A stretch of DNA of 64,000 nucleotides. It comes from Candidatus Bathyarchaeota archaeon. GTDB taxonomy: Archaea; Thermoproteota; Bathyarchaeia; TCS64. Of this stretch, positions 1 to 64,000 are shown in pieces. The first letter of the stretch is position 1. Every line of letters begins with the position of its first letter. Made by a program: the position numbers and the translations under genes. The stretch covers positions 288,001 through 352,000 of the forward strand of contig CAVYLP010000001.1 in NCBI GenBank assembly GCA_963769425.1. The letters are read 5' to 3'. Under the pieces are notes generated by a model. That model was not told the DNA's origin. It was given only the letters and a program-made list of their open reading frames with translations, and ran no database searches.

Positions 1-136
1 CGTCGAGTCCTTTCCCCGGCGGCCTATCTCAGCCCCCTGGGGGGACGGTGCAACTATGGTTTTCGTGCACTTATACCTTCCCACTGAAGAGAAGCTTAAA
101 AAGGGTGATGGATAGTTGGTTCAGACTATCTCTCGT

Positions 137-1754
137 CTACTTTCGGGTCTTCAGGGTGTTGCTGAGAGCGGAGTAGGCGTCCTTGTTCCAGGGGTCGTTG
201 TTCCAGATGGTTGTGAGGTTGATCCTCGCCCCCTCACAGGCGTCCATGAGGGTGCTCTCAACCTCGTCGTCGAGGTCGCCCTTCCCCCTGTAGAGGTAGA
301 CGGCCTTGTGGCCGCTGCAGGCGACATAATTGGCGACTTCACTTGCAGTGTATCGGATGGTCTCCAAGTCGAGGGGGGTCGCTATCTCGAATTGGGATAA
401 GGGGTACGTTTCTGATAGGTCGGCTGGGACGGGCCCGTATGGGGCCGCGTAGAAACAGAAGTGGAGCCCGTCGACATCCTCGCCTAGTTCGTTATAGATG
501 TGCTGCCTGAGGTGTCTGTACTCGTCGCTGCTGTCGAATGGTTTGTGGGTAGGGGTCGTGATGAGGATGAGTGTGTCGGCACCTGCGAATCTCCTGTAGT
601 TCTGGTTGAGGTGATGGGTGTATCGGGTAATCTCTGGCCGTGTGAGGCTGTGGTAATCGTAGTAGAAGACGCCGTGCCCCTTGAAGGCGGGGCTCCCCTT
701 TTCGAGGTCGTCGCGGTACTCCCAGAGCCTCTTGAGTGCCGAGGTCATGGCGGGGTGCCCCCTCGCCCTCCTCTCGACGAGATCCCAGAGGCTCCCCTCG
801 AAGATGGCCTGTTTCACCGCGTCTATCTCGGACATGCACGCGTGGAGGTTGTGCTCGGCGAGGAGCCTCTCTCTCTCGCTCTTTATGGCGGTCTTCAGCT
901 CCTCGGCGGAGTGCTTCCTGCAGACGGGGCAGGTGCACGGGAGGTAGCTGATGTCCTCGAGACGGAGGGTTCCGTGGGGGGTGAGGTATCGCCCGTCCTT
1001 CGCGTAGAGGGCGTAGCTTGCTGAGTCGAATAGGTCGCAACCCAGCGCAGCGGCGAGGCTGAACATCATGGGGTGGCCCGCGCCGAAGAGGTGGAGAGGC
1101 CTATCCGGTGGGAGGTTTCGCTTCGCGGCAACGATCATATCGACGAGGACGGGAAACATATACCGCTCCATGACCTCCGTGGGGCTCCCGAGGGCGTGTA
1201 TCTGGAATGGCATCTCGCCGATGCTCTTCGCCGATTTGGCGACAAGGTCTAGGTGCTTACCGCCCTGCACTGGGCCGACCCAGAGGGCATCACTGTTCTC
1301 GATCAGAGGGATGGCAGCCTCGGCACGGCGGAGCGTCTCATCGACAGTGTACTCCACACTTCTCTCGGGGAACGTCCCAGCCCGTTGGGATGTCAAGAAT
1401 TACAGCTATGTCACTTCGAATCTTCTTCTGGTACTCGATGATCTCCGGCTGGGTAATCTCAACCTCCCCGTAGACGAGTATCTGGTAGGCGCCCGAGTCG
1501 GTCATCACTACGCCGTCGTAGTCTAGGAGCCTATGGATGTCGAGGTCGGAGATCTCGGAGAAGTTCTTCTTGGTAAGGTAACTGTTGGTGATGACGATGT
1601 CAGTATGGAACTCCTTCCTCATCCTCTTAGGGGGGATGATCTGGGTGAGGGGGTTTATGACGGGCATGAAGGTGGGGGTCTCGACGACGCCGCCCTTCGT
1701 CTTGAGGCGCCCGATCCTCCCCATGAGGTCCCTGTCCCTGAGCTCGAAGGCCAT
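137..1754 (-). CDS. tgtA: Archaeosine tRNA-guanine(15) transglycosylase catalytic subunit, interrupted by a 1-nt frameshift near 1358
   Basis: ORF 1338-1754 (RIGRLKT, ETPTFMPV, MTDSG) and ORF 137-1396 (PVQGG, HLFGAGHP, DLFDSASY, CTCPVC, LAEHNL) join as ...PREK|VEYT... if one base is removed. Confidence 0.9.
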
Positions 1755-1842
1755 ATCGGCTCAGGGTGTGTGGAGCCGGGTATTTCACCTTGGTGATGTT
1801 CGGAAAAAGTTATGCCTTTACGATACTTGAGGAAAAAAAAGT

Positions 1843-2265
1843 TTAGCCCTGGGTCTCAGTCTTGAACCGGGTGAAGATGTCCCTGACCCTGTCCGCGGCG
1901 GGGCCCGTCCCCTCGATGACGCCGGTCTCGTTAAGCCTAATCTTCCCCATGACGATGATCACCCGCGCCTCCGGGATTAGCTGCACCATGTTGGGGAAGA
2001 CCTTCTCCAGCCTCTCCTTGAGCCCCTCGAGGTTGAATGGCCTCTCAGACGCAAGGATTCGGGCGACGCTGGTGCCGGCGATGAAGACCCTATGGGCCTT
2101 CCCGCGCTCGGTGTTGACGTTACCCAGGCAGATGCTCAGCGTATTCGAGTCGTACCCGAGTAGCTCACCATCGTAGGATTTGCCCGCAGTGTCGAAGACC
2201 GCCACGGGCTTGCCGACGAGTAGGCCGAGTTCCTCGAAGAATTTCCTGCTGGTTACAGCCGCCAT
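1843..2265 (-). CDS. Sm/Lsm-like RNA-binding protein with C-terminal domain (SmAP3 type)
   Basis: Sm1 motif (GKSYDGELLGYDSNTLSICLGNV) plus C-terminal extension ending GTGPAADRV. Confidence 0.8.
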   Translation of the reverse strand: MAAVTSRKFFEELGLLVGKPVAVFDTAGKSYDGELLGYDSNTLSICLGNVNTERGKAHRVFIAGTSVARILASERPFNLEGLKERLEKVFPNMVQLIPEARVIIVMGKIRLNETGVIEGTGPAADRVRDIFTRFKTETQG

Positions 2266-2355
2266 CTCGTTTAACCTCTAGAGCACAGATACCCTCCCCC
2301 AGTATAAAAATGCGAAAGTAAAGCGCATATGGGTTTCAGGGGGCTAACAGTTAGC

Positions 2356-2583
2356 TTATGGGTCGAGGCGCCTGAATGTTGGCGTGTAGTCCTCGCCGCC
2401 CCCCTCCTTTGCTTTGAGGGTCTTCATGAGCTGCGTCGCTTCAGCTGGAGTCTCAGCCCTCCCATAGACTCGGAGGCTCCTGAGCTCTGCCCGGTTGTTG
2501 CAATGAGGGCAGGACCGGGTCTGGTTGGTGGTATTGGCGAGCATCAGCTCGCCGCACCTCGGGCATCGGACCACGATGTACAT
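2356..2583 (-). CDS. DUF1922-like zinc-ribbon protein
   Basis: MYIVVRCPRCG...RSCPHC; start taken at ATG 2583. Confidence 0.75.
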   Translation of the reverse strand: MYIVVRCPRCGELMLANTTNQTRSCPHCNNRAELRSLRVYGRAETPAEATQLMKTLKAKEGGGEDYTPTFRRLDP

Positions 2584-2585
2584 TT

Positions 2586-3167
2586 CTAGAGCTCCCTTAG
2601 TAGCTTCTCGACCTCGGGGCTGTTCATCCAGTCGACTGCCCCGTGGTGGCACTCCGCCTCGCCATCGATTGTGGCGGTTATCAGCTTAACGGTCTCCTCG
2701 GGGGTGATCCCCGTGGTGTCGATCTCGCAGACCTTGTCGGGGTTCTGGGCGGCGAGTGCCTCGACGAGGCAGGTGCCTAGCAGCTCAGCTTCAATGTTCT
2801 CTCGTATCTTGTTTGCGTCATATCCGCGTGCTCTTAGCTCCTCGCGGAGGACCCAGGGGGCTCGCCGGAGGACGACTGTGAGGGTTACCTCATCGCGGGA
2901 GACGACATCGGGGGAGTAGTGGCCGTCTACAATGACCAGCTTCTTCGCGGACCCGATGATGTTGGCGAGTGCGAGGCGCAGGGCCTTCATATCAGCTATT
3001 ACTGTGGCGCGGGTCTCGTCCCAGCCCTGGCTGAGGCCACCCTCCTTTACGAGGCGAGTGAGTTCGATGTGCTCCCCGTGTAGCTCAGCGGCGAGTAAGC
3101 TGGATACTGTGCTCTTGCCCGTGCCTGGTGTGCCTGTGATTAAAACGACTTCGCGTATGGGCTCCAT
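2586..3167 (-). CDS. Adenylate kinase, AK6/Fap7 archaeal family
   Basis: ITGTPGTGKS P-loop, VDGH, LRARGY..KIRENIEAE, EIDTT. Confidence 0.88.
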   Translation of the reverse strand: MEPIREVVLITGTPGTGKSTVSSLLAAELHGEHIELTRLVKEGGLSQGWDETRATVIADMKALRLALANIIGSAKKLVIVDGHYSPDVVSRDEVTLTVVLRRAPWVLREELRARGYDANKIRENIEAELLGTCLVEALAAQNPDKVCEIDTTGITPEETVKLITATIDGEAECHHGAVDWMNSPEVEKLLREL

Positions 3168-3176
3168 GTCCCACGC

Positions 3177-3689
3177 CTAAGGCTTCTCGTCCTTCTCCGA
3201 GTCCATGCGGAGCATGTCCCCGATCGTCTTTGCCCCCGTTGGCTTTGCGATAATCTGCGACTTCGACGCGTCAGTGTGCTCCACGATGTCCAAGCTAAGG
3301 TACTTCCTGATCTTTGTGATTAGCTTATAGTCAGGGGTGAGGTCCATCTTCTCCAGGTTCTTTATAACGGACTCCTTCTCCTGCATCTTCTTAGCAAGGT
3401 CCTTCTCTGATAGGCCGAGCTTCTGGCGCGCCTTCCTTATCTGGGCGCCGTAGTCATCGACTAGCTCCAGTGACTCGACTGATTCGACGTCGTTCCTTAT
3501 CCTCGGGCGTGGGGCGGCCTGTGGGAGCGCATGCCCCCTGCTGGGGGTCCTCGCCGGCGCAGGTTTAGCTGTTGACCATTCAGATGAACCGAACGGGGCG
3601 CACCTCGAACAAACCGTCAGCTTTGCGCCCTCTATGACTCTCCGCTGGGGTGGACCCAATATCTCTTTACCGCAAACCTCGCAGCGCAT
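3177..3689 (-). CDS. mbf1: Archaeal multiprotein bridging factor 1 (Zn ribbon + HTH)
   Basis: CEVCG..IEGAKLTVCSRC; LVDDYGAQIRKARQKLGLS; TIGD. Confidence 0.9.
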   Translation of the reverse strand: MRCEVCGKEILGPPQRRVIEGAKLTVCSRCAPFGSSEWSTAKPAPARTPSRGHALPQAAPRPRIRNDVESVESLELVDDYGAQIRKARQKLGLSEKDLAKKMQEKESVIKNLEKMDLTPDYKLITKIRKYLSLDIVEHTDASKSQIIAKPTGAKTIGDMLRMDSEKDEKP

Positions 3690-3883
3690 ATCGGAGCCTC
3701 ACTAAAGAGGCGAGAAATCGACTTATAAAGGAAAGGTGTCGTAAAAAGCTTTGCCTATAACCGATTTGCCTATTTGCACCTGGCGGGTTCAGCCTCCTCG
3801 ACCTTCTCGAAGTACCTCGAGTGCTCAATCAGGTTTAGATAGATTGGTCGAGGGATGTTAGCCCTTGGAAAATACGCGTTTTT

Positions 3884-4078
3884 TCATCGTTGGGGGCGAG
3901 ACTTCATTTTCGTTCTGAAGCGCTTATAGAGGTAGAGGACGCCGGTGGAGTACATCGTAACGTAAACGTCGACTATGAGAGAGACGGATAAGTCACCTAC
4001 GCCGTACACTGGGGGGAGTGTAACGATGAACACCCCCATCGTCCCGATCGCTAGCGTTAGGACGAATTTCAGGTTCAA
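3884..4078 (-). CDS. Small hypothetical membrane protein
   Basis: 64-aa ORF with two hydrophobic segments and a basic tail. Confidence 0.45.
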   Translation of the reverse strand: MNLKFVLTLAIGTMGVFIVTLPPVYGVGDLSVSLIVDVYVTMYSTGVLYLYKRFRTKMKSRPQR

Positions 4079-4153
4079 ATTCTTCTAAATTAATTTTCAA
4101 TGAAGGATATATATTCTCAAACCTCTCGGCGTGATGTAAATCGTATGATGTGA

Positions 4154-4600
4154 TCAGAAATGGTTGAGGATAGCGGAGCGGAGCCTTTTATGGCGAGATA
4201 GTGAGGAAACTATTCGTTTGGAGCCCGCGGTGATTCTGGCGTCGAAGAGCCTAGTGATCGCCAGAGTGGCTATGAATGAGGCGACGCCGATGACGCCGAC
4301 CTGGAGGGCGTTGACCTCACCAATGAAGAGTACGATCCCCGCCGTCATCACAGCCCCCATAAGCCCCATCATAGCTGACCTGATGATGAAGTAGAGCCTC
4401 TGCCCCCACGTGAAGGCGAGCAGGGCTCTAATAACCACCTCCTTCTTCACGCCCCCATCGGCGCTACCTATCTGATCTAGGATCGTATTGATCAGCAAGG
4501 GGTCTATCTGTGTCCTGGCGTTCGCCTCAACATCCTCACGCGTCTTCCTAACCGACTCGTTGTCGATGTCAAGCTTGACCTCATCCAAGTGCGCCAACAC
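4154..4600 (-). CDS. Hypothetical membrane protein
   Basis: 148-aa ORF with two TM segments and host-like codon usage. Confidence 0.65.
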   Translation of the reverse strand: MLAHLDEVKLDIDNESVRKTREDVEANARTQIDPLLINTILDQIGSADGGVKKEVVIRALLAFTWGQRLYFIIRSAMMGLMGAVMTAGIVLFIGEVNALQVGVIGVASFIATLAITRLFDARITAGSKRIVSSLSRHKRLRSAILNHF

Positions 4601-4742
4601 GACCCCGGAAAATTCATTGGATTTTATATTTAAATACCGCTCTATTTCCCTCGGCCCCAGTGAAGATCATAGAGGCTATTTGATAGGAGGGTAAAAAAAC
4701 CGGGATGATCTAAGAAAAAATAATCAGACCACGTCCCAACAG

Positions 4743-5060
4743 GTGCTCAAAATGGAAATCAAGGTAAACATGGAGTGCGCGCTGAGGATACTCGAGAAGA
4801 ACGGGTTCGATGTCGAGAACAACGCCAAGGCAGGGTCCCCGTTGATCGCGAATAAGAAGGTAAACGAGAAGGACCACGACAAGGTCGAGTTGTTCCAAGT
4901 CAAGTGCAGCTCCCCGTATGTGAAGTTCGAGGCAAAGATCGACAACGAGATGCAACAGGGTATAATAAAGGCCCTGAATCAGGGCCTTGACAGCTTTGTG
5001 AAGGGGGCTCAAGCCCGCCAAAAAGACGAAGTAAGCAGTCCCAGCTCCCACACATCTTGA
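4743..5060 (+). CDS. Hypothetical protein
   Basis: 105-aa ORF co-oriented with the downstream PUA gene. Confidence 0.6.
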   Translation: MLKMEIKVNMECALRILEKNGFDVENNAKAGSPLIANKKVNEKDHDKVELFQVKCSSPYVKFEAKIDNEMQQGIIKALNQGLDSFVKGAQARQKDEVSSPSSHTS

Positions 5061-5117
5061 AGGTGTAGTGGGCACCTCAGCAACACCTAATAGAGGATGG
5101 CAACCAGTCTGGGTGGA

Positions 5118-5588
5118 ATGGACAGCGAACTGAGGAGGATCAGGGCGGTTGCCGAGTACCAGCTCGGCCCAGGCTCCGGTATGGCCCTCTTCCCTGACGA
5201 GGTTAGGATGATCCACTCACGGAACACAGGCAGGATCAGGCACATACTCCTCGGGGACACACTCATCGCCACATTCCGCCCCAATGACGGCGTCTTCACG
5301 CTCACAATAGCCGCAGCACAGCGTCTGCTTGTACAGGTTCCCGACCTTGGCTACACGGTAACGGTCACCGAGGAGGCAGCCCCGTTTATCTCTAAGGGCA
5401 AGAACGTCTTCGCCAAACACGTCCTACATGCGGGGGAGAAGATACGCCCCGGAGACGAGGTCATAATAATCGCCGAGAAATCCGGCGTCATCGGCGTGGG
5501 GAAGGCGCTTCTAATCAGCGATGAGATGAGGGCTTTTAAGATCGGGGTCGCCGTGAAGACCCGTCGCGGCTCAGAGACCGACGTCTAG
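5118..5588 (+). CDS. Stand-alone TGT C2 + PUA domain protein (C-terminal part of a split ArcTGT)
   Basis: RRIRAVAEYQLG, TGRIRHI, GKNVFAKHV, IRPGDEV, GVAVKTRRG. Confidence 0.82.
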   Translation: MDSELRRIRAVAEYQLGPGSGMALFPDEVRMIHSRNTGRIRHILLGDTLIATFRPNDGVFTLTIAAAQRLLVQVPDLGYTVTVTEEAAPFISKGKNVFAKHVLHAGEKIRPGDEVIIIAEKSGVIGVGKALLISDEMRAFKIGVAVKTRRGSETDV

Positions 5589-6419
5589 CTACTTCTCGAA
5601 CTTGTCGCCGAGCTTCGTCTTCTTCCGAGTCTCACCCTTGCTGAAGTGGGCGAGGCGGGCCGCCGAGTCGTTCGCCTTCTCCATCTCTCTAGCCTCGTCT
5701 GCGGTCTTCGCTGCCTGTCTGAGAAGCTCGTGGGCGGCGGCGAGGATTGGTAGGTACCTCTCCGGTTCCTCGACTTTAAATGTGCCCTCTGTGCTGAGGT
5801 TGGCTACGCGGCGGGCGGCTTCGAATGCGGCCATCGCCTTACCCTGGGCGTAGGGGTTCGTGATCTGCGCCGCGGCCAATGCGTTCTCCTTCTCCACCAC
5901 AACCTGTGGCAGGGTCGGCTTCTCACCTTTACCGATCTGCTCGATCACCTTGTCGATCTCCTGCTGCACAATCCTGAAGCTGCCCGTGACGGCGAGGACC
6001 CTTATTGCATCCGAGTTGAAGAGAGCCATCTCGACTGGGTCAAGGAAGCTCTGCTTCGCCCCGATCATCGGGTCGTTCATGACAACGATGTACCCGACTC
6101 CCTCGACTGGGTTCTCTTTCAATGTCTTCCTGCTCGGTTCATCGGAGACCACTATGATGGGCTTACCCGTTGCGCGGAGTGCCTCTCTGGCCTTCGTAGG
6201 CCCCGGCATCGCGGCATTCGGGGAGACCACAATGTAGAGGTCCGAGGGTATGTCCGCGGCTATCCTGGCGACGTCGACGGCCGCCTCCTCCTCCATGCTC
6301 ACGCTGGATGAGACGACCCTCATCTGCAGGTCCTTGCGCCCCGATCTCTCATCTAGGAGGGCGTCAATCAGAGTGGTTGTGGCTATATACCCGATCTTGA
6401 CGAAGGTGACCTTTACCAA
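5589..6419 (-). CDS. mtd: F420-dependent methylene-H4MPT dehydrogenase (divergent)
   Basis: LLDER, SPNAAMPGP, DPMIGA, FLDPVEMALFN, NPYA, ADEAREMEKAND. Confidence 0.85.
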   Translation of the reverse strand: MVKVTFVKIGYIATTTLIDALLDERSGRKDLQMRVVSSSVSMEEEAAVDVARIAADIPSDLYIVVSPNAAMPGPTKAREALRATGKPIIVVSDEPSRKTLKENPVEGVGYIVVMNDPMIGAKQSFLDPVEMALFNSDAIRVLAVTGSFRIVQQEIDKVIEQIGKGEKPTLPQVVVEKENALAAAQITNPYAQGKAMAAFEAARRVANLSTEGTFKVEEPERYLPILAAAHELLRQAAKTADEAREMEKANDSAARLAHFSKGETRKKTKLGDKFEK

Positions 6420-6481
6420 GGCAAATCACGGCTCTGGTATGGTTTTCATTCGACGGGGTAATAAGATTTTCAAGGAGGGGG

Positions 6482-8353
6482 CTAGTCGATTCCGCCCACG
6501 CCGATGCCCTTCTCCTCCTTGAACTGCATCCGGTAGAAGGCGGAGTAGATGCCACCCTTCTCCATCAGCTCGAAGTGCGTCCCCTTCTCCACGATCCTTC
6601 CCTGATCTAGTACGATTATCTCGTCGCAGAGCCTAATCGTCGAGAGCCTGTGTGCGATTATTATCACCCTCCTGTTCGCTAAGAGCTTCTTCAGGGCGTT
6701 CTGGATGACCAACTCGGTATAGGGGTCGATGCTTGACGTTGCCTCGTCGAGGATGAGTATCTCCGGGTCGGTGAGGATCGCTCTCGCGAAGCTGATGAGT
6801 TGTCTCTGACCGATTGAGATGTTCGAGCTACCCTCCTGGATTATGTAGTTGTATCCCCCGGGGAGGTTCATGATGAACTCGTGGGCGCCCACCATCGTCG
6901 CGGCCTCGATGACCTCCTCGTCGGTGGCCCCGGGCTTCCCGAACCTGATGTTGTCCCTTATGCACATCGGGAAGAGGTAAGAGTCCTGAAGGACGATGCT
7001 CTGGTGGCTGCGAAGGTCTGCGATCTTGACATTTCTGATGTCCTCCCCATTGAGCTCTATCTTTCCGCTTAGGGGGTCGTAGAACCGCGAGATCAGGTTG
7101 ATTATAGTGCTCTTCCCCGCCCCCGTCGGCCCCACTATGGCAAGTTTCATGGTCTTCGAGTTTATCTCGAAGTTTACGTCGTGTATCACCGGAATAGCCG
7201 GGTCGTAACCGAAGGTCACGTCCTTGGCGCTGAGCTCCTCGGCCCTCCCCAACTTGACGACCTTCTCCTCGGGGGGGTCTTCGACCTCGGGCTCTGTGTC
7301 TATGAGGTCGAACATCCTCTCGGTGGCAGCCATCGCCTGCTGGTACTGATCGTACGCCTGCACGAGGGCGAGTATTGGGTTGAAGAATAGGAGCTGGTAG
7401 CTGGTGAAGGCTATGAATGTGCCTAGGGTTATGTCCCCGCTCATCGCCATGTTGGCGCCGAACCAGATTACCAAGGCGGTGCCCGCGACCCTTATCGTGT
7501 AGGCGACTGGCTGGTACGCCGCGGAGACCACCACCGCCCTGATCCTCTGTTTAACCACCTTGTCCTGCTCCTCGTTGAAGGTCTTGTGGGACCTGTCGAG
7601 CTGGACAAAGGCCTTTATAACCTTCATCCCGCTGAGGCTCTCCTGCATCGTCGAGATCATACCCGAGGTGTGGAGGAACGCTGCCCTGTTGTACTTGCGT
7701 GAGAGTATGCCGAGGTAGTAGGTCGCAAACGCGGCGATTGGCATAACGGCGATGGAGAGCAGGGCGAGCCGGACGTTGAGGAAGAAGATGATTATGAAGC
7801 CACCGATAAGAGATGCCGTATTCAGGACTATGCTCGTGAAGCCGGTCCGGAAGAACATCCTGAGGGCGTTGGCGTCGTTTATCGGGCGGGCTATTATCCT
7901 CCCCGTCTCACCCTCAGAGAAGTACCTGAGGGATATGATCTGCAACTTCGCCACGATGTCCTCCCTTATCCTCGCGACCGTGTTCTCGCCGAGGATCCTG
8001 ACCTGCCACGTCTGGACGTACTGCGCAATGAAGTAGGCCGCCGTGATGGCCATGAAGATGGGCACCCACCAGACGAAGCCGCCCATGTCCCGCGGGGTTA
8101 TGATGTCGTCGATGACGAGTTTGCCCATGTAGGGTACGAGGACAGTGGTTATTGAGTTGACGATGAGGGCGATGGTGGCGTAGATGAAGTTCTTCTTGTA
8201 GGCAACGGCGTACTTGAGAAGCCTTCTTAGCAGCTCCCTGTCTGTGTAGGTCCTCTCCTTCTGCGCCTCTCCGAGTGTGGAGAAGACGCCATAGCCGCCT
8301 CCCCCACCACCTCCACCGCCGCCTCCGCCCCCGCCGGGTGTGCTTATCGCCAT
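6482..8353 (-). CDS. ABC exporter TMD-NBD subunit (consensus Walker B/H-switch), heterodimer partner
   Basis: TM domain, GPTGAGKST, ISIGQRQ, ILDEATS, IAHR; poly-Gly N-terminus. Confidence 0.92.
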   Translation of the reverse strand: MAISTPGGGGGGGGGGGGGGYGVFSTLGEAQKERTYTDRELLRRLLKYAVAYKKNFIYATIALIVNSITTVLVPYMGKLVIDDIITPRDMGGFVWWVPIFMAITAAYFIAQYVQTWQVRILGENTVARIREDIVAKLQIISLRYFSEGETGRIIARPINDANALRMFFRTGFTSIVLNTASLIGGFIIIFFLNVRLALLSIAVMPIAAFATYYLGILSRKYNRAAFLHTSGMISTMQESLSGMKVIKAFVQLDRSHKTFNEEQDKVVKQRIRAVVVSAAYQPVAYTIRVAGTALVIWFGANMAMSGDITLGTFIAFTSYQLLFFNPILALVQAYDQYQQAMAATERMFDLIDTEPEVEDPPEEKVVKLGRAEELSAKDVTFGYDPAIPVIHDVNFEINSKTMKLAIVGPTGAGKSTIINLISRFYDPLSGKIELNGEDIRNVKIADLRSHQSIVLQDSYLFPMCIRDNIRFGKPGATDEEVIEAATMVGAHEFIMNLPGGYNYIIQEGSSNISIGQRQLISFARAILTDPEILILDEATSSIDPYTELVIQNALKKLLANRRVIIIAHRLSTIRLCDEIIVLDQGRIVEKGTHFELMEKGGIYSAFYRMQFKEEKGIGVGGID

Positions 8354-10186
8354 CTATGCCACTCCCCCGCCGAGTATCTCCTCGGTGGATTTCTCTAGGA
8401 ACTGGGTCTCGTAGACGCGCTTGTATATGCCATTCTCCGCCATGAGCTCGGCGTGTCTCCCGAACTCGGCGACGCGCCCCTTCTCGAGGACGAGTATCTT
8501 GTCGGCGTTCTTGATAGTGGAGAGGCGCTGCGCGATGATGAACGTGGTTCTTCCCCTCATCGCGTCCTCGAGTGCCTCCTGTATCTCCTGCTCAGTCTTC
8601 GCGTCAACGAAGCTGAGTGAGTCGTCGAGGATGAGTATCTTCGGGTTCGTTAGGATGGCCCTCGCGATGGTTATCCTCTGCTTCTGCCCACCGGAGAGGG
8701 TGACTCCCCTCTCCCCGACGTAACTGTTGTACTTATCCGGCAGGGAGTCGATGAAGTCGTGTATCCTGGCGAGCTTGGCGGCGTTGATGATCTCCTCATC
8801 CGTCGCCTCGGGCTTACCGAAAGCTATGTTGCTTTTTATCGTGCCAGAGAAGAGGAAAACATCCTGAAGGACTATGCCCACCTGCCGCTGCAGAGAGTCG
8901 ATCTTGCAGTCTCTGATGTCTACGCCGTCGATCTTTATGCTGCCGGCGTGGGGGTCGTAGAACCTCGGGATGAGGTAGATTAGCGACGTCTTTCCCGAGC
9001 CTGTTGCGCCCAGTATGGCTATCTTCTCCCCCGCATGGGCTTTGAAGCTGATATCGGACAGTATGTCCAAGTCCTTCGTGTAGCCGAAGCTGACGTTTTG
9101 GAACTCGACCTCACCATGTGGTATCTGTATATCCTTGGCGTTGGGGCCCTCTTTGACGTCGATCGGTGTGTTTCTTACCTCATTTATTCGTTCGAGGCTA
9201 GCGGAGGAGTTTATCCAGCTACCTACGATGTTAGCGAGCTGGTTGAGCTGGGGGACGATCCTCTGCATGTACGTCGCGAATAGGAGCAGGTTCCCAACTA
9301 TGAGGACGGGGTTTGGTCCCAAGAGGAGGCTCGTCCCGTATATATATACGAAGGCTACGCCGATCTGCAGGATCGTTTGGGGGGAGGGGATGTAGAGGGC
9401 CTGGATTTTGCCCGCGGAGATGGCTGTGGCGACGTACTTTGACTCTACCTCCTCGAAGCCGTCCTTCATCCCCTCCTCCATCTCGAAGATACGCACATTC
9501 TTCATGCCTATGATGTTCTGCTGGACGTAGGCGCCGAGCTTGCCGAGGATGAGCATCATCTTCCGGAATAGGGGACGCACCTTGGTGAACTGCCTGATCT
9601 GGATGTATGCGACCAGGGGCATCGGCGCGAACGTGAGCAGGGTCAGTAACGGGTTGATCGGGAACATGATCAAAATACAGGCGACGACGACGAAGAGGGA
9701 GTCGAATATGTTCATCAGCCAGTTCGCGCAGAAGTTGTTCACCGCCTGAAGGTCCATCGTCGCCCTCGAGATGAGGTCACCGACCGAGTTGGAGTCGAAG
9801 AAGCCGAAGGACTTTTCCTCGAGGGAGCGGTAGTAGTCGGATCTTATGTCTCTGATTATCAGTTCTGCCACGTAGCCGTTCGTGAAGGTCTCGAAGAAGG
9901 TGAACATTCCCACTCCGAGGACGGCGAGTATCGTGCTAAGCACGAGCCCGGGAAGCAGGGCGGTCTGTCCACCGAGGACTACCAAGTTGATTATCTGGGC
10001 GAGGTAGAGTGGCTCCAAGGCGAAGAGGGCCGCCCTCGCCGCGCTGAAGATCACCGTAAGGATGGAGTAGGGGAGGTAGGGCCTGTGGTACCTCAGAATC
10101 ATCCTGAACTCCTTCCCCGAGCCCCTGATGTCGGTGCGGGGCTTCATCGCGTCTATCCAATCGAGAACCGGTTTGGCTACACTCAT
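8354..10186 (-). CDS. ABC exporter TMD-NBD subunit (degenerate Walker B/H-switch)
   Basis: GATGSGKT, LSGGQ, ILDDSLS (E to D), IIAQR (H to Q): TM287/TM288-type heterodimer. Confidence 0.92.
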   Translation of the reverse strand: MSVAKPVLDWIDAMKPRTDIRGSGKEFRMILRYHRPYLPYSILTVIFSAARAALFALEPLYLAQIINLVVLGGQTALLPGLVLSTILAVLGVGMFTFFETFTNGYVAELIIRDIRSDYYRSLEEKSFGFFDSNSVGDLISRATMDLQAVNNFCANWLMNIFDSLFVVVACILIMFPINPLLTLLTFAPMPLVAYIQIRQFTKVRPLFRKMMLILGKLGAYVQQNIIGMKNVRIFEMEEGMKDGFEEVESKYVATAISAGKIQALYIPSPQTILQIGVAFVYIYGTSLLLGPNPVLIVGNLLLFATYMQRIVPQLNQLANIVGSWINSSASLERINEVRNTPIDVKEGPNAKDIQIPHGEVEFQNVSFGYTKDLDILSDISFKAHAGEKIAILGATGSGKTSLIYLIPRFYDPHAGSIKIDGVDIRDCKIDSLQRQVGIVLQDVFLFSGTIKSNIAFGKPEATDEEIINAAKLARIHDFIDSLPDKYNSYVGERGVTLSGGQKQRITIARAILTNPKILILDDSLSFVDAKTEQEIQEALEDAMRGRTTFIIAQRLSTIKNADKILVLEKGRVAEFGRHAELMAENGIYKRVYETQFLEKSTEEILGGGVA

Positions 10187-10337
10187 TCATACCGCCAGAG
10201 CGATTACATTCCACTCGGATCGTCGAGCCAGCGCTTAATAGTTACTACTCGACTTAGTGGCTAGAGTCCCCGGATAAGTACTTAGCAATTTTTTCGTTGA
10301 CAAGTTATTAAAACAGATACGGGAAACTATTGTACGA

Positions 10338-12020
10338 ATGCCTATGGCTCTACCGACGAAGATCGAGATCGCCCAGAGCGCCAAGCTCAAGCCGATAACC
10401 GAGATCGCAGCGGGTCTCGGGCTCAGCCCCGATGACATCGAGATGTATGGGAAGTACAAGGCGAAGATACGCCCCGAGGTCTACACAAGGAATAAGGACA
10501 AGCCCGACGGGAAACTGATAATAGTCACCGCAATCACCCCGACGAAGTTCGGGGAGGGTAAGACGACTATGAGCATCGGCCTCGCCGAGGCGTTGGGGAA
10601 GCTGGGGAAGAGGAACATCGTCGTCCTCCGCCAGCCGAGCCTCGGCCCCGTCTTCGGCGTCAAGGGCGGCGCCTGCGGGGCCGGCTACGCCCAAGTCCTC
10701 CCCATGGAGGACATAAACGTCCACTTCACCGGCGATCTACACGCCATCACCTGCGCCCACGACCTCCTCACCAGCATCATGGAGAACCACATAAACCGCG
10801 GCAACGAGCTGGGCATAAGCCTCCACGACATCATGTGGAAGCGCGTAATCGACATAGAGAGCAGGACCCTCCGCAAGATGGTCATAGGCCTCGGCGGCAA
10901 GAACAATGGCATCCCCTACGAGAGCGGCTTCGAGATCACCACCGCATCCGAGATCGCCGCAATACACGCCATAAGCAGCGACTTCATGGATCTCAAGAAG
11001 CGCATGGCAGCGATCACCGTCGCATACGATAAGGATGGGAAACCGGTTACGGCAGGTCAGCTTCAGGTCGTCGGCGCCATGGCTATCCTGATGAAGGACG
11101 CGGTTAAGCCCAACCTCATCCAGACGATCGAGGGGACACCCGGCATCATCCACGGCGGCCCATTCGCGAACATCGCGCACGGCTGCCCGAGCCTCATCGC
11201 CATAAAGACCGCGCAGAAGCTCACCGACTACGTCGTCCTCGAGCCCGGCTTCGGCGCCGACCTCGGCATGGAGAAGTTCTGCAACATCGCAAGCCGCGCA
11301 GGCGGGCTGAAGCCCAGCGTCGCCGTCATCGTCGCCACGATTAAGGCGCTGAAGAGGCACGGAGGCACCAAGTACAGGGACATCGACAAGCCCAGTGCCG
11401 ACGCCGTCAGGAAGGGGTTGCCAATCCTCGCCAAGGAGGTGGAGAACGCCAAGAAGTTCGGCCTCCACCCCGTCGTCTGCATGAACCACTTCCTCAACGA
11501 CGCCCAGGAGGAGATCGATATAGTCATGAACTGGGCCAAGGAGAACGGGGTCCCCGCGGCCTTCACGGACACCGTCCTCAAGGGCGGCGCGGGTGGCACC
11601 GAGCTAGCGAACCTCGTCCTCAAGGAGCTGGAGAAGCCGAACAACTTCCACTTCCTCTACCCACTCGAGATGCCCGTCGAGGAGAAGATCAGGACCATCG
11701 CCAAGGAGATCTACGGCGTGGCCGACATACGCCTCACGGACGACGCGAGGAAGGCGCTGAAGCAGATCGAGAAATTCGGCTTCGACAAGCTCCCAATCTG
11801 CATGGCGAAGACGCCGCTCAGCCTCACGGACAACGAGGATCTGCAGGGTCTGCCACCCACCGGCTACATACTGCCCATAGTCAACCTCAAGCCGAGCACA
11901 GGCGCTGGCTTCATCGTCGCCTACTGCGGCGACATAAGCACGATGCCCGGGGAGCCGACACACCCAGCCAGTGAAGAGATGGACATCGACGAGAACGGCA
12001 TCATAAAGGGGTTGGCGTAG
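10338..12020 (+). CDS. fhs: Formate--tetrahydrofolate ligase
   Basis: TAITPTKFGEGKTT, GVKGGACGAGYAQV, HFTGD, HGGPFANIAHG, GFGADLGMEKF, ICMAKT. Confidence 0.96.
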   Translation: MPMALPTKIEIAQSAKLKPITEIAAGLGLSPDDIEMYGKYKAKIRPEVYTRNKDKPDGKLIIVTAITPTKFGEGKTTMSIGLAEALGKLGKRNIVVLRQPSLGPVFGVKGGACGAGYAQVLPMEDINVHFTGDLHAITCAHDLLTSIMENHINRGNELGISLHDIMWKRVIDIESRTLRKMVIGLGGKNNGIPYESGFEITTASEIAAIHAISSDFMDLKKRMAAITVAYDKDGKPVTAGQLQVVGAMAILMKDAVKPNLIQTIEGTPGIIHGGPFANIAHGCPSLIAIKTAQKLTDYVVLEPGFGADLGMEKFCNIASRAGGLKPSVAVIVATIKALKRHGGTKYRDIDKPSADAVRKGLPILAKEVENAKKFGLHPVVCMNHFLNDAQEEIDIVMNWAKENGVPAAFTDTVLKGGAGGTELANLVLKELEKPNNFHFLYPLEMPVEEKIRTIAKEIYGVADIRLTDDARKALKQIEKFGFDKLPICMAKTPLSLTDNEDLQGLPPTGYILPIVNLKPSTGAGFIVAYCGDISTMPGEPTHPASEEMDIDENGIIKGLA

Positions 12021-12021
12021 A

Positions 12022-12858
12022 ATGGCGATAATCCTCGACGGCAAGGAGACATCAGCCAAGATCGTTGAGGAGATCAAGGCGGAGATCGCCGCCCTGAAGG
12101 CTAAAGGTGTCAACCCGACGCTTGCACTCATACTGATCGGGGGAGACCCCGGCTCGGTCCGATATGTCAACATCAAGGTCAAGCGCGCCGAGGAGGCCGG
12201 CATAGCCACACAGTTCCACCACCTGGAGACCGCCACGACGGAGCAAGTCGTCACGCTCATCAAGAAGCTGAACACGGACCCCAAGGTCCACGGTATAATG
12301 GTCCAGCTCCCCGCGCCCAAGGAGGTGAACGAGGGCACCATAGTCGAGGCGATCGCCCCGGAGAAGGATGTCGACGCCCTCAGCCCCGTCACCTTCGGCA
12401 AGATAGTCCTCGGAGAGAAGAGCTTCCTCCCCGCCGGCGTCGAGGCCATCATGGAGCTACTCAAACGCTACAATGTCGACCCCGAGGGCAAGCACTGGGT
12501 AGTCGCCGGCTTACCGAGCTGGCTTGGTAAACCCATGGCAGCGATGCTCCTCAACAAGAGGGTAGAGGTCACCGCCTTCGCCGCAGGGGACCCACGGCTA
12601 CCCGAGTTCGTGAAACAGGCGGACGTCCTCTGCATCGAGATACACAGGAAGTGGACCGTCACCGCAGACATGGTGAAGAAGGGAGTCGTCGTCATCGACA
12701 ACGGCAACAGCTACGAGGGCAAGAAGGTCTTCGGGGACGTCGACTACGAGCGCGTCGCGCCACTAGCATCAGCGATCACCCCCGTCCCCGGTGGCGTCGG
12801 GCCCCTCCTCATCACGATGCTCCTGCGGAACACGGTAATGGCGGCTTCAACTGCCTAG
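12022..12858 (+). CDS. folD: FolD family methylene-THF dehydrogenase/cyclohydrolase (NADP motif degenerate)
   Basis: ILDGK, YVNIK, GIMVQLP, EKDVD, GDVD, ITPVPGGVGP. Confidence 0.9.
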   Translation: MAIILDGKETSAKIVEEIKAEIAALKAKGVNPTLALILIGGDPGSVRYVNIKVKRAEEAGIATQFHHLETATTEQVVTLIKKLNTDPKVHGIMVQLPAPKEVNEGTIVEAIAPEKDVDALSPVTFGKIVLGEKSFLPAGVEAIMELLKRYNVDPEGKHWVVAGLPSWLGKPMAAMLLNKRVEVTAFAAGDPRLPEFVKQADVLCIEIHRKWTVTADMVKKGVVVIDNGNSYEGKKVFGDVDYERVAPLASAITPVPGGVGPLLITMLLRNTVMAASTA

Positions 12859-12946
12859 TTTCGCCACTTTCGCACTCCACCAACACCGCGGGCCATCAAG
12901 GATTTTAAAGAGGGGCACTACCCCTCATTCTACAAGGTGTAGCCTT

Positions 12947-13333
12947 TTGGCGAGGATGGACTCACGAAACGCCCGACGCATGATGCAGCGCATGGGCATG
13001 CAGATGAACGAACTCAGCGGCGTCACCAGGGTCATAATACAGAGCCCCGGCAAGGAGATTGTCATCGAGCAGCCAACGGTCACAAGCATCAACGTGCAGG
13101 GGCAGAAGATGTACCAGGTCCTCGGCGGAAAGACGGTTGAGAGGGCGCCTCAGGCAGCCATCGCTCAGGGCGCAGCGTCGGCGATTACCGAGAAGCCCGC
13201 CGTGCAGGTACCCGAGGAGGACGTACTCCTCGTCGCCCAGCAGGCCAAGGTCTCGATGGATAAGGCGCGTGAGACCCTCGTCAAGTGCGACGGTGACCTT
13301 GCCAGGGCCATCCTGATGCTCCAGACGGGTTAG
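12947..13333 (+). CDS. nac: Nascent polypeptide-associated complex protein
   Basis: RRMMQRMGM, V..QGQKMYQV, EEDVLLVAQQA, GDLARAIL. Confidence 0.92.
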   Translation: MARMDSRNARRMMQRMGMQMNELSGVTRVIIQSPGKEIVIEQPTVTSINVQGQKMYQVLGGKTVERAPQAAIAQGAASAITEKPAVQVPEEDVLLVAQQAKVSMDKARETLVKCDGDLARAILMLQTG

Positions 13334-13343
13334 AGGTTTTGCA

Positions 13344-14552
13344 GTGGCTCTCCGGGTAAGGCAGCAGCGCGGCGTCGTCGTCGAGTACAAGGGTTCAGGG
13401 GTCGTCTTGGACCCCACTGGTAACGGGCATGGCTACCCAGTATTCGTCAGTCACGCTCACGCCGACCACGCGGCCGCCTTCAAGTACCCCGACCGCCAGA
13501 AGTATGCAACTGAGGAGACCCACCAGCTCCTCCACAGCCTCGGCTGGAAACACCTCGATAACTGGCAGCAGATTAAGCTAGGCGATAAGATCAAGGTCGA
13601 CGATATAGAGGTCCACGTACACAACGCGGGCCACGTCCTCGGAAGCGTCCAGTTCGAGGTCAACACCCCCGAGGGTACAGTTCTATACACTGGGGATATA
13701 GGCCTCGAGGAATCGTACACGATGCACCCCGCTGAGCCGGTGGATTGCGACATACTCGTCGTCGAGACGACCTTCGGGGCGCCCATGTTCAACTTCCCGA
13801 AGCGGAGGGACGTCGCCCTCGACGTCGTCCGATGGGCCACCATGGAGGCCATCCCAGCCGGGCGAATCCCCACCTTCAAGACCGACTCCATAGGTAACGC
13901 TCAGGAGGTCATTCGGATCTTCAACACCCTCACTAAGCTCCCCGTCGTCACGGCGAAGAGCGCCACAAAGGTTAGCGATGTTTACAAGGGCTTCGGCCAC
14001 AGCCTCGAATACTACGACTTCAAGTCCCCGGAGGGGGAGGAACTTCTGGAGGGTGGGAAGTGCGCCATCATCTCACCAAAGGGATCGAAGCTGCCCTACG
14101 ATAACCTCGAAAGTGCCCTTGCCTCGGGGTGGGCTGTACTATTCGGGGGGCGTCAGCGAGCCTTCGCCTTAAGCGATCACGCCGACTTCAAGGGTCTACT
14201 CGGCTTCATACGCAAATGTAAGCCTAAGAGGGTGCTCACATTTCACGGGGGTAACATGACGAGGGAGTTCCCCGAGTACGTCCGGAAGAAACTCGGGGTC
14301 GATGCTCGCCCACTTTCGACGAAGGAAGAGACGCTTAACGGTACCGTCCAGAGGGGGGAGACCCGGATCAAGGCGTGTACTAACCAAGTTCTTCGCACGA
14401 TAAGGATACCCGGCTTCGAGTACGGTACCCCCTGGCTTGAGAGGGAGCTTTCGAAACAGGGCTACAGCACGGGAGAGACTGAGGAGACCCTCGACTACCT
14501 CGTGTCTAAGGGGATACTGGAGAAGACTGAGAAGGGCGTTAAGATGAGTTAG
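13344..14552 (+). CDS. MBL-fold (beta-CASP-like) nuclease with C-terminal wHTH
   Basis: FVSHAHADH, NAGHVLGS, YTGD, ETTFG, LSDHADF. Confidence 0.85.
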   Translation: MALRVRQQRGVVVEYKGSGVVLDPTGNGHGYPVFVSHAHADHAAAFKYPDRQKYATEETHQLLHSLGWKHLDNWQQIKLGDKIKVDDIEVHVHNAGHVLGSVQFEVNTPEGTVLYTGDIGLEESYTMHPAEPVDCDILVVETTFGAPMFNFPKRRDVALDVVRWATMEAIPAGRIPTFKTDSIGNAQEVIRIFNTLTKLPVVTAKSATKVSDVYKGFGHSLEYYDFKSPEGEELLEGGKCAIISPKGSKLPYDNLESALASGWAVLFGGRQRAFALSDHADFKGLLGFIRKCKPKRVLTFHGGNMTREFPEYVRKKLGVDARPLSTKEETLNGTVQRGETRIKACTNQVLRTIRIPGFEYGTPWLERELSKQGYSTGETEETLDYLVSKGILEKTEKGVKMS

Positions 14553-14559
14553 GCGGAGC

Positions 14560-14859
14560 CTACATCTTCACGATTTGGGCGTGTGGGACGTCACCGAAGT
14601 AGATGACGGCCCTTCCGTTGACGAGTCTCTTTTCGATCGCGGCCTCGACTATGCGCTTTCCGACTAGGTTGCAGATGGAGGCGCGGCGCATGGCCTCTAA
14701 TGCCTCCTCTACGCTTCCGGGTATGCCCTTGTAGAACTCTTCGCTGACCTTGAATGGGACGCGGCCCCCCTGGAGGGTTTGGCCCAGTAGCTCGGCGTCA
14801 CAGACTGCGACGAGGGTGTCCCTTCCGTGCTTTATAGTCCGGAGGTAGACCTCGCTCAT
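14560..14859 (-). CDS. DUF424 family protein
   Basis: LVAVCDAELLG, VSEEFYKG, NLVGKRIV, VPHAQ. Confidence 0.88.
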   Translation of the reverse strand: MSEVYLRTIKHGRDTLVAVCDAELLGQTLQGGRVPFKVSEEFYKGIPGSVEEALEAMRRASICNLVGKRIVEAAIEKRLVNGRAVIYFGDVPHAQIVKM

Positions 14860-14864
14860 TTCGC

Positions 14865-15275
14865 TCAACCCGTACCTATGCTGCTGCGTGCGCCGCAGGC
14901 CTCGCATTGGAGGAACCAGAGGCGCTTCTCCTTGATGAGCTGAGTATCTGGGCGACCGCAGACTGGGCAGATGACGTACTTCTTCGCATATGCGTCTATG
15001 AGTCCGCGTATGGACTCGGCGTTGTGCTTGCCCTGGAAGAGAGCACGGTTACCGTCGAAGTTGGCGAGAGTCGCCATCTCCCCGGTGAGGTACTTGAGGA
15101 GGTGGTCGGGCTCTCTGCGGAGCTGCTCGGCGATCTCCCTGAAGTTGATTATGACGGTTTTCCTCCCCTGGAGGGCTATATTCGCCCTCGGGACGGCGAA
15201 CCTGTCCACGAAGCTTGTCTGCTCGGGGAGTTCTTTGTAGGCTCTGTCCAACATCGCCTTGTAATCCTTCTCCAA
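14865..15275 (-). CDS. eif2b: Translation initiation factor 2 beta subunit
   Basis: YKAMLDRAY, TVIINFREI, EMAT, YVICPVCGRPDT, CEACGA. Confidence 0.95.
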   Translation of the reverse strand: MEKDYKAMLDRAYKELPEQTSFVDRFAVPRANIALQGRKTVIINFREIAEQLRREPDHLLKYLTGEMATLANFDGNRALFQGKHNAESIRGLIDAYAKKYVICPVCGRPDTQLIKEKRLWFLQCEACGARSSIGTG

Positions 15276-15361
15276 ACCTGCTCACATCCTCGTTGGCGCC
15301 CAAGTAACGCTTCGGGCGTCCAAGAATGAGGTGTGTCGGGTCTTAAAAAAGGTTCTCGGAT

Positions 15362-16153
15362 TTAGCGCCGGTGGATCGCGCCGAAGTAGATTATGACGAC
15401 TCCAACTAGGGCGACGAGGAATCCGCCGATTAGTAGGCCCCAGCCTATCGGGCTAAGGATGGTGACGCGAGCCCCAACCTGTACGTTAGCGTCAACTCCC
15501 TGTGAGCCGTCAGCGTTCATTATCACGACCCAGTACTCGCCCGAAGAGGGCGTCCACGTCACGGTCTGTGTACCGCTTCCGGAGGCCTGAGCGACCCATA
15601 TGACTTGACTAGTTGGCGGGGTAGGTGGTTTTCCGCCGGGTATGGTCTGGTAGGTGGGCACCCCGTTACTCATCATCCTACCTGGAGCCCAGTTGTACGA
15701 GATTATCCTGTCAATGTTTACCCCGTCGAAGTAGGTCACTGCGGATTGCTGAGGTACTATGCCTACAAAGATTGGTTTAGCGTTGTTAGAGGTGGCTGTT
15801 ATCTTTAGGGAGACTATGTTTTGGTTTTGAGGCATAAATCCGCCTGTATCCACGTTGACGTTGTTTTGGACGATAGCGAAGCTGCTGACGGTTAGTGGAA
15901 CTGGGCTCGTTACCATGTACCCGGAGCTGTCAGTTATGGCGGTCTGGCTCCAGATGAGCACGCCTCCCCCGGCGATTAGGCCGAGAGCGATGAGCAGGAT
16001 GAAGCCCCCGAATATGAGAGCAACTACACTACCGGCGTTCCAGCCGGAGGCCCTCCGGTAAACGACACCTGTAGTCTGAAGAGGAGCCCCACACTTTTGG
16101 CAGAACCTAGATCCTTCCTCGTTCTCGGCGCCACATTCCTTACAATACGGCAT
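15362..16153 (-). CDS. Zinc-ribbon-containing membrane protein
   Basis: YCKECG..RFCQKCG, TM helix, YWVVIMNADGS, C-terminal TM. Confidence 0.8.
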   Translation of the reverse strand: MPYCKECGAENEEGSRFCQKCGAPLQTTGVVYRRASGWNAGSVVALIFGGFILLIALGLIAGGGVLIWSQTAITDSSGYMVTSPVPLTVSSFAIVQNNVNVDTGGFMPQNQNIVSLKITATSNNAKPIFVGIVPQQSAVTYFDGVNIDRIISYNWAPGRMMSNGVPTYQTIPGGKPPTPPTSQVIWVAQASGSGTQTVTWTPSSGEYWVVIMNADGSQGVDANVQVGARVTILSPIGWGLLIGGFLVALVGVVIIYFGAIHRR

Positions 16154-16398
16154 ATTGAATCCCCTACTCGTCTTTAGAATGAGCTGTTTATTAAATAAAT
16201 ATGGTTATGATTCAGTAGTTTTGTCAATTAGGATCATTGAGACGAGACCAGAGCTCTGTAGCGTCATCTCTCAAGATCCCAAGGGATATCTGGCTCAGTA
16301 CAACGTTTGTGGACATGGTCCAAATATGCAGGCAATACGTGGATTGACTCAGTCTTATTCAAATACGGGCGATCGAACCAATCGATCGGTGCTGCCAG

Positions 16399-17322
16399 TT
16401 GATCAGGTTCGGGGTTAAGACGTCCCAAGCTAGGGACTATGGCGACTACGCTGCGTTGAGGAGGGTCTGGCTGGAGGCGGAGAGGCTCGGCTTCCACTCA
16501 GGGTGGCTCTTCGACCACTTGTTCGAGCTACCAGGTGCGGGGCCCAGCCTAGAGCCCTGCTTGGAATGTTGGACCTCTCTATCGGCACTAGCCGCGGAGA
16601 CTAAGAAGCTGAGACTTGGAGTGACGGTACTGTGTGCAACCTACCGGAACCCAGCTCTTCTAGCAAAGATGGCCTCGACCCTTGATGTGATTAGCAACGG
16701 CAGACTCGAATTCGGAATCGGTGCTGGGTGGGCGGGGGTTGAGCATGAGGCTTACGGCTTCCCCTTCGACAAGCCCGCCATTAGGATCGGGAGACTCAGG
16801 GAGTCTGTAAAGATAATCAGGAGTATGTGGACAGAGGAGAAGACGAGCTTCCACGGCAAGTACTACGACATCGAGGGCGCTGTAAACAACCCGAAGCCGA
16901 TCCAGAAGCCTCACCCGCCGATCTGGATTGGAGGCGGAGGGGAGGGATTAACCCTGAAGGCCATCGCGGAGCTCGCGGATGGGTGTAACTTCATTGGTCT
17001 CTCCACATCGGAGTATAGCCACAAGTTGGATGTCCTGGGGGAACACTGCGCTAAGATTGGTAGAAACGTTAACGACATCCAGAAGTCGTGGCAGGGTAGA
17101 ATCCTAATCGCGAAGGATGAGGACGAGTTAAAGAAGATGAAGGTCAAAATGGGGGAGGTCGACGAGGAACACAATGTAGTCGGCACCCCGGATCGCTGCG
17201 TCGAGAAGCTACGAGAGTACACGGACCTCGGCGTCTCCTGCTTCATGCTCGTCTTCCCCGGGGCGACACGGGACCCCAGACCGCTCCAACTATTCAGTGA
17301 GAGTGTAATGCCCGAGTTCTAG
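16399..17322 (+). CDS. LLM-class F420-dependent oxidoreductase
   Basis: AERLGFHSGWLFDH, YRNPALLAK, SNGRLEFGIGAGW, PKPIQKPHPPIWIGG. Confidence 0.9.
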   Translation: MIRFGVKTSQARDYGDYAALRRVWLEAERLGFHSGWLFDHLFELPGAGPSLEPCLECWTSLSALAAETKKLRLGVTVLCATYRNPALLAKMASTLDVISNGRLEFGIGAGWAGVEHEAYGFPFDKPAIRIGRLRESVKIIRSMWTEEKTSFHGKYYDIEGAVNNPKPIQKPHPPIWIGGGGEGLTLKAIAELADGCNFIGLSTSEYSHKLDVLGEHCAKIGRNVNDIQKSWQGRILIAKDEDELKKMKVKMGEVDEEHNVVGTPDRCVEKLREYTDLGVSCFMLVFPGATRDPRPLQLFSESVMPEF

Positions 17323-17368
17323 GGCACACCCGAACCGTTTTATCCACCCACCCCCGAATCTCATACCC

Positions 17369-17980
17369 GTGTCCGAAAAGTTCGAATGCGAGGTAATGGA
17401 CTGGGACCTCTTCTACGAGCTCTCGAAGAAGACCGCCGACAAGATCATCACGTCGAGGTTCAAGCCCGACTTCATGGTGGGCCTCGCCCGTGGGGGCTGG
17501 GTCCTGAGTCGCGTCCTCTGCGACTTCCTCGGCGTGAAGGACCTCGTGAGCCTGAAGGTGGAGCACTGGGGCGTAACGGCGACGCCCGACGGCACAGCGC
17601 AGATAAAGTACCCGTTCCGCATCGAGCTCAGGGGCAGGAAGGTGCTGATAGTTGACGACATCACGGACACTGGTGAGAGCATGATTGTCGCCAAGGAGTA
17701 CGTTGAGACGATGAACCCACAGGTCGTGAAGACGGCGACGCTGCGCACCATCAAGGGCAGCAAGTTCACGCCCGACTACTTCGGCGACGAGATAAGCTGG
17801 AGGTGGGTCGTCTTCCCCTGGAACTACAATGAGGATATGTGTAACATAGTCCCAAAGACAGCAGCTGATGGCGCGCCGCCTGAGGAGGTGGCGAGACGCC
17901 TCAAGGCGAATAATAACTTGGACCTCAGCGTATCTGAGGTCGAGAGGATACTCAAGGAAGCAAAGAGGAGAAAGGTCTAA
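17369..17980 (+). CDS. Purine phosphoribosyltransferase (HGXPRT-like)
   Basis: GLARGG, VLIVDDITDTGES, WVVFPW. Confidence 0.88.
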   Translation: MSEKFECEVMDWDLFYELSKKTADKIITSRFKPDFMVGLARGGWVLSRVLCDFLGVKDLVSLKVEHWGVTATPDGTAQIKYPFRIELRGRKVLIVDDITDTGESMIVAKEYVETMNPQVVKTATLRTIKGSKFTPDYFGDEISWRWVVFPWNYNEDMCNIVPKTAADGAPPEEVARRLKANNNLDLSVSEVERILKEAKRRKV

Positions 17981-18270
17981 GCGTCTTCGTCCTCGTCGTC
18001 TTCCTCATCTACGTCGACTTCTACCGCCTCCGCTCCACCCTCCGCGGCTTTCTTGGCTGCGGCGGCCTTCTCCTCGTCGGTGGTGAGGCGGTACTTGCGG
18101 ATCCCATCCAACCCACGGGCAGAAACTATCTCGCCGCCCTCGAAGAGGCTGCGGAGTAGGCGGAAGACGCGCTTCTCCTTAAGCTCCATTGAGGCCGCGA
18201 TCTCGGCTAGGCTGAGCGGCTTATCTTGGAGGTGCTTGACTACGTCTTTCTTGAGCTTGGCTGTCGACAT
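17977..18270 (-). CDS. Winged-HTH protein with acidic tail
   Basis: PLSLAEIAASMELKEKRVFRLLRSL; DEEDDEDED tail; start ATG 18270. Confidence 0.7.
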   Translation of the reverse strand: MSTAKLKKDVVKHLQDKPLSLAEIAASMELKEKRVFRLLRSLFEGGEIVSARGLDGIRKYRLTTDEEKAAAAKKAAEGGAEAVEVDVDEEDDEDEDA

Positions 18271-18377
18271 CCCTGTAGTAATATGGGGGGTCTGCGTTAA
18301 GAATTTGACGCTGAAACTCCCAACATTCACAAAACATCCAAACAAGTAAGCACTGTATGGCGTAAAATGGAAGGGAC

Positions 18378-19364
18378 TTATTGGTTGAAGGATGAGGTCC
18401 AGGGAAGGATTATCTTCCCTGTCTCATCCATCTCATCCCAATACTTCCACTGGTTGTCGACAGAGAGTTGCAGATACTCTAGGGCAGCCTCGTTCTCCCA
18501 GAGATGCGCGAACCTCCCCTGCTTCGTAACGTATTCTCGTATCTTCTTCCGGGGATTCGGCTTCGTAGTGAGGTGGAAGTGGCCGTTTTCGTACTCCCAT
18601 AAGACCCACATTCCGGTGTTTACTGCGGTTCGCCCTATCTCCACAGTCTCCTCCGGTGGGAACGCCCAGCCCTTGGGGCAGGGTGTAAGAAGCTGTACCA
18701 GTGAAGGTCTACCGCTATTAAGGGCTTTACGGACCTTGTTAACAAGGTCCACAGGGTAGGAGATGCAGGCGGTGGCGACGTAACCTATGGAGGGGTGAAC
18801 AGCAGCGATTAATGCCATGTCCTTCTTCAGCCTCTCGTTGCCTATGGGCTTCACCTTCCCTGACGGGGTGAACGTCGTTGAGGAGCCGAAGGGCGTTGTG
18901 CTAGAAGCCTGGACGCCTGTATTTGCGTAAGACTCGTTGTCGTATAGGAGGTAGAGCAGGCGGGAGTAGTCGTAGGTCAGACCCATTGACAAACCGCTCA
19001 GCCCTATATCTGAGAATCCCCCATCTCCACCGTAGACAATGACGTTTACGTCCTCCTTCTTCCGCTTACCCTTGAACATCAGCGACCGGAGCGCCGCGGC
19101 GGTGCCTATTCCAGCCGGTCCTCCTGCCCCGAGTTGGGTGTGGTACCATGGGACCGCGTATGGTGAGGATAGGAACTGGTGGCCGTTGGCGACGTACATG
19201 CAGCCGGTTGGACCGAGCACTACGGTCTTCGGGCCGGCGGCTTTGAGCACGAGCCGGTATCCGAGGGCGGGGCCACAGCCTGCACATGTCCGGTGCCCGG
19301 AGACGTAGTAGTCCTCCGGTGGTATTTCGGTTGGTTTTTGGATCAGTTTAGTTTCGCGGCTCAT
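18378..19364 (-). CDS. 2-oxoacid (oxalate-type) oxidoreductase beta subunit, TPP-binding
   Basis: GHRTCAGCGP, GPTGCMYVAN, GDGG...YDNESYANTG, PCPKGW. Confidence 0.9.
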   Translation of the reverse strand: MSRETKLIQKPTEIPPEDYYVSGHRTCAGCGPALGYRLVLKAAGPKTVVLGPTGCMYVANGHQFLSSPYAVPWYHTQLGAGGPAGIGTAAALRSLMFKGKRKKEDVNVIVYGGDGGFSDIGLSGLSMGLTYDYSRLLYLLYDNESYANTGVQASSTTPFGSSTTFTPSGKVKPIGNERLKKDMALIAAVHPSIGYVATACISYPVDLVNKVRKALNSGRPSLVQLLTPCPKGWAFPPEETVEIGRTAVNTGMWVLWEYENGHFHLTTKPNPRKKIREYVTKQGRFAHLWENEAALEYLQLSVDNQWKYWDEMDETGKIILPWTSSFNQ

Positions 19365-20602
19365 TGATCTTCACCTCTCACGGTAACCCACCTGACGGGT
19401 TTGTCCACCTTACCCTTCTTCACTGATTCGATGAGCTGCTTCGTGGAGTTCTCGAGCTCCGTTAGCGTCATCTCTCTTCCACCAGCGAAAATGTAGTCCA
19501 TTATTATCGGCCTGTTTTTGGAGTCGTAAAGCGCCGCCTTGACCTCGTTGTATAATACGCTACCGTTCCAGGGAGAGCCGAGGCTGAATGAGAAGTCGAT
19601 CACGCCTACTCCCCTCACGTCCTCGAGGATGTTTTTCAGCTCCTCTGTTGGGAAGGGTCGGAGATATTTTAGCCTCAGGGAACCAACTTTGATTCCCTTC
19701 TCGCGTAGTTTCTCGACTATGTAGTCTGCGTTACGTGAGTATGCACCCATCGACAGTAGGACGTAGTCAGCGTCTTCCATCTTCATTGACTCGAACCATG
19801 GATCGACCTCCTTGCCGGTTATGTCGCCCCAGCTCTTCCAAGCCTCGGGGATGACGACGTTCTTAGCTCTCTTAATTGCGGCGTCGAGAGACTTCCTCTG
19901 CTCTGGCCCTATTAGTGAGGGGGCTATGTGCATGGCCTTGCTGACGGTGTCGTAGCTGGGGTCTAGTGGGTGTGGTTGCTTGTATGGGGGTAAGAAGCGG
20001 TCCACGAGATCCTTCTTTGGGGGAAGGACGGGTGACGCGACGTGTGTGATGGTGGCGCCGTCTAGGGCAACGAAGTGTGGGAGTAGTACCCGCTCATCTT
20101 CCGCGATCTTGTAGGCGACGAGGGTCATCTCCAGTGCTTCCTGCGGGTCTTTAGACCAATTCATTAGCCAGCCAACGTCCCTGAACAGGAAGGCATCATT
20201 CCACTCCATGCCAAAGTTTCCGGGATCGTCGAGTGATCTGCACCCAACGACGCCGACGACGGGTAGCTGGCCGAGGGCGGTCGTTATGACGGCTTCAGTT
20301 CCGTATATTAGCCCGGTTCCGGAGCTTCCGACGAATGTCCTCGCACCAACGGCGGAGGCGTGCTTTACAACCTCGAATTGACTGTGCTCTGAGTCGCATA
20401 TGAGGTACTCGGCGTAGAAGTCTCCACCCGCTATCATTGTTGCTAGTGAGTTCATTATGCCCGTGTAGGGTCGAATCGGGTAGGCGGCGATGACGTCCAC
20501 GTCGGCTAGTTTCACGGCCTCGGCTACGGCTCTCGCCCCTGTCCATACCCGCCTCTTCTGAACGCTCTTTTGCACTGATACTTGCGAAGTTTTACTCATC
20601 AT
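19361..20602 (-). CDS. 2-oxoacid (oxalate-type) oxidoreductase alpha subunit
   Basis: AYPIRPYTGIM, DSEHS, RSLDDPGNFG, RPFPTE; start ATG 20602. Confidence 0.9.
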   Translation of the reverse strand: MMSKTSQVSVQKSVQKRRVWTGARAVAEAVKLADVDVIAAYPIRPYTGIMNSLATMIAGGDFYAEYLICDSEHSQFEVVKHASAVGARTFVGSSGTGLIYGTEAVITTALGQLPVVGVVGCRSLDDPGNFGMEWNDAFLFRDVGWLMNWSKDPQEALEMTLVAYKIAEDERVLLPHFVALDGATITHVASPVLPPKKDLVDRFLPPYKQPHPLDPSYDTVSKAMHIAPSLIGPEQRKSLDAAIKRAKNVVIPEAWKSWGDITGKEVDPWFESMKMEDADYVLLSMGAYSRNADYIVEKLREKGIKVGSLRLKYLRPFPTEELKNILEDVRGVGVIDFSFSLGSPWNGSVLYNEVKAALYDSKNRPIIMDYIFAGGREMTLTELENSTKQLIESVKKGKVDKPVRWVTVRGEDQ

Positions 20603-20609
20603 CAGCACC

Positions 20610-21734
20610 TCAGTACGCGTACTCGATGAGCGCCTCGCGTATTGTGAGGAACTCCTCCTCATCGAGGCCCTCTAGGGCGGCGAGTTCATGTGGCATCGAT
20701 ATCGCCTTTGGCCCGCAGACCTTTGCACATATGCCGCACCCCTTGCAGTAGTCGTAGTCTACCTTGATAGTGTCGAAATCGATGGCTCCATCGGGGCAGA
20801 AGATGTGGCAGAGTTTGCAGTCCACACATTTGCTCTTGTCGATGACGGGTCGGAATGTTCTAGCGAAGCTCGTCTTGAAGCCGAAGTTCCTCTCACCCAC
20901 ATTAGGGCCGAACTCGATGAGGGCCGGCGCGATCTGTTCCCAAGTCGGCATCGCCTTCATTCTCTCCTCGTAGGTTGGGGCTTCGGCTACGGCTCGCTTG
21001 ATCTTGAGGTAGGACTCCTTGTCCCAAGGACCGGGCTTAGCTCCCCCTACTTTGGCACCTTCGCCGAGGTGCGATACTTTACTATACTGCTCGCACTCGG
21101 AAGCCTTGAGCGAGACATCAATCGACTCGGCTTCGTCGTATGCTCTCCTCACGGCGTCAACGGCTTCCCTCTGGTCCTCAGAAGATTCGAGGGAGTCGAT
21201 GACGTGTTCTAGTGTGACCAAGGGTTCCATCGACTTGGCGATGGCACCTATCATTCCGTATGCTATATTCTTGTCATACTTTTTTGCGCGCAGAGTGAAT
21301 ATTTTTCCATCCCAATCGTGGGCGCAGCCATACTTTTTGACCAGTCTGAGGATTACATCGGGTTTGAGCGACGTGTTGACCACGAGCGAGGCGTTCCTCT
21401 TCGCCCCGTCGAGAAGCAGCGCCCTCTGCGAGGTCGACTTAACGAGGAGGGACGAGTCGAGGACGGCAATCGTGTCGAATACGCTGCCGATGGGCTCAAC
21501 CTCCTCTGGCAGTATCATTTTGATCTTTGGGTTACCGAAGACGGCATAGTAGATGAAGGGCAGCTGAACCCTCTCAGGGCTGTCGTCGTATCTCATGTAG
21601 TAGAAGGCTTCTCTCCCCGCGGCTACGCCCGCCTGTGAAAGCGTCAGCGCTATCTGGGAAGAGTGAGCCGTGTTTATTACCCCCCGTCCGTGGATGGCCA
21701 GCCACGTCAGGCTCTCAAGCTCGGGTGAAGACAT
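20610..21734 (-). CDS. 2-oxoacid oxidoreductase gamma-delta fusion with 2x[4Fe-4S]
   Basis: IHGRG, YDDSPER, CVDCKLCHIFCPD, CKGCGICAKVC. Confidence 0.88.
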   Translation of the reverse strand: MSSPELESLTWLAIHGRGVINTAHSSQIALTLSQAGVAAGREAFYYMRYDDSPERVQLPFIYYAVFGNPKIKMILPEEVEPIGSVFDTIAVLDSSLLVKSTSQRALLLDGAKRNASLVVNTSLKPDVILRLVKKYGCAHDWDGKIFTLRAKKYDKNIAYGMIGAIAKSMEPLVTLEHVIDSLESSEDQREAVDAVRRAYDEAESIDVSLKASECEQYSKVSHLGEGAKVGGAKPGPWDKESYLKIKRAVAEAPTYEERMKAMPTWEQIAPALIEFGPNVGERNFGFKTSFARTFRPVIDKSKCVDCKLCHIFCPDGAIDFDTIKVDYDYCKGCGICAKVCGPKAISMPHELAALEGLDEEEFLTIREALIEYAY

Positions 21735-21964
21735 ACCACTCCCAGAGAGCTTTACGATGGGCTCTTTTAAGATATGTTGCGCTGGTGGGCATGATTCTCG
21801 ATTAGGAAATTTGGGGATCTTACAAAGAAGCGATTATTCTCTGCAACTGCTTGTAGAGATTTTTTTCGCCAGCTCTTGGACTACCTTATCGAAACCCATT
21901 GAGCCATTAAATGTGAAATTCTACAGTTTAAGAACTTCCGTTTACACTAAACAATCGACCCTTT

Positions 21965-22354
21965 ATGGATCAGACAATCGTTCACTTCGAGATACCCGCA
22001 AAGGACCTTGAAAAGCTCAAGGGATTCTACGAGAAAGTTTTCGGATGGAAGATAGTGAAGTCGCCTCCGATGGCGGAGATGGAATACTGGATCATCCAGA
22101 CGGTGCCTACAGACGATAAGGGCATGCTCCTCCGCCCCGGGGTTAATGGTGGCATGTACAAGAAGGAAATGGAAGGTGCAACCGCCGTAAACTACGTCGC
22201 TGTCGCCGATATAGACAAGGCGATCAAGGAGGCGAAGAGACTCGGTGCGAAGGTTGTCAGTGACAAGGCGGAGATACCTAAGATCGGATGGTTCGCGGTC
22301 CTCAGAGATCCCGAGGGCAACCCAATTGGAATGTTGCAGCCGGCTCCGATGTAA
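21965..22354 (+). CDS. VOC/glyoxalase family protein
   Basis: IVHFEIPA, FYEKVFGW, GVNGG, DPEGN. Confidence 0.9.
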   Translation: MDQTIVHFEIPAKDLEKLKGFYEKVFGWKIVKSPPMAEMEYWIIQTVPTDDKGMLLRPGVNGGMYKKEMEGATAVNYVAVADIDKAIKEAKRLGAKVVSDKAEIPKIGWFAVLRDPEGNPIGMLQPAPM

Positions 22355-22364
22355 TATCGCGCTG

Positions 22365-23087
22365 CTAGAATTTTTTGATTATCTCGAAAACTTGTTTGTA
22401 TAGATTTGTCCTAGTCAACTTGTCAGGTTGTCCTATGGATTCCTCAACTGAGGAGTCGAAGTCGATACAGCCTAAGTATCTGACACTCATTTTCCTCGTC
22501 TCCGCCTCGATATAGCCCGTGTGATCCATGGACATGTTCTCCAGTACGCCTATCGTTGGTACATGTTGGTCTTTGAGTAGGACGAGAAGTTTACGGACGG
22601 ACTCGTAGGCTAATCGACTCGGCGTTGTTACTACCAGGAACTCTATTCGGGGGATGAGTCGGATCATGTCGAGGGTGGCGTCTCCTATGCCGGGGGGCAT
22701 GTCTATGATAAGGTAGTCTAGGGTCTCCCAACGGGTTATAGCGAGTAGCTCGATTATGGCGTTGCTCGCATCAGCGCCGCGTAGGGGGACGGGCTCGTCG
22801 GTGCTGTAGTGGACTATGCTCATGTAGTGGAGGCCGTGGGCAAGGGGGGGAGTTATTCCCCTCTCCTCGTGTGGGACGAGGCCCTCGACGCCGAGGATGA
22901 CATGTGTGCTAGGGCTTGTAAAGTCTAGGTCAAGTAAGCCGACACTCCGCCCCTTGTCTCTAAGGGCCAGGGACAGGGCGACGGCGATCATGCTCTTGCC
23001 CACTCCCCCCTTCCCGCTGCTTACGGCAATAATCCGCTTGACTTTGTCGAATCTCTCGGGGATTATGGCGAGGCGGGGGTCGCTCAC
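22365..23087 (-). CDS. Mrp/NBP35 family ATPase
   Basis: SSGKGGVGKS, LDLD, LIIDMPPG, VTTP, ENM. Confidence 0.88.
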   Translation of the reverse strand: MSDPRLAIIPERFDKVKRIIAVSSGKGGVGKSMIAVALSLALRDKGRSVGLLDLDFTSPSTHVILGVEGLVPHEERGITPPLAHGLHYMSIVHYSTDEPVPLRGADASNAIIELLAITRWETLDYLIIDMPPGIGDATLDMIRLIPRIEFLVVTTPSRLAYESVRKLLVLLKDQHVPTIGVLENMSMDHTGYIEAETRKMSVRYLGCIDFDSSVEESIGQPDKLTRTNLYKQVFEIIKKF

Positions 23088-23488
23088 TCCTTCTTCCTCC
23101 CCTTCATGCTTGCGAGCCAGACACCGCGCCCCTCGGTTATCTCGAAGTCGGGGCTACCGCAGTTGGGGCACTTGAGGTAGACGTGTGCCATCTCGGGGAC
23201 GAAGTGGATTGCCTCGCCTGTTTCCTCGTCCAGCTTATTCGTCTCCAGCTTCCACTCGTGACCACACTTACGGCACTTGAAGGCGGCGGGAACCGTTTCT
23301 ATGACGAATTTGGTGTTTTTCATCCGTGGGGTCCGCATCTGGTCGAGGGCGAACTCGATGATTTCGTGCTCGATCTGCTGTAGTTCGCCGATGGCTATCC
23401 TGACCTCGGTTACCTCCTCCATGCCCTGATCCTCGGCGAACTTGTCGGCGGTTTTGATGATGCCCTCGGCTAGGGCCCACTCGTGCAT
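23084..23488 (-). CDS. hypA: Hydrogenase nickel incorporation protein HypA
   Basis: MHEWALA, IGELQQI, CRKC, CPNCGS, EGRGV. Confidence 0.95.
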   Translation of the reverse strand: MHEWALAEGIIKTADKFAEDQGMEEVTEVRIAIGELQQIEHEIIEFALDQMRTPRMKNTKFVIETVPAAFKCRKCGHEWKLETNKLDEETGEAIHFVPEMAHVYLKCPNCGSPDFEITEGRGVWLASMKGRKKE

Positions 23489-23614
23489 GGCTCACAGGAA
23501 ATACGCGAACCTAATAGATATTGCGTGCGCGTTTTCTAATCTAGTTAATCTTTGGGTTAAGCCTCATCTACGTGCGTAAACAGCGTTCTAAGAGTGCGTG
23601 GGATGAGTTGCCGA

Positions 23615-24007
23615 CTAGGAACTGGGCTTCGGCATCATGCCTCCTAACACTTCGGTTAGAGGCGGCATGCTGATCGGTTCATCTTCGACTATTAATCCGT
23701 TGGATAGACGGTAGTAGGTGATTACTCTGGCAGAGACTTCTTTTCCGCTGGTAGGGATGAAGTGCATGTTACCCCGAAACACTACCGAGTCGCCTTCGGC
23801 TACAAGGTTCGTGATTTCAAATTTGCGTATCGGTACGGCCGTCTTCAGGCCAGAAATCACGGCCTTGAAGCCATCACGGTTGGTGACACCCATGCTCGGG
23901 TTCGTGTAATTCGGCGCAAGTAATTCATCCATTACGCCGACTTTGCCTTCACCCAAAACTTCGGTGATAAAACGGCGGACCACCGCCTTATTCTTATCAA
24001 TGGACAT
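23615..24007 (-). CDS. SnoaL-like ester cyclase family protein
   Basis: NKAVVRRF, LVAEGDSV, YRLSNGLIVE. Confidence 0.85.
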   Translation of the reverse strand: MSIDKNKAVVRRFITEVLGEGKVGVMDELLAPNYTNPSMGVTNRDGFKAVISGLKTAVPIRKFEITNLVAEGDSVVFRGNMHFIPTSGKEVSARVITYYRLSNGLIVEDEPISMPPLTEVLGGMMPKPSS

Positions 24008-24211
24008 TTCGGATTCACCTATGCTTCGAAAACTTTCGTTTAATATAAACCGTGGTTACTTGGGTTTCGTCGCGCGTTTGCAATAATCTTTTCCTTACCT
24101 CCCCTTGTGGGTTACTCGGAGCTCAGGCTCACGAAGTTAATCCCCTACGTTCTATCCGCGCGGCATGTCTGAGGTATGAAGTTATTAGCATTCACCAATC
24201 TCATATTTGAC

Positions 24212-24835
24212 ATGGCTGAGTTGGACGATTTCAAGGAACTCAGGGAACGTGGGCTAGACCGTATACTGGGACTAAGTGACGGAATCTTCGCCTTCGCTAT
24301 TACCCTGATGGTTCTAGACCTCGTCGTTCCAGTAATCGGACAAGGAGATGTATCCTCTCTGCCAAGCCTGTTAGCCGGTGAGTCACTGGGCTTCATTAAC
24401 TACTTCCTGAGCTTCGTCATAATAGCCATCTGGTGGAACGCGCACCATCGTAACTTCGAGTACATCAACGGCTACGATGGGTTATTGAAGGTGCTGAACC
24501 TCATGGTTCTTCTTTCAATCACGCTGGTTCCATTCTTCACGAAGCTCCTTGATGTGTGGAACGCTGCGCCATTTGCTGTCGCTCTCTATGCTTTGAATCA
24601 GGGCTTAGCGGGTTTTTTCCTGTCTTTGACTTGGTGGCATGCGACGAGGAACCGTAGATTCGTTGATTCACATTTAGATCAGAGAGTTATTAAGAGAATT
24701 AGGATCTCTGGTTTCATTGCACCGATTGCCTTCTTCGTGTCGATTCCCCTAAGCTTCATCAGCGTGTTGCTTTGTTGGATCTCATGGTACGCTATGGTGC
24801 CGGCGACATTAATCATCAGGCTAAGGTACAGATAG
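24212..24835 (+). CDS. TMEM175 family (DUF1211) K+ channel-like protein
   Basis: RILGLSDGIFAFAITLMVL, SFVIIAIWWNAHH; ORF open from 24176. Confidence 0.88.
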   Translation: MAELDDFKELRERGLDRILGLSDGIFAFAITLMVLDLVVPVIGQGDVSSLPSLLAGESLGFINYFLSFVIIAIWWNAHHRNFEYINGYDGLLKVLNLMVLLSITLVPFFTKLLDVWNAAPFAVALYALNQGLAGFFLSLTWWHATRNRRFVDSHLDQRVIKRIRISGFIAPIAFFVSIPLSFISVLLCWISWYAMVPATLIIRLRYR

Positions 24836-24919
24836 GATGCCCGAGGCGCCTCAATGCACCATTAGATAACCTGCCCGCGCATGTTCTCCCCTAAGCTGCC
24901 TTCGTAACGTGTGCGCCAG

Positions 24920-25054
24920 TTATTTTACTTCCAATAGGTCATCAGTCGCCTTTTTGCCGCCTTTGGAAAGGAACGCTGAACACTTCTTCTTAGTCAGTGG
25001 TTTACTCTTTGTACATCTGCCACCCTCAAACCAGATGCAAATGTTACATGACAT
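24920..25054 (-). CDS. Small Cys-rich protein (44 aa), below the ORF-track cutoff
   Basis: Manual translation MSCNICIWFEGGRCTKSKPLTKKKCSAFLSKGGKKATDDLLEVK; GTGA upstream. Confidence 0.55.
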   Translation of the reverse strand: MSCNICIWFEGGRCTKSKPLTKKKCSAFLSKGGKKATDDLLEVK

Positions 25055-25240
25055 CCATATCACTCAGTCAATAGTGATCTAAACTCGCTGAGCAATAAAG
25101 CAGATATGAGCGTCTACAGTTTGCGCGCATTCAATAGCCTTATTCTGACTTCCACGGGTGGGCGAAGTGTCTCTAACGAGTCCCTGAAAAGGGCGCACGA
25201 TGTTTAAATCTCCATCAACATATCAACTGGTCGGATTAAT

Positions 25241-25591
25241 ATGTACATCAAGAAAGCAGCAGACCTTGAATGGAAAAAACCGCCAACCGGCTACTACCTG
25301 AGCGACGTAAGAGAAAAAATACTTTGGACCGATCCTAAAACGGGAGCCTTAGTCTCCTTAATGAAGTGGCCCCCAGGGCCGATCGATATGAAGCATAAGC
25401 ATCCTCACGCGAATCAGTGGAACTATATCCTGAGTGGAAAAATCAAGGAAAAAGATGGCCCTGTAGAGGACGCGGCTGGGGTGATGGGTTACTGCCCTAA
25501 AAGTGAGAGCCACGGTGGGACGATAGCTGTTGAAGAGTGCATCGTGTTATTCCACTGGGATGGGCCTAGGGACCCGGAGATAATCAAGTAG
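25241..25591 (+). CDS. Cupin domain protein
   Basis: HKHPHANQWNYILSG...P..ESHG. Confidence 0.8.
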   Translation: MYIKKAADLEWKKPPTGYYLSDVREKILWTDPKTGALVSLMKWPPGPIDMKHKHPHANQWNYILSGKIKEKDGPVEDAAGVMGYCPKSESHGGTIAVEECIVLFHWDGPRDPEIIK

Positions 25592-25755
25592 CTATTATAG
25601 TTGAATGCCTCGAAAAATCTTATCTCAAAGTTACTTTGGGTTAAGCCTCATCTTATATACAATAATCTTAACCTGAATTCCATCTGATAAACAAACATTT
25701 TATTAGATTTTTATATGATTGGTAATGCGTTAAGCGGTCAGCTTGCGCGCGCCCA

Positions 25756-26549
25756 TTACCTGAACCAGTCACTAGACGCAAGGAAGAAGTCATTCAGACT
25801 CTCATTCGGTACAGTAACGGTGATCGAGGACCCTGTAACTATCAATCTTAGCCACTATAATGGAGATAGCTGTAGGACATAGGCGTACCAACCTGAGCAG
25901 CTGAGCTTTCCACGTCTTTTGCTGCATACACCGGACCAAACATGCTGAGAGTATACCAGCCATTCTCAAGGTGAGAAGTGTGATAAATCCCCGTTTCCGT
26001 TACATTCGATGACCAGACCACTGGAGCCTGCCATATCACGCCACTGCTATGGTTTGTGTGGTATATCTCATTGACAGTCCCAACTCTCACCCAGGACTCG
26101 TTCTTCCAAGCGTCTCCCCTCTGTAACGTGAGGTTGATTGGGTACTTGCCAACAGAGTCTATGAATAGGTCAATGCTCACAGTTGAGCTGTTTCTCGGAA
26201 TGTAAAGTACACTAATTGTTTTCGTGTCATCGTAGGTGTCTGGGTAATTGTATTCGAAGTACATAGGGTAGGATGATACTAGTTGGACTCCTGATTGGTA
26301 GAGTCCGGGGCTGTAGTTTGGAGGTTTTAGCAGGTTGACGAGATTCTCGAATGTCGACAGTTGAAGTACTCGTTGGTTTAACGACTCTATCTCTGCGTCC
26401 TTCGTTTTCAACTCTGTGTTCTTGCTTTGGAGGTCGTTGTACTGTATCCACGTGAAGCCTGAGACGATCAAGAGTACTACCAGCATCACCGTGATGATGT
26501 TTGTATGTGTGTTTGGTTGATGTGTGCTAGTAGACAATCTAAGAACCAT
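25756..26549 (-). CDS. Hypothetical membrane-anchored protein, probable frameshift near 25853
   Basis: N-terminal TM and coiled coil; called ORF stops at 25848 but a shifted frame continues WLRLIVTG...DWFR to TAA at 25756. Confidence 0.6.
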
Positions 26550-26746
26550 TAGTGACTCTCATGTCACACCTTAAACGGGTTTCTCGCGTGTACACAAGCG
26601 AGGCAGCTTCTTAATCTCATCCTCACTTCCACCTGATACTAGGATAGATGTTTTATCGCTGACACCTCAAATCCTGGGACCTGCGCGTGCAAGACATCAT
26701 AAAGGGTTAAAGGATAGCTACGCGTAAAGAGAATCTGTAAATTCCT

Positions 26747-26977
26747 ATGTTCGGTCAGTTAGTCACCGATAGCATCAATGATGACTATGCGAGCACGCAT
26801 CCCCTATTACTAGTCTTAGTGATCGTCATACTAGTTGTTATTGTTATTCTATTGTACGTATTCAGGGAAAAGAGGAAAAAAAACAAGTATGAGCCAGAGA
26901 AGAAGCGCGACCCTGACGACCCTAATTTGGTATGGGGGCCTCTGAGCGGTGGTAAGCCCATTGGTCCGCCTAGCTAA
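26747..26977 (+). CDS. Small single-TM protein
   Basis: Strong hydrophobic helix followed by basic EKRKK. Confidence 0.6.
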   Translation: MFGQLVTDSINDDYASTHPLLLVLVIVILVVIVILLYVFREKRKKNKYEPEKKRDPDDPNLVWGPLSGGKPIGPPS

Positions 26978-27269
26978 GGTTAATGTGAAGTATTGTAGGG
27001 CCCTTTTCATAAAATTAACAGGCTAGAATGATCAAGCCTAACATTACGCCTAGGAACTTTATAGTAGATCCGCTTGTCCTCAATTCCACCAATACTCAAA
27101 CTGGATTCGGGTGGCTGAATTAGACGCAATAAATTAGTATATTTTGGCCTTTGTTTAAACTTAGCACATACAGTGCATTAAAATGCAAATAGGAGGGCGT
27201 AGAAGTCGCTATAGATGGCATATGGTACAATGGAACGCGCTTATACCCCGGCGGCTGTGATTGGTTTGC

Positions 27270-27431
27270 CCAGGTGGGAGCGGACGAAAGGTCGAAGCAG
27301 TGGAAGACCTGAAAGCCGCGGAGCCGTGAGGAGTGGGCTGCGAAGGAACTTGGCTGGCTTTGGCTAGTCGGGAAACCTGCACTCCCCAGTTGACAACGCC
27401 AAAGCGTGGTCAACGCGGTGACCTCGCCTGG
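27270..27431 (+). ncRNA. Candidate multi-stem structured RNA, family unknown
   Basis: Nested helices with G-U pairs and GNRA loops (detailed in findings). Confidence 0.45.
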
Positions 27432-27661
27432 ACACCCCCCGTATGCTCATGTGCATGTGGAGGTTCTAAAGCTACATTTCCAAAGATGGTTTAATGGAGT
27501 CGACTAACTGATGAAAATAAAAGATGTGAAAAAGGGCTATAGGTTATTGACCGAATCCGAGAAGCGGAACAATCAACTTCTAGAGGCGTTGAAGACGGTT
27601 CGCGGTACGAAGAAGTATTACCCACCAGTCGGGCGCGCGAATTAGCTGTTCTGTTGGCCAG

Positions 27662-27925
27662 TCATGGTCTGTGTTGAACGTTCTTTCGCCGTTCAGAGGC
27701 ACTTTCAACGTGTTCCAGAGCTTTCTTGTCTCTGAGTGCCTCGTGTTGGAGAACCTCGTTCAGCTTTTCTCTAATAATTGGATATGGGGTATCCGAAGCG
27801 AACGTGCCCACCTCGCGTATTCTCAAATATGTTCGTCCAACCTGCTCCATATCTTGACCGACACTGTCGTAAGAAGTCTCTAGTGCGATCTTCATAGTAC
27901 CGTCCATTTTTACAGGCTGCGGCAA
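27662..27925 (-). CDS. Hypothetical protein or gene remnant
   Basis: 87-aa ORF with no recognisable motif. Confidence 0.35.
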   Translation of the reverse strand: MPQPVKMDGTMKIALETSYDSVGQDMEQVGRTYLRIREVGTFASDTPYPIIREKLNEVLQHEALRDKKALEHVESASERRKNVQHRP

Positions 27926-28088
27926 CGTATTTTTTCGGACAGCTAATTCAGTGTTATCGACGAGTACTCGCCTCTTCTGGGACCCTATAAGACATCAACG
28001 CGAGTTTATTCAAGGTTCCTTTAGGCTACCCTCCGATTTGCACATACCGTTGGTCGTCTAGCGGTAAGATACTTAAACGGGTGTTCAG

Positions 28089-28529
28089 ATGCATTGGCGT
28101 TACCCATTGGACGCCTACCTAGCTGAGCTGGATAAAACCGGGATGTGCCTCATGATTTGGAAGGGGGGAGAGGTTGTCTTCAGCAGCCCGAGCAAGGGGA
28201 TTCGCCCCCACCTTGAAGCCATTGAGAGACTCGGCAAGGAGAAACTGGCTGGCTCGGTGATGGCGGATAAGATCGTGGGGAGGGCCGCTGCTTTACTGAT
28301 GCTTTACTCGGTTCCAATCGAGGTGCACGCGGGTGTCATCACAACGAAGGCGAAGGAGCTGCTGATGGTCAACGGGGTCAGGGTTTGTCCAGACGTGGAG
28401 GTCCCCGCGATCAAGGAGAAGGATGGGCGCATCTATTGCCCCTTCGAGGCGATGGTCCAGGGCATTACTGACCCCGAGGAAGCTTACCCGGCCATAGTCG
28501 CGAAGATGCGGGGAATGAATGGCTCTTAG
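28089..28529 (+). CDS. DUF1893 (TM1506-like) protein
   Basis: KGIRP, ADKIVGRAAA, CPFE. Confidence 0.88.
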   Translation: MHWRYPLDAYLAELDKTGMCLMIWKGGEVVFSSPSKGIRPHLEAIERLGKEKLAGSVMADKIVGRAAALLMLYSVPIEVHAGVITTKAKELLMVNGVRVCPDVEVPAIKEKDGRIYCPFEAMVQGITDPEEAYPAIVAKMRGMNGS

Positions 28530-28587
28530 TCAATAGATTTAAGAACGGTTTACGTGCAGTGTTTAGGATTCATCGCTGGTTCTTGCC

Positions 28588-29259
28588 ATGATGGACGAGG
28601 TTGAGAAGCTCGCCGAGGAGATTAGGGACAAGAAGCTTAGGGGGATGGTTCTCGAGCTTCTCAGGAAGCCGACCCTCGACCTTGACTACCCTTGTCTAAG
28701 CTTGGAGGAGTGTCCAGCGGGCGCGTTCCAGCACCACAGTTACAGCGGTGGGCTTCTCCAGCACACGATCGGCGTCACCAAGCTGAGCATCACGTTATGC
28801 GACCTCGTCGAGGGGGTCTACGGGGGGAAGGTTGACAGGGACACAGTCATCGCGGGGGCGCTCATCCACGACATCATGAAGACCTACACTTACGAGCCTC
28901 GGGGGGACGGGAGCTACATGAGCAGCCCACTGGGGGAGAAGGTCGACCACCTCACCCTCCTCGTCGCTGAGCTCTACAAGCGCGGCTTCCCCGTCGAGGT
29001 CATACACATCGCGGCTTCTCACCACGGTGACGTGAGCCCCGTCAAGCCCAAGACTATGGAGGCACTAATAGTGAGCATCGCGGACCTCGCCGACTCCGAG
29101 CTAAGCAGGAAGACGCTTCGGGCCGCCGAGTACCTCCTCAGGCAGATGGGGGAGAGCCAGCCGAAGCTCGGCTCCAGCAGAGAGGCGCTGGACCTCGTCC
29201 AGGCGAAGAGCAGGGAAGGCTGGGACGGCGTCAGGAAGCTCAGCAACGGAAAGAGCTGA
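28588..29259 (+). CDS. HD-domain phosphohydrolase, YhaM-like
   Basis: PAGAFQHHSYSGGLLQHT, LIHDIMK, SHHG, ADLAD. Confidence 0.85.
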   Translation: MMDEVEKLAEEIRDKKLRGMVLELLRKPTLDLDYPCLSLEECPAGAFQHHSYSGGLLQHTIGVTKLSITLCDLVEGVYGGKVDRDTVIAGALIHDIMKTYTYEPRGDGSYMSSPLGEKVDHLTLLVAELYKRGFPVEVIHIAASHHGDVSPVKPKTMEALIVSIADLADSELSRKTLRAAEYLLRQMGESQPKLGSSREALDLVQAKSREGWDGVRKLSNGKS

Positions 29260-29342
29260 GCAACTCGTTTTCGGGTATAGAAATTATCGCCCCATATCCG
29301 CTGCTCAAGGCTAAAATACCTAGTTCCCCCTGACTCAGCGTA

Positions 29343-30380
29343 GTGAGTCGAACGGCGATGAAGGTAGCGTTAATCGGCTTCGGCACCGTGGGCACAAACT
29401 TCGCTAGGGTCCTCCACGAGAAGAGGAGGATGCTCAAAGACAAGTACGGCTTCGAATGTGAAATCGTGGCGGTAAGTGATCTGCTTAGGGGATCTGTTCA
29501 CGACCCAAAGGGACTCGACATACCTGAGCTCCTCCGCCTCGTCAAGGAGACGAACAAGATTGAGGGCTACAAGGGCGGGACAAAGGGGCTCGACAGTATT
29601 AGGACTATTAAGGAGGTGGACGCCGACGTGGTCATCGAGGTCGCGTGGACGAACCTTGAGACTGGTGAGCCGGGGCTTACCCACATCAAGGAGGCGCTTA
29701 AGGCTAAGAGGCACGTCATCACGAGCAATAAGGGGCCCATCGCCCTCGCCTACCCGGAGCTGAAGCGGCTCGCCGACGAAAATGGTGTCCAGCTGAGATT
29801 CGAGTGCACCGTGATGAGTGGTACACCCACCATCATGTTGGGGATAGACGGCCTCGCGGGCCACGTCGTCAACGGTTTCCGTGGGATCCTCAACGGGACA
29901 ACGAACTATATACTCACGAATATGGAGAAGGGGGGCGCCTACTCGGACATCCTGAAGGAGGCTCAGAGGCTCGGATACGCGGAGGTTGAGCCTTCAGCCG
30001 ACGTCGAGGGGTGGGACGCCGTTGGGAAGACGGTCATCCTAGCTAACAGTGTCATGGGCGCGGAGCTCAGGCCCGGAGATGTTGAGAGGGAAGGTATCAC
30101 AAAGATCACGACTAAGGACATCGAGGCGGCGAAGAAGCAGGGGAAGAGGATCAAACTCATAGCCCACGCCTGGAGAGACGGCTCGAAGGTTAAGGCGAAG
30201 GTGTCACCCGAACTCGTGGAGCTTTCAGACCCACTCGCGAGCGTCTCGGGGACCACGAATGCACTCACATTCGAGACGGATGGCCTCGGGGCTGTAACGA
30301 TCATCGGTAAGGGGGCGGGCGGGATAGAGACTGGCCACGGTATCCTCACTGATCTACTAGCCATTCATAGGTCTCTCTGA
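29343..30380 (+). CDS. hom: Homoserine dehydrogenase
   Basis: GFGTVG, HVITSNKGP, GILNGTTNYIL, AQRLGYAE..P..DVEGWD, GKGAGG.ET. Confidence 0.95.
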   Translation: MSRTAMKVALIGFGTVGTNFARVLHEKRRMLKDKYGFECEIVAVSDLLRGSVHDPKGLDIPELLRLVKETNKIEGYKGGTKGLDSIRTIKEVDADVVIEVAWTNLETGEPGLTHIKEALKAKRHVITSNKGPIALAYPELKRLADENGVQLRFECTVMSGTPTIMLGIDGLAGHVVNGFRGILNGTTNYILTNMEKGGAYSDILKEAQRLGYAEVEPSADVEGWDAVGKTVILANSVMGAELRPGDVEREGITKITTKDIEAAKKQGKRIKLIAHAWRDGSKVKAKVSPELVELSDPLASVSGTTNALTFETDGLGAVTIIGKGAGGIETGHGILTDLLAIHRSL

Positions 30381-30450
30381 TTGGGGTCGAACAGGCACAT
30401 TCATTTATTATTTGAGAGACTCCAAACTCAAATAGCATAAATTTGGTGGT

Positions 30451-30612
30451 TGTGAAAAGGAGCGTTTTTCAAGACTCTCCCGTAAGTGGTAGCATAGTAC
30501 AACGATTCCTAGCCTCAGCCTCTGATAGGTTCAGCCGTCGATGAATGTGAAAAAAGGAGTTGTTTTCAAGACTCCCTTGTACCAGTAGCATAGTATAAGC
30601 AAAAAAAATTGC
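30451..30612 (+). repeat. Tandem pair of ~60-bp motifs (period ~97 bp); inverted homologue at 59285-59442
   Basis: TGAAAA(A)GGAG..TTTTCAAGACTC...GTAGCATAGTA occurs twice. Confidence 0.75.
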
Positions 30613-30704
30613 ATAATTTCTTAGATTTTTTATCTTGATTCTGCTGAGTGAATCGTGTTGTTGGAGTTATCGATAAGGCCTTAATTAGTAAACAATGTTG
30701 ACTT

Positions 30705-31649
30705 TTGTATATTCAAATGGATTGTCAGAGGGGCGGTTTGACTTCGTCTTCTTTTGATGCCGAGCAGAAGATACAATTCGACTCATCAGGGTTTGATGCT
30801 GCAGTTGCTTATCTTGAGGAAAAAAATCAGGAGACCCTCAAAGTACTAGTGGAAAGTCGAGGGGGTCGATTCGCTTACTCCCATTTTAGATGGTCTAACT
30901 TCGAATCACGTGAAACACCGGAGGAATTCTGGGTTAGGACCCTCGGAAAGATACTAAACGTGAGGGATGCGATTCATGACACCTCCAGAGTGAGGGACTA
31001 CATCCTAGCTCAGAGCCAGTCAGAATGGCTACCCGACGTCCTCGAGTACCTACCCGAAGGCCACAGATTCGATTCGACAATCCATCTAAACATCGGCTAC
31101 GACAACATCTCCTACGCGAAGGACGTCGCCCTCAACCTCAACAACCAATCCTTCCACGCCGACCCCAGAGAATCCATCTATTACCTCATGCACGAGCTAG
31201 CACACTCCGGGTACTTCAGCTACCACGCCGCCCCGAACTTATCCGGGCCGAGAACCTTCGCCGAGCTAGCAGCCAATGTGCGGTTCCTTACCCACCTTGA
31301 AGGAATGGGTGTGCTAACCCCCCTAAAGAAGAGGACCGAGGAGGGCGGGCTCGGGGATCCGGATTACCTCGCCTTGCTCAACCCAGTCGAAACGAGGAGG
31401 AGGCTCGATGCTTTCCTCGAGAAGCTCTCTTGGCTTGAGGAGGAGCCGGATCGTAAGGTTGTGAAAGATGACCTCAACGTTTACGACGAGTTGAGCCGAA
31501 AGCCACTGAGGCTTTGGTATGTGGCGGGGTGTGAGATAGCCCGCGTCATCGAGTCGGGAAGGGGACGAGGGACGCTGCGTGAGTTGGTGAGGGTGGGGGG
31601 CGACGAGTTCTTCGCCTCGTATCGGAGCATCTGCGCTGGATCTGCTTGA
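30705..31649 (+). CDS. Putative Zn-dependent protease (DUF5700-like)
   Basis: YLPEG, IGYD, YLMHELAH (HExxH), HLEG, WYVAG. Confidence 0.7.
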   Translation: MYIQMDCQRGGLTSSSFDAEQKIQFDSSGFDAAVAYLEEKNQETLKVLVESRGGRFAYSHFRWSNFESRETPEEFWVRTLGKILNVRDAIHDTSRVRDYILAQSQSEWLPDVLEYLPEGHRFDSTIHLNIGYDNISYAKDVALNLNNQSFHADPRESIYYLMHELAHSGYFSYHAAPNLSGPRTFAELAANVRFLTHLEGMGVLTPLKKRTEEGGLGDPDYLALLNPVETRRRLDAFLEKLSWLEEEPDRKVVKDDLNVYDELSRKPLRLWYVAGCEIARVIESGRGRGTLRELVRVGGDEFFASYRSICAGSA

Positions 31650-31693
31650 TCTGGGAAAGCTAATATTGGGGCTCTAATTGTTGCTATGTCTGG

Positions 31694-31779
31694 GCAGAGG
31701 TGCCAGAGCGGTTATTGGGCTAGTCTCGAAAACTAGTGGCCTTTGAGCCTCAAGGGTTCGAATCCCTTCCTCTGCGCCA
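31694..31779 (+). tRNA. tRNA-Ser(CGA)
   Basis: GCAGAGG/CCTCTGC acceptor stem, CTAGT-CT CGA AA-ACTAG anticodon arm, long variable arm, GGTTCGAATCC, encoded CCA. Confidence 0.93.
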
Positions 31780-31799
31780 CAGTCCCTTCCTTTAGGTAT

Positions 31800-32678
31800 G
31801 ATGATTTGTTGAATATCTAAAGGAAAAGAGACTCGAAGAATCAACAATTGAAGCAAAGATTAAACTCGTCAAGCATCTAGCATCCAAATTCAATCTCTGG
31901 GATTCTGATTCAATCAGAAAATACATCTACGAATGCGAAGTGGGGTGGACGTAGGAAGAATAACGCGGGATACGCCTATCAGGATTGGTGCAAGTGGAAG
32001 GGTTTCGAGTTTAAGTTTGAGAATTTCAGAGAAGAAACACAGGCTCTACCATACATTCCACTAGAGAAGGAAATTCGATCAATTAATAGCGGGATTTGGT
32101 CCGACCTATTCCTGTTTACTTCAATTGATCAAGGAGTCGGGTTTCAGATTAGCTGAGACTTTGACACTTAACACGTATCTGATATTGATTTTGAACGAAA
32201 TGTAATTACTCTCAATTCACCTGCAAAGCATAGCAATCCTAGACAGTTCAGAATGTCATCAATGCTTAACGCAATGTGTTAAGGAGAACGATAGCAAGAA
32301 AGGAGTTCAAGGAACGGATCTGGGATGCTAAGCCTAACTCCATCCGTTACACATTCATTGGTTAAACGTAGATACTTAGCTATTAAACTCGGAAATCCTT
32401 GACTCTTGAAGTATCTCAATCAAGACCTTTAGACATTGGAAGGCAACTATGGAATATCACAGAACTAAGGACATTCTTTATACGTTAAGGAAATGCTTGG
32501 ACACAAATTCAATCAAGAATACCCTAATTTATACGCATCTTGTGGGACTTCGGAAGAAGAAAATTCATACACCATTAAAGTAGCCTCAACCATCGACGAA
32601 TTCACCCCGCTTCTCGAATCAGGCTTCGAGTACGTGTCCGACTTCGAGGGGAAGAAGGTGCGGAGGAAGAGGAAGTAG
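31800..32678 (+). pseudogene. Tyrosine recombinase/integrase, multiply frameshifted
   Basis: Pieces LPYIPLEKEI, IKESGFR, IDFERN..TLNSPAK, KTFRHWKATMEYHRTKDILY, MLGHK, TLIYTHL, LLESGFEYV lie in different frames. Confidence 0.88.
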
Positions 32679-32715
32679 GTCTTCAGGTCTTGAAACAACG
32701 ACAGAGTATCGACTA

Positions 32716-32764
32716 GATCTCCAAACCATTTTTGGGTTCAACTTTTACAAGTTTTATAAAATTT
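32716..32764 (+). repeat. Left imperfect inverted repeat of the AT-rich cassette (partner 38703-38754)
   Basis: TTTTACAAGTTTTA at 32743-32756 is the reverse complement of 38710-38723; GATCTCC also shared. Confidence 0.6.
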
Positions 32765-32866
32765 ACAATTTTTAATTTGGTTTTACGGAATAAATAGTTT
32801 ATAATATTTTTTAGAAGAAACCAATTTGAAATTAATTTATAGTCGATTAAGAGTAGTCTTCAATTA

Positions 32867-34144
32867 ATGGTTGAAATCATTCGGGAATCCAGTAATTTAG
32901 AACCACTTCTAAAAGGTTTCATTGACGCTACAAATACTAAATATTTTGGCAATTCCTTGAACATCCTCTTCTTAAATGGTTCCATATTAGAAGTCTTTGA
33001 AAATAGTGGGATATGCTGCTTAATCAGCATGAGCGGAGCAGATAATAAAATTGAAGAAAGCATTGATTTGATCGAGGGTAAGTCGAAAACTGACGTAGTT
33101 CCATTTATTAAAGAAATTAGTAAAGTAATTCTTCCTCGCATAATCTTGGCCTACAAGCAAAGTGTCAGTTCTGTGGATAAGAATCAAGATGAATTACATA
33201 TTACGGCAGGTATTGTTGCATCGTTTATGACTACTATGCCGGAATTAGAGGCAAAGATAAAAGAAATGACGGGATTTTTCATTAATGGAGCCTTTCTGTT
33301 CTCAGATCTATTCGTAGTAGAAGCTTACAAAGGGTTTTCAGAAATTAAGAAATCTCATCTTCGCTCTGGCATTAGTACGGGTGCCTACGAAGAAATGATT
33401 CACCAACTGTCAAAACTTGCGATAATCGAACCCAAAATCAGGATCAGTGTTTGCCCCTATTGCATGAATAATGAATTAGTAGTTTCTAAGTATCCACAAG
33501 TCAATGATACATGTCCAAAATGCGGAAATAAATGGTCGAATAGCGTGTTATATCTATTCAATGAACAATTTGGGAAAGTTAAGTCAATAAATGCGGATCT
33601 CCCCCTATTTATTTCAAGTTATTTAAAGCACCAAACTGCAATACAATCTTTAGGCGAAGAATTAACTATATTTCCTAATGCTGTCATTAAACTTGAAGGA
33701 AAAAATGTAGAAGTTGATGTATATATTCCAAGATATAATATCGGTATAGAGTGTAAAAATTATTTATCCACTTCTATACCCGACACGCCAACACGGGCTA
33801 AAAGTATCGCTGGAGAGTTAAAACAACAAATACTAAATTATAAAGAAGTTGGGATAGAAAATATTTACATAATAGCCAATCTCTCAACGAAAACTCTTGA
33901 GAGAGTTAATGTTGAATTAATTGATTCATTTAAGAAAAAGAAACTAATTATGCCTAAAGTGACAATTATTCAAGGAGATCCAAACTCGGTGATAAAACTT
34001 CTAAATGAACTGAGTGCCTCAATTAGTATGGATTTTAAAAAGAATTTCGAGACGATGTTTCAAAATATCCCTGTCTTAGATACTACAGACAATATGAATA
34101 AAAAGGAAAAATCAAAGACCGAACAATCTAAAAAAATAGATTAA
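32867..34144 (+). CDS. Putative PD-(D/E)xK nuclease with Zn finger
   Basis: CPYC-x14-CPKC; EVDVY-x7-IECKN nuclease-like motif; AT-rich. Confidence 0.65.
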   Translation: MVEIIRESSNLEPLLKGFIDATNTKYFGNSLNILFLNGSILEVFENSGICCLISMSGADNKIEESIDLIEGKSKTDVVPFIKEISKVILPRIILAYKQSVSSVDKNQDELHITAGIVASFMTTMPELEAKIKEMTGFFINGAFLFSDLFVVEAYKGFSEIKKSHLRSGISTGAYEEMIHQLSKLAIIEPKIRISVCPYCMNNELVVSKYPQVNDTCPKCGNKWSNSVLYLFNEQFGKVKSINADLPLFISSYLKHQTAIQSLGEELTIFPNAVIKLEGKNVEVDVYIPRYNIGIECKNYLSTSIPDTPTRAKSIAGELKQQILNYKEVGIENIYIIANLSTKTLERVNVELIDSFKKKKLIMPKVTIIQGDPNSVIKLLNELSASISMDFKKNFETMFQNIPVLDTTDNMNKKEKSKTEQSKKID

Positions 34145-34444
34145 ATTTCTATTAAATATTTTTGTGCATACTTGTCGGGTCTTGTCTATACTTTAACTTG
34201 TGAGCATCTCGATATCATTATAGCACATATCGAAATTTTTCGATATCACTTTGAGGTACCGAACAATATCAAATTATTTGATTTAATTTATGACACACAA
34301 CCAGACCCGGCAAGCGCAGGAACTGACCCCTCGCGGCGGGACTGGAAAATTGAGATGTCAAGATATTCCAATCTCAAGACCACGCGCAAGTTAAAGAGAT
34401 GTATTTTGAAAAAATATTAATATTTATCTGAACTAAACGAGTGT

Positions 34445-35545
34445 ATGGGTGTTAAAAAGCCTGTCCCCGAAGGAATAAATGAATACATTTTTAATCAAAT
34501 TAAAACTCATCAAAATATACCTCAGTCTTTTCATACTGAAGATATTATTCGAGGTAATTTGTTATGTAAGTTTTTATCATGCACAAGCATCGAAGAGAGA
34601 TTCAATTTAAGTTTTAGAATATTTAAGAAAGTTCTATCAAGACACGCTAAAAATCAACCATTCTACGAAGTTTTAAAATATGCAGGTAAGATTGAAAGCG
34701 GAATACAGATATTCAATCCAACTCTCAGGGACCATCTAACCCACTCAGTTTATGTTTATCTTTTAGGTTTATCCGTGCTCCCGCCACAATTTCATAATCG
34801 TTTTGATCTTCAAGAAGAGAATATTGGATTTCAGTGGAAACTAGCCTCGCTATTGCATGACGTGGGAAGTCCCCCTTCGTTACTTTGTTACTCAATGAAG
34901 AGCTATTTGGATAGACTTCAAAAAGACTCAACCTTCGATTTTTTTTATCCGAAAATTTCAATTCAGAATCTAGAAACTCTACATAAAAGACCTAGAAGTC
35001 CAAATAATTCCTTCACTCTTATTGAACGCAAACTGACAGAATGGGATATTGATTTTGATATACGAGAAGAATTTAAAAAAGGCCTAAAAAAAGGCGATAT
35101 TGATCATGGTATTTTAGGCGCACTCCTAGTTTTAAAAATAATTGATGACAAATACTGTCAAAATAACCCCAATCATTATGTTCACGAAAATGAGTTCATT
35201 GAAAATGAAAGAGAGAAAGAGGCTTGGAGTAGACATTTTTTTGATGATGATGTTGTTGCTGCCGCAACAGCCATCTCAGTTCATAATATAATCGATAGAA
35301 CGGATTCAATAATCAAATTCGAAAAAACTCCCATATTATATTTATTAATTCTTGCTGATACATTGCAGGAATGGGACAGATATTCCCCAAAAGCTAGAAT
35401 GTCTGATCCCTATGCGTTATCTATTCAATTCGAAGGTGAACAACTAAATGCAGATTTACACTTGAGCAATCGGAAAAAACAATCAATACAAATGACCCTT
35501 AAAAAATTATTAATTAACGATGGACCTGAGATTGTTGTCCGATAG
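34445..35545 (+). CDS. HD-domain metal-dependent phosphohydrolase (HD-CE-like)
   Basis: RDHLTHS, LLHDVG, DHG, AISVH, LILADTLQEWDR. Confidence 0.75.
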   Translation: MGVKKPVPEGINEYIFNQIKTHQNIPQSFHTEDIIRGNLLCKFLSCTSIEERFNLSFRIFKKVLSRHAKNQPFYEVLKYAGKIESGIQIFNPTLRDHLTHSVYVYLLGLSVLPPQFHNRFDLQEENIGFQWKLASLLHDVGSPPSLLCYSMKSYLDRLQKDSTFDFFYPKISIQNLETLHKRPRSPNNSFTLIERKLTEWDIDFDIREEFKKGLKKGDIDHGILGALLVLKIIDDKYCQNNPNHYVHENEFIENEREKEAWSRHFFDDDVVAAATAISVHNIIDRTDSIIKFEKTPILYLLILADTLQEWDRYSPKARMSDPYALSIQFEGEQLNADLHLSNRKKQSIQMTLKKLLINDGPEIVVR

Positions 35546-35582
35546 ATTCCTTTTATACGCGTATGCGCGCGCGCTTTGATAA

Positions 35583-38411
35583 TTAAGGCATATTTGTCAC
35601 ATGAGAATAAATTAATGAATATAACTGTTCTAATTCTGACTTTGATACATTAAGTTGTAATATTGACGCCATAAATATATCTAACTCAATTCTACTTTTT
35701 TCACTACTCTTAAGTTGTTCTAAAATGCATTTATTATTACAACTTCGAATATTATTGAAATACTCTCCAATTAGTTTTTTTGATTCTTCTCCAATTTTAT
35801 CAAAATCAGGAATATACATATTTTTTAAATCTAATTGTTTTATTTCTAGGTATCCTCTTGTTGATTGTTTAGTAAACATTAGAAATTGTATCAAATAATA
35901 AATCGAATTAAAATATAATGTCAATGCTTTAGAAGAAAATTCATCTCCTTTGTAGAGCATTAAGAGATTTAATGGACAATATTTATCTTCGGTATATACA
36001 GCCATAGAAAATAAATTATTAGATTTTAACCATAGTCTATTTTGTATGAATAACTTACCTTTATCAGTTATATTCAATTTTTCTTTAAGAACATAATCGT
36101 GTTTTCCTGTAATATCATATACATTTATGCCGACTAGAGTTCTTAGAGTTTTTTCAACTTCCCTTTTTGATATTATTGATGTAGTAGCCGCCTTTTTATT
36201 GTAATAAGTAAGATTATCTTTAGTATCATCAGTAGGTTTAAACGTTAATAGAAACTTAACATCTTTATCAGATATTCTATCTCTAGTAAAAACAGATCTA
36301 TCGACAACACCTTTAGGTCTTAACTGATGACCATCTCTAATTAAACCACCATCCATTTTTATAGTAAAATTACTTTTCTCTAATATTTTATAAATTTTTT
36401 CTGATTGATTTTTAAAATCTATTTCATTTGTAAAAACGTACTTCATTAAATTATCTACATTGTCAAATAATTCTTTCTGTAATACTTCATAGTAGAGATA
36501 TTCTTTTTTATTATTTGATTCATTTAATTCGCTTTTAATATTTCGTACTAAATTATCAATTTCAGTACTACTCCATTCTGTTAAATCTTCTTTTAAACAT
36601 ATTATTTTTACTTTATGATCACTATCAGGAATACCTTTTTTAGCTATAAATATAATATCTGTAAATTCAGAATCTTCACTAAACGGTTTTCCCACTAAAG
36701 ATTTAATGATGTATTCAATTGAATAAGAAGTTAGGTAAAATTTTCTAAGTTTCAAGGTATCTTTTCCATGTAAAAGACTTATTGGTATTATTGCTCCTAT
36801 TTTACCTCCTACTTTTAAGACCTTATCCGTTAATACTAAAAAATGACCCCAAAGATTAATACGTCTTCCGCAAATATTGCTTGTAGACTTTTTTATAAAC
36901 TCATCTTTATACATAGGTGGAAGTTGTCTAATACTCGTAAATGGTGGATTGACAACTACACAGTTTACTTTATTTAGTAGAAATGTTTTAGGCTCTGAAA
37001 TAATTTCAACTTTATGTGGCACAAAATCATAAAGAGTTTTTGCCGATAATCTAAGTCGACGAATTTCGTCACTGATATCTCCATACGATTCTTTTATTGA
37101 TATTGGGCTTTCTAAAGATTCGATACTCAAAGAGTTCATAACTGCTATTCTAATAAAATTCGTCGGAGCACGTATATTTTTTGCAGAGAGATTTAAACCG
37201 GATAAATGGCAAGCGAACGGCATAATATCCGTTCCCGTCAAATCATTTTCAATAAATTTTTTATGTAAAATATCTTTTTGGGTTGGACTAATATCTTTAA
37301 TATTTTGATAAAGTCTTATTTTTCGTTCATAGCTTGAAACAAGAAGTGTTCCAGAGCCACACGCTAAATCCCATACCGTATCATCATATTTATCTATAGT
37401 TAAAGATGCTAAAAGGTCAGCCGAAGCGGTTTTGGTGTAATACGAGGCCAAAATCTCTCTTGTTTCTTTAGGGAGTGCATTCCCTATCAGTCTGCCATAT
37501 ACATCATGTTTCATCTCAGAAAGCTTTAATGGAATTAAACATTCAATTAGTTTATTTATTTCTTGAGTGATATCAGCATTAGAGGGGATTCTAGACACTA
37601 CTTCAATATCATAGATTGGGCGATAATCTATGGCTCTTATTCTATCAAAATAATTATTTAATTCTCCAAGATATTTTATTTTTTCTATTTCTGGTACTTT
37701 TTTTATGCCTTTTACTGAACCTGATTGTTTTGAATAAAAAAAATAAAATAGTATTTGGTTTGTGAGTATATATGCGAGTAAATCAATTGTTTGATTTCTA
37801 ATTTTTGATTTTCCTATTTTTGGGTTAGTAAGGGTAATGAATAGACCATAGTCTTTAGTTAGATGGTTTTTTATTTCATCAAGTGATTTTTCATTTTTAT
37901 AATGTTTATTCAATAACTTCGATAATGCTTTAACACTTTGTTGAATTATTGAAGATGCTGTTTCAACTCTCACAGTTGCAACTATTTGCTGATCTATTTT
38001 ATTTTTTAAAGTTGAAAATATTTCTTCTACATTCATTTTTGATTCATAACTATGCCAATTTTCAGTTAAGATTACAGATTCTACATGTATATTTAACGCT
38101 CTTTCTTTAACTTCTTGTAAAATATCAATCTTATTACTAGTAAACGAGGGATAAGAAATAACAATCATATTTGGAGTATTATACTGAATAGAATAATTAT
38201 AGACTTGAATAATTCCATCAATTAAGGTTTTAGAATCATCTTTATGATCAATTTTGACTTCCAAAATATAACTATTTTTCTCATATTTTATCAATAAATC
38301 ATAATAATTCTTCTCATTTTTTAATTCTTGTGCAACGATAAAATCCATATCTTCAAGTAATTGTAATATTGGTGCATACAGACTTCTTTCAACAGGATGT
38401 AGCGAATCCAT
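35583..38411 (-). CDS. Type IIG-like fused restriction endonuclease/N6-adenine methyltransferase
   Basis: N-terminal YDLLI..ILEVK; YYT, WDLACGSGTLL, GTDI, VNPPF; C-terminal TRD-like region. Confidence 0.85.
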   Translation of the reverse strand: MDSLHPVERSLYAPILQLLEDMDFIVAQELKNEKNYYDLLIKYEKNSYILEVKIDHKDDSKTLIDGIIQVYNYSIQYNTPNMIVISYPSFTSNKIDILQEVKERALNIHVESVILTENWHSYESKMNVEEIFSTLKNKIDQQIVATVRVETASSIIQQSVKALSKLLNKHYKNEKSLDEIKNHLTKDYGLFITLTNPKIGKSKIRNQTIDLLAYILTNQILFYFFYSKQSGSVKGIKKVPEIEKIKYLGELNNYFDRIRAIDYRPIYDIEVVSRIPSNADITQEINKLIECLIPLKLSEMKHDVYGRLIGNALPKETREILASYYTKTASADLLASLTIDKYDDTVWDLACGSGTLLVSSYERKIRLYQNIKDISPTQKDILHKKFIENDLTGTDIMPFACHLSGLNLSAKNIRAPTNFIRIAVMNSLSIESLESPISIKESYGDISDEIRRLRLSAKTLYDFVPHKVEIISEPKTFLLNKVNCVVVNPPFTSIRQLPPMYKDEFIKKSTSNICGRRINLWGHFLVLTDKVLKVGGKIGAIIPISLLHGKDTLKLRKFYLTSYSIEYIIKSLVGKPFSEDSEFTDIIFIAKKGIPDSDHKVKIICLKEDLTEWSSTEIDNLVRNIKSELNESNNKKEYLYYEVLQKELFDNVDNLMKYVFTNEIDFKNQSEKIYKILEKSNFTIKMDGGLIRDGHQLRPKGVVDRSVFTRDRISDKDVKFLLTFKPTDDTKDNLTYYNKKAATTSIISKREVEKTLRTLVGINVYDITGKHDYVLKEKLNITDKGKLFIQNRLWLKSNNLFSMAVYTEDKYCPLNLLMLYKGDEFSSKALTLYFNSIYYLIQFLMFTKQSTRGYLEIKQLDLKNMYIPDFDKIGEESKKLIGEYFNNIRSCNNKCILEQLKSSEKSRIELDIFMASILQLNVSKSELEQLYSLIYSHVTNMP

Positions 38412-38702
38412 TACTTAACTACCCTTTTTTTATCTAGATATTCCTTTAAAGATTCATTGTATATTTGAGTGTCCGATTTATCATTATCTAATCCATATTG
38501 TTTGATTCTTTTCAATAGTGATTTAGGTAACCTAAAGGTAGTTTTTACTAATTCTTCTTCGGGCAATATTTGACATATTATCATTTAAGTATTAAAAGTA
38601 TGCCGTAAATATGGCATGGACTAACAAAAGATGGTATATCAAATTAGGGTAAACTAGTTCCATTATTTTGAAAAGAAGTTGATTTTACATATTGCTCTCG
38701 TC

Positions 38703-38754
38703 AAATTTGTAAAACTTGTAAAACCGAATCAAACTGATTTTGGAATAGGAGATC
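38703..38754 (-). repeat. Right imperfect inverted repeat of the AT-rich cassette
   Basis: Reverse complement matches 32716-32764. Confidence 0.6.
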
Positions 38755-38911
38755 CGTGTACAGCCTTGCCCCTAAAAAGGGAAATAACGCATATATTTAG
38801 TAGCGTCGAAGGCATTCGACCATATCTGGATCCAGTCTCAGGGCGTGCTAGCACGGTTTTTTGTGTGGAAAATATTTTCTAGTCGATGGGAGAATTGGAC
38901 GACGACACAAC

Positions 38912-39808
38912 ATGGCTGGAAAGAAGGTTGGCAAAGACTCCGGTTACATCTTCGCGAACCCCATGGTGGAGCGGAAGAGGAAGACCGTGAAGCCGGGTCA
39001 GATACTCATCGACAACCACAAGTCGGGGGTCATCGTCGCCGATAACAAGGAGAGCCCCTGGTACAAGGCAACGTACTACGCGCACGGGAGCATCCTGCAG
39101 GACGAGGAGGGCAAGCTCATCCGGCAGGCGGCGTTCGTCGAGACGATCGACGCCGACGGCGACGTGACGTGGAGCATCCTCTGGGAGCCGAGCGATGGGA
39201 AGCCCACCTACCACTTCGTAGTCGGCACTGGGAAGTGGAAGGGCATAGCCGGCGAGGCGGTCATCACGGGCACGCAGAGCCGCGCCGACGAAGGCACGAT
39301 GCCGAACTACGAGATGAACTGGGAGATCGACGAGAAGAACGACCAGACGATACCGGCGTTCGATCCCAAGGGCCCATACACGAACAAGGCTTCGAGCCTG
39401 AGCTTCCACGGACCCCACGTCACCGAGTCGATAAGGGAACTATCCAACGGGCTGAAGCTCATCATTAACACGCAGATAGGTGTTCTACTGCCTGAGGACC
39501 CGGCGGTCCCTAGCCCACGCGGTTACGCGGCCAGCAACGACAACGGGGTGACCGTGTGGAAGGATGGGGAGAGGCTCGCCGACGTGATGCTGCTCGAGGA
39601 CTGCGACGCGGAGGGCGACATGTCGTGGCTCTGCCACGTCTGGTGGTACGCGAGGGGCCGCGGGCTATACAAGTTCGTCGGAGGCACCGGAAAGTGGGAG
39701 GGCATCAGGGGCGAGGGAACGACGCTCCCCGCGATTCTCAAGCCTCGAACCGACGACTACCACTTCCTCAGATCGGGGATACAGTGGAGAATAGACAACC
39801 CCAGCTAA
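38912..39808 (+). CDS. Hypothetical protein with two tandem beta-rich repeats
   Basis: DADGD.TW...YHFVVGTGKWKGIAGE and DAEGD.SW...YKFVGGTGKWEGIRGE; strong GC3 bias. Confidence 0.8.
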   Translation: MAGKKVGKDSGYIFANPMVERKRKTVKPGQILIDNHKSGVIVADNKESPWYKATYYAHGSILQDEEGKLIRQAAFVETIDADGDVTWSILWEPSDGKPTYHFVVGTGKWKGIAGEAVITGTQSRADEGTMPNYEMNWEIDEKNDQTIPAFDPKGPYTNKASSLSFHGPHVTESIRELSNGLKLIINTQIGVLLPEDPAVPSPRGYAASNDNGVTVWKDGERLADVMLLEDCDAEGDMSWLCHVWWYARGRGLYKFVGGTGKWEGIRGEGTTLPAILKPRTDDYHFLRSGIQWRIDNPS

Positions 39809-40069
39809 GAACCGGGATTGTTTAAGATACTAAGTCTTTTTCGCCTTCACGGGAACGAATTAACTGAAATATGAAAAATTTGAATTTAATACATGGAAGT
39901 TATCACTTTGCGCTTCTACTAATTACTAATTATAATATTTTTAGGCGTATTTTTCAAAAAGAAACTTAAATATTAGACTTTATTAGCTGGAGTAAGAAAA
40001 TGTCAAAGAAATCTATAATACATCTCATTTAAAATACGCTCGCTAGGAATTATCCTAATTAGTTTGGGG

Positions 40070-41761
40070 TCAACCGTCTGTTTCTTTTTCTAAATCCTTG
40101 AACGAAATCTTCCCAATCAATGTCTTTGGCAACTCGTCAAGAAATTCCAAGTCCCGAGGAGCTTCCCAGATCAATAAATTATTCCGCCCAAATTTTAGGA
40201 TGCTCTGTTTTGTTTCTTCTGTGGCCTTTGCTTTATTTTTCAAGACGACAAATGCCTTGACGCGAGAGATTTGTAGATCATCTGGTACTCCTATGACACA
40301 TACAGAGTCGACGTCGGGATGGCTCTGAAGTGTCTTCTCGACTTGCTCAGGATACACGTTTATCCCTGATACCTTTAACATTCGTTTCAATCTTGATTTG
40401 AAATAGAAGAACCCATCCGCATCCACGCATGCAAGATCACCAGTATGCAACCAAATTCGTCCATCTGAGTGCTTTCTAAGAGTTTTTGCATTCTCTTCTG
40501 ATTGATTCAAATAACCTAACATCACATTCGGCCCAGAGACACAGATTTCGCCAACAGTATCAACTGGCAACTCGTCTTCTGTACCGGGTTTCACAATTTT
40601 TGCCAACATATCAGGAAAAGGTATGCCCATACTGCCTTCGCGATATTTGTCCAATGGCATGGCCATTATTGCACTGACCGCCTCGGTTAATCCGTAACCT
40701 TCCAACAATTGGACATTGCCGCCACCAGCTCTTACGACGGCTTCAAATTTTTCTTTGGTGCTTCTTGGCAATGTGTCTGCACCAGAGAAGGTCGCCTCGA
40801 GGCATGATAAATCTGACTTTTGAAATCCGGGATTGTTAGCTAAGGTTTCAAAAAGTGTGGGTACTCCGACCAAAAAAGTGGGACGTTTCTTCTTGACCAA
40901 TTTGGCAACTTCCTTCGGTGTAAACGTTGGAATCAGAATACTCTTTCCGCCAGCCATGAACGCGGCATTTACACAGATTCCCAAACCAAAGCCATGAAAA
41001 ATTGGCAGAATTGCTAAAACAGACTGAGTATGATTTAGATTACCCCATGCGATGACTTGCATTCCTTCTGCAATTATGTTTAGATTCGAGAGTTGAACAG
41101 CTTTCGGCGTCCCCGTCGTCCCACCCGTATACAACATAATAGCACATTCATCCGATCCCATTCGCTGCATTTCCACCGGTGGATACGATTGCTTCATCAT
41201 ATCACTCATCCAGATGACTTGGGGGTCTGCGGGCACGGGAGGTATTTTTCTCCCCATTGTGACTTTGAAGCCAAATTTTGTGATTCCTTTGAGATAATCG
41301 GAAATCCGAGCGAGAATCAGTTTTTGCACGCTGGTTTTTGCCATTCCTTCTTTGAATGGTTTATAAAACACATCAAGGGTCATTAACCATTTACTATCAC
41401 TTATTTGTAGGAAATTTTCGATCTGATTCGACGGGCTTAAGGGGTGAATGACGGAGCAGACTCCTCCAAGTTTATTCACGGCATAAATCGGAATGATCCC
41501 TTGAGGAGCTGTTGGCATCCCAATCGTAATGATATCCCCCTTCTTGAAACCGAGAGAATTTAATGCAGCTGAAAATTGATCTATTTCTTTCAGAAGATTT
41601 TCATAAGTACAGGTGGTTCCCATAAAATCCCAGGCGATAGAGTCGGGATATTTGTCACAGGATTGTTTTAGGCGTTCATAAAGGGTTATTTGAGGATATT
41701 CAACGGAATGCGGCACACTTCCATAAAATTTTCGCCATGGGGGATTTGAAAAATCAGTCAT
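40070..41761 (-). CDS. Long-chain fatty-acid--CoA ligase (AMP-binding)
   Basis: YTGGTTGTPK, EGYGLTE, WLHTGDL, PKTLIGK. Confidence 0.92.
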   Translation of the reverse strand: MTDFSNPPWRKFYGSVPHSVEYPQITLYERLKQSCDKYPDSIAWDFMGTTCTYENLLKEIDQFSAALNSLGFKKGDIITIGMPTAPQGIIPIYAVNKLGGVCSVIHPLSPSNQIENFLQISDSKWLMTLDVFYKPFKEGMAKTSVQKLILARISDYLKGITKFGFKVTMGRKIPPVPADPQVIWMSDMMKQSYPPVEMQRMGSDECAIMLYTGGTTGTPKAVQLSNLNIIAEGMQVIAWGNLNHTQSVLAILPIFHGFGLGICVNAAFMAGGKSILIPTFTPKEVAKLVKKKRPTFLVGVPTLFETLANNPGFQKSDLSCLEATFSGADTLPRSTKEKFEAVVRAGGGNVQLLEGYGLTEAVSAIMAMPLDKYREGSMGIPFPDMLAKIVKPGTEDELPVDTVGEICVSGPNVMLGYLNQSEENAKTLRKHSDGRIWLHTGDLACVDADGFFYFKSRLKRMLKVSGINVYPEQVEKTLQSHPDVDSVCVIGVPDDLQISRVKAFVVLKNKAKATEETKQSILKFGRNNLLIWEAPRDLEFLDELPKTLIGKISFKDLEKETDG

Positions 41762-41902
41762 AATTACTCTTCAGCTCATATGCTAAATAAGTGTAGTTAA
41801 GGAGAAGAAACATTCAGGAAGATAAAGTCGTTGTCTGGCGTGCGTATTAATTCGCTCATTAACGCCTCAAAAGAGATTGGCTCAATGAGCGGCGCTAAAT
41901 GG

Positions 41903-43630
41903 TTAACTGAGCATCTTAGGGGTCAAAATAAAGCACACCAACAGAAAAGCCACAGTTATTATTGTCCCGATCCATGAGAGTCTGATGGCTGTTTTCACCA
42001 TGGGGTTCGATCCCTCCTTCTTTTGAATATCTCGAGCGAGTAGCAGCGTGATGACCGTGAAGGGGAGGAAAATGACGCTGAAGAGCGAGATCTTGGATAG
42101 CTTAGCAATCAATCGCGAGTCCTTGAGCTGGGCATGGTATGTCGCATCAGGTGTTACCACGCTAACTGATTCAACGTTATAAAAGCCTCCCTGCACATCG
42201 AGTTGACCCTTCTGGTACCATTTGAGGCCTTGAAGGCTCTCCGGCTGCCACTTCGACGGGGTAATCGCCGCCCCTATAGTACCCATCAACCACTCAATCG
42301 AACCGATGAACTTGACCTTCTCCCAGCCCCTCATCACCAGATAGTAGGCGAAGTACGAGACCACAATCACGAGCAGCGTCCCATTCCAATCAAGCTTGAT
42401 ACGCCGCTGACCCGTGAGGAGAATCGACACGAGGATCCACCCCATGTAGTATAACCACTGGTTGTTATAGTTGGAGAACGCCGTGAAGCCGAAGCGCCGG
42501 ATAAACTGGACCGGCTTTGACTTGGAAAAGTCATGCCCATACCCCCGCCAATCGACTAAGTAAATGACTATCATCGCCAGCATGACCGCGAAGCCGTTGA
42601 GGGCCAGGAACTGCCAGAGCCACGATAATGGGGACATATACGCACCATACGCCCGCGATATGTCATCTGGGAACCAGTTGCGGAAATGCGAAAGGTCCTC
42701 CCACAGCTGCACAGTATTCATAAGACCTGCACCCTTGAACACATCGAACGCAGTGGCGACAACGCCTACCATTCCCACTAAGAAGGCGATGAGGCTGCCC
42801 ACAAGCACCTTTTTCACAAATTGTTTTGGGATTCGTTCAGGAGGTTGACACATCACGATCCCGATGATCGAGCCTATGCATGAAACCGCCAGAAAGGGAA
42901 AGACCGGCCCCATCGGCGCTGCTAGAGCCGCTAGGAAGGGGCTGACCAGTAAATAGCCGATCGAGTCCACCCCGATCTGGGGTAAATAGATTTCACCACC
43001 TCCCGTGGTGGTTGGCTGCCACGGATACCCGGGAACAAGTTGAGACACACCTACCCACACAGGGATCGTGAGTACAACCATCACCGCAGCGATGATAAGA
43101 TAGGTCCGGATCTGATGGGATACGTTTTTCCACTGCTCCTTCCGGCTTACGACGCCTTGAATAATGCCGTTGAGGATCACGCACCACCCAATAGTGTGGA
43201 TCATTTCAAACCAATTCCACCGCCAAAGGGCTGTCTGCAGATACAGTGACCATCGATAGGTTCCTCCTAAGTCCCTCACAAATAGACCAAACGATCCATT
43301 ATAACCAGTAACGGCCTCGGTGAGCATGCCGAAGAGAACAAGCAGTACGCCAGTTACCACTTGTTGCACGATCAGGGTGTTTGTCGGTTGTCCGTTTTCC
43401 AGACGCCGATACATTGAGACCATATTCGAGATAGCGCTGACGAGCAGGAAAAGGCCGGCTAAGCCACCTAGAAACGGAAGCACCACTAGGGATACCAAGT
43501 TAATCAGAGTGAGATTTGTCACATTGGCCAACAGAGCATCTGTGTTGAGAATCCCGTTGATTACGTGTAATCCGATCATCAAAAAAATGGATAATCCACG
43601 CAAAAAATCTAGACTTGCAAATCGTTTCAT
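41903..43630 (-). CDS. Polytopic membrane protein, HGSNAT/DUF1624 acyltransferase-like
   Basis: RFASLDFLRGLSIFLMIGLH; many TM helices; PVFPFL. Confidence 0.72.
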   Translation of the reverse strand: MKRFASLDFLRGLSIFLMIGLHVINGILNTDALLANVTNLTLINLVSLVVLPFLGGLAGLFLLVSAISNMVSMYRRLENGQPTNTLIVQQVVTGVLLVLFGMLTEAVTGYNGSFGLFVRDLGGTYRWSLYLQTALWRWNWFEMIHTIGWCVILNGIIQGVVSRKEQWKNVSHQIRTYLIIAAVMVVLTIPVWVGVSQLVPGYPWQPTTTGGGEIYLPQIGVDSIGYLLVSPFLAALAAPMGPVFPFLAVSCIGSIIGIVMCQPPERIPKQFVKKVLVGSLIAFLVGMVGVVATAFDVFKGAGLMNTVQLWEDLSHFRNWFPDDISRAYGAYMSPLSWLWQFLALNGFAVMLAMIVIYLVDWRGYGHDFSKSKPVQFIRRFGFTAFSNYNNQWLYYMGWILVSILLTGQRRIKLDWNGTLLVIVVSYFAYYLVMRGWEKVKFIGSIEWLMGTIGAAITPSKWQPESLQGLKWYQKGQLDVQGGFYNVESVSVVTPDATYHAQLKDSRLIAKLSKISLFSVIFLPFTVITLLLARDIQKKEGSNPMVKTAIRLSWIGTIITVAFLLVCFILTPKMLS

Positions 43631-43758
43631 AATGAAATCACAATCCGGTGAAGCATGGAACATTTATCTGTAGTTCAGTAAATAATATCTTTCCATCACC
43701 CGCGCGACAAGTAGAGGATAAAAGCTAATTTAGCAGTCTAAACCGTAGTGTGAAGCTA

Positions 43759-43771
43759 TTCCTCTGCGCCA
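43759..43771 (+). repeat. att core (copy of tRNA-Ser 3' end)
   Basis: TTCCTCTGCGCCA identical to 31767-31779. Confidence 0.85.
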
Positions 43772-43938
43772 AGTCAAACCCAAAGTCATTATTTAGACGT
43801 AATTTCTAAAAAGAGTCGAAAATATTAGAATTTATCTTTTTCATTTAGAATGATTTACTTAAAACACTTTTTATTTAAGTTATTGGATAGTATTGCAAAA
43901 ACCGTCAGTTTTAGAATAATGAATATTATTTTTTTACT

Positions 43939-44289
43939 ATGAAGATCAAACTGACAAGCGTATTTGTAGACAACCAAGGCAAGGCTCTAAAGTTTTATAC
44001 CGAGGTTTTGGGCTTCGTTAAGAAATCGGATAACACCGCAGGGAAATTCAGATGGTTAACAGTTGTTTCGCCTGAAGATCAAGACGGTACCCAGTTACAA
44101 CTCGCTCTCAACGATAATCCCGCAGCAAAATCCTACCAGGAATCTATTTTCAAGCAAGGTGTTCCCGCAGCTATGTTCGACGTTGATGACATTCAGAAAG
44201 AGTATCAGAGACTGAAGAGATTGGGAGTGAAGTTCACCATGGAGCCGACGAAAACATTACTCGCGCGCAAGCTGAAAGTGAAAAATTGA
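43939..44289 (+). pseudogene. VOC family protein, C-terminally truncated
   Basis: VFVDNQ.KALKFYTEVLGF, RWLTVVSP, FDVDDI..EY.RL; the usual final D..GN strand is missing after EPTKT. Confidence 0.65.
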
Positions 44290-44375
44290 TTTAGGTCTGA
44301 ATCTTGCGATCTAAAGTTTTGAAAACCTTTGCCGAACTATATATAAAGAAGAAATTTTAATTTCAATTTGATAAT

Positions 44376-44789
44376 ATGAGCGCAAGAGAAGGGACTGAAT
44401 TAAAAGAACCTGCGTCTGAGTTGTTCCGCAAGAGAGTCAAGGAACTGGGCGATTGGCGTGGCGAGACGCTTGAAAGAGTGCGCAGGCTCATCAAGGAGGC
44501 GGACCCGGAGATAGTAGAAGAGTGGAAGTGGGTGAAACCTACGTCGCCTGGAACTCCAGTCTGGTCCCACAACGGCGGCATCTGCACCGGCGAGACCTAC
44601 AAGAGTGTAGTCAAGCTCACTTTCTTCAAGGGTGCTTCGCTGGAGGATCCCGCTCACCTGTTCAACCAGCCTGGGACCGTCAGGCGCGCTATCGACATCC
44701 ATGAAGGCGACAAGATCGATGAAGCTGCGTTTAAGAAACTCATTCGCGAAGCCGTAGCTTTGAACCTCAAGAGCAAAGGGAAACGGTAG
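44376..44789 (+). CDS. DUF1801 (YdhG-like) protein
   Basis: DWRGETL, EEWKW, PVWSHNG, KLTFFKGASL.DP. Confidence 0.9.
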   Translation: MSAREGTELKEPASELFRKRVKELGDWRGETLERVRRLIKEADPEIVEEWKWVKPTSPGTPVWSHNGGICTGETYKSVVKLTFFKGASLEDPAHLFNQPGTVRRAIDIHEGDKIDEAAFKKLIREAVALNLKSKGKR

Positions 44790-44899
44790 ACTTGGACCAT
44801 GAGGACATCCTGTCGTTCTCAGAGCAGCAGATGGATCACCAAGAGCCTATCAAAAATCAAGCCAGCAGCTAGTTTTGGGCATAGAAAAGTACAGGTTGA

Positions 44900-45428
44900 A
44901 TGCTAAACATGTGCTTGACTCACTCAACCTAGACCAGAAAAACAAAGACCTAACTGACCACTACCACAGAGAAGGACCGTAAGAACAACAATTGAACCAC
45001 TCTCAATGCTCAAAGCCCGCCGTCACCAGCACCCACGTGAAGGCCTACAGTAAAAGAGCCATGGACAACCGAACCGGGAAAAGCGACCCGGATGCGAGGG
45101 TGAGCGTAGAAGAGGAGGCTTCATCCTCGGCTACCGCGTCCACACGGCCCACTGCGCCGACTCCGAGCTGCCCTTGGCATTCACGGTGGCTCCATGCAAC
45201 GAGAACGACAAGGTCTACTTCGAACCGCTGTTAGAGCGGGTTCACCGCCTCGGAGTCAAGTTCAGATCCGTTCTGGCGGATGCGCAGTATAGATCGGTGG
45301 TACGTGACGCGGCTGAGTGGCTCGAGGCTGAGCCGATCATCCCGGCTAAGAGGGACTCCCGGGTTGATGCGGTACTGTGTGTTGGCCGGGACTTCGTTGC
45401 AAGAGGTGCTAAGCAGCCAGACAGACAA
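44900..45428 (+). pseudogene. DDE transposase remnant (IS5/IS1182-like)
   Basis: STHVKAYS, SDPDAR, GY.VH, PLAFTVAPCNEND, VLADAQY; frameshifted and truncated. Confidence 0.8.
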
Positions 45429-45528
45429 ACGCGCGCGTATAAATTATTAATTAAGGAATATTTTACATTATTTAATTCTATACGAGAAAGGTATAAATGC
45501 TCAATATAATACCGCAAATGAGTTCAGA

Positions 45529-46749
45529 TTGGCGCAGATAGTCACAGCGGCTCAGAGGCGGAACTATTACTTCATCATTGGCTTAGTTGTGATGATGCAG
45601 ATCACCTCGTCGACCATCTACATGGTTCTACCACTCTTCTATGCGAGCGTAGGAGTATCGGTGGCGGAGAATGGCGTCTTAATATCGATAAGCACCTTCA
45701 TGGGGATACTGAGCGGCCTAACCGCAGGGGTTCTATCTAATAGGTACGGGAGGAAGAAGATTCTCACACTGAGCGCCATAATATACTCGGTATCCTATCT
45801 AATGCTCGAGTACATGGGCACAGATTTTGGTAGCCTGGCGCTCTCGAGGATCGTCGCCGGAATAGGATTCTACATGATGCCGGTCATGGTGACCACCATG
45901 GCGGCGGACATATTTCCGATGGGGATCCGCGGGAGGGCCATGAGTCTCTATCAGGCAACGAGCGGGGTAGGCTCGTTGATTGGGCCGCTGATCGTTCCAC
46001 TGCTAATATTTGGAACCGATTTCAGCCATTATTTCCTGTTCTCAGCCATCTCGATCATGATAAGCGGCGTCTTTATGGCCTTCATCATCAAGGAGACGCT
46101 GCCCTCGGAGCTCAAGTCCAGTGTAAACGAGTCTATCCGCAAGAAGCTGAACGTTCGGGGATTCATCACCTCTCTTAGGGGCCTCGGCGTGGTCGTTGGG
46201 ATATTCCTCGGCGCAGTCATCTTCTATAGGACAGCGTACACGATGATCGATCCGTTCCTGAGCCTCTACCTGACAGAGGTGCTCAAACTTAACCTCGACT
46301 CAGTGAGCGCTATATACGCTTCCAGAGCTATATGCTACATCGCGTTCTCCTTCGTTGGTGGCTATCTCATCGATAGGTTCAGCAAGAAGACTGTGCTTCT
46401 GATGGGCCTCGCCATGACCACGATAACCGTCATTAGCTACCCCTTCACCCTGACGTTTCCGCTGATGTTGGTCTTGAGGGCGTGGGACGCCGCTTCTACC
46501 GCCATCTTGATCACGGGGATCTACACGTCGCTGGCCGATTTACTTACGGTGGAGAAACGTGGCCTGGGTATGGGGATCTACTCGGCGACGGCGCAACAGA
46601 GTTCGACTGTTGGCTCCATATTCAGCGGTTTCCTGATTGGGGTTTATGGATTCAACTTTGTTTTCGTAACGGCTGGCATAGCATGCGCCTTATCTTTCCT
46701 GATCTTCTGGAGGTTTGTGCCGGGGGGGAAGAAAGTGGATAAATCGTGA
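45529..46749 (+). CDS. MFS transporter
   Basis: GVLSNRYGRK and GYLIDRFSKK motifs; about 12 TM. Confidence 0.92.
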   Translation: MAQIVTAAQRRNYYFIIGLVVMMQITSSTIYMVLPLFYASVGVSVAENGVLISISTFMGILSGLTAGVLSNRYGRKKILTLSAIIYSVSYLMLEYMGTDFGSLALSRIVAGIGFYMMPVMVTTMAADIFPMGIRGRAMSLYQATSGVGSLIGPLIVPLLIFGTDFSHYFLFSAISIMISGVFMAFIIKETLPSELKSSVNESIRKKLNVRGFITSLRGLGVVVGIFLGAVIFYRTAYTMIDPFLSLYLTEVLKLNLDSVSAIYASRAICYIAFSFVGGYLIDRFSKKTVLLMGLAMTTITVISYPFTLTFPLMLVLRAWDAASTAILITGIYTSLADLLTVEKRGLGMGIYSATAQQSSTVGSIFSGFLIGVYGFNFVFVTAGIACALSFLIFWRFVPGGKKVDKS

Positions 46750-47254
46750 AAATAGGATGACTTCGTGCATATCTTCAATCATCCCATAACCGAGTCCCGA
46801 ACGGTGTGGCATCGTCTATGTTGCGCGTAAATCACGTGGTGGCAACATCTCAGACGAGGTCATTCATAAGTTGTTCTCCGCGCGTGCAATGAGTATTATA
46901 CAGTGGAAAATGCGCACGCAAGCATGAGAAATCTCGGCAGCGGAAAGCAATAATTACCAACATATATATTTCTTAATAAACCTCTGAAATGATGATTTTC
47001 ATGGCTCCAAACCTTAAGAATAAAATGTTCCTAGATGGCGAGTAGGTTGACTGATGAGGCGCGCGCGGGCCATAGCCTTATCCCCCCAAACCCAAACCCC
47101 TTTTTTTTTGTGTTTTTCTTAAACCAGCGATTAGTTGATTATCAGCATGTGCACGGTGGAAGTGAGGATAAGACATCCGCCAGACAAATACTTTTACATT
47201 AGATGAGGCTAATGCCAAAGAAGCTTTGGAATATATTTCGAGTATTTTATGCTA

Positions 47255-47923
47255 TTAGGCTAATCCAAGTACTCTCCCAGTTAGCTCAGTCCAGTCCTTA
47301 TCGACGGCCTCCCGAATGAGAGACTTAAGACCCGAAAATACCTGAGGAGGCATCAGATTCATCCATCCCTTAGTTAGGATAACTTGGTCATCCTGCTTCA
47401 GCAGAGGGAAAAGCCACCTCACCAAGAGGGGAGTCTTTTCCTGAGGCACACTCCTCGCCATGACCCCAACAATGGACACTTGTTCATCCAACCCCGTATT
47501 CTCTCGGAGAGTCGGGTACAGATAGGTGTCCTCCTTGTAGAGGTGAATCCTAAGATGTGACCTCAAGACAGCCGTCGCCCTGGCAACCACAAGGGGATCA
47601 GTTGCAGCACTCATCACACCTAGCCCAGCGACCATATCATCCAGTTCACGATGATCAGTGACATATGTCTTAGCTAGGAGCGGCGCCACCTTATCGACCG
47701 CCGGGAAGACTGCCTCCTCCTCACCCTTTGCATGGTAATTCAAAATCTCTCCAGTGACCTTCATTCGGTTAAGAATAGGAGTAAAATCTCCGCGGGTCCT
47801 TACCGTTTTTAAGGTATCCTCATCTATCTCCAGCAAGTCCCTGCGAAATGCGTTGTGAAAGCAGCGTACTACGTCAATTGGTCCGAAGTCCGTCCATTTG
47901 TTCACATCTGTGCCCATGTTCAT
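47255..47923 (-). CDS. Hemerythrin/HHE domain protein
   Basis: HNAFRRDL, HAKGEE..VFP, DH, HLYKED..LYP. Confidence 0.85.
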   Translation of the reverse strand: MNMGTDVNKWTDFGPIDVVRCFHNAFRRDLLEIDEDTLKTVRTRGDFTPILNRMKVTGEILNYHAKGEEEAVFPAVDKVAPLLAKTYVTDHRELDDMVAGLGVMSAATDPLVVARATAVLRSHLRIHLYKEDTYLYPTLRENTGLDEQVSIVGVMARSVPQEKTPLLVRWLFPLLKQDDQVILTKGWMNLMPPQVFSGLKSLIREAVDKDWTELTGRVLGLA

Positions 47924-48172
47924 GTCGATTATCTTCTCTTAATCCCTTAAATTAAATCTGTGTGAATTAAAACTAGCATCAGGTGGAAGTGAGGATAAGA
48001 CTATGGTTATCACCCAAACCCCAGTTTTCTATCCTTCATACCTGTCTAACAATCTCCCTTCTACTCTCACATACTCTTACTCTCTCTCTGGGTCAGACAG
48101 ACAAACAGACAGGGAAACGAACAGGCAAACAAATAAGAAGTATTAAAAGAGTTAAAAAAATATTTTATTTCG

Positions 48173-49033
48173 ATGTCTGAGATTAAAGTCAATTATATTC
48201 GTTTATCTTTGTTCAGAAATATCTCTTTATTAATCGTCCTATTTGGGTGGAGCATATATAATATAATGGGTGGAATCTTTAATTCAATTTATTTTTATCA
48301 ATATTTTACACAAGGTTTTTTATACTATGAACTATTAGAGAGCCTAATTTCCTCCTTTTCAGGAATACTATTATTATTCCTACTCATTGATATTTTACGT
48401 TCGAAAGAAATTACTCAACGAAATAGACTTGAGATAGTAAGCTTGTTTTTACTTCAGATAATATATCAAATAGCAAGACCCGTCTCTATGTTATACTTTA
48501 ATTTATCATCTATAAGTTTTCAACCACTTGACATTTCTAATTATACTCTATCTATATCTATAGCTATATTTAGTATTATTTTATATATTTATATAATCAG
48601 GAATATTTCCTATGGGTTAAATTTAATTAATGAAAATATACTCATATTAATTTTCTTTATATTTACAAGTTTTTCAATATATCAATTGTTGTATTATATT
48701 AATTATTTTGAGGGTCACTTATTCTATTTTTTCCAAATTAGTTCATTTGAATTAATATATTTGGTGGCTACATTTTTTTCCCTTAAGTTGTATCAAAAAT
48801 TTAGAAAAAATGATCTATCAGACCTTGTTATGCCTATCTATCTCAGAATCGCCCTTTTTGAGTTCGGATTTATGGGTCTTGCAAGTGTATACTTTTTACT
48901 CATTAGTAATGGTCGCATTTTGTTATATGGAGGGGTGTTAATTGGTGAGATGCCCAATATCTGGAGTTTTGTATATTACATTGGTTTTATGGCATTATCT
49001 TTCTTACCCCTAAAGATTATCTTCGATAAATAA
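48173..49033 (+). CDS. Hypothetical polytopic membrane protein (very AT-rich)
   Basis: 286-aa hydrophobic ORF. Confidence 0.65.
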   Translation: MSEIKVNYIRLSLFRNISLLIVLFGWSIYNIMGGIFNSIYFYQYFTQGFLYYELLESLISSFSGILLLFLLIDILRSKEITQRNRLEIVSLFLLQIIYQIARPVSMLYFNLSSISFQPLDISNYTLSISIAIFSIILYIYIIRNISYGLNLINENILILIFFIFTSFSIYQLLYYINYFEGHLFYFFQISSFELIYLVATFFSLKLYQKFRKNDLSDLVMPIYLRIALFEFGFMGLASVYFLLISNGRILLYGGVLIGEMPNIWSFVYYIGFMALSFLPLKIIFDK

Positions 49034-49105
49034 AACTCCAAAGAGTTAATCAATCAAACTGCGCAATGTCCGGGCTGGGTAGAACGGTATTATGCGTGCG
49101 CACAT

Positions 49106-49228
49106 TATTGTTAAGATTAATGACTCTAGGATCCCAATTTTTAGTCTCACCCCTAAGATACTTAGCGAATAATAGAGACTCTTCATTTATCAGCGTCTCT
49201 TGGGTCTGGTGCTCCCCGTTCCTGTTAT
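49106..49228 (-). pseudogene. C-terminal remnant of a solo Cas1-like protein
   Basis: RNGEHQTQETLINEESLLFAKYLRGETKNWDPRV resembles the C-terminus I recall for Bathyarchaeia solo Cas1; recalled, not searched. Confidence 0.5.
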
Positions 49229-49325
49229 CTAGACAAAGCGCAGGAATGACGCAACAGGTTAACCAAAAATTAACGTCAGAGTGCTTAAATGAGGTTGGAA
49301 GTATTCGACGCGCACGCAAACGCAC

Positions 49326-49952
49326 TCAGACATTTCCCCACTTATTGTAGTGTAGTTTATCCTTGAGCGTAACGGTCTTCTGCCTAACAGAATAGTCCAT
49401 GGGGTAGCCAATCGGAATCGCCGCTGCCACCTCATAACCATCAGGCACGCCCAGAACCTTCTTGAGAACAACCGTCTCACGAGGCACACTGGTAACCCCA
49501 TATAACCCCTCCGCAGCCATCGCCAGCATGATGTTCTCTATGCACATCCAGATAGAAGCCAAATCGTTCAGGTCATACAGAATCTCGCATTCCTTCAGAG
49601 GCTTCCTCAACCTATAGCAGACGACAAGCAGCTCCGGCGAGGTCACCAGCATCTTCACCTGAACCGGCAGCGCCTTACGATACATCTCCCTCTGCAGCTC
49701 ATCCGACCAATTGTTTAACGCCTTTTCGAGCTCCATCTCGTTCGTGATGTTCTTCCCCTTCGAGACCAGCTCCGCGACCTTTACCCTCTGCTCAGGGTCT
49801 TTAACGAGGATGAACTCCCACTGCCGGAGATGGTTATTTGACGGTGCTTTTAGCCCCGCCTCTAGAACTCTACGGAGCTTCTCTTCTTCTACGGATCTTG
49901 ACTGAAACTCCCTCACGCTTCTTCGATTGTTGACCGCTTCGTAAAACTCCAA
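49326..49952 (-). CDS. Nitroreductase family protein
   Basis: RRSVREF, APSNNHLRQWEF, ENIMLA..AEGL, IPIGYP. Confidence 0.9.
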   Translation of the reverse strand: MEFYEAVNNRRSVREFQSRSVEEEKLRRVLEAGLKAPSNNHLRQWEFILVKDPEQRVKVAELVSKGKNITNEMELEKALNNWSDELQREMYRKALPVQVKMLVTSPELLVVCYRLRKPLKECEILYDLNDLASIWMCIENIMLAMAAEGLYGVTSVPRETVVLKKVLGVPDGYEVAAAIPIGYPMDYSVRQKTVTLKDKLHYNKWGNV

Positions 49953-50192
49953 CTAAGATGCCACCTTGCTATATTCATAAGATAATGTTTGTATTAAGTT
50001 GACGAAAACGGATCCTTTTTAGTTTTGAACCTGATTTGTGGATTTGGTGTTCAAAGTGTTCTTGATGAAGATGTGGGGTGAATGAGGCATCTAATAGGAT
50101 GATCTTCTAAACAACCAAGCTCGCGATTCAGCGGATCGAAATATAAGAATAGATTTAATTCATACCCATACAATGTATAACATAGGTCAAGT

Positions 50193-50435
50193 ATGACTGA
50201 GGTTCAGGTAACCAGCAAGGGGCAGATAACCATCCCCTCGGAACTCAGACGCAAATACAACATAGAGGAAGGCGGTAGGGTCCAAGTCGTCGAGGAAGAC
50301 GGGAAGATCGTAGTCAAAAAAGCGATCAGCTTCTACGACCTCGCCGGATCAGCTGTGGGAGAAGCCACAGTCGAGGAGCTAAAAGAGACGCTGGACGAGA
50401 TGAGAAAAGACGATGAAGAAAACCAGCGTCTATGA
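50193..50435 (+). CDS. vapB: AbrB/MazE-type antitoxin
   Basis: VTSKGQITIPSELRRKYNIEEG; overlaps the PIN gene. Confidence 0.88.
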   Translation: MTEVQVTSKGQITIPSELRRKYNIEEGGRVQVVEEDGKIVVKKAISFYDLAGSAVGEATVEELKETLDEMRKDDEENQRL

Positions 50436-50811
50436 CACGAGATACTTCGTCGAATACTTCTACTCCGGAGACGAGGAGGCTGTAAGAGCCCTAAAAAAAG
50501 ACGCGCGAGAAACAGGTGAGAAAATCGTCTCCACGGTGACCATCCATGAATTCTATAGAATAAACCTAGGCAAAGCAGGTAGAGAAGCAGCACAACTCAG
50601 ATGTAACGCCATAAGAAACGAGTTCAAGATAATTGACCTTGACTATGAGCAAGCTCTGCTCAGCGCCCAGATAAGAAACGAGGCTCCGATCCCCTTCGCA
50701 GACAGCGTTATCGCCGCCGCGGCACTATCGAGAGGCTGCCCAGTCGTTTCAGACGACAATCACTTCAAAAAGGTACAGAGATTACAAACGCGCTGGCCCG
50801 TTCCAAGGTAA
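50413..50811 (+). CDS. vapC: PIN-domain toxin
   Basis: VYDT, STVTIHE, FADSVIAA, VSDDNHF. Confidence 0.9.
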   Translation: MKKTSVYDTRYFVEYFYSGDEEAVRALKKDARETGEKIVSTVTIHEFYRINLGKAGREAAQLRCNAIRNEFKIIDLDYEQALLSAQIRNEAPIPFADSVIAAAALSRGCPVVSDDNHFKKVQRLQTRWPVPR

Positions 50812-50924
50812 TTGTATACGGTCGAATGGGCGCGCGCGTCTAGCGTATACGTAAAAAAAATATTTGTTTGCGGATAAGACAGAAGAATGGCTTTTGAGTG
50901 AGTTCGACTCTTTAGACCTTTAAC

Positions 50925-51857
50925 TTGAGAAATACATGGAAGTATTCCGGTCCCATTTTTGATGCGCATACACACATTGGAACAATCACTGAAATATCTA
51001 GGATGATTGCCATCGAAGATGATTTTGGGATTTCAAAACAGATTGGAATTGTACATAATGAAGAAGGATTTCAGGCTGCAAAAGAGAAGTATCCAAACAG
51101 GTTCATCTTCGCAAAATATCTCTCCCTGAAAGATATAGCCAAGTACAACGTGGAACCCGTTCTTAATGAGATAGCTAAACTCAAAGATCAGGGCTATTCC
51201 CTCGCCAAGTCATGGTTTGGCCCCCGCTGGCGTGACTGGGTTGATGTTCCGAAGGATTTTCGGATTAATCACCCCAAACTAGAGCCCATTTTTCAGGCCC
51301 TAGAGGACAACGGGATACCACTCATCATTCACATGGGTGATCCCGACACCTATTACGCGACTCAGTATAAGGACTCGGAGAAATATGGTACTAAGGATGA
51401 GCACCTCAAACAGATGGAGGATGTCTTATCCAGTCACCCTAAACTAAAGTTTCAGATCCCTCACTTTGGTGCACAGCCTGAGATACATAGGTTACCCAAT
51501 CTGACTAGGTGGATGGACAAGTTTCCCAATGTCGTAGTCGATACAGCTTCGTCAAGATGGATGGCCCGAGAGTTGAGCAAGGACTCGAGGAAGGCTCGGG
51601 AATTCATGTTAAGGTACTCGGATAGGGTCCTGTTTGGGACCGACATCGAATCCGATCAGGATGACCGTGATTACTTCTCTGGCCGATACGTTGCGCAGAG
51701 AATTCTGTGGGAGACAAATGAACGAGATACTCCACTGCCTTTCCCTGACGCTGACACTAAGGATACTGGTGGAACGGTGATCAATGGTCTTGATCTACCT
51801 CTTTCAAGTCTTGAAAAGTTGTATTGGGAGAATGCAAGGCGATTATATATGGTGTAG
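50925..51857 (+). CDS. Amidohydrolase family protein
   Basis: IFDAHTH, IIHMGDP, PHFG, DRVLFGTD, LYWENA. Confidence 0.88.
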   Translation: MRNTWKYSGPIFDAHTHIGTITEISRMIAIEDDFGISKQIGIVHNEEGFQAAKEKYPNRFIFAKYLSLKDIAKYNVEPVLNEIAKLKDQGYSLAKSWFGPRWRDWVDVPKDFRINHPKLEPIFQALEDNGIPLIIHMGDPDTYYATQYKDSEKYGTKDEHLKQMEDVLSSHPKLKFQIPHFGAQPEIHRLPNLTRWMDKFPNVVVDTASSRWMARELSKDSRKAREFMLRYSDRVLFGTDIESDQDDRDYFSGRYVAQRILWETNERDTPLPFPDADTKDTGGTVINGLDLPLSSLEKLYWENARRLYMV

Positions 51858-51994
51858 AAACGATGCCTTCGAACTAGCATAAGTTACTATATTCTTTATT
51901 CGCTAGCGATATATTGCCTAATTCTTTTCCACGCGCGCTAATTATCACAAATTTAGGAATCAAATTCTGCCAGTCTAAACCAAGATGTGGAGCT

Positions 51995-52008
51995 CTTCCT
52001 CTGCGCCA
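51995..52008 (+). repeat. Second att core (copy of tRNA-Ser 3' end)
   Basis: CTTCCTCTGCGCCA identical to 31766-31779. Confidence 0.85.
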
Positions 52009-52257
52009 TTCAAAATAAATGAATGGGGCAGTTTAAAGGCATATTTTTAATATTGAGGAGATATTAATTGAGCTTGAATTCTGCTTTCAAATTTGATTTT
52101 CTATGAGCGTTCGTATTGGTGCGTTATCAACCTAATCTCCTCTTCAGGATTCCCGCAACGTTCAAGTCGAAGTCCCAAAGGTAATAGATGTGAAACTATC
52201 GGAACCCATTTACTGTATATCTTAAGGATCCAACTTAATCCTAGTCATCGACGCCGA

Positions 52258-53217
52258 TTATAGCTGCTCAGACCAACTGACCGTGTATTGGGCACTGTTA
52301 CCATCGATGACGGTCACCGTGTTGTGCCTCCGCATAGTAATGAACTTGATCGTTCCGCTGTAACCAGCCCCAAATATTATACCATCGTCGTTGATACTTA
52401 CACTAGAACCGTCGATTATAACGCGCTCGTTAAACGGTGCGATGGCGTCGCGACCCGCCCACACACGCGTGACCGTCAGCTCCACCTGGGACGGGTTAGA
52501 GAAGAAGAGGGTGTACGTCCACGTTCCGGTTGCCTGGTCGAAGATGCGTGAAGTCTGAAAAACGTCTGGCACCAGCAAGTCCTGGGCACCACCGAAGCTG
52601 ACGCCGGCTGGAGGCACCACCGCCGGGTCAGCGTTTGTCTCCCCAGACGAGGTCACCATCATGAACAACAGCGGAAGAAGGACGGCGCCGATCACCGCGG
52701 CCCTGAAGAACCTCCTCCCCTGGAACTGACCTATCTTCTGGTACCGCGGCAGCCGCGCGACGACCAAGAAGATACCAGCCGAAAATATTATCGCCGCACG
52801 CACCGTAAGTAGCATCACTAACCCACCGCCTTGGTCGACACCGACGATCCAATCCAGGTAGCGGTCAATGAACCCAAGGCCCGACGTGCCCACAAACAGC
52901 GCCAAAGCCGCCGGCAACACCCCGAAAAAGATGATCGAGGAGATGAGCAGGATGGATACCGCACCTAACCAGCCTCGCCTGCCAGACCTGAGGTAGAGAC
53001 ACGTGATCAGTGGCAAGAAGAAGACAAGCAGCACGAATGGAATCGGATATTGGATGGTGTACATGTTGAAGAAGATGACCGCGGTCGCAAGCCAGGCCAG
53101 GATGACCAACGCATAGATCACACGTGCCCTCCGCTCCCACGCCGGCATCTTCGATTCGGGCTTAGCCGTGACTTTTTGGTCTCCGGGGTCTGGCATCGGC
53201 GAGGGTGAATTAGACAT
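52258..53217 (-). CDS. Hypothetical membrane protein with C-terminal beta domain
   Basis: About 5 TM then beta-rich tail; similar to 53446-54621. Confidence 0.75.
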   Translation of the reverse strand: MSNSPSPMPDPGDQKVTAKPESKMPAWERRARVIYALVILAWLATAVIFFNMYTIQYPIPFVLLVFFLPLITCLYLRSGRRGWLGAVSILLISSIIFFGVLPAALALFVGTSGLGFIDRYLDWIVGVDQGGGLVMLLTVRAAIIFSAGIFLVVARLPRYQKIGQFQGRRFFRAAVIGAVLLPLLFMMVTSSGETNADPAVVPPAGVSFGGAQDLLVPDVFQTSRIFDQATGTWTYTLFFSNPSQVELTVTRVWAGRDAIAPFNERVIIDGSSVSINDDGIIFGAGYSGTIKFITMRRHNTVTVIDGNSAQYTVSWSEQL

Positions 53218-53445
53218 GACTAATACTTCTATTCATTTTGAAGATTTATCATTTTTTTGTGATGCATAGAGTCGAATATGTGGCTTCTTCGAAGACATGA
53301 GGCATATTATTCAAGGACTCGATATCAATGACGTTTTGGCATAACACGCCGTGGGTCGAATTATTAAGCTCGATATGGGAGTAAAATGTTGGGTCCAGTA
53401 TACAATAAGGGCCCAAGTTGCCTAGGATGAAGGTGTGAAACAATA

Positions 53446-54621
53446 GTGGAACTCTGGCCATTGCTTTCGATCCTCTCAGTCGCACTGATACTCATCCCGC
53501 TCATCAAAGGCAGGAGGGACGGGAAACTCACCCGACGAAAGGCGGCGGCTATCTTGGTTGCAGCCCCGATCCTGTTCGTGGTCAGCGGTCTTCTCCTCAT
53601 GAACACCGTCGTCAACCCCGCCGACAGCATCCAGTACCAAGTCGGTAGGGCACTCTGCCTCGCCGCCTCACCAACACTCATGTTATCGGGAATCTTCATA
53701 TACCTCGCAGCACCCCACGAAGACAAAAAGCCCACAACGGTGCAACCACTCCCCGCTGAGCACCCCGAGGAGAAACCGCGGGCCTCTATACCGAGGTGGG
53801 AAAAACAGGCACGTAAAATCTATGGAGCCACAGCGCTCCTGCTAATCGGGCTGCTCTTAGCCACGTTGAGTCCCCTCATGATCTTCGCAGTGGGGCTAAT
53901 CCCGTACATCATCTTCTTCATCTACCTCTTGAGGGGCAAACGAAGCCTAGTCGCGTCGCTGTTCTTTCTACTTGTATGGTATGGATGGTTCTCGGCCGTC
54001 AGCGAATCGATGTCGCCGATACACTTCACCCAACTCTTCACGGAGGTCACGAGAAACGCGCCCTACTTCGGCCCGCTGGGGTATAACATATGGTGGATGT
54101 TCTACTCCGTAGTGATGTTCTCGGGCGTAGTCATGCTGCTCCTCAGCTCATTGTCGGGCGTCAAGAGGATAGAGAAGGTGATGGCGAGGGTATTCACCAC
54201 GAAGACGTGCGCACTGATTCTCACCGTGCCGATGATCTTGATGTTCGCGTTGCCTCCCGGCCTCGTGACGAACCCGAGCATGCGTCACCCTTCCATCGTG
54301 GTCGTGCAGGCGGGCGAGATAAATATAATCGAGGGTAGGACGGAACGATATTTTAATGATACGAGCGGGGAGTGGGTGTACTCTATCGCCGTCAGTTATA
54401 ATGGACACCTACTACTCACGAACATCTCCTTGGGTGGCGTAGTTATCTCCCCACCGTTTGATAATAACACGGTCAGGATAACTGAAGATAATAGCGACGT
54501 CACGACAAATTTCCCTAACAGCGGAGTCATTCTGATCAGGGACAAGACACTCGTTAACTGGGTATCCCTCGTTAGTGAGAATTCTATGGGTGAGGCGATT
54601 TACGGCATCGGCTGGTTTTAA
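53446..54621 (+). CDS. Hypothetical membrane protein with C-terminal beta domain
   Basis: Multiple TM; similar to 52258-53217. Confidence 0.75.
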   Translation: MELWPLLSILSVALILIPLIKGRRDGKLTRRKAAAILVAAPILFVVSGLLLMNTVVNPADSIQYQVGRALCLAASPTLMLSGIFIYLAAPHEDKKPTTVQPLPAEHPEEKPRASIPRWEKQARKIYGATALLLIGLLLATLSPLMIFAVGLIPYIIFFIYLLRGKRSLVASLFFLLVWYGWFSAVSESMSPIHFTQLFTEVTRNAPYFGPLGYNIWWMFYSVVMFSGVVMLLLSSLSGVKRIEKVMARVFTTKTCALILTVPMILMFALPPGLVTNPSMRHPSIVVVQAGEINIIEGRTERYFNDTSGEWVYSIAVSYNGHLLLTNISLGGVVISPPFDNNTVRITEDNSDVTTNFPNSGVILIRDKTLVNWVSLVSENSMGEAIYGIGWF

Positions 54622-54721
54622 TTACTGAATATTTTTCAGAACGAGATACTTATTTCGATACGTTGCTATGGACGAAATGACGATTTCATACGGGGACTTC
54701 TTTAATTACCGTTGCTAGTTG

Positions 54722-55204
54722 TCAACTCTTTTTGTCGGTGCTTCCACCCGCGCCTGCGTTGTGTTCGGTCTTTACATGGTCTATGATTTTGGCCAGCTGA
54801 TCGTAGGGGCTTTTCATGACACCAAATATGTCACCCGCGCCGATGGCGTTCATAGACGATACTAGGATGAAGGAACACGCCGCCTCGCCCCCGTTGGCCT
54901 TGTAGCGTACCCTGAGATAGGGCGTTCCCCATACCCTATCCGCCTTTGCTTCATGAACACCATCTATCGCGATTGTGAAGCTTCCTTCGTTCCTCAGTCC
55001 TTCATCTATCTTATCCGAGTAGTCGGTGGGTTTGGCGGTCATGAACTTGCCGCCGGGATACTTTACGTAGACTAGCCTTTGACTCGTGAGGATAAGCTGC
55101 CCCTTCATGGCCTGACCCATCCCAGGTTTTTCTTTAGGGTAGAAGCCTACCTCAACCTTCGCCACTACATTCTCAGAATCCAATCGCTTCCACGTATACC
55201 CCAC
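54722..55204 (-). CDS. Hypothetical protein, PH/GRAM-like fold suspected
   Basis: GQLILTSQRLVY motif. Confidence 0.6.
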   Translation of the reverse strand: MGYTWKRLDSENVVAKVEVGFYPKEKPGMGQAMKGQLILTSQRLVYVKYPGGKFMTAKPTDYSDKIDEGLRNEGSFTIAIDGVHEAKADRVWGTPYLRVRYKANGGEAACSFILVSSMNAIGAGDIFGVMKSPYDQLAKIIDHVKTEHNAGAGGSTDKKS

Positions 55205-55279
55205 TGGGCGGATCGGCTTTAAGTATTATCATCAATGGTATGAAAAAATTCCATATACCTTGATGTTCATCTGCTTTTC

Positions 55280-55699
55280 TCAATTTGTTGGAGACTTAAC
55301 CTTTTTTGAAAACCATGCGCCCAATACCGCAAAGAAAGCGTAGATTAAAACACCGAACGCGGCCATGATTAACAGGTTGACGGGCAGATAATATACTGAC
55401 TGAAGGGATACCCCCAGCAGAGGCCTCTTAGTACTGTTGCCAACCACCAAAGCCAGAGAAACAACGGCTACGGAGACGAGTGCCATGATCGCGCCTTTTA
55501 TGGCGACACGCTTAAAACCGAGCCCGGCGTAGCCCCAGCCCATGTAAACTACCATCGCTACTATGATCAAGCCGAAGACTATCTGGCCGGTTGAGTAAGA
55601 GGATAGGGGAGGCAGAAGCCCGGAGAGGATAAGCCCGCATTCAAACGCGGCCAATGCCCCAGATAATAGATAAAAGTAAAGTGACTTCATCATCTCCAC
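55280..55699 (-). CDS. Hypothetical 4-TM membrane protein
   Basis: Hydrophobic 139-aa ORF. Confidence 0.7.
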   Translation of the reverse strand: MEMMKSLYFYLLSGALAAFECGLILSGLLPPLSSYSTGQIVFGLIIVAMVVYMGWGYAGLGFKRVAIKGAIMALVSVAVVSLALVVGNSTKRPLLGVSLQSVYYLPVNLLIMAAFGVLIYAFFAVLGAWFSKKVKSPTN

Positions 55700-56050
55700 G
55701 CTATCCGTTATAGAGGATGCGTAGAAAAAGTTTGCATCTTAGTACGCACGGTCTGTCAGAGGTGCAGTGATTTTACGTCTTCTAAGGAAATGTTATTAAA
55801 ATTGCTTTGTGGAATAATAAAAATCCGTGTTAATTCTGAAAGACTTCATAAAACTATTAGAGCTAGAATTTAACAATACCACGCAATAATGTATAGATAC
55901 AGTTTCTATAATCCACAAAGCAATTAAAATCAAATATTTACTTGTATGTAAAATGTCCAATCGATGGCCCTCAATCAATGTGCTTGATTAAGATAAATCG
56001 AAGATTGTAAGAAGTGCACAGGTGATGCATCACTGATACAGTCAATACGA

Positions 56051-58492
56051 GTGTGGCACGAGAAACATCATTTGAAGACCAGTATCATGCTCGTATTATC
56101 ATGTTTCCTCATCTGCTCAGTACTACCCCCGACACCCTCAGGACAGGCGTCAATCAGTGAAGCGACGACGGTAGTACACGCGATCGCTGAATCCACAGAC
56201 CACATCGTAAAAAGGTTCAACACCACTGTGACGATCATCGATGAGAAGACCATCCACGTCTCCATCGACTACGGCTTCAAATGGCTCGATGCGGACCACT
56301 CCCGGGACACGTGGTACGTCTACACCGGCGACAACGCCTATGGCATCACAACAGAGGACAAGAAAGGGCCTCTGAACTACGGCACAAACTACAAAGTCGA
56401 GAATGGGTGGCTCCCGGTAAAACTGAGAACGGAGATCAATGCCGGAGAAAGCTGCTACTTCACGGTCAACTACTACGCCGAGAACCGAGTCACAAACGAC
56501 GGGCAGAGTCTACTAGGGTCATACCATGTGGCAATGTGGATTATGTGGGATCTCTCACCCAAGGAGGTCGTGTCAGTAAGAATCATCATACCGGGATGGT
56601 TCTCCGTCAGAAGGTATGATCCATCTTTCCTAGAGGCTGAACATACACAGGAAGGTGGAACCGTGCTCTCCACCCACGCTCAGAACGTAAGCTACGACAC
56701 GAACTACTACCTTAACGCGGACCTATTCGCGAAGCAGGATACGGGGAACCTGGAATACGTGCCGAGTGTCGAAATCAATAAGTGGACAAGCACAGTCATG
56801 GCGGGAGTACCAACCCCCGTCGTCCTCGCCGTAATGAACCTCGGCAACGGCACGGCGCATTTGGTAAACGTCACTGTCGCCGCCTCACCTACCATGAGCC
56901 TCCGTGGCGTAGGCCTTCCCGCGGTGGGGGAATTACGCCCATTTGAGGCTAGGTATCTGCGATTCACAGCTAACGCCTCATACCCCCATTCATCCTACAT
57001 ATACGTAAAGTTCGCTTATACAGACGGCAACGGTATCACAAATATCCAATATAGAAACTGCACCATTAACGTGACGCGCCGAATCTACGACACTATCGCG
57101 GCCTGCAACGTGGCGCCTGACTACATCGAGACCTCAAAGGAGACATCCCTCAACTACGTGGTGGCACCCATTCATCAGGCCGACATCTCGGCCTCCCTGA
57201 TACGACCGGACGGCAGCGTATACACCAGGGTAAGCCACAATATCACGTATGGATCCTTCACCGTGAGGTTCACCCCAGACACCTCGGGGAACTGGACCGC
57301 GTCTCTGTATGTGCCCGAGACCGATGACTGCAAGGCCGTCCGAATGAACACTACCTTTCTCGTCCACCCGACGGACCTATACTCCGGCCAAGTACTCTCA
57401 TCGGACAACAAACGACTCGTCGCCTCATACGACGCTGAGGGTGTCTACACCTTCACCAACAACGGTGTGGAGGTGGAGCAGTCACCAGTCTTCGACGTCA
57501 ACCTTTACACCATTCTTCCTACGCAGGACACCACCCTCCTCAGCATAGAACCAATGCCAATAAGCCTCACCTACACCGACAGCGGTCTCAGGGCAAAGTT
57601 CAGCCCCCTAGAGTTGAACCCAGGTGAAAACTACACCATTGTGGTACGCTTCAACGTGAAGATACTGACTCTCCCAACCATGACCAAAAACTTCAACGGG
57701 ACACTCAGCGACATACCTCCCAACTTCCTCAAGTACACAGATTACGCGAAGTACTGGGAGACGAACGACACATCGATCAAGCAACTATCCCTCTCCCTCA
57801 CTGCCAACCAACCAACCGTGGCGGGTAAGATCCAGGCAATCTACTTCTGGGTCGCGGATAACATAGAGTATGACCACGAGAAATATGACGCGTCGATGAG
57901 TGGTAAGCCGACGGTGCAGTATACCGCACCCCAGACGCTGTCGCTGAGGAAGGGAGTCTGCGAAGACATCTCCAACCTCTTCATAACCCTCTGCCGCGCA
58001 TCGGGAATACCCGCTATCGCGATCACCGGCAACGCCTACAACGGGGTGAACGGGAGCGACAACATTAAAAATGGACATGCGTGGTCCGCTGCATACGTGC
58101 CTAGGTACGGGTGGGTTGAGGTTGACGCAACGTGGAAGGAATTTGCAAAGCTCGACGATGTCCATATTGCCAGGAGCAGAAACAGGGAAGCTCCAGGAGG
58201 CGATGGCTATTACTGGTGGGGCGTTAACAACGCGACGGCATACAATGATCACCTTTTCCTTACCCGAATAACTATATCTAACCAGACTTCCAACGCGATG
58301 AAGCCAATTAACGGGACCGCCACCATTGACGGCGGATACCACACCATCAACGAGTTGGATACCAACACGTTGATCGGCGTCGCAATATTTGTGGCAATAG
58401 TCACAGTGATCATCGTCACGCCATTCATAGTCTTGAAGAGAAGGAGAGCCAAGCGAGACGCCCCGACAGGTCCGTCCCCAGTGAAGGCATAG
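56051..58492 (+). CDS. Membrane-anchored transglutaminase-like (TGc) surface protein
   Basis: Signal peptide, Ig-like regions, GVCEDISNL..LCRASGIPA, GHAW, WVEVDAT, C-terminal TM then KRRR. Confidence 0.88.
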   Translation: MWHEKHHLKTSIMLVLSCFLICSVLPPTPSGQASISEATTVVHAIAESTDHIVKRFNTTVTIIDEKTIHVSIDYGFKWLDADHSRDTWYVYTGDNAYGITTEDKKGPLNYGTNYKVENGWLPVKLRTEINAGESCYFTVNYYAENRVTNDGQSLLGSYHVAMWIMWDLSPKEVVSVRIIIPGWFSVRRYDPSFLEAEHTQEGGTVLSTHAQNVSYDTNYYLNADLFAKQDTGNLEYVPSVEINKWTSTVMAGVPTPVVLAVMNLGNGTAHLVNVTVAASPTMSLRGVGLPAVGELRPFEARYLRFTANASYPHSSYIYVKFAYTDGNGITNIQYRNCTINVTRRIYDTIAACNVAPDYIETSKETSLNYVVAPIHQADISASLIRPDGSVYTRVSHNITYGSFTVRFTPDTSGNWTASLYVPETDDCKAVRMNTTFLVHPTDLYSGQVLSSDNKRLVASYDAEGVYTFTNNGVEVEQSPVFDVNLYTILPTQDTTLLSIEPMPISLTYTDSGLRAKFSPLELNPGENYTIVVRFNVKILTLPTMTKNFNGTLSDIPPNFLKYTDYAKYWETNDTSIKQLSLSLTANQPTVAGKIQAIYFWVADNIEYDHEKYDASMSGKPTVQYTAPQTLSLRKGVCEDISNLFITLCRASGIPAIAITGNAYNGVNGSDNIKNGHAWSAAYVPRYGWVEVDATWKEFAKLDDVHIARSRNREAPGGDGYYWWGVNNATAYNDHLFLTRITISNQTSNAMKPINGTATIDGGYHTINELDTNTLIGVAIFVAIVTVIIVTPFIVLKRRRAKRDAPTGPSPVKA

Positions 58493-58695
58493 GGTTCGAT
58501 CTTCACATGCCATATATTTATTAATAGAAAATAATAATTCTAAAAAATGACTACGTAATTCTTATTAAAATACTGAAAGGCGGGGATTCCTAATAATAAT
58601 TTAGATCCTCTAGAACGGAATAAATCTACGATCTATTTCACACATTATAGTGCTTGTTTTTATGCATCATGCATCACTAATAGTCTAGAGGCTAA

Positions 58696-59112
58696 TTGAG
58701 TCACCTTCAACCGAACAAGATACGCGCATTCTGGGACCAACTGCAAACCGAGCTTAAGAAGGGCAATCTTGATCTCGAGACCTGGGCGCTTGAACCAACG
58801 GGCGGCCACTTCTATGCGCGCGGCGTCTCTGATCGGGTGTTCATAGAGGGGAAGGGGATCAAGGGCATCCGCACTGTGGGGTTCCCGGAGTTCGAGAAGG
58901 CGGCCAAGCACTACAACGACTACATCGACGGTGTGGCTGGCGTTAAGCAGAAGCTTAGGGACGAAGTCGGCTACAACACCTCGTACATCTTGACACTCAT
59001 ACACCACGCCATTGAAGTAGAGAAAACTATCCCAACGGAGCTTGAGCCCGAACCGCCGCCGAAGCCAGAGAAGATCCGCGTCAGACACTACAGAAGTAGA
59101 CGCGGCGCCTAA
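58696..59112 (+). CDS. Hypothetical protein
   Basis: 138-aa ORF with host-like codon usage. Confidence 0.6.
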   Translation: MSHLQPNKIRAFWDQLQTELKKGNLDLETWALEPTGGHFYARGVSDRVFIEGKGIKGIRTVGFPEFEKAAKHYNDYIDGVAGVKQKLRDEVGYNTSYILTLIHHAIEVEKTIPTELEPEPPPKPEKIRVRHYRSRRGA

Positions 59113-59284
59113 TAGAACAATATCATTTCCGTAAAGAGAGGCTAGAATAGAATTCTAACACTTGTTTAGATCTTCATCAAGCATTGATTACCACCAGGGA
59201 ATAGACCGATCCCACGAGACCTCCGTCAACAGCAGCGACATCAATGCCTTACCTACAGCGACGCCGAGAAAAGAATTGGCTTAC

Positions 59285-59442
59285 TGAATTTTTTTCCGTT
59301 ATGACTAGCTACTTGCGCAAGGGGGACATGAAAACAACTCCTTTTCATTAAATCGTAGTTGGATTAGAAGGCTTACGAATTTTTTTTTATGTATCATATG
59401 CCACGTTGACAAGGAAGACTTGAAAAAAGCTCCTTTTTCACG
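59285..59442 (-). repeat. Tandem pair of ~60-bp motifs (period ~92 bp), homologous to 30451-30612
   Basis: Reverse complement reads TGAAAAAGGAGCTTTTTTCAAG... and TGAAAAGGAGTTGTTTTCA...GTAGCTAGT...AAAAAAATT. Confidence 0.75.
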
Positions 59443-59468
59443 ACTAAAATTCTAAGAATTCCAAAAAT

Positions 59469-59633
59469 TTACTCGTCTTCGGGGCTTGACATGATTCTCA
59501 GTTTGAGCTCCTCACGCGGGAAGGCGCCGACGGGAATATTCATACCGGACTTCAGGCTAACGACGAAGTCCCCGCCCAGTATCTTGGAAGGGTCCTTCTC
59601 CTGCATCCGCTCTATCCTCTCGTAGACACTCAA
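59469..59633 (-). CDS. Small hypothetical protein (54 aa), not in the ORF track
   Basis: TTG start after GGGTGG; MSVYERIERMQEKDPSKILGGDFVVSLKSG...SSPEDE. Confidence 0.5.
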   Translation of the reverse strand: MSVYERIERMQEKDPSKILGGDFVVSLKSGMNIPVGAFPREELKLRIMSSPEDE

Positions 59634-59670
59634 CCATGCCACCCGCCGTTTTATCTATCACCCGCGGAAA

Positions 59671-59919
59671 CTACGCCTTAACCTGGTTAAACGCCCCGCA
59701 TTTTGGGCACTTGTAGACGGCGTCGGGTACCTGCATCCTTAGAAGAGATTTCAGCAGGACGTGATTACACTGACCACACACGTAGTTTAGGGCGCCCTTC
59801 CCTGCGATGAATGGCTCCATCTTTCTCTCCTTGGGTGAGTTATCCCTACTCTGGAACGCGCTCCCACCCATCGGTAATGTTGGAAGAACAACCATCTTGA
59901 ATGTGAATATGTGGTCCAT
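59671..59919 (-). CDS. Small zinc-ribbon protein
   Basis: CGQC...YKCPKCGAFN; paralogue of 60783-61043. Confidence 0.75.
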   Translation of the reverse strand: MDHIFTFKMVVLPTLPMGGSAFQSRDNSPKERKMEPFIAGKGALNYVCGQCNHVLLKSLLRMQVPDAVYKCPKCGAFNQVKA

Positions 59920-60314
59920 GTAATCTCCAAATAATAGTGTGTCTTCGTTTCTTATAAAGAAACGTATTAAAAACACATCTGTTTAGACCCATTTTTTAAT
60001 TAGTTTGTTGAAAATGAGACGAGGTGGGAGAATTCTTTGTCGTCATACGCTAAATCGAACGTGTGTCTCAAAGCGGCGAGCTTCGAAACCGTCAGGCGAA
60101 GACTAAATCTTCGCGTGCTTCCTCTTCTTCTTGTCCTTTTTCGGTAAAACCATCTTTCTCAAAGCGACGACCTCCATAAGATCTGCCCCCAGGACAAGCC
60201 TAGAGACGAATGCGTACGACGAATAGAGAATCCCATAAAATCCCAGCCTATATTATCTGGCTCTCACTTTTAAAGCTGCGTTAAAATCGCCGTAAATAAA
60301 TGCGATATGTGAGA

Positions 60315-60632
60315 TTAAGCGTTGAAAAGCGCCCTCTTGAGGCTCGACTTCTCGGCGTTTAGGCTATCGATCCTATCAGAGATGCTCCTCATCTTTCCAC
60401 GATACGCGTTCAGGAACACTTTCACGTCGGCGCTGTTCTTTCTCAGTTCAACAAACGTACCAGTGTCCTCGGGGGAACTCACTACTATCTTCCCGCCGCT
60501 ATTATGCGCGTTTTCGAGGACCCGGATCTCACGCTTAACGCGCAGATACTCCTCGCCGTGTTCTATGTCCTTGATCTTGGACTCAATCTCAAGCACCCTG
60601 AGTAATGTGGTGTTACGCTGGGAGAACGACAT
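60315..60632 (-). CDS. Hypothetical coiled-coil protein
   Basis: 105-aa ORF with heptad-like pattern. Confidence 0.6.
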   Translation of the reverse strand: MSFSQRNTTLLRVLEIESKIKDIEHGEEYLRVKREIRVLENAHNSGGKIVVSSPEDTGTFVELRKNSADVKVFLNAYRGKMRSISDRIDSLNAEKSSLKRALFNA

Positions 60633-60782
60633 AGCACTACTATGCGCCCGGCTCTTATAGACCTTTCAACAAATGTAATCAAATAGCCTCTTTTTGCTGT
60701 TTTTTTTAAATTTCAATATGAAAGAACACTCTTTTTTGATATGGTTAATATAACCCGCGAGGACCTATGTTGAGGATAGAGC

Positions 60783-61043
60783 ATGAACAACCAAAACACG
60801 TTCAAGATGAGGATCTTACCGTCGAAGCCTATTGAGGGCACGATATTCAGCAAGGATAACTCCACGCAGGAGAGGAAGATGGAACCGTTCGTAATCGGTG
60901 AGGGTGTAATGGATTACCAGTGCGGGAGCTGCGGCCACTTCATGCTCAGGTCTCTTCGCCCAGCGCAGGTGACCCAAGCGATCTACAAGTGCCCCAAGTG
61001 CGGGAACTACAACCAGGTCGAGCCTTACGTGAAAAAGCACTGA
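60783..61043 (+). CDS. Small zinc-ribbon protein
   Basis: CGSC...YKCPKCGNYN; paralogue of 59671-59919. Confidence 0.75.
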   Translation: MNNQNTFKMRILPSKPIEGTIFSKDNSTQERKMEPFVIGEGVMDYQCGSCGHFMLRSLRPAQVTQAIYKCPKCGNYNQVEPYVKKH

Positions 61044-61184
61044 CTCATCTTTACGATATTCTAAGAAGCATCTATTAAGACAAGTTCTAGGGGTATATTT
61101 GAGAGAAGGCTACGATAAAAATCAGTCACATAGCCAGTACATTTTAACCAGAAAGATTAGCCTGCCAGAAAAAGCGTTGATAGA

Positions 61185-61586
61185 CTAATTTCGTCCTTCT
61201 CGGAGGTCGCGGAGTATCTGGTCGTATTGCTCCTTTGTAACTTCGCCTCGAGCGTACCTCTGTCTGAGGATCTCCTCCGACTCGGTTGAGATACCCATTC
61301 CATAGCCCCGATGACTCATGGGGGCCCGGAAAGTGAACCTGAGCACCATCATCACCAAGAAGACCACTAGGATGAACCCTAGTATCCCGGCTCCGATCAT
61401 CCAGACGCCTCCCCACCTCATCATGGGCATGCCGTAGTAGCCCCCAGTGTAAAACGCTGGTCGGGTTAAGGCCGAGAAGAACCATATCGAGCCCACGATC
61501 AGGAACAACACTCCGAACCCGATCATAGTCCACCTCATAGGATGCATTCGATACATTACTATCAAAGGGCAACCGAAACACGCCAT
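61185..61586 (-). CDS. SHOCT-domain membrane protein
   Basis: 2 TM then EILRQRYARGEVTKEQY; start uncertain. Confidence 0.82.
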   Translation of the reverse strand: MACFGCPLIVMYRMHPMRWTMIGFGVLFLIVGSIWFFSALTRPAFYTGGYYGMPMMRWGGVWMIGAGILGFILVVFLVMMVLRFTFRAPMSHRGYGMGISTESEEILRQRYARGEVTKEQYDQILRDLREGRN

Positions 61587-62006
61587 CCTATAAACCGATG
61601 TTTAAAACAGGGGCAGAAAACGACCCCTTCTGGATGTATCTGGTTAAACTGATACAGGTTTGTGGGCCAGCCATACACTTTGTATATCCCTGACCCTCAT
61701 CTGAAACCTAGTAGTCGATGAACTTTTTCGACAACACCCTGTAGTGAGTACTTGGACTGCGGCGCCCCTGAAGATCTGAAGGACTCAGGCGATTAACCTG
61801 GGAGATTATCATATTAATCCTTAGGAAGCCGCTTAAGCCCGCTCGACCTGTTAACGCTTATCCTTTTTTTATTTTCTCTTCATAATAACTTTATTAGCGC
61901 CGCGGTACCCCTCTAGGCGGCTGAGGGACGCCACGCGGGCCCCCGTTGGATGATTTCTGACAGAACGCCCAAGGGACAATGCCCCCGCCGAATGGATGCG
62001 ATAAAA

Positions 62007-62279
62007 ATGGAGTACAAGGGCATAGTCATGAACTACGGCGTCGGCGCCAAGATGCAGTACCCGCATAGGATGATAATCATGGTTCCAGGGGCCACGCCCA
62101 GCGAGGCGAAGGGGCTGGTCGGATCGACGGTAGCCTGGCCATATGACGAACCGAAGATCTTCGGCAGGATCACGCGGTTCCACGGCGTCCGCAAGGGCTA
62201 TCTGCTCGCAACCTTCAGAAGGGGGCTACCCGGGGACTCCATCGGGAAGGCCGTGAAGATAACCAAACCCGAAGCCTAG
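62007..62279 (+). CDS. rpl35ae: 50S ribosomal protein L35Ae (eL33)
   Basis: GIVMNY, EAKGLVG, GRITRFHG..G, FRRGLPG..IG. Confidence 0.9.
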   Translation: MEYKGIVMNYGVGAKMQYPHRMIIMVPGATPSEAKGLVGSTVAWPYDEPKIFGRITRFHGVRKGYLLATFRRGLPGDSIGKAVKITKPEA

Positions 62280-62715
62280 ATTATTTCTCACTGAAACCGA
62301 GAAAACGGTTAGCCAAACATTCTAAAATAAAGTCGAAGAGTCACTTTGGGGGTTCAGATTTTATTTCATGTTTGGGCTTTAATTTGAGATCGTATCTTAC
62401 CAAATCGGATAAACTGTCAAACTCCTGTCCGCAAACATGGCATTTGAAGGTGCGTTTCTTTTTCTCTGTTTCCATCTCTTACCACAATTTGAAAGATGTT
62501 GTTAATTATTAATAAACAGGTTAGAAATGGGAGTGGAGTCTGCATTGTTGTTATTAGTTTGAGGTTTCGTCTTTTCTCTCCTTTTTTTGAAAACCTCAAA
62601 CTGTTGATTTTTCGGTCCAATGAATACTATAAACTTGAAACATTAAATATTATCCCTCTGAAAGAGCGGGTATTATTGCCTAAATTTATTAGTTTAAAAT
62701 AGCCCTAAAATTTCG

Positions 62716-62958
62716 TTATCCTACTAATTCCCCAATTAATACAATCGATTCAAGTTTTTCTTCTCCATGTGGTGCCATGGATAATCCCTCACTGATATCT
62801 TGTCCCGCTTTATGCATGCTGAAATGGTCGCCGTTCCCCCATAATCGACTTCCAGTGACATCATAGACTTTCCCATTGTTAGCAATGTACGCGGGCTTAC
62901 CATTCTTGCCATCGTACTGTTTTAACTGTTCAAGTGTAAATTTTTTTAATTCGCTCAT
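62716..62958 (-). CDS. Cytochrome b5-like heme/steroid-binding protein
   Basis: FTLEQLKQYDG..GKPAYIA..GKVYDVT, H..GQD, APHG. Confidence 0.9.
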   Translation of the reverse strand: MSELKKFTLEQLKQYDGKNGKPAYIANNGKVYDVTGSRLWGNGDHFSMHKAGQDISEGLSMAPHGEEKLESIVLIGELVG

Positions 62959-63085
62959 CAAACTCCCTTGACATTGAATAAAAGTAATGTAAATAAAAGT
63001 ACTGGATCTGCTAATTCCATTTTCAAAGATGCCTTTATACTTTATTGCCTTATATCAAACAATGTATCAAATTATTTGAGGAAAA

Positions 63086-64000
63086 TTGGCATCAAGATCT
63101 CTTTTAAATCAACTATTGTTACCGATTAAGACCGATATTAATTGGGTCGAGAAAAAAATCAAAAAACTCACAAACAATAATGGCATAATCCCAAATGATG
63201 ATTTAACCAGGTATATTACTGGAGGAAAACGCCTGAGATCAGCCATTGTTCTCCTTATAGGTAAGATGCTTAACGCAGAGATGGAACCTTTCTATAGCCT
63301 TGCAGCCTCAATAGAATTGCTACACAGCGCAACACTTGCTCACGATGACCTCATAGATGGAGGTAACATGAGGAGAAACCAAGCAATAAGTAACTCACTA
63401 TCACTCCCAATCTCCCTCCTCGCTGGTGACTATCTACTAGCCCGGTCAACATCCGAGCTAGCAAGCCTAAATGATCCCACTCTATTGAAGATCCATTCAA
63501 ATACACTCCTGATGACGTGTGAAGGAGAATATCAGCAATGGCGCTTATCAGGGAAGGCTCTTAGTAAACAGACCTATTACGACATCATTCAGAAAAAAAC
63601 AGCTTCACTTTTCGCTGGATCAGCAGAGATGGCGGCTGTATTATCGGGGACCGACTCCAAGACACGTATTAAACTAAGGGACTATGGATTAGAACTCGGG
63701 ACGCTTTACCAGATTGTAGATGACATCCTAGACTTAATCGGAGATGAGGAAGTTCTAGGTAAAACCCTGAGACTGGACCTCAGGAGAGGCACCTACACTT
63801 TACCAATGATCATCTACCAAGAACATCAACATGGTGAACAGATTCGACCCTCTGGCGAGTTAACCGACTTCCAGATAGCCACAATCATTAAGGCCTTAAA
63901 GAAGTCCGGGGCGCTAGAAGCCTCCTTGAGAGAGGTGGAACATTACGCGGTATCCTGCAAGAAGTCGTTAAGTGGACTACCAGAAGGCATACCTCATAAC
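63086..64000 (+). CDS. Polyprenyl diphosphate synthase (runs off the window end; absent from the ORF track)
   Basis: Manual translation: GGKRLR, ELLHSATLAHDDLIDG..RR, AGDYLL, KKTASLF, YQIVDDILD. Confidence 0.9.
   Translation, partial: MASRSLLNQLLLPIKTDINWVEKKIKKLTNNNGIIPNDDLTRYITGGKRLRSAIVLLIGKMLNAEMEPFYSLAASIELLHSATLAHDDLIDGGNMRRNQAISNSLSLPISLLAGDYLLARSTSELASLNDPTLLKIHSNTLLMTCEGEYQQWRLSGKALSKQTYYDIIQKKTASLFAGSAEMAAVLSGTDSKTRIKLRDYGLELGTLYQIVDDILDLIGDEEVLGKTLRLDLRRGTYTLPMIIYQEHQHGEQIRPSGELTDFQIATIIKALKKSGALEASLREVEHYAVSCKKSLSGLPEGIPHN

What the first reader, a model, noticed from the sequence alone, without database searches (positions are those of the whole stretch)
5589..12858. Possible hybrid C1 route: Fhs + NADP-degenerate FolD + divergent F420-dependent Mtd
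FolD keeps the cyclohydrolase YxxxK motif and QLP/KDVD, but the usual NADP-site motifs are altered (GRSxxVG to GLPSWLG, PCTP to PAGV, VIDVG to VIDNG). The nearby Mtd differs from methanogen Mtd at positions I recall as conserved (GNI/L to GYI, DERADR to DERSGR, GARREF to GAKQSF, EGCF to EGTF). Inference: FolD may act only as a cyclohydrolase, with this Mtd supplying an F420-linked dehydrogenase step on tetrahydrofolate or a modified pterin, bridging folate and methanopterin chemistry.
Basis: partly seen in the sequence, partly recalled or inferred. Interest (0 to 1): 0.7.

Follow-up and report, generated by a model that had tools for sequence, protein, structure and literature searches.

The report
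Folate pathway borrowing an F420 dehydrogenase
An uncultured Bathyarchaeia archaeon seems to run its folate one-carbon pathway with a FolD enzyme that has lost its NAD(P) pocket and a neighbouring F420-dependent dehydrogenase taken from the methanogen-type pathway, which would be a new pairing of cofactors if enzyme assays confirm it.

Summary
FolD keeps 7 of 7 substrate and catalytic residues. It keeps only 1 of the 13 residues that bind NADP in human FolD. All 18 related FolD copies show the same changes.

The linkage is conserved. Of 26 related Mtd loci, 18 have Fhs(-FolD) beside Mtd, 6 are cut by a contig end and 2 are rearranged. All 21 Fhs/FolD-linked Mtds fall in one clade. That clade includes a GlyA-GcvT-Mtd-Fhs-FolD operon in another Bathyarchaeia family and one Hadarchaeia locus. 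The 32 canonical FolDs sampled in these two classes are never next to Mtd.

This genome makes F420 (CofD) and has two FolC genes. It has no Mch, Ftr, Mer, CdhC, RFAP synthase or second FolD. Its canonical Mtd and Mch were lost from a locus that is otherwise syntenic with a relative.

Best reading (about 0.55): FolD acts only as a cyclohydrolase, and this Mtd clade does the F420-linked methylene/methenyl step on folate. Caveats: relatives that keep Mch and Mer have this Mtd as their only Mtd, so it may accept both pterins, and there is no biochemistry.

The parts
5589..6419 (-). Mtd* is an F420-dependent methylene-tetrahydropterin dehydrogenase of the Fhs/FolD-linked clade (276 aa, TTG start).
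   Evidence: PF01993 scores 335.1 bits and NF002162 scores 334.3 against 297. The best solved match is 1qv9_A at 241.9 bits. It is the only Mtd in the genome. It lies in a clade of 29 sequences with SH-aLRT 96. dN/dS is 0.04-0.07 against relatives that lack Mch.
6482..8353 (-). ABC exporter half-transporter (transmembrane plus nucleotide-binding domains, 623 aa). It is a lineage-specific insertion between Mtd* and Fhs and is probably not part of the C1 module.
   Evidence: It matches PF00664 and PF00005. Among the related loci it is found only in the window and in L016.
8354..10186 (-). Second ABC exporter half-transporter (610 aa), inserted together with the first.
   Evidence: It matches PF00664 and PF00005. 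It is found only in the window and in L016.
10187..10337 (.). Divergent intergenic region between the minus-strand genes (ABC-ABC-Mtd*) and the plus-strand genes (Fhs-FolD*). In most relatives Mtd* and Fhs face each other directly across about 70-80 nt.
   Evidence: Spacings in L015, L018-L024 and L026 come from the tblastn ends. No promoter was tested.
10338..12020 (+). Fhs, formate-tetrahydrofolate ligase (560 aa).
   Evidence: PF01268 scores 771.9 bits. NF010030 scores 774.1 against a cut-off of 652.
12022..12858 (+). FolD* has the FolD fold with the cyclohydrolase and substrate residues intact and the NAD(P) site degenerate (278 aa). It starts 1 nt after the Fhs stop codon.
   Evidence: It matches PF00763 and PF02882 but no NCBIfam FolD cut-off is met. 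The AF2 model has pLDDT 97.7 and TM 0.94-0.97 to solved FolDs. It keeps 7 of 7 catalytic residues and 1 of 13 NADP-site residues. It is the only FolD in the genome.

Best explanation
Fhs, FolD* and Mtd* form one folate-type C1 module that links formate and methylene-tetrahydrofolate. Fhs makes or uses 10-formyl-H4F with ATP. FolD* has lost its nicotinamide cofactor site and acts only as the methenyl-H4F cyclohydrolase. The redox step between methenyl-H4F and methylene-H4F is done by Mtd*, a dedicated clade of the F420-dependent Mtd family, using F420/F420H2.

Methylene-H4F then connects to GlyA, the glycine cleavage system and a MetF-like enzyme encoded elsewhere in the genome. The module could run reductively, from formate to glycine and serine. 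It could also run oxidatively, from glycine or serine to formate plus ATP and F420H2.

In relatives that still have the H4MPT enzymes, Mtd* probably also accepts methylene-H4MPT.

What is shown: gene identities, motif states, linkage, phyletic patterns and purifying selection. What is inferred: the loss of FolD* dehydrogenase activity, the pterin and cofactor used by Mtd*, and the direction of flux.
For: 1. FolD* site states. The 13 NADP-site residues and 7 substrate/catalytic residues of human FolD are listed in PMC3368264 (passages read). In the window they map to G139, L164, P165, W167, A187, A188, E206, I207, R209, T212, N227, G228 and N229, so only G237 is kept. All 7 catalytic residues are kept.

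2. This is not a simple NADP-to-NAD switch. Among canonical representatives, 22 lack R/K at position 173. All 22 still keep T148, A/G215 and G217, and 20 of 22 keep S174. The FolD*-like set (n=26) has E or D at A215 in 24, N at I238 in 22 and T148 in 1.

3. The fold is intact, with pLDDT 97.7 and TM 0.94-0.97 to solved FolDs.

4. Linkage. Of 26 Mtd* loci, 18 have Fhs within about 2 kb of the Mtd start and 17 of those also show FolD*. Six are cut by a contig end on that side. Two (L014, L017) have at least 8 kb of flank and lack them. All 18 FolDs aligned from these loci share the degenerate motifs.

5. Other gene orders.
- L096 and L097 (family f23) carry GlyA-GcvT-Mtd-Fhs-FolD* on one strand.
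- L038 (Hadarchaeia) carries 5-formyl-THF cyclo-ligase, FocA, Mtd, FolD*-Fhs, GcvT and GcvP.

6. Trees. All 21 linked Mtds lie in one clade of 29 (SH-aLRT 96). That clade is sister to the canonical Mtds of the same genomes. The canonical copy in G012 sits with an FrhB-like gene, Acd, Mch, MoeA and MobA.

7. Controls. All 16 FolDs sampled from other Bathyarchaeia families are canonical, as are all 16 from other Hadarchaeia. Where the same genome also has Mtd, the two genes are not adjacent: 10 of 10 in Bathyarchaeia and 13 of 13 in Hadarchaeia. Of 80 metagenome FolD loci, 0 hold an Mtd.

8. Class sample of 301 genomes. FolD at 51% identity or more occurs only in f1 (67/70) and f4 (5/6), and the next best is 42%. 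Mtd at 57% or more occurs only in the same two families.

9. This genome (91.26% complete, 6 contigs).
- Present: one FolD, one Mtd, CofD (338.2 against 257.45), two FolC (364.4 and 358.8 against 162.65), GlyA, GcvT, GcvP, FocA and a MetF-like gene.
- Not found: Mch, Ftr, McrA, CdhC, true Mer (111.4 against 348.7), RFAP synthase (33.6 against 113.5) and Pterin_bind.
-.

10. The losses are real. The G012 order 2-hydroxyacid dehydrogenase-FGGY-aldolase-FrhB-like-[Mtd]-Acd-DRTGG-Mch-MoeA-MobA is kept in G000 contig C3. In G000, however, FrhB-like and Acd are about 200 nt apart, and no syntenic copy of DRTGG, Mch, MoeA or MobA follows Acd on C3.

11. Mtd* is under purifying selection among Mch-less genomes, with dN/dS 0.038-0.071.
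Against: - No enzyme activity, cofactor binding or pterin identity was measured.
- In genus g5, at least 9 genomes with Mch and a Mer over the cut-off have Mtd* as their only Mtd match. Mtd* therefore probably still turns over methylene-H4MPT, or these organisms share one pterin between both enzyme sets.
- G003 (94% complete) keeps an intact Mtd* under purifying selection, but no Fhs or FolD* was found there. Mtd* can be useful without FolD*.
- The FolD*-linked Mtds of L038 and L096 keep R123, E124 and C213.
- The genome has no DHPS-like gene. Folate would have to be salvaged, and folate use is inferred from FolC alone.
- The replaced FolD* positions are themselves conserved (E/D206, N227, N229). 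This could mean a new ligand rather than an empty site.
- The deep FolD* clade has only moderate support (SH-aLRT 91). With the motif columns removed the label needs 7 changes instead of 4.
- Both clades are monophyletic, so the association may rest on one or a few evolutionary events.
- Only 1 of 65 Hadarchaeia genomes has the cluster, which fits horizontal transfer rather than independent origin.
Confidence: 0.55

Rival explanations
1. The module works as proposed (Fhs, a cyclohydrolase-only FolD*, and F420-dependent Mtd*), but on an H4MPT-type or otherwise modified archaeal pterin rather than on tetrahydrofolate. It would be an ATP-dependent formate entry into the methanopterin-type pool.
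For: Most family f1 genomes keep Mch (53/70). In genus g5, Mtd* is the only Mtd alongside Mch and Mer. The Mtd family is known only with H4MPT, according to the reviews PMC8498797 and PMC8518648 (passages read). G000 has no DHPS-like gene for making folate itself. Cross-use of pterin-specific enzyme families has been proposed before, for MetF in ANME-1 (PMC9012536, passages read).
Against: G000 has no RFAP synthase over the cut-off (33.6 against 113.5). In its genus, that gene and the adjacent DHPS-like gene occur only in genomes that also have Mch. G000 has two FolC genes well over the cut-off. Among the 14 control genomes this family matches only the bacteria and Haloferax, not the two methanogens. 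Fhs passes its equivalog cut-off. The linked genes in L096 and L038 belong to folate-type families: GlyA, GcvT, GcvP and 5-formyl-THF cyclo-ligase.
Confidence: 0.15
2. FolD* is still a bifunctional dehydrogenase/cyclohydrolase that uses NAD or another hydride carrier in a remodelled pocket. Mtd* would then be a parallel or unrelated enzyme that merely shares a regulatory region with Fhs-FolD*.
For: Loss of R173, H196 and S197 with an acidic residue a few positions after strand beta-2 (D190 in the window) is the usual signature of an NADP-to-NAD change (the rule itself is recalled knowledge). The substituted residues are conserved within the clade, as expected for a working site. The Rossmann-type domain is fully retained.
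Against: Changes also hit residues that contact the parts shared by NAD and NADP: T148, S174, I176, A215, C236 and I238. The 22 canonical FolDs without R173 keep these residues. If FolD* were self-sufficient there would be no reason for an Mtd clade to stay linked through three different gene orders. Nor would Mtd* be kept under purifying selection in genomes without any H4MPT enzyme.
Confidence: 0.12
3. Mtd* is an ordinary H4MPT-specific Mtd. Its position next to Fhs-FolD* is inherited synteny without functional meaning. In genomes such as this one it is a leftover of a decaying H4MPT pathway.
For: Mtd* passes the NCBIfam equivalog cut-off for F420-dependent methylene-H4MPT dehydrogenase and keeps 30 invariant family columns. 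Flanking genes that are functionally unrelated (PUA, NAC, MBL-fold) are syntenic too. Kin are not independent samples.
Against: dN/dS is 0.04-0.07 among Mch-less genomes, which is not decay. The canonical Mtd was deleted from its own locus while Mtd* was kept. Linkage persists in different gene orders and in two classes, at Mtd identities down to about 50%. The partner FolD is degenerate exactly where Mtd is adjacent and canonical everywhere else sampled.
Confidence: 0.08

Closest known systems
FolD, the bifunctional NAD(P)-dependent methylene-H4F dehydrogenase / methenyl-H4F cyclohydrolase (for example PDB 3P2O, 4B4U, 1A4I)
   Same: It has the same two-domain fold (TM 0.94-0.97, rmsd 1.3-1.9 A). 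The best hit, 3P2O, is 44% identical. All seven substrate and catalytic residues are kept (Y52, K56, Q100, L101, D125, G273, G276 in human numbering). It sits in the same operon position, directly after Fhs.
   Different: Twelve of the 13 NADP-site residues are replaced. No NCBIfam FolD cut-off is reached. It forms its own cluster in the FolD tree. It is always next to an Mtd, which canonical FolDs are not.
Mtd, the F420-dependent methylene-H4MPT dehydrogenase of methanogens and Archaeoglobus (PDB 1QV9, 3IQE)
   Same: It matches PF01993 over its full length and passes the equivalog cut-off. It aligns to 1QV9 over residues 2-270. It keeps 30 invariant columns. F420 biosynthesis is present in the genome.
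   Different: It belongs to a separate clade (SH-aLRT 96) with its own signature: K177 in 29 of 29, and no P274 where 64 of 65 others have it. Within families f1 and f4 it also has A26S, R123Q/S, E124A/S and C213V/T. Its genomic partners are Fhs, FolD*, GlyA and GcvT instead of Mch, Ftr and Mer. In this genome no H4MPT pathway or RFAP synthase was found.
MtdA + Fch + FtfL of Methylobacterium, a split dehydrogenase, cyclohydrolase and formate-H4F ligase, with MtdA acting on both H4F and H4MPT (recalled knowledge; no call)
   Same: The logic is the same. The dehydrogenase and the cyclohydrolase are separate proteins working with Fhs, and the dehydrogenase may serve two pterins.
   Different: The protein families and the cofactor differ. 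MtdA uses NADP and Fch is not of the FolD fold. Here the dehydrogenase is a PF01993 enzyme that would use F420, and the cyclohydrolase is a FolD derivative.
MetF proposed to stand in for Mer in ANME-1 (PMC9012536, passages read)
   Same: An enzyme family of one pterin world is recruited into the pathway of the other.
   Different: The direction is opposite (a folate-type enzyme in an H4MPT pathway), the step is different, and the partner enzyme does not degenerate.

Membership tests
FolD (bifunctional methylene-H4F dehydrogenase/cyclohydrolase) | Both Pfam domains (PF00763 catalytic and PF02882 NAD(P)-binding) over their cut-offs | tested here: met
   PF00763 scores 127.3 against 32.8, and PF02882 scores 148.1 against 27.
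FolD (bifunctional methylene-H4F dehydrogenase/cyclohydrolase) | NCBIfam FolD equivalog or subfamily cut-off reached | tested here: not met
   The best is NF010787 at 270.6 against 423. None of the 25 models shown reaches its cut-off.
FolD (bifunctional methylene-H4F dehydrogenase/cyclohydrolase) | Substrate and catalytic residues Y52, K56, Q100, L101, D125, G273, G276 (human numbering, PMC3368264) | tested here: met
   Y48, K52, Q95, L96, D118, G257 and G260 are all present.
FolD (bifunctional methylene-H4F dehydrogenase/cyclohydrolase) | NAD(P)-binding residues T148, R173, S174, I176, H196, S197, A215, T216, Q218, M221, C236, G237, I238 | tested here: not met
   Only G237 (G228 in the window) is kept. 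The mapping uses motif position and exact spacing in the alignment to canonical FolDs; the human chain itself was not aligned on screen.
FolD (bifunctional methylene-H4F dehydrogenase/cyclohydrolase) | NAD(P)-dependent dehydrogenase activity | not testable with these tools
   This needs an enzyme assay.
[quoted passage not shown] | Full-length family match over the curated cut-offs | tested here: met
   PF01993 scores 335.1 against 25. NF002162 scores 334.3 against 297.
[quoted passage not shown] | Residues invariant in other Mtds (A26, R123, E124, C213) | tested here: not met
   The window has S26, Q123, S124 and T213. Among 52 other Mtds the counts are A 52, R 49, E 51 and C 52. Their roles in the solved structure could not be checked because the paper is not held.
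[quoted passage not shown] | Works within an H4MPT pathway (Ftr, Mch and Mer in the genome; H4MPT biosynthesis) | tested here: not met
   No Mch, Ftr, true Mer or RFAP synthase was found in a genome that is 91.26% complete in 6 contigs. The syntenic locus shows that Mtd and Mch were lost.
[quoted passage not shown] | F420 available in the cell | tested here: met
   CofD scores 338.2 against 257.45. An FrhB-like gene is present.
Fhs (formate-tetrahydrofolate ligase) | Full-length equivalog match | tested here: met
   NF010030 scores 774.1 against 652, and PF01268 scores 771.9.

The most novel reading that the evidence does not exclude
An abundant order-level lineage of Bathyarchaeia, plus scattered other archaea, uses a chimeric methyl branch. 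It combines bacterial-type Fhs, a FolD that evolved into a pure cyclohydrolase, and an Mtd clade that evolved into the first F420-dependent methylene-tetrahydrofolate dehydrogenase. This would tie folate C1 metabolism (formate, glycine, serine) directly to the F420 pool and so to F420H2-oxidising energy conservation.
Probability: 0.5. Interest if true: 0.8.

Novelty: new variant of a known kind. Interest (0 to 1): 0.72.

Why it matters
Textbook C1 biochemistry keeps two systems apart. One is tetrahydrofolate with NAD(P), found in bacteria, eukaryotes and some archaea. The other is tetrahydromethanopterin with F420, found in methanogens and their kin. An F420-dependent step on folate would be a new enzyme specificity and a new junction between the two.

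It would also change how Bathyarchaeia genomes are read. Published reconstructions list Mtd under the H4MPT pathway and FolD as an NADP enzyme (PMC10321748), or lump them as 'Mtd/FolD' (PMC11697101). If the module works as proposed, H4MPT Wood-Ljungdahl completeness and NADPH budgets for this lineage are being mis-scored. A formate/glycine route linked to F420 has also been overlooked.

The claim is directly testable with two small soluble proteins.

Tried and rejected
- **Single-sequence AlphaFold2 of FolD\*.** The model was unusable (pLDDT 37.3). It was replaced by the alignment-based model.
- **Complex prediction of Mtd\* with FolD\*.** The verdict was 'no answer' (score 0.00). It is not used as evidence either way.
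- **The look-up of sequencing runs.** No RNA holder was listed and DNA shares were at most 0.14. No reads were laid, and no statement on expression or habitat is made.
- **Metagenome scan with a FolD\*-like alignment.** The pattern chosen by the tool is shared with canonical FolDs. Of the 80 loci, 76 were canonical FolDs, and 4 FolD sequences were mis-extracted by my script (L137, L174, L176, L186). The scan served only as a weak control, with 0 of 80 loci holding Mtd. The contexts of the other FolD\*-like representatives (P0122, P0129, P0130, P0136, P0142, P0156, P0171, P0225, P0238) remain unknown.
- **FolD tree under the PMSF mixture model.** It did not finish in two calls. The LG+G4 quick tree was used instead. 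The AU test of one FolD\* clade did not finish.
- **Roles of the changed Mtd residues in the solved ternary complex.** These could not be checked. The structural paper is not held, and the two reviews read give no residues.
- **Literature searches.**
  - Four spellings of 'F420-dependent methylene-H4F dehydrogenase' matched 0 papers.
  - Gene-name and pathway term combinations were searched.
  - None of the listed papers I opened describes the pairing: PMC10321748 section 9, and passages of PMC11697101, PMC11264602, PMC9012536 and PMC13156950.
  - Subscription journals are mostly not covered. Supplementary tables (for example tables S7/S8 of PMC10321748) were closed and may hold gene-distribution data that bear on this.
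- **Considered and dropped.**
  - The two ABC exporters as folate transporters: they are exporter-type and occur only in the window and L016.
  - The luciferase-like gene at 16399-17322 as Mer: it scores 79.4 bits against 348.7.

Full report
**What is there.** The region holds five genes.
- Mtd at 5589-6419 (-).
- Two ABC exporter genes at 6482-8353 and 8354-10186 (-).
- Fhs at 10338-12020 (+).
- FolD at 12022-12858 (+), starting one base after the Fhs stop codon.

Pfam and NCBIfam confirm the identities. Mtd scores 335.1 bits and passes the equivalog cut-off (334.3 against 297). Fhs scores 771.9 bits and also passes (774.1 against 652). FolD hits both FolD domains but reaches none of the 25 NCBIfam FolD cut-offs shown (best 270.6 against 423).

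The window is G000:C1:288001-352000. The genome has 2.55 Mb in 6 contigs and is 91.26% complete. The closest Mtd relatives (86-92% identity) are in records titled Bathyarchaeia or Bathyarchaeota.

FolD was aligned to solved FolDs and to 150 representatives of 50%-identity clusters.
- GRSNIVGKP reads GLPSWLGKP.
- PCTP reads PAGV.
- VIDVG reads VIDNG.
- VTxCHSxT reads VTAFAAGD.
- The AxG strand end reads EIH.
- YxxxK, QLP, KDVD and PGGVGP are kept.

A structural paper (PMC3368264, passages read) lists 13 residues that form the NADP site of human FolD. R173, H196 and S197 hold the 2'-phosphate. The paper also lists 7 substrate and catalytic residues. By motif position and exact spacing, the window keeps 7 of 7 catalytic residues and only G237 of the 13. 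In 103 canonical representatives these positions are well conserved: T148 in 102, S174 in 98, A215 in 95, H196 in 86 and R173 in 79.

An alignment-based AlphaFold2 model is confident (pLDDT 97.7). It superposes on solved FolDs at TM 0.94-0.97. The fold is intact while the cofactor-contacting side chains are not.

A26, R123, E124 and C213 are invariant or nearly so in 52 other Mtds. N11 is less conserved, at 36 of 52.

**Not a simple NADP-to-NAD switch.** Twenty-two canonical representatives lack R/K at position 173. All 22 keep T148, A/G215 and G217, and 20 of 22 keep S174. The FolD*-like set (n=26) behaves differently: E or D replaces A215 in 24, N replaces I238 in 22, and T148 survives in 1. 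These residues touch the parts common to NAD and NADP. The replacement residues are themselves conserved, so a new ligand cannot be excluded.

**Linkage.** One search returned 80 Mtd loci. Of these, 26 carry the close Mtd type (58-92% identity).
- 18 have Fhs within about 2 kb upstream of Mtd, transcribed divergently. Of those, 17 also show FolD.
- 6 are cut by a contig end on that side.
- 2 (L014, L017) have at least 8 kb of flank and carry unrelated genes there.

In most loci Mtd and Fhs face each other across about 70-80 nt. The two ABC genes are inserted only in the window and in L016. In another subgroup of loci (L025-L036; the script looked at L027, L031 and L032 and found a 541-551-aa ORF), the Mtd-Fhs gap is about 1.8 kb. 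That ORF has a weak M20-peptidase match in L027 and no Pfam match in L031. All 18 FolDs aligned from these loci (window, 16 Bathyarchaeia loci and L038) share the degenerate motifs.

**Other gene orders and lineages.**
- In family f23 (L096 and L097) the order is GlyA-GcvT-Mtd-Fhs-FolD on one strand. The FolD reads SPAA, VGVNKLLGKP, LVVDVG and IIDCGNN at the same motif positions.
- In one Hadarchaeia genome (L038 = G301) the order is 5-formyl-THF cyclo-ligase, DUF2099, FocA, Mtd, then FolD-Fhs on the other strand, then GcvT and GcvP. Its FolD is again degenerate.

**Trees.**
- In a tree of 94 Mtds, all 21 Fhs/FolD-linked sequences fall in one clade of 29 (SH-aLRT 96). Of the other 8 members, 6 are on truncated contigs and the other 2 are L014 and L017.
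- The sister group holds the canonical second Mtds of the same Bathyarchaeia genomes.
- In G012 the canonical copy lies in FrhB-like / Mtd / Acd / DRTGG / Mch / MoeA / MobA.
- In a FolD tree, 30 of 33 degenerate sequences cluster together (SH-aLRT 91).
- With the motif columns removed the label needs 7 changes rather than 4 and is still far from random. The AU test did not finish.

**Controls.**
- In a class-wide sample of 301 Bathyarchaeia genomes, FolD at 51% identity or more occurs only in families f1 (67/70) and f4 (5/6), with a gap down to 42%. Mtd at 57% or more occurs only in the same two families.
- All 16 FolDs fetched from other Bathyarchaeia families are canonical. Where those genomes also have Mtd, it is on another contig in 10 of 10.
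- In 65 Hadarchaeia genomes, 34 have a FolD and 17 have an Mtd. All 16 other FolDs fetched are canonical. Among genomes with both genes, 13 of 13 are not adjacent. Only G301 has the degenerate FolD, and only there is Mtd adjacent.
- Of 80 metagenome FolD loci, nearly all canonical, none holds an Mtd. This is a weak control, because most are probably from organisms without Mtd.

**The genome around the window.**
- Present: one FolD and one Mtd; a MetF-like gene; CofD (338.2 against 257.45); an FrhB-like gene; GlyA, GcvT, GcvP and FocA.
- Also present: two FolC genes (364.4 and 358.8 against 162.65). Among the 14 control genomes this family matches the ten bacteria that use folate and Haloferax, not the two methanogens.
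- Not found: Mch, Ftr and McrA; true Mer (111.4 against 348.7); CdhC; RFAP synthase over its cut-off (33.6 against 113.5); any Pterin_bind/DHPS gene.

Within the genus, RFAP synthase and an adjacent DHPS-like gene occur in G002, G004, G005 and G012. They also occur in G013, which is in the same order. All five genomes also have Mch.

The absences are real losses. The G012 order 2-hydroxyacid dehydrogenase / FGGY kinase / aldolase / FrhB-like / Mtd / Acd / DRTGG / Mch / MoeA / MobA is kept on G000 contig C3. In G000, however, FrhB-like and Acd are about 200 nt apart, and no syntenic copy of DRTGG, Mch, MoeA or MobA follows Acd on C3.

Mtd* is nevertheless under strong purifying selection among Mch-less genomes, with dN/dS 0.038-0.071.

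**Reading.** The simplest account is a folate-type module: Fhs, then FolD* as cyclohydrolase only, then Mtd* as the F420-linked dehydrogenase. Methylene-H4F would feed or drain GlyA, the glycine cleavage system and MetF.

The redox argument rests on recalled standard potentials, not on any call: methenyl/methylene-H4F about -300 mV, F420 about -340 to -360 mV, and NADP -320 mV. These values make F420H2 a competent reductant of methenyl-H4F and leave the reverse reaction only mildly uphill. The direction of flux is not determined here.

**Results against the reading, or limiting it.**
1. Genus g5 has Mch in 27 of 32 genomes and a Mer over the cut-off in 12 of 32, yet only one Mtd match each, the Mtd* type. 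At least 9 genomes have all three. Mtd* therefore probably still serves H4MPT there and would be dual-specific, or one pterin is shared.
2. No genome of genus g1 has a true Mer (0 of 18 including G000).
3. G003 (94% complete) has Mtd* but no Fhs or FolD* was found.
4. G218 has Fhs-FolD* on another contig, and FolD there is read in two pieces.
5. G134, a one-contig genome, has Mch and Mer, no Mtd match and only an 89-residue FolD* remnant.
6. The Mtds linked to FolD* in L038 and L096 keep R123, E124 and C213. The signature shared by the whole clade is different: K177 in 29 of 29, and no P274 against 64 of 65 others.
7. Both clades are monophyletic. The number of independent evolutionary events behind the association is small, and the single Hadarchaeia case looks like a transfer.

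**Literature.**
- The reviews read say that Mtd is known only with H4MPT (PMC8498797 and PMC8518648, passages).
- Section 9 of PMC10321748 lists Mtd under the H4MPT pathway and FolD as the NADP enzyme in Bathyarchaeia. It notes a tetrahydrofolate methyl branch with a reductive glycine pathway in two orders.
- PMC11697101 labels one gene 'Mtd/FolD' in a figure legend.
- Four spellings of an F420-dependent methylene-H4F dehydrogenase matched no paper. Four further term searches found nothing that describes the pairing.
- The library lacks most subscription journals, and supplements were closed.

**Verdict.** It would be a new variant of known enzymes and pathways. It is of clear interest to C1 biochemistry and to the metabolic reading of Bathyarchaeia, and it can be tested directly with two recombinant proteins.

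Noticed in passing
window 31694-38411: A tRNA-Ser(CGA) at 31694-31779 is followed by a stretch of 28-35% G+C, against about 55% elsewhere. The stretch holds ORFs without Pfam matches and a 942-aa protein with an N6 DNA methylase domain (35583-38411, -). It looks like an integrated foreign element at a tRNA gene.
   Followed up: partly
G000:C3:203439-210025 compared with L098: There is a clean loss of the canonical Mtd between the FrhB-like gene and Acd, leaving an intergenic gap of about 200 nt. No syntenic copy of DRTGG, Mch, MoeA or MobA follows Acd on C3; only weak MoeA and MobA matches (about 30% identity) lie on C6. The same locus in congener G012 has all of them.
   Followed up: yes
window 16399-17322 (+): A luciferase-like oxidoreductase (PF00296, 191.6 bits) lies 3.5 kb downstream of FolD*. 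It is one of nine matches to the Mer model in the genome, and all are far below the Mer cut-off. Whether any of them reduces methylene-H4F with F420H2 was not examined.
   Followed up: no
L027:8283-9905, L031:8268-9920; G000:C1:394977-396548: A 541-551-aa ORF sits between Mtd* and Fhs in L027, L031 and L032. It has a weak M20-peptidase match in L027 (20.5 bits) and no Pfam match in L031. G000 has a 59% identical copy about 100 kb away on the same contig, plus many paralogues. M20 enzymes include folate and p-aminobenzoyl-glutamate hydrolases (recalled), so a link to folate salvage is possible but untested.
   Followed up: partly
L046, L059, L060, L071, L073, L080, L084, L090: Full-length Mtd homologues (41-45% identity) occur on contigs titled Gammaproteobacteria, Pseudomonadota, Planctomycetota and Acidobacteriota. 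Seven of them form a bacterial clade (SH-aLRT 99), and L059 groups elsewhere with L076. The review PMC8518648 says no bacterial Mtd has been characterised.
   Followed up: no
window 6482-8353 (-): The first ABC exporter begins with a run of 14 glycines after MAISTP.
   Followed up: no
G218:C2:13962-14787: In this congener FolD* is read in two frames: residues 1-45 lie in a 685-aa open frame that continues from Fhs, and residues 40-276 lie in another frame. This is either a frameshift or an assembly error. Fhs-FolD* there is also unlinked from Mtd*.
   Followed up: no
G000:C2:50602-51712: GcvT matches the genome in two overlapping pieces (query residues 3-266 and 255-374). This may be a frameshift or only split alignments.
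   Followed up: no
window 18378-21734 (-): Three genes of a 2-oxoacid:ferredoxin oxidoreductase are present: the TPP-binding, POR_N/PFOR_II and ferredoxin-domain subunits.
   Followed up: no
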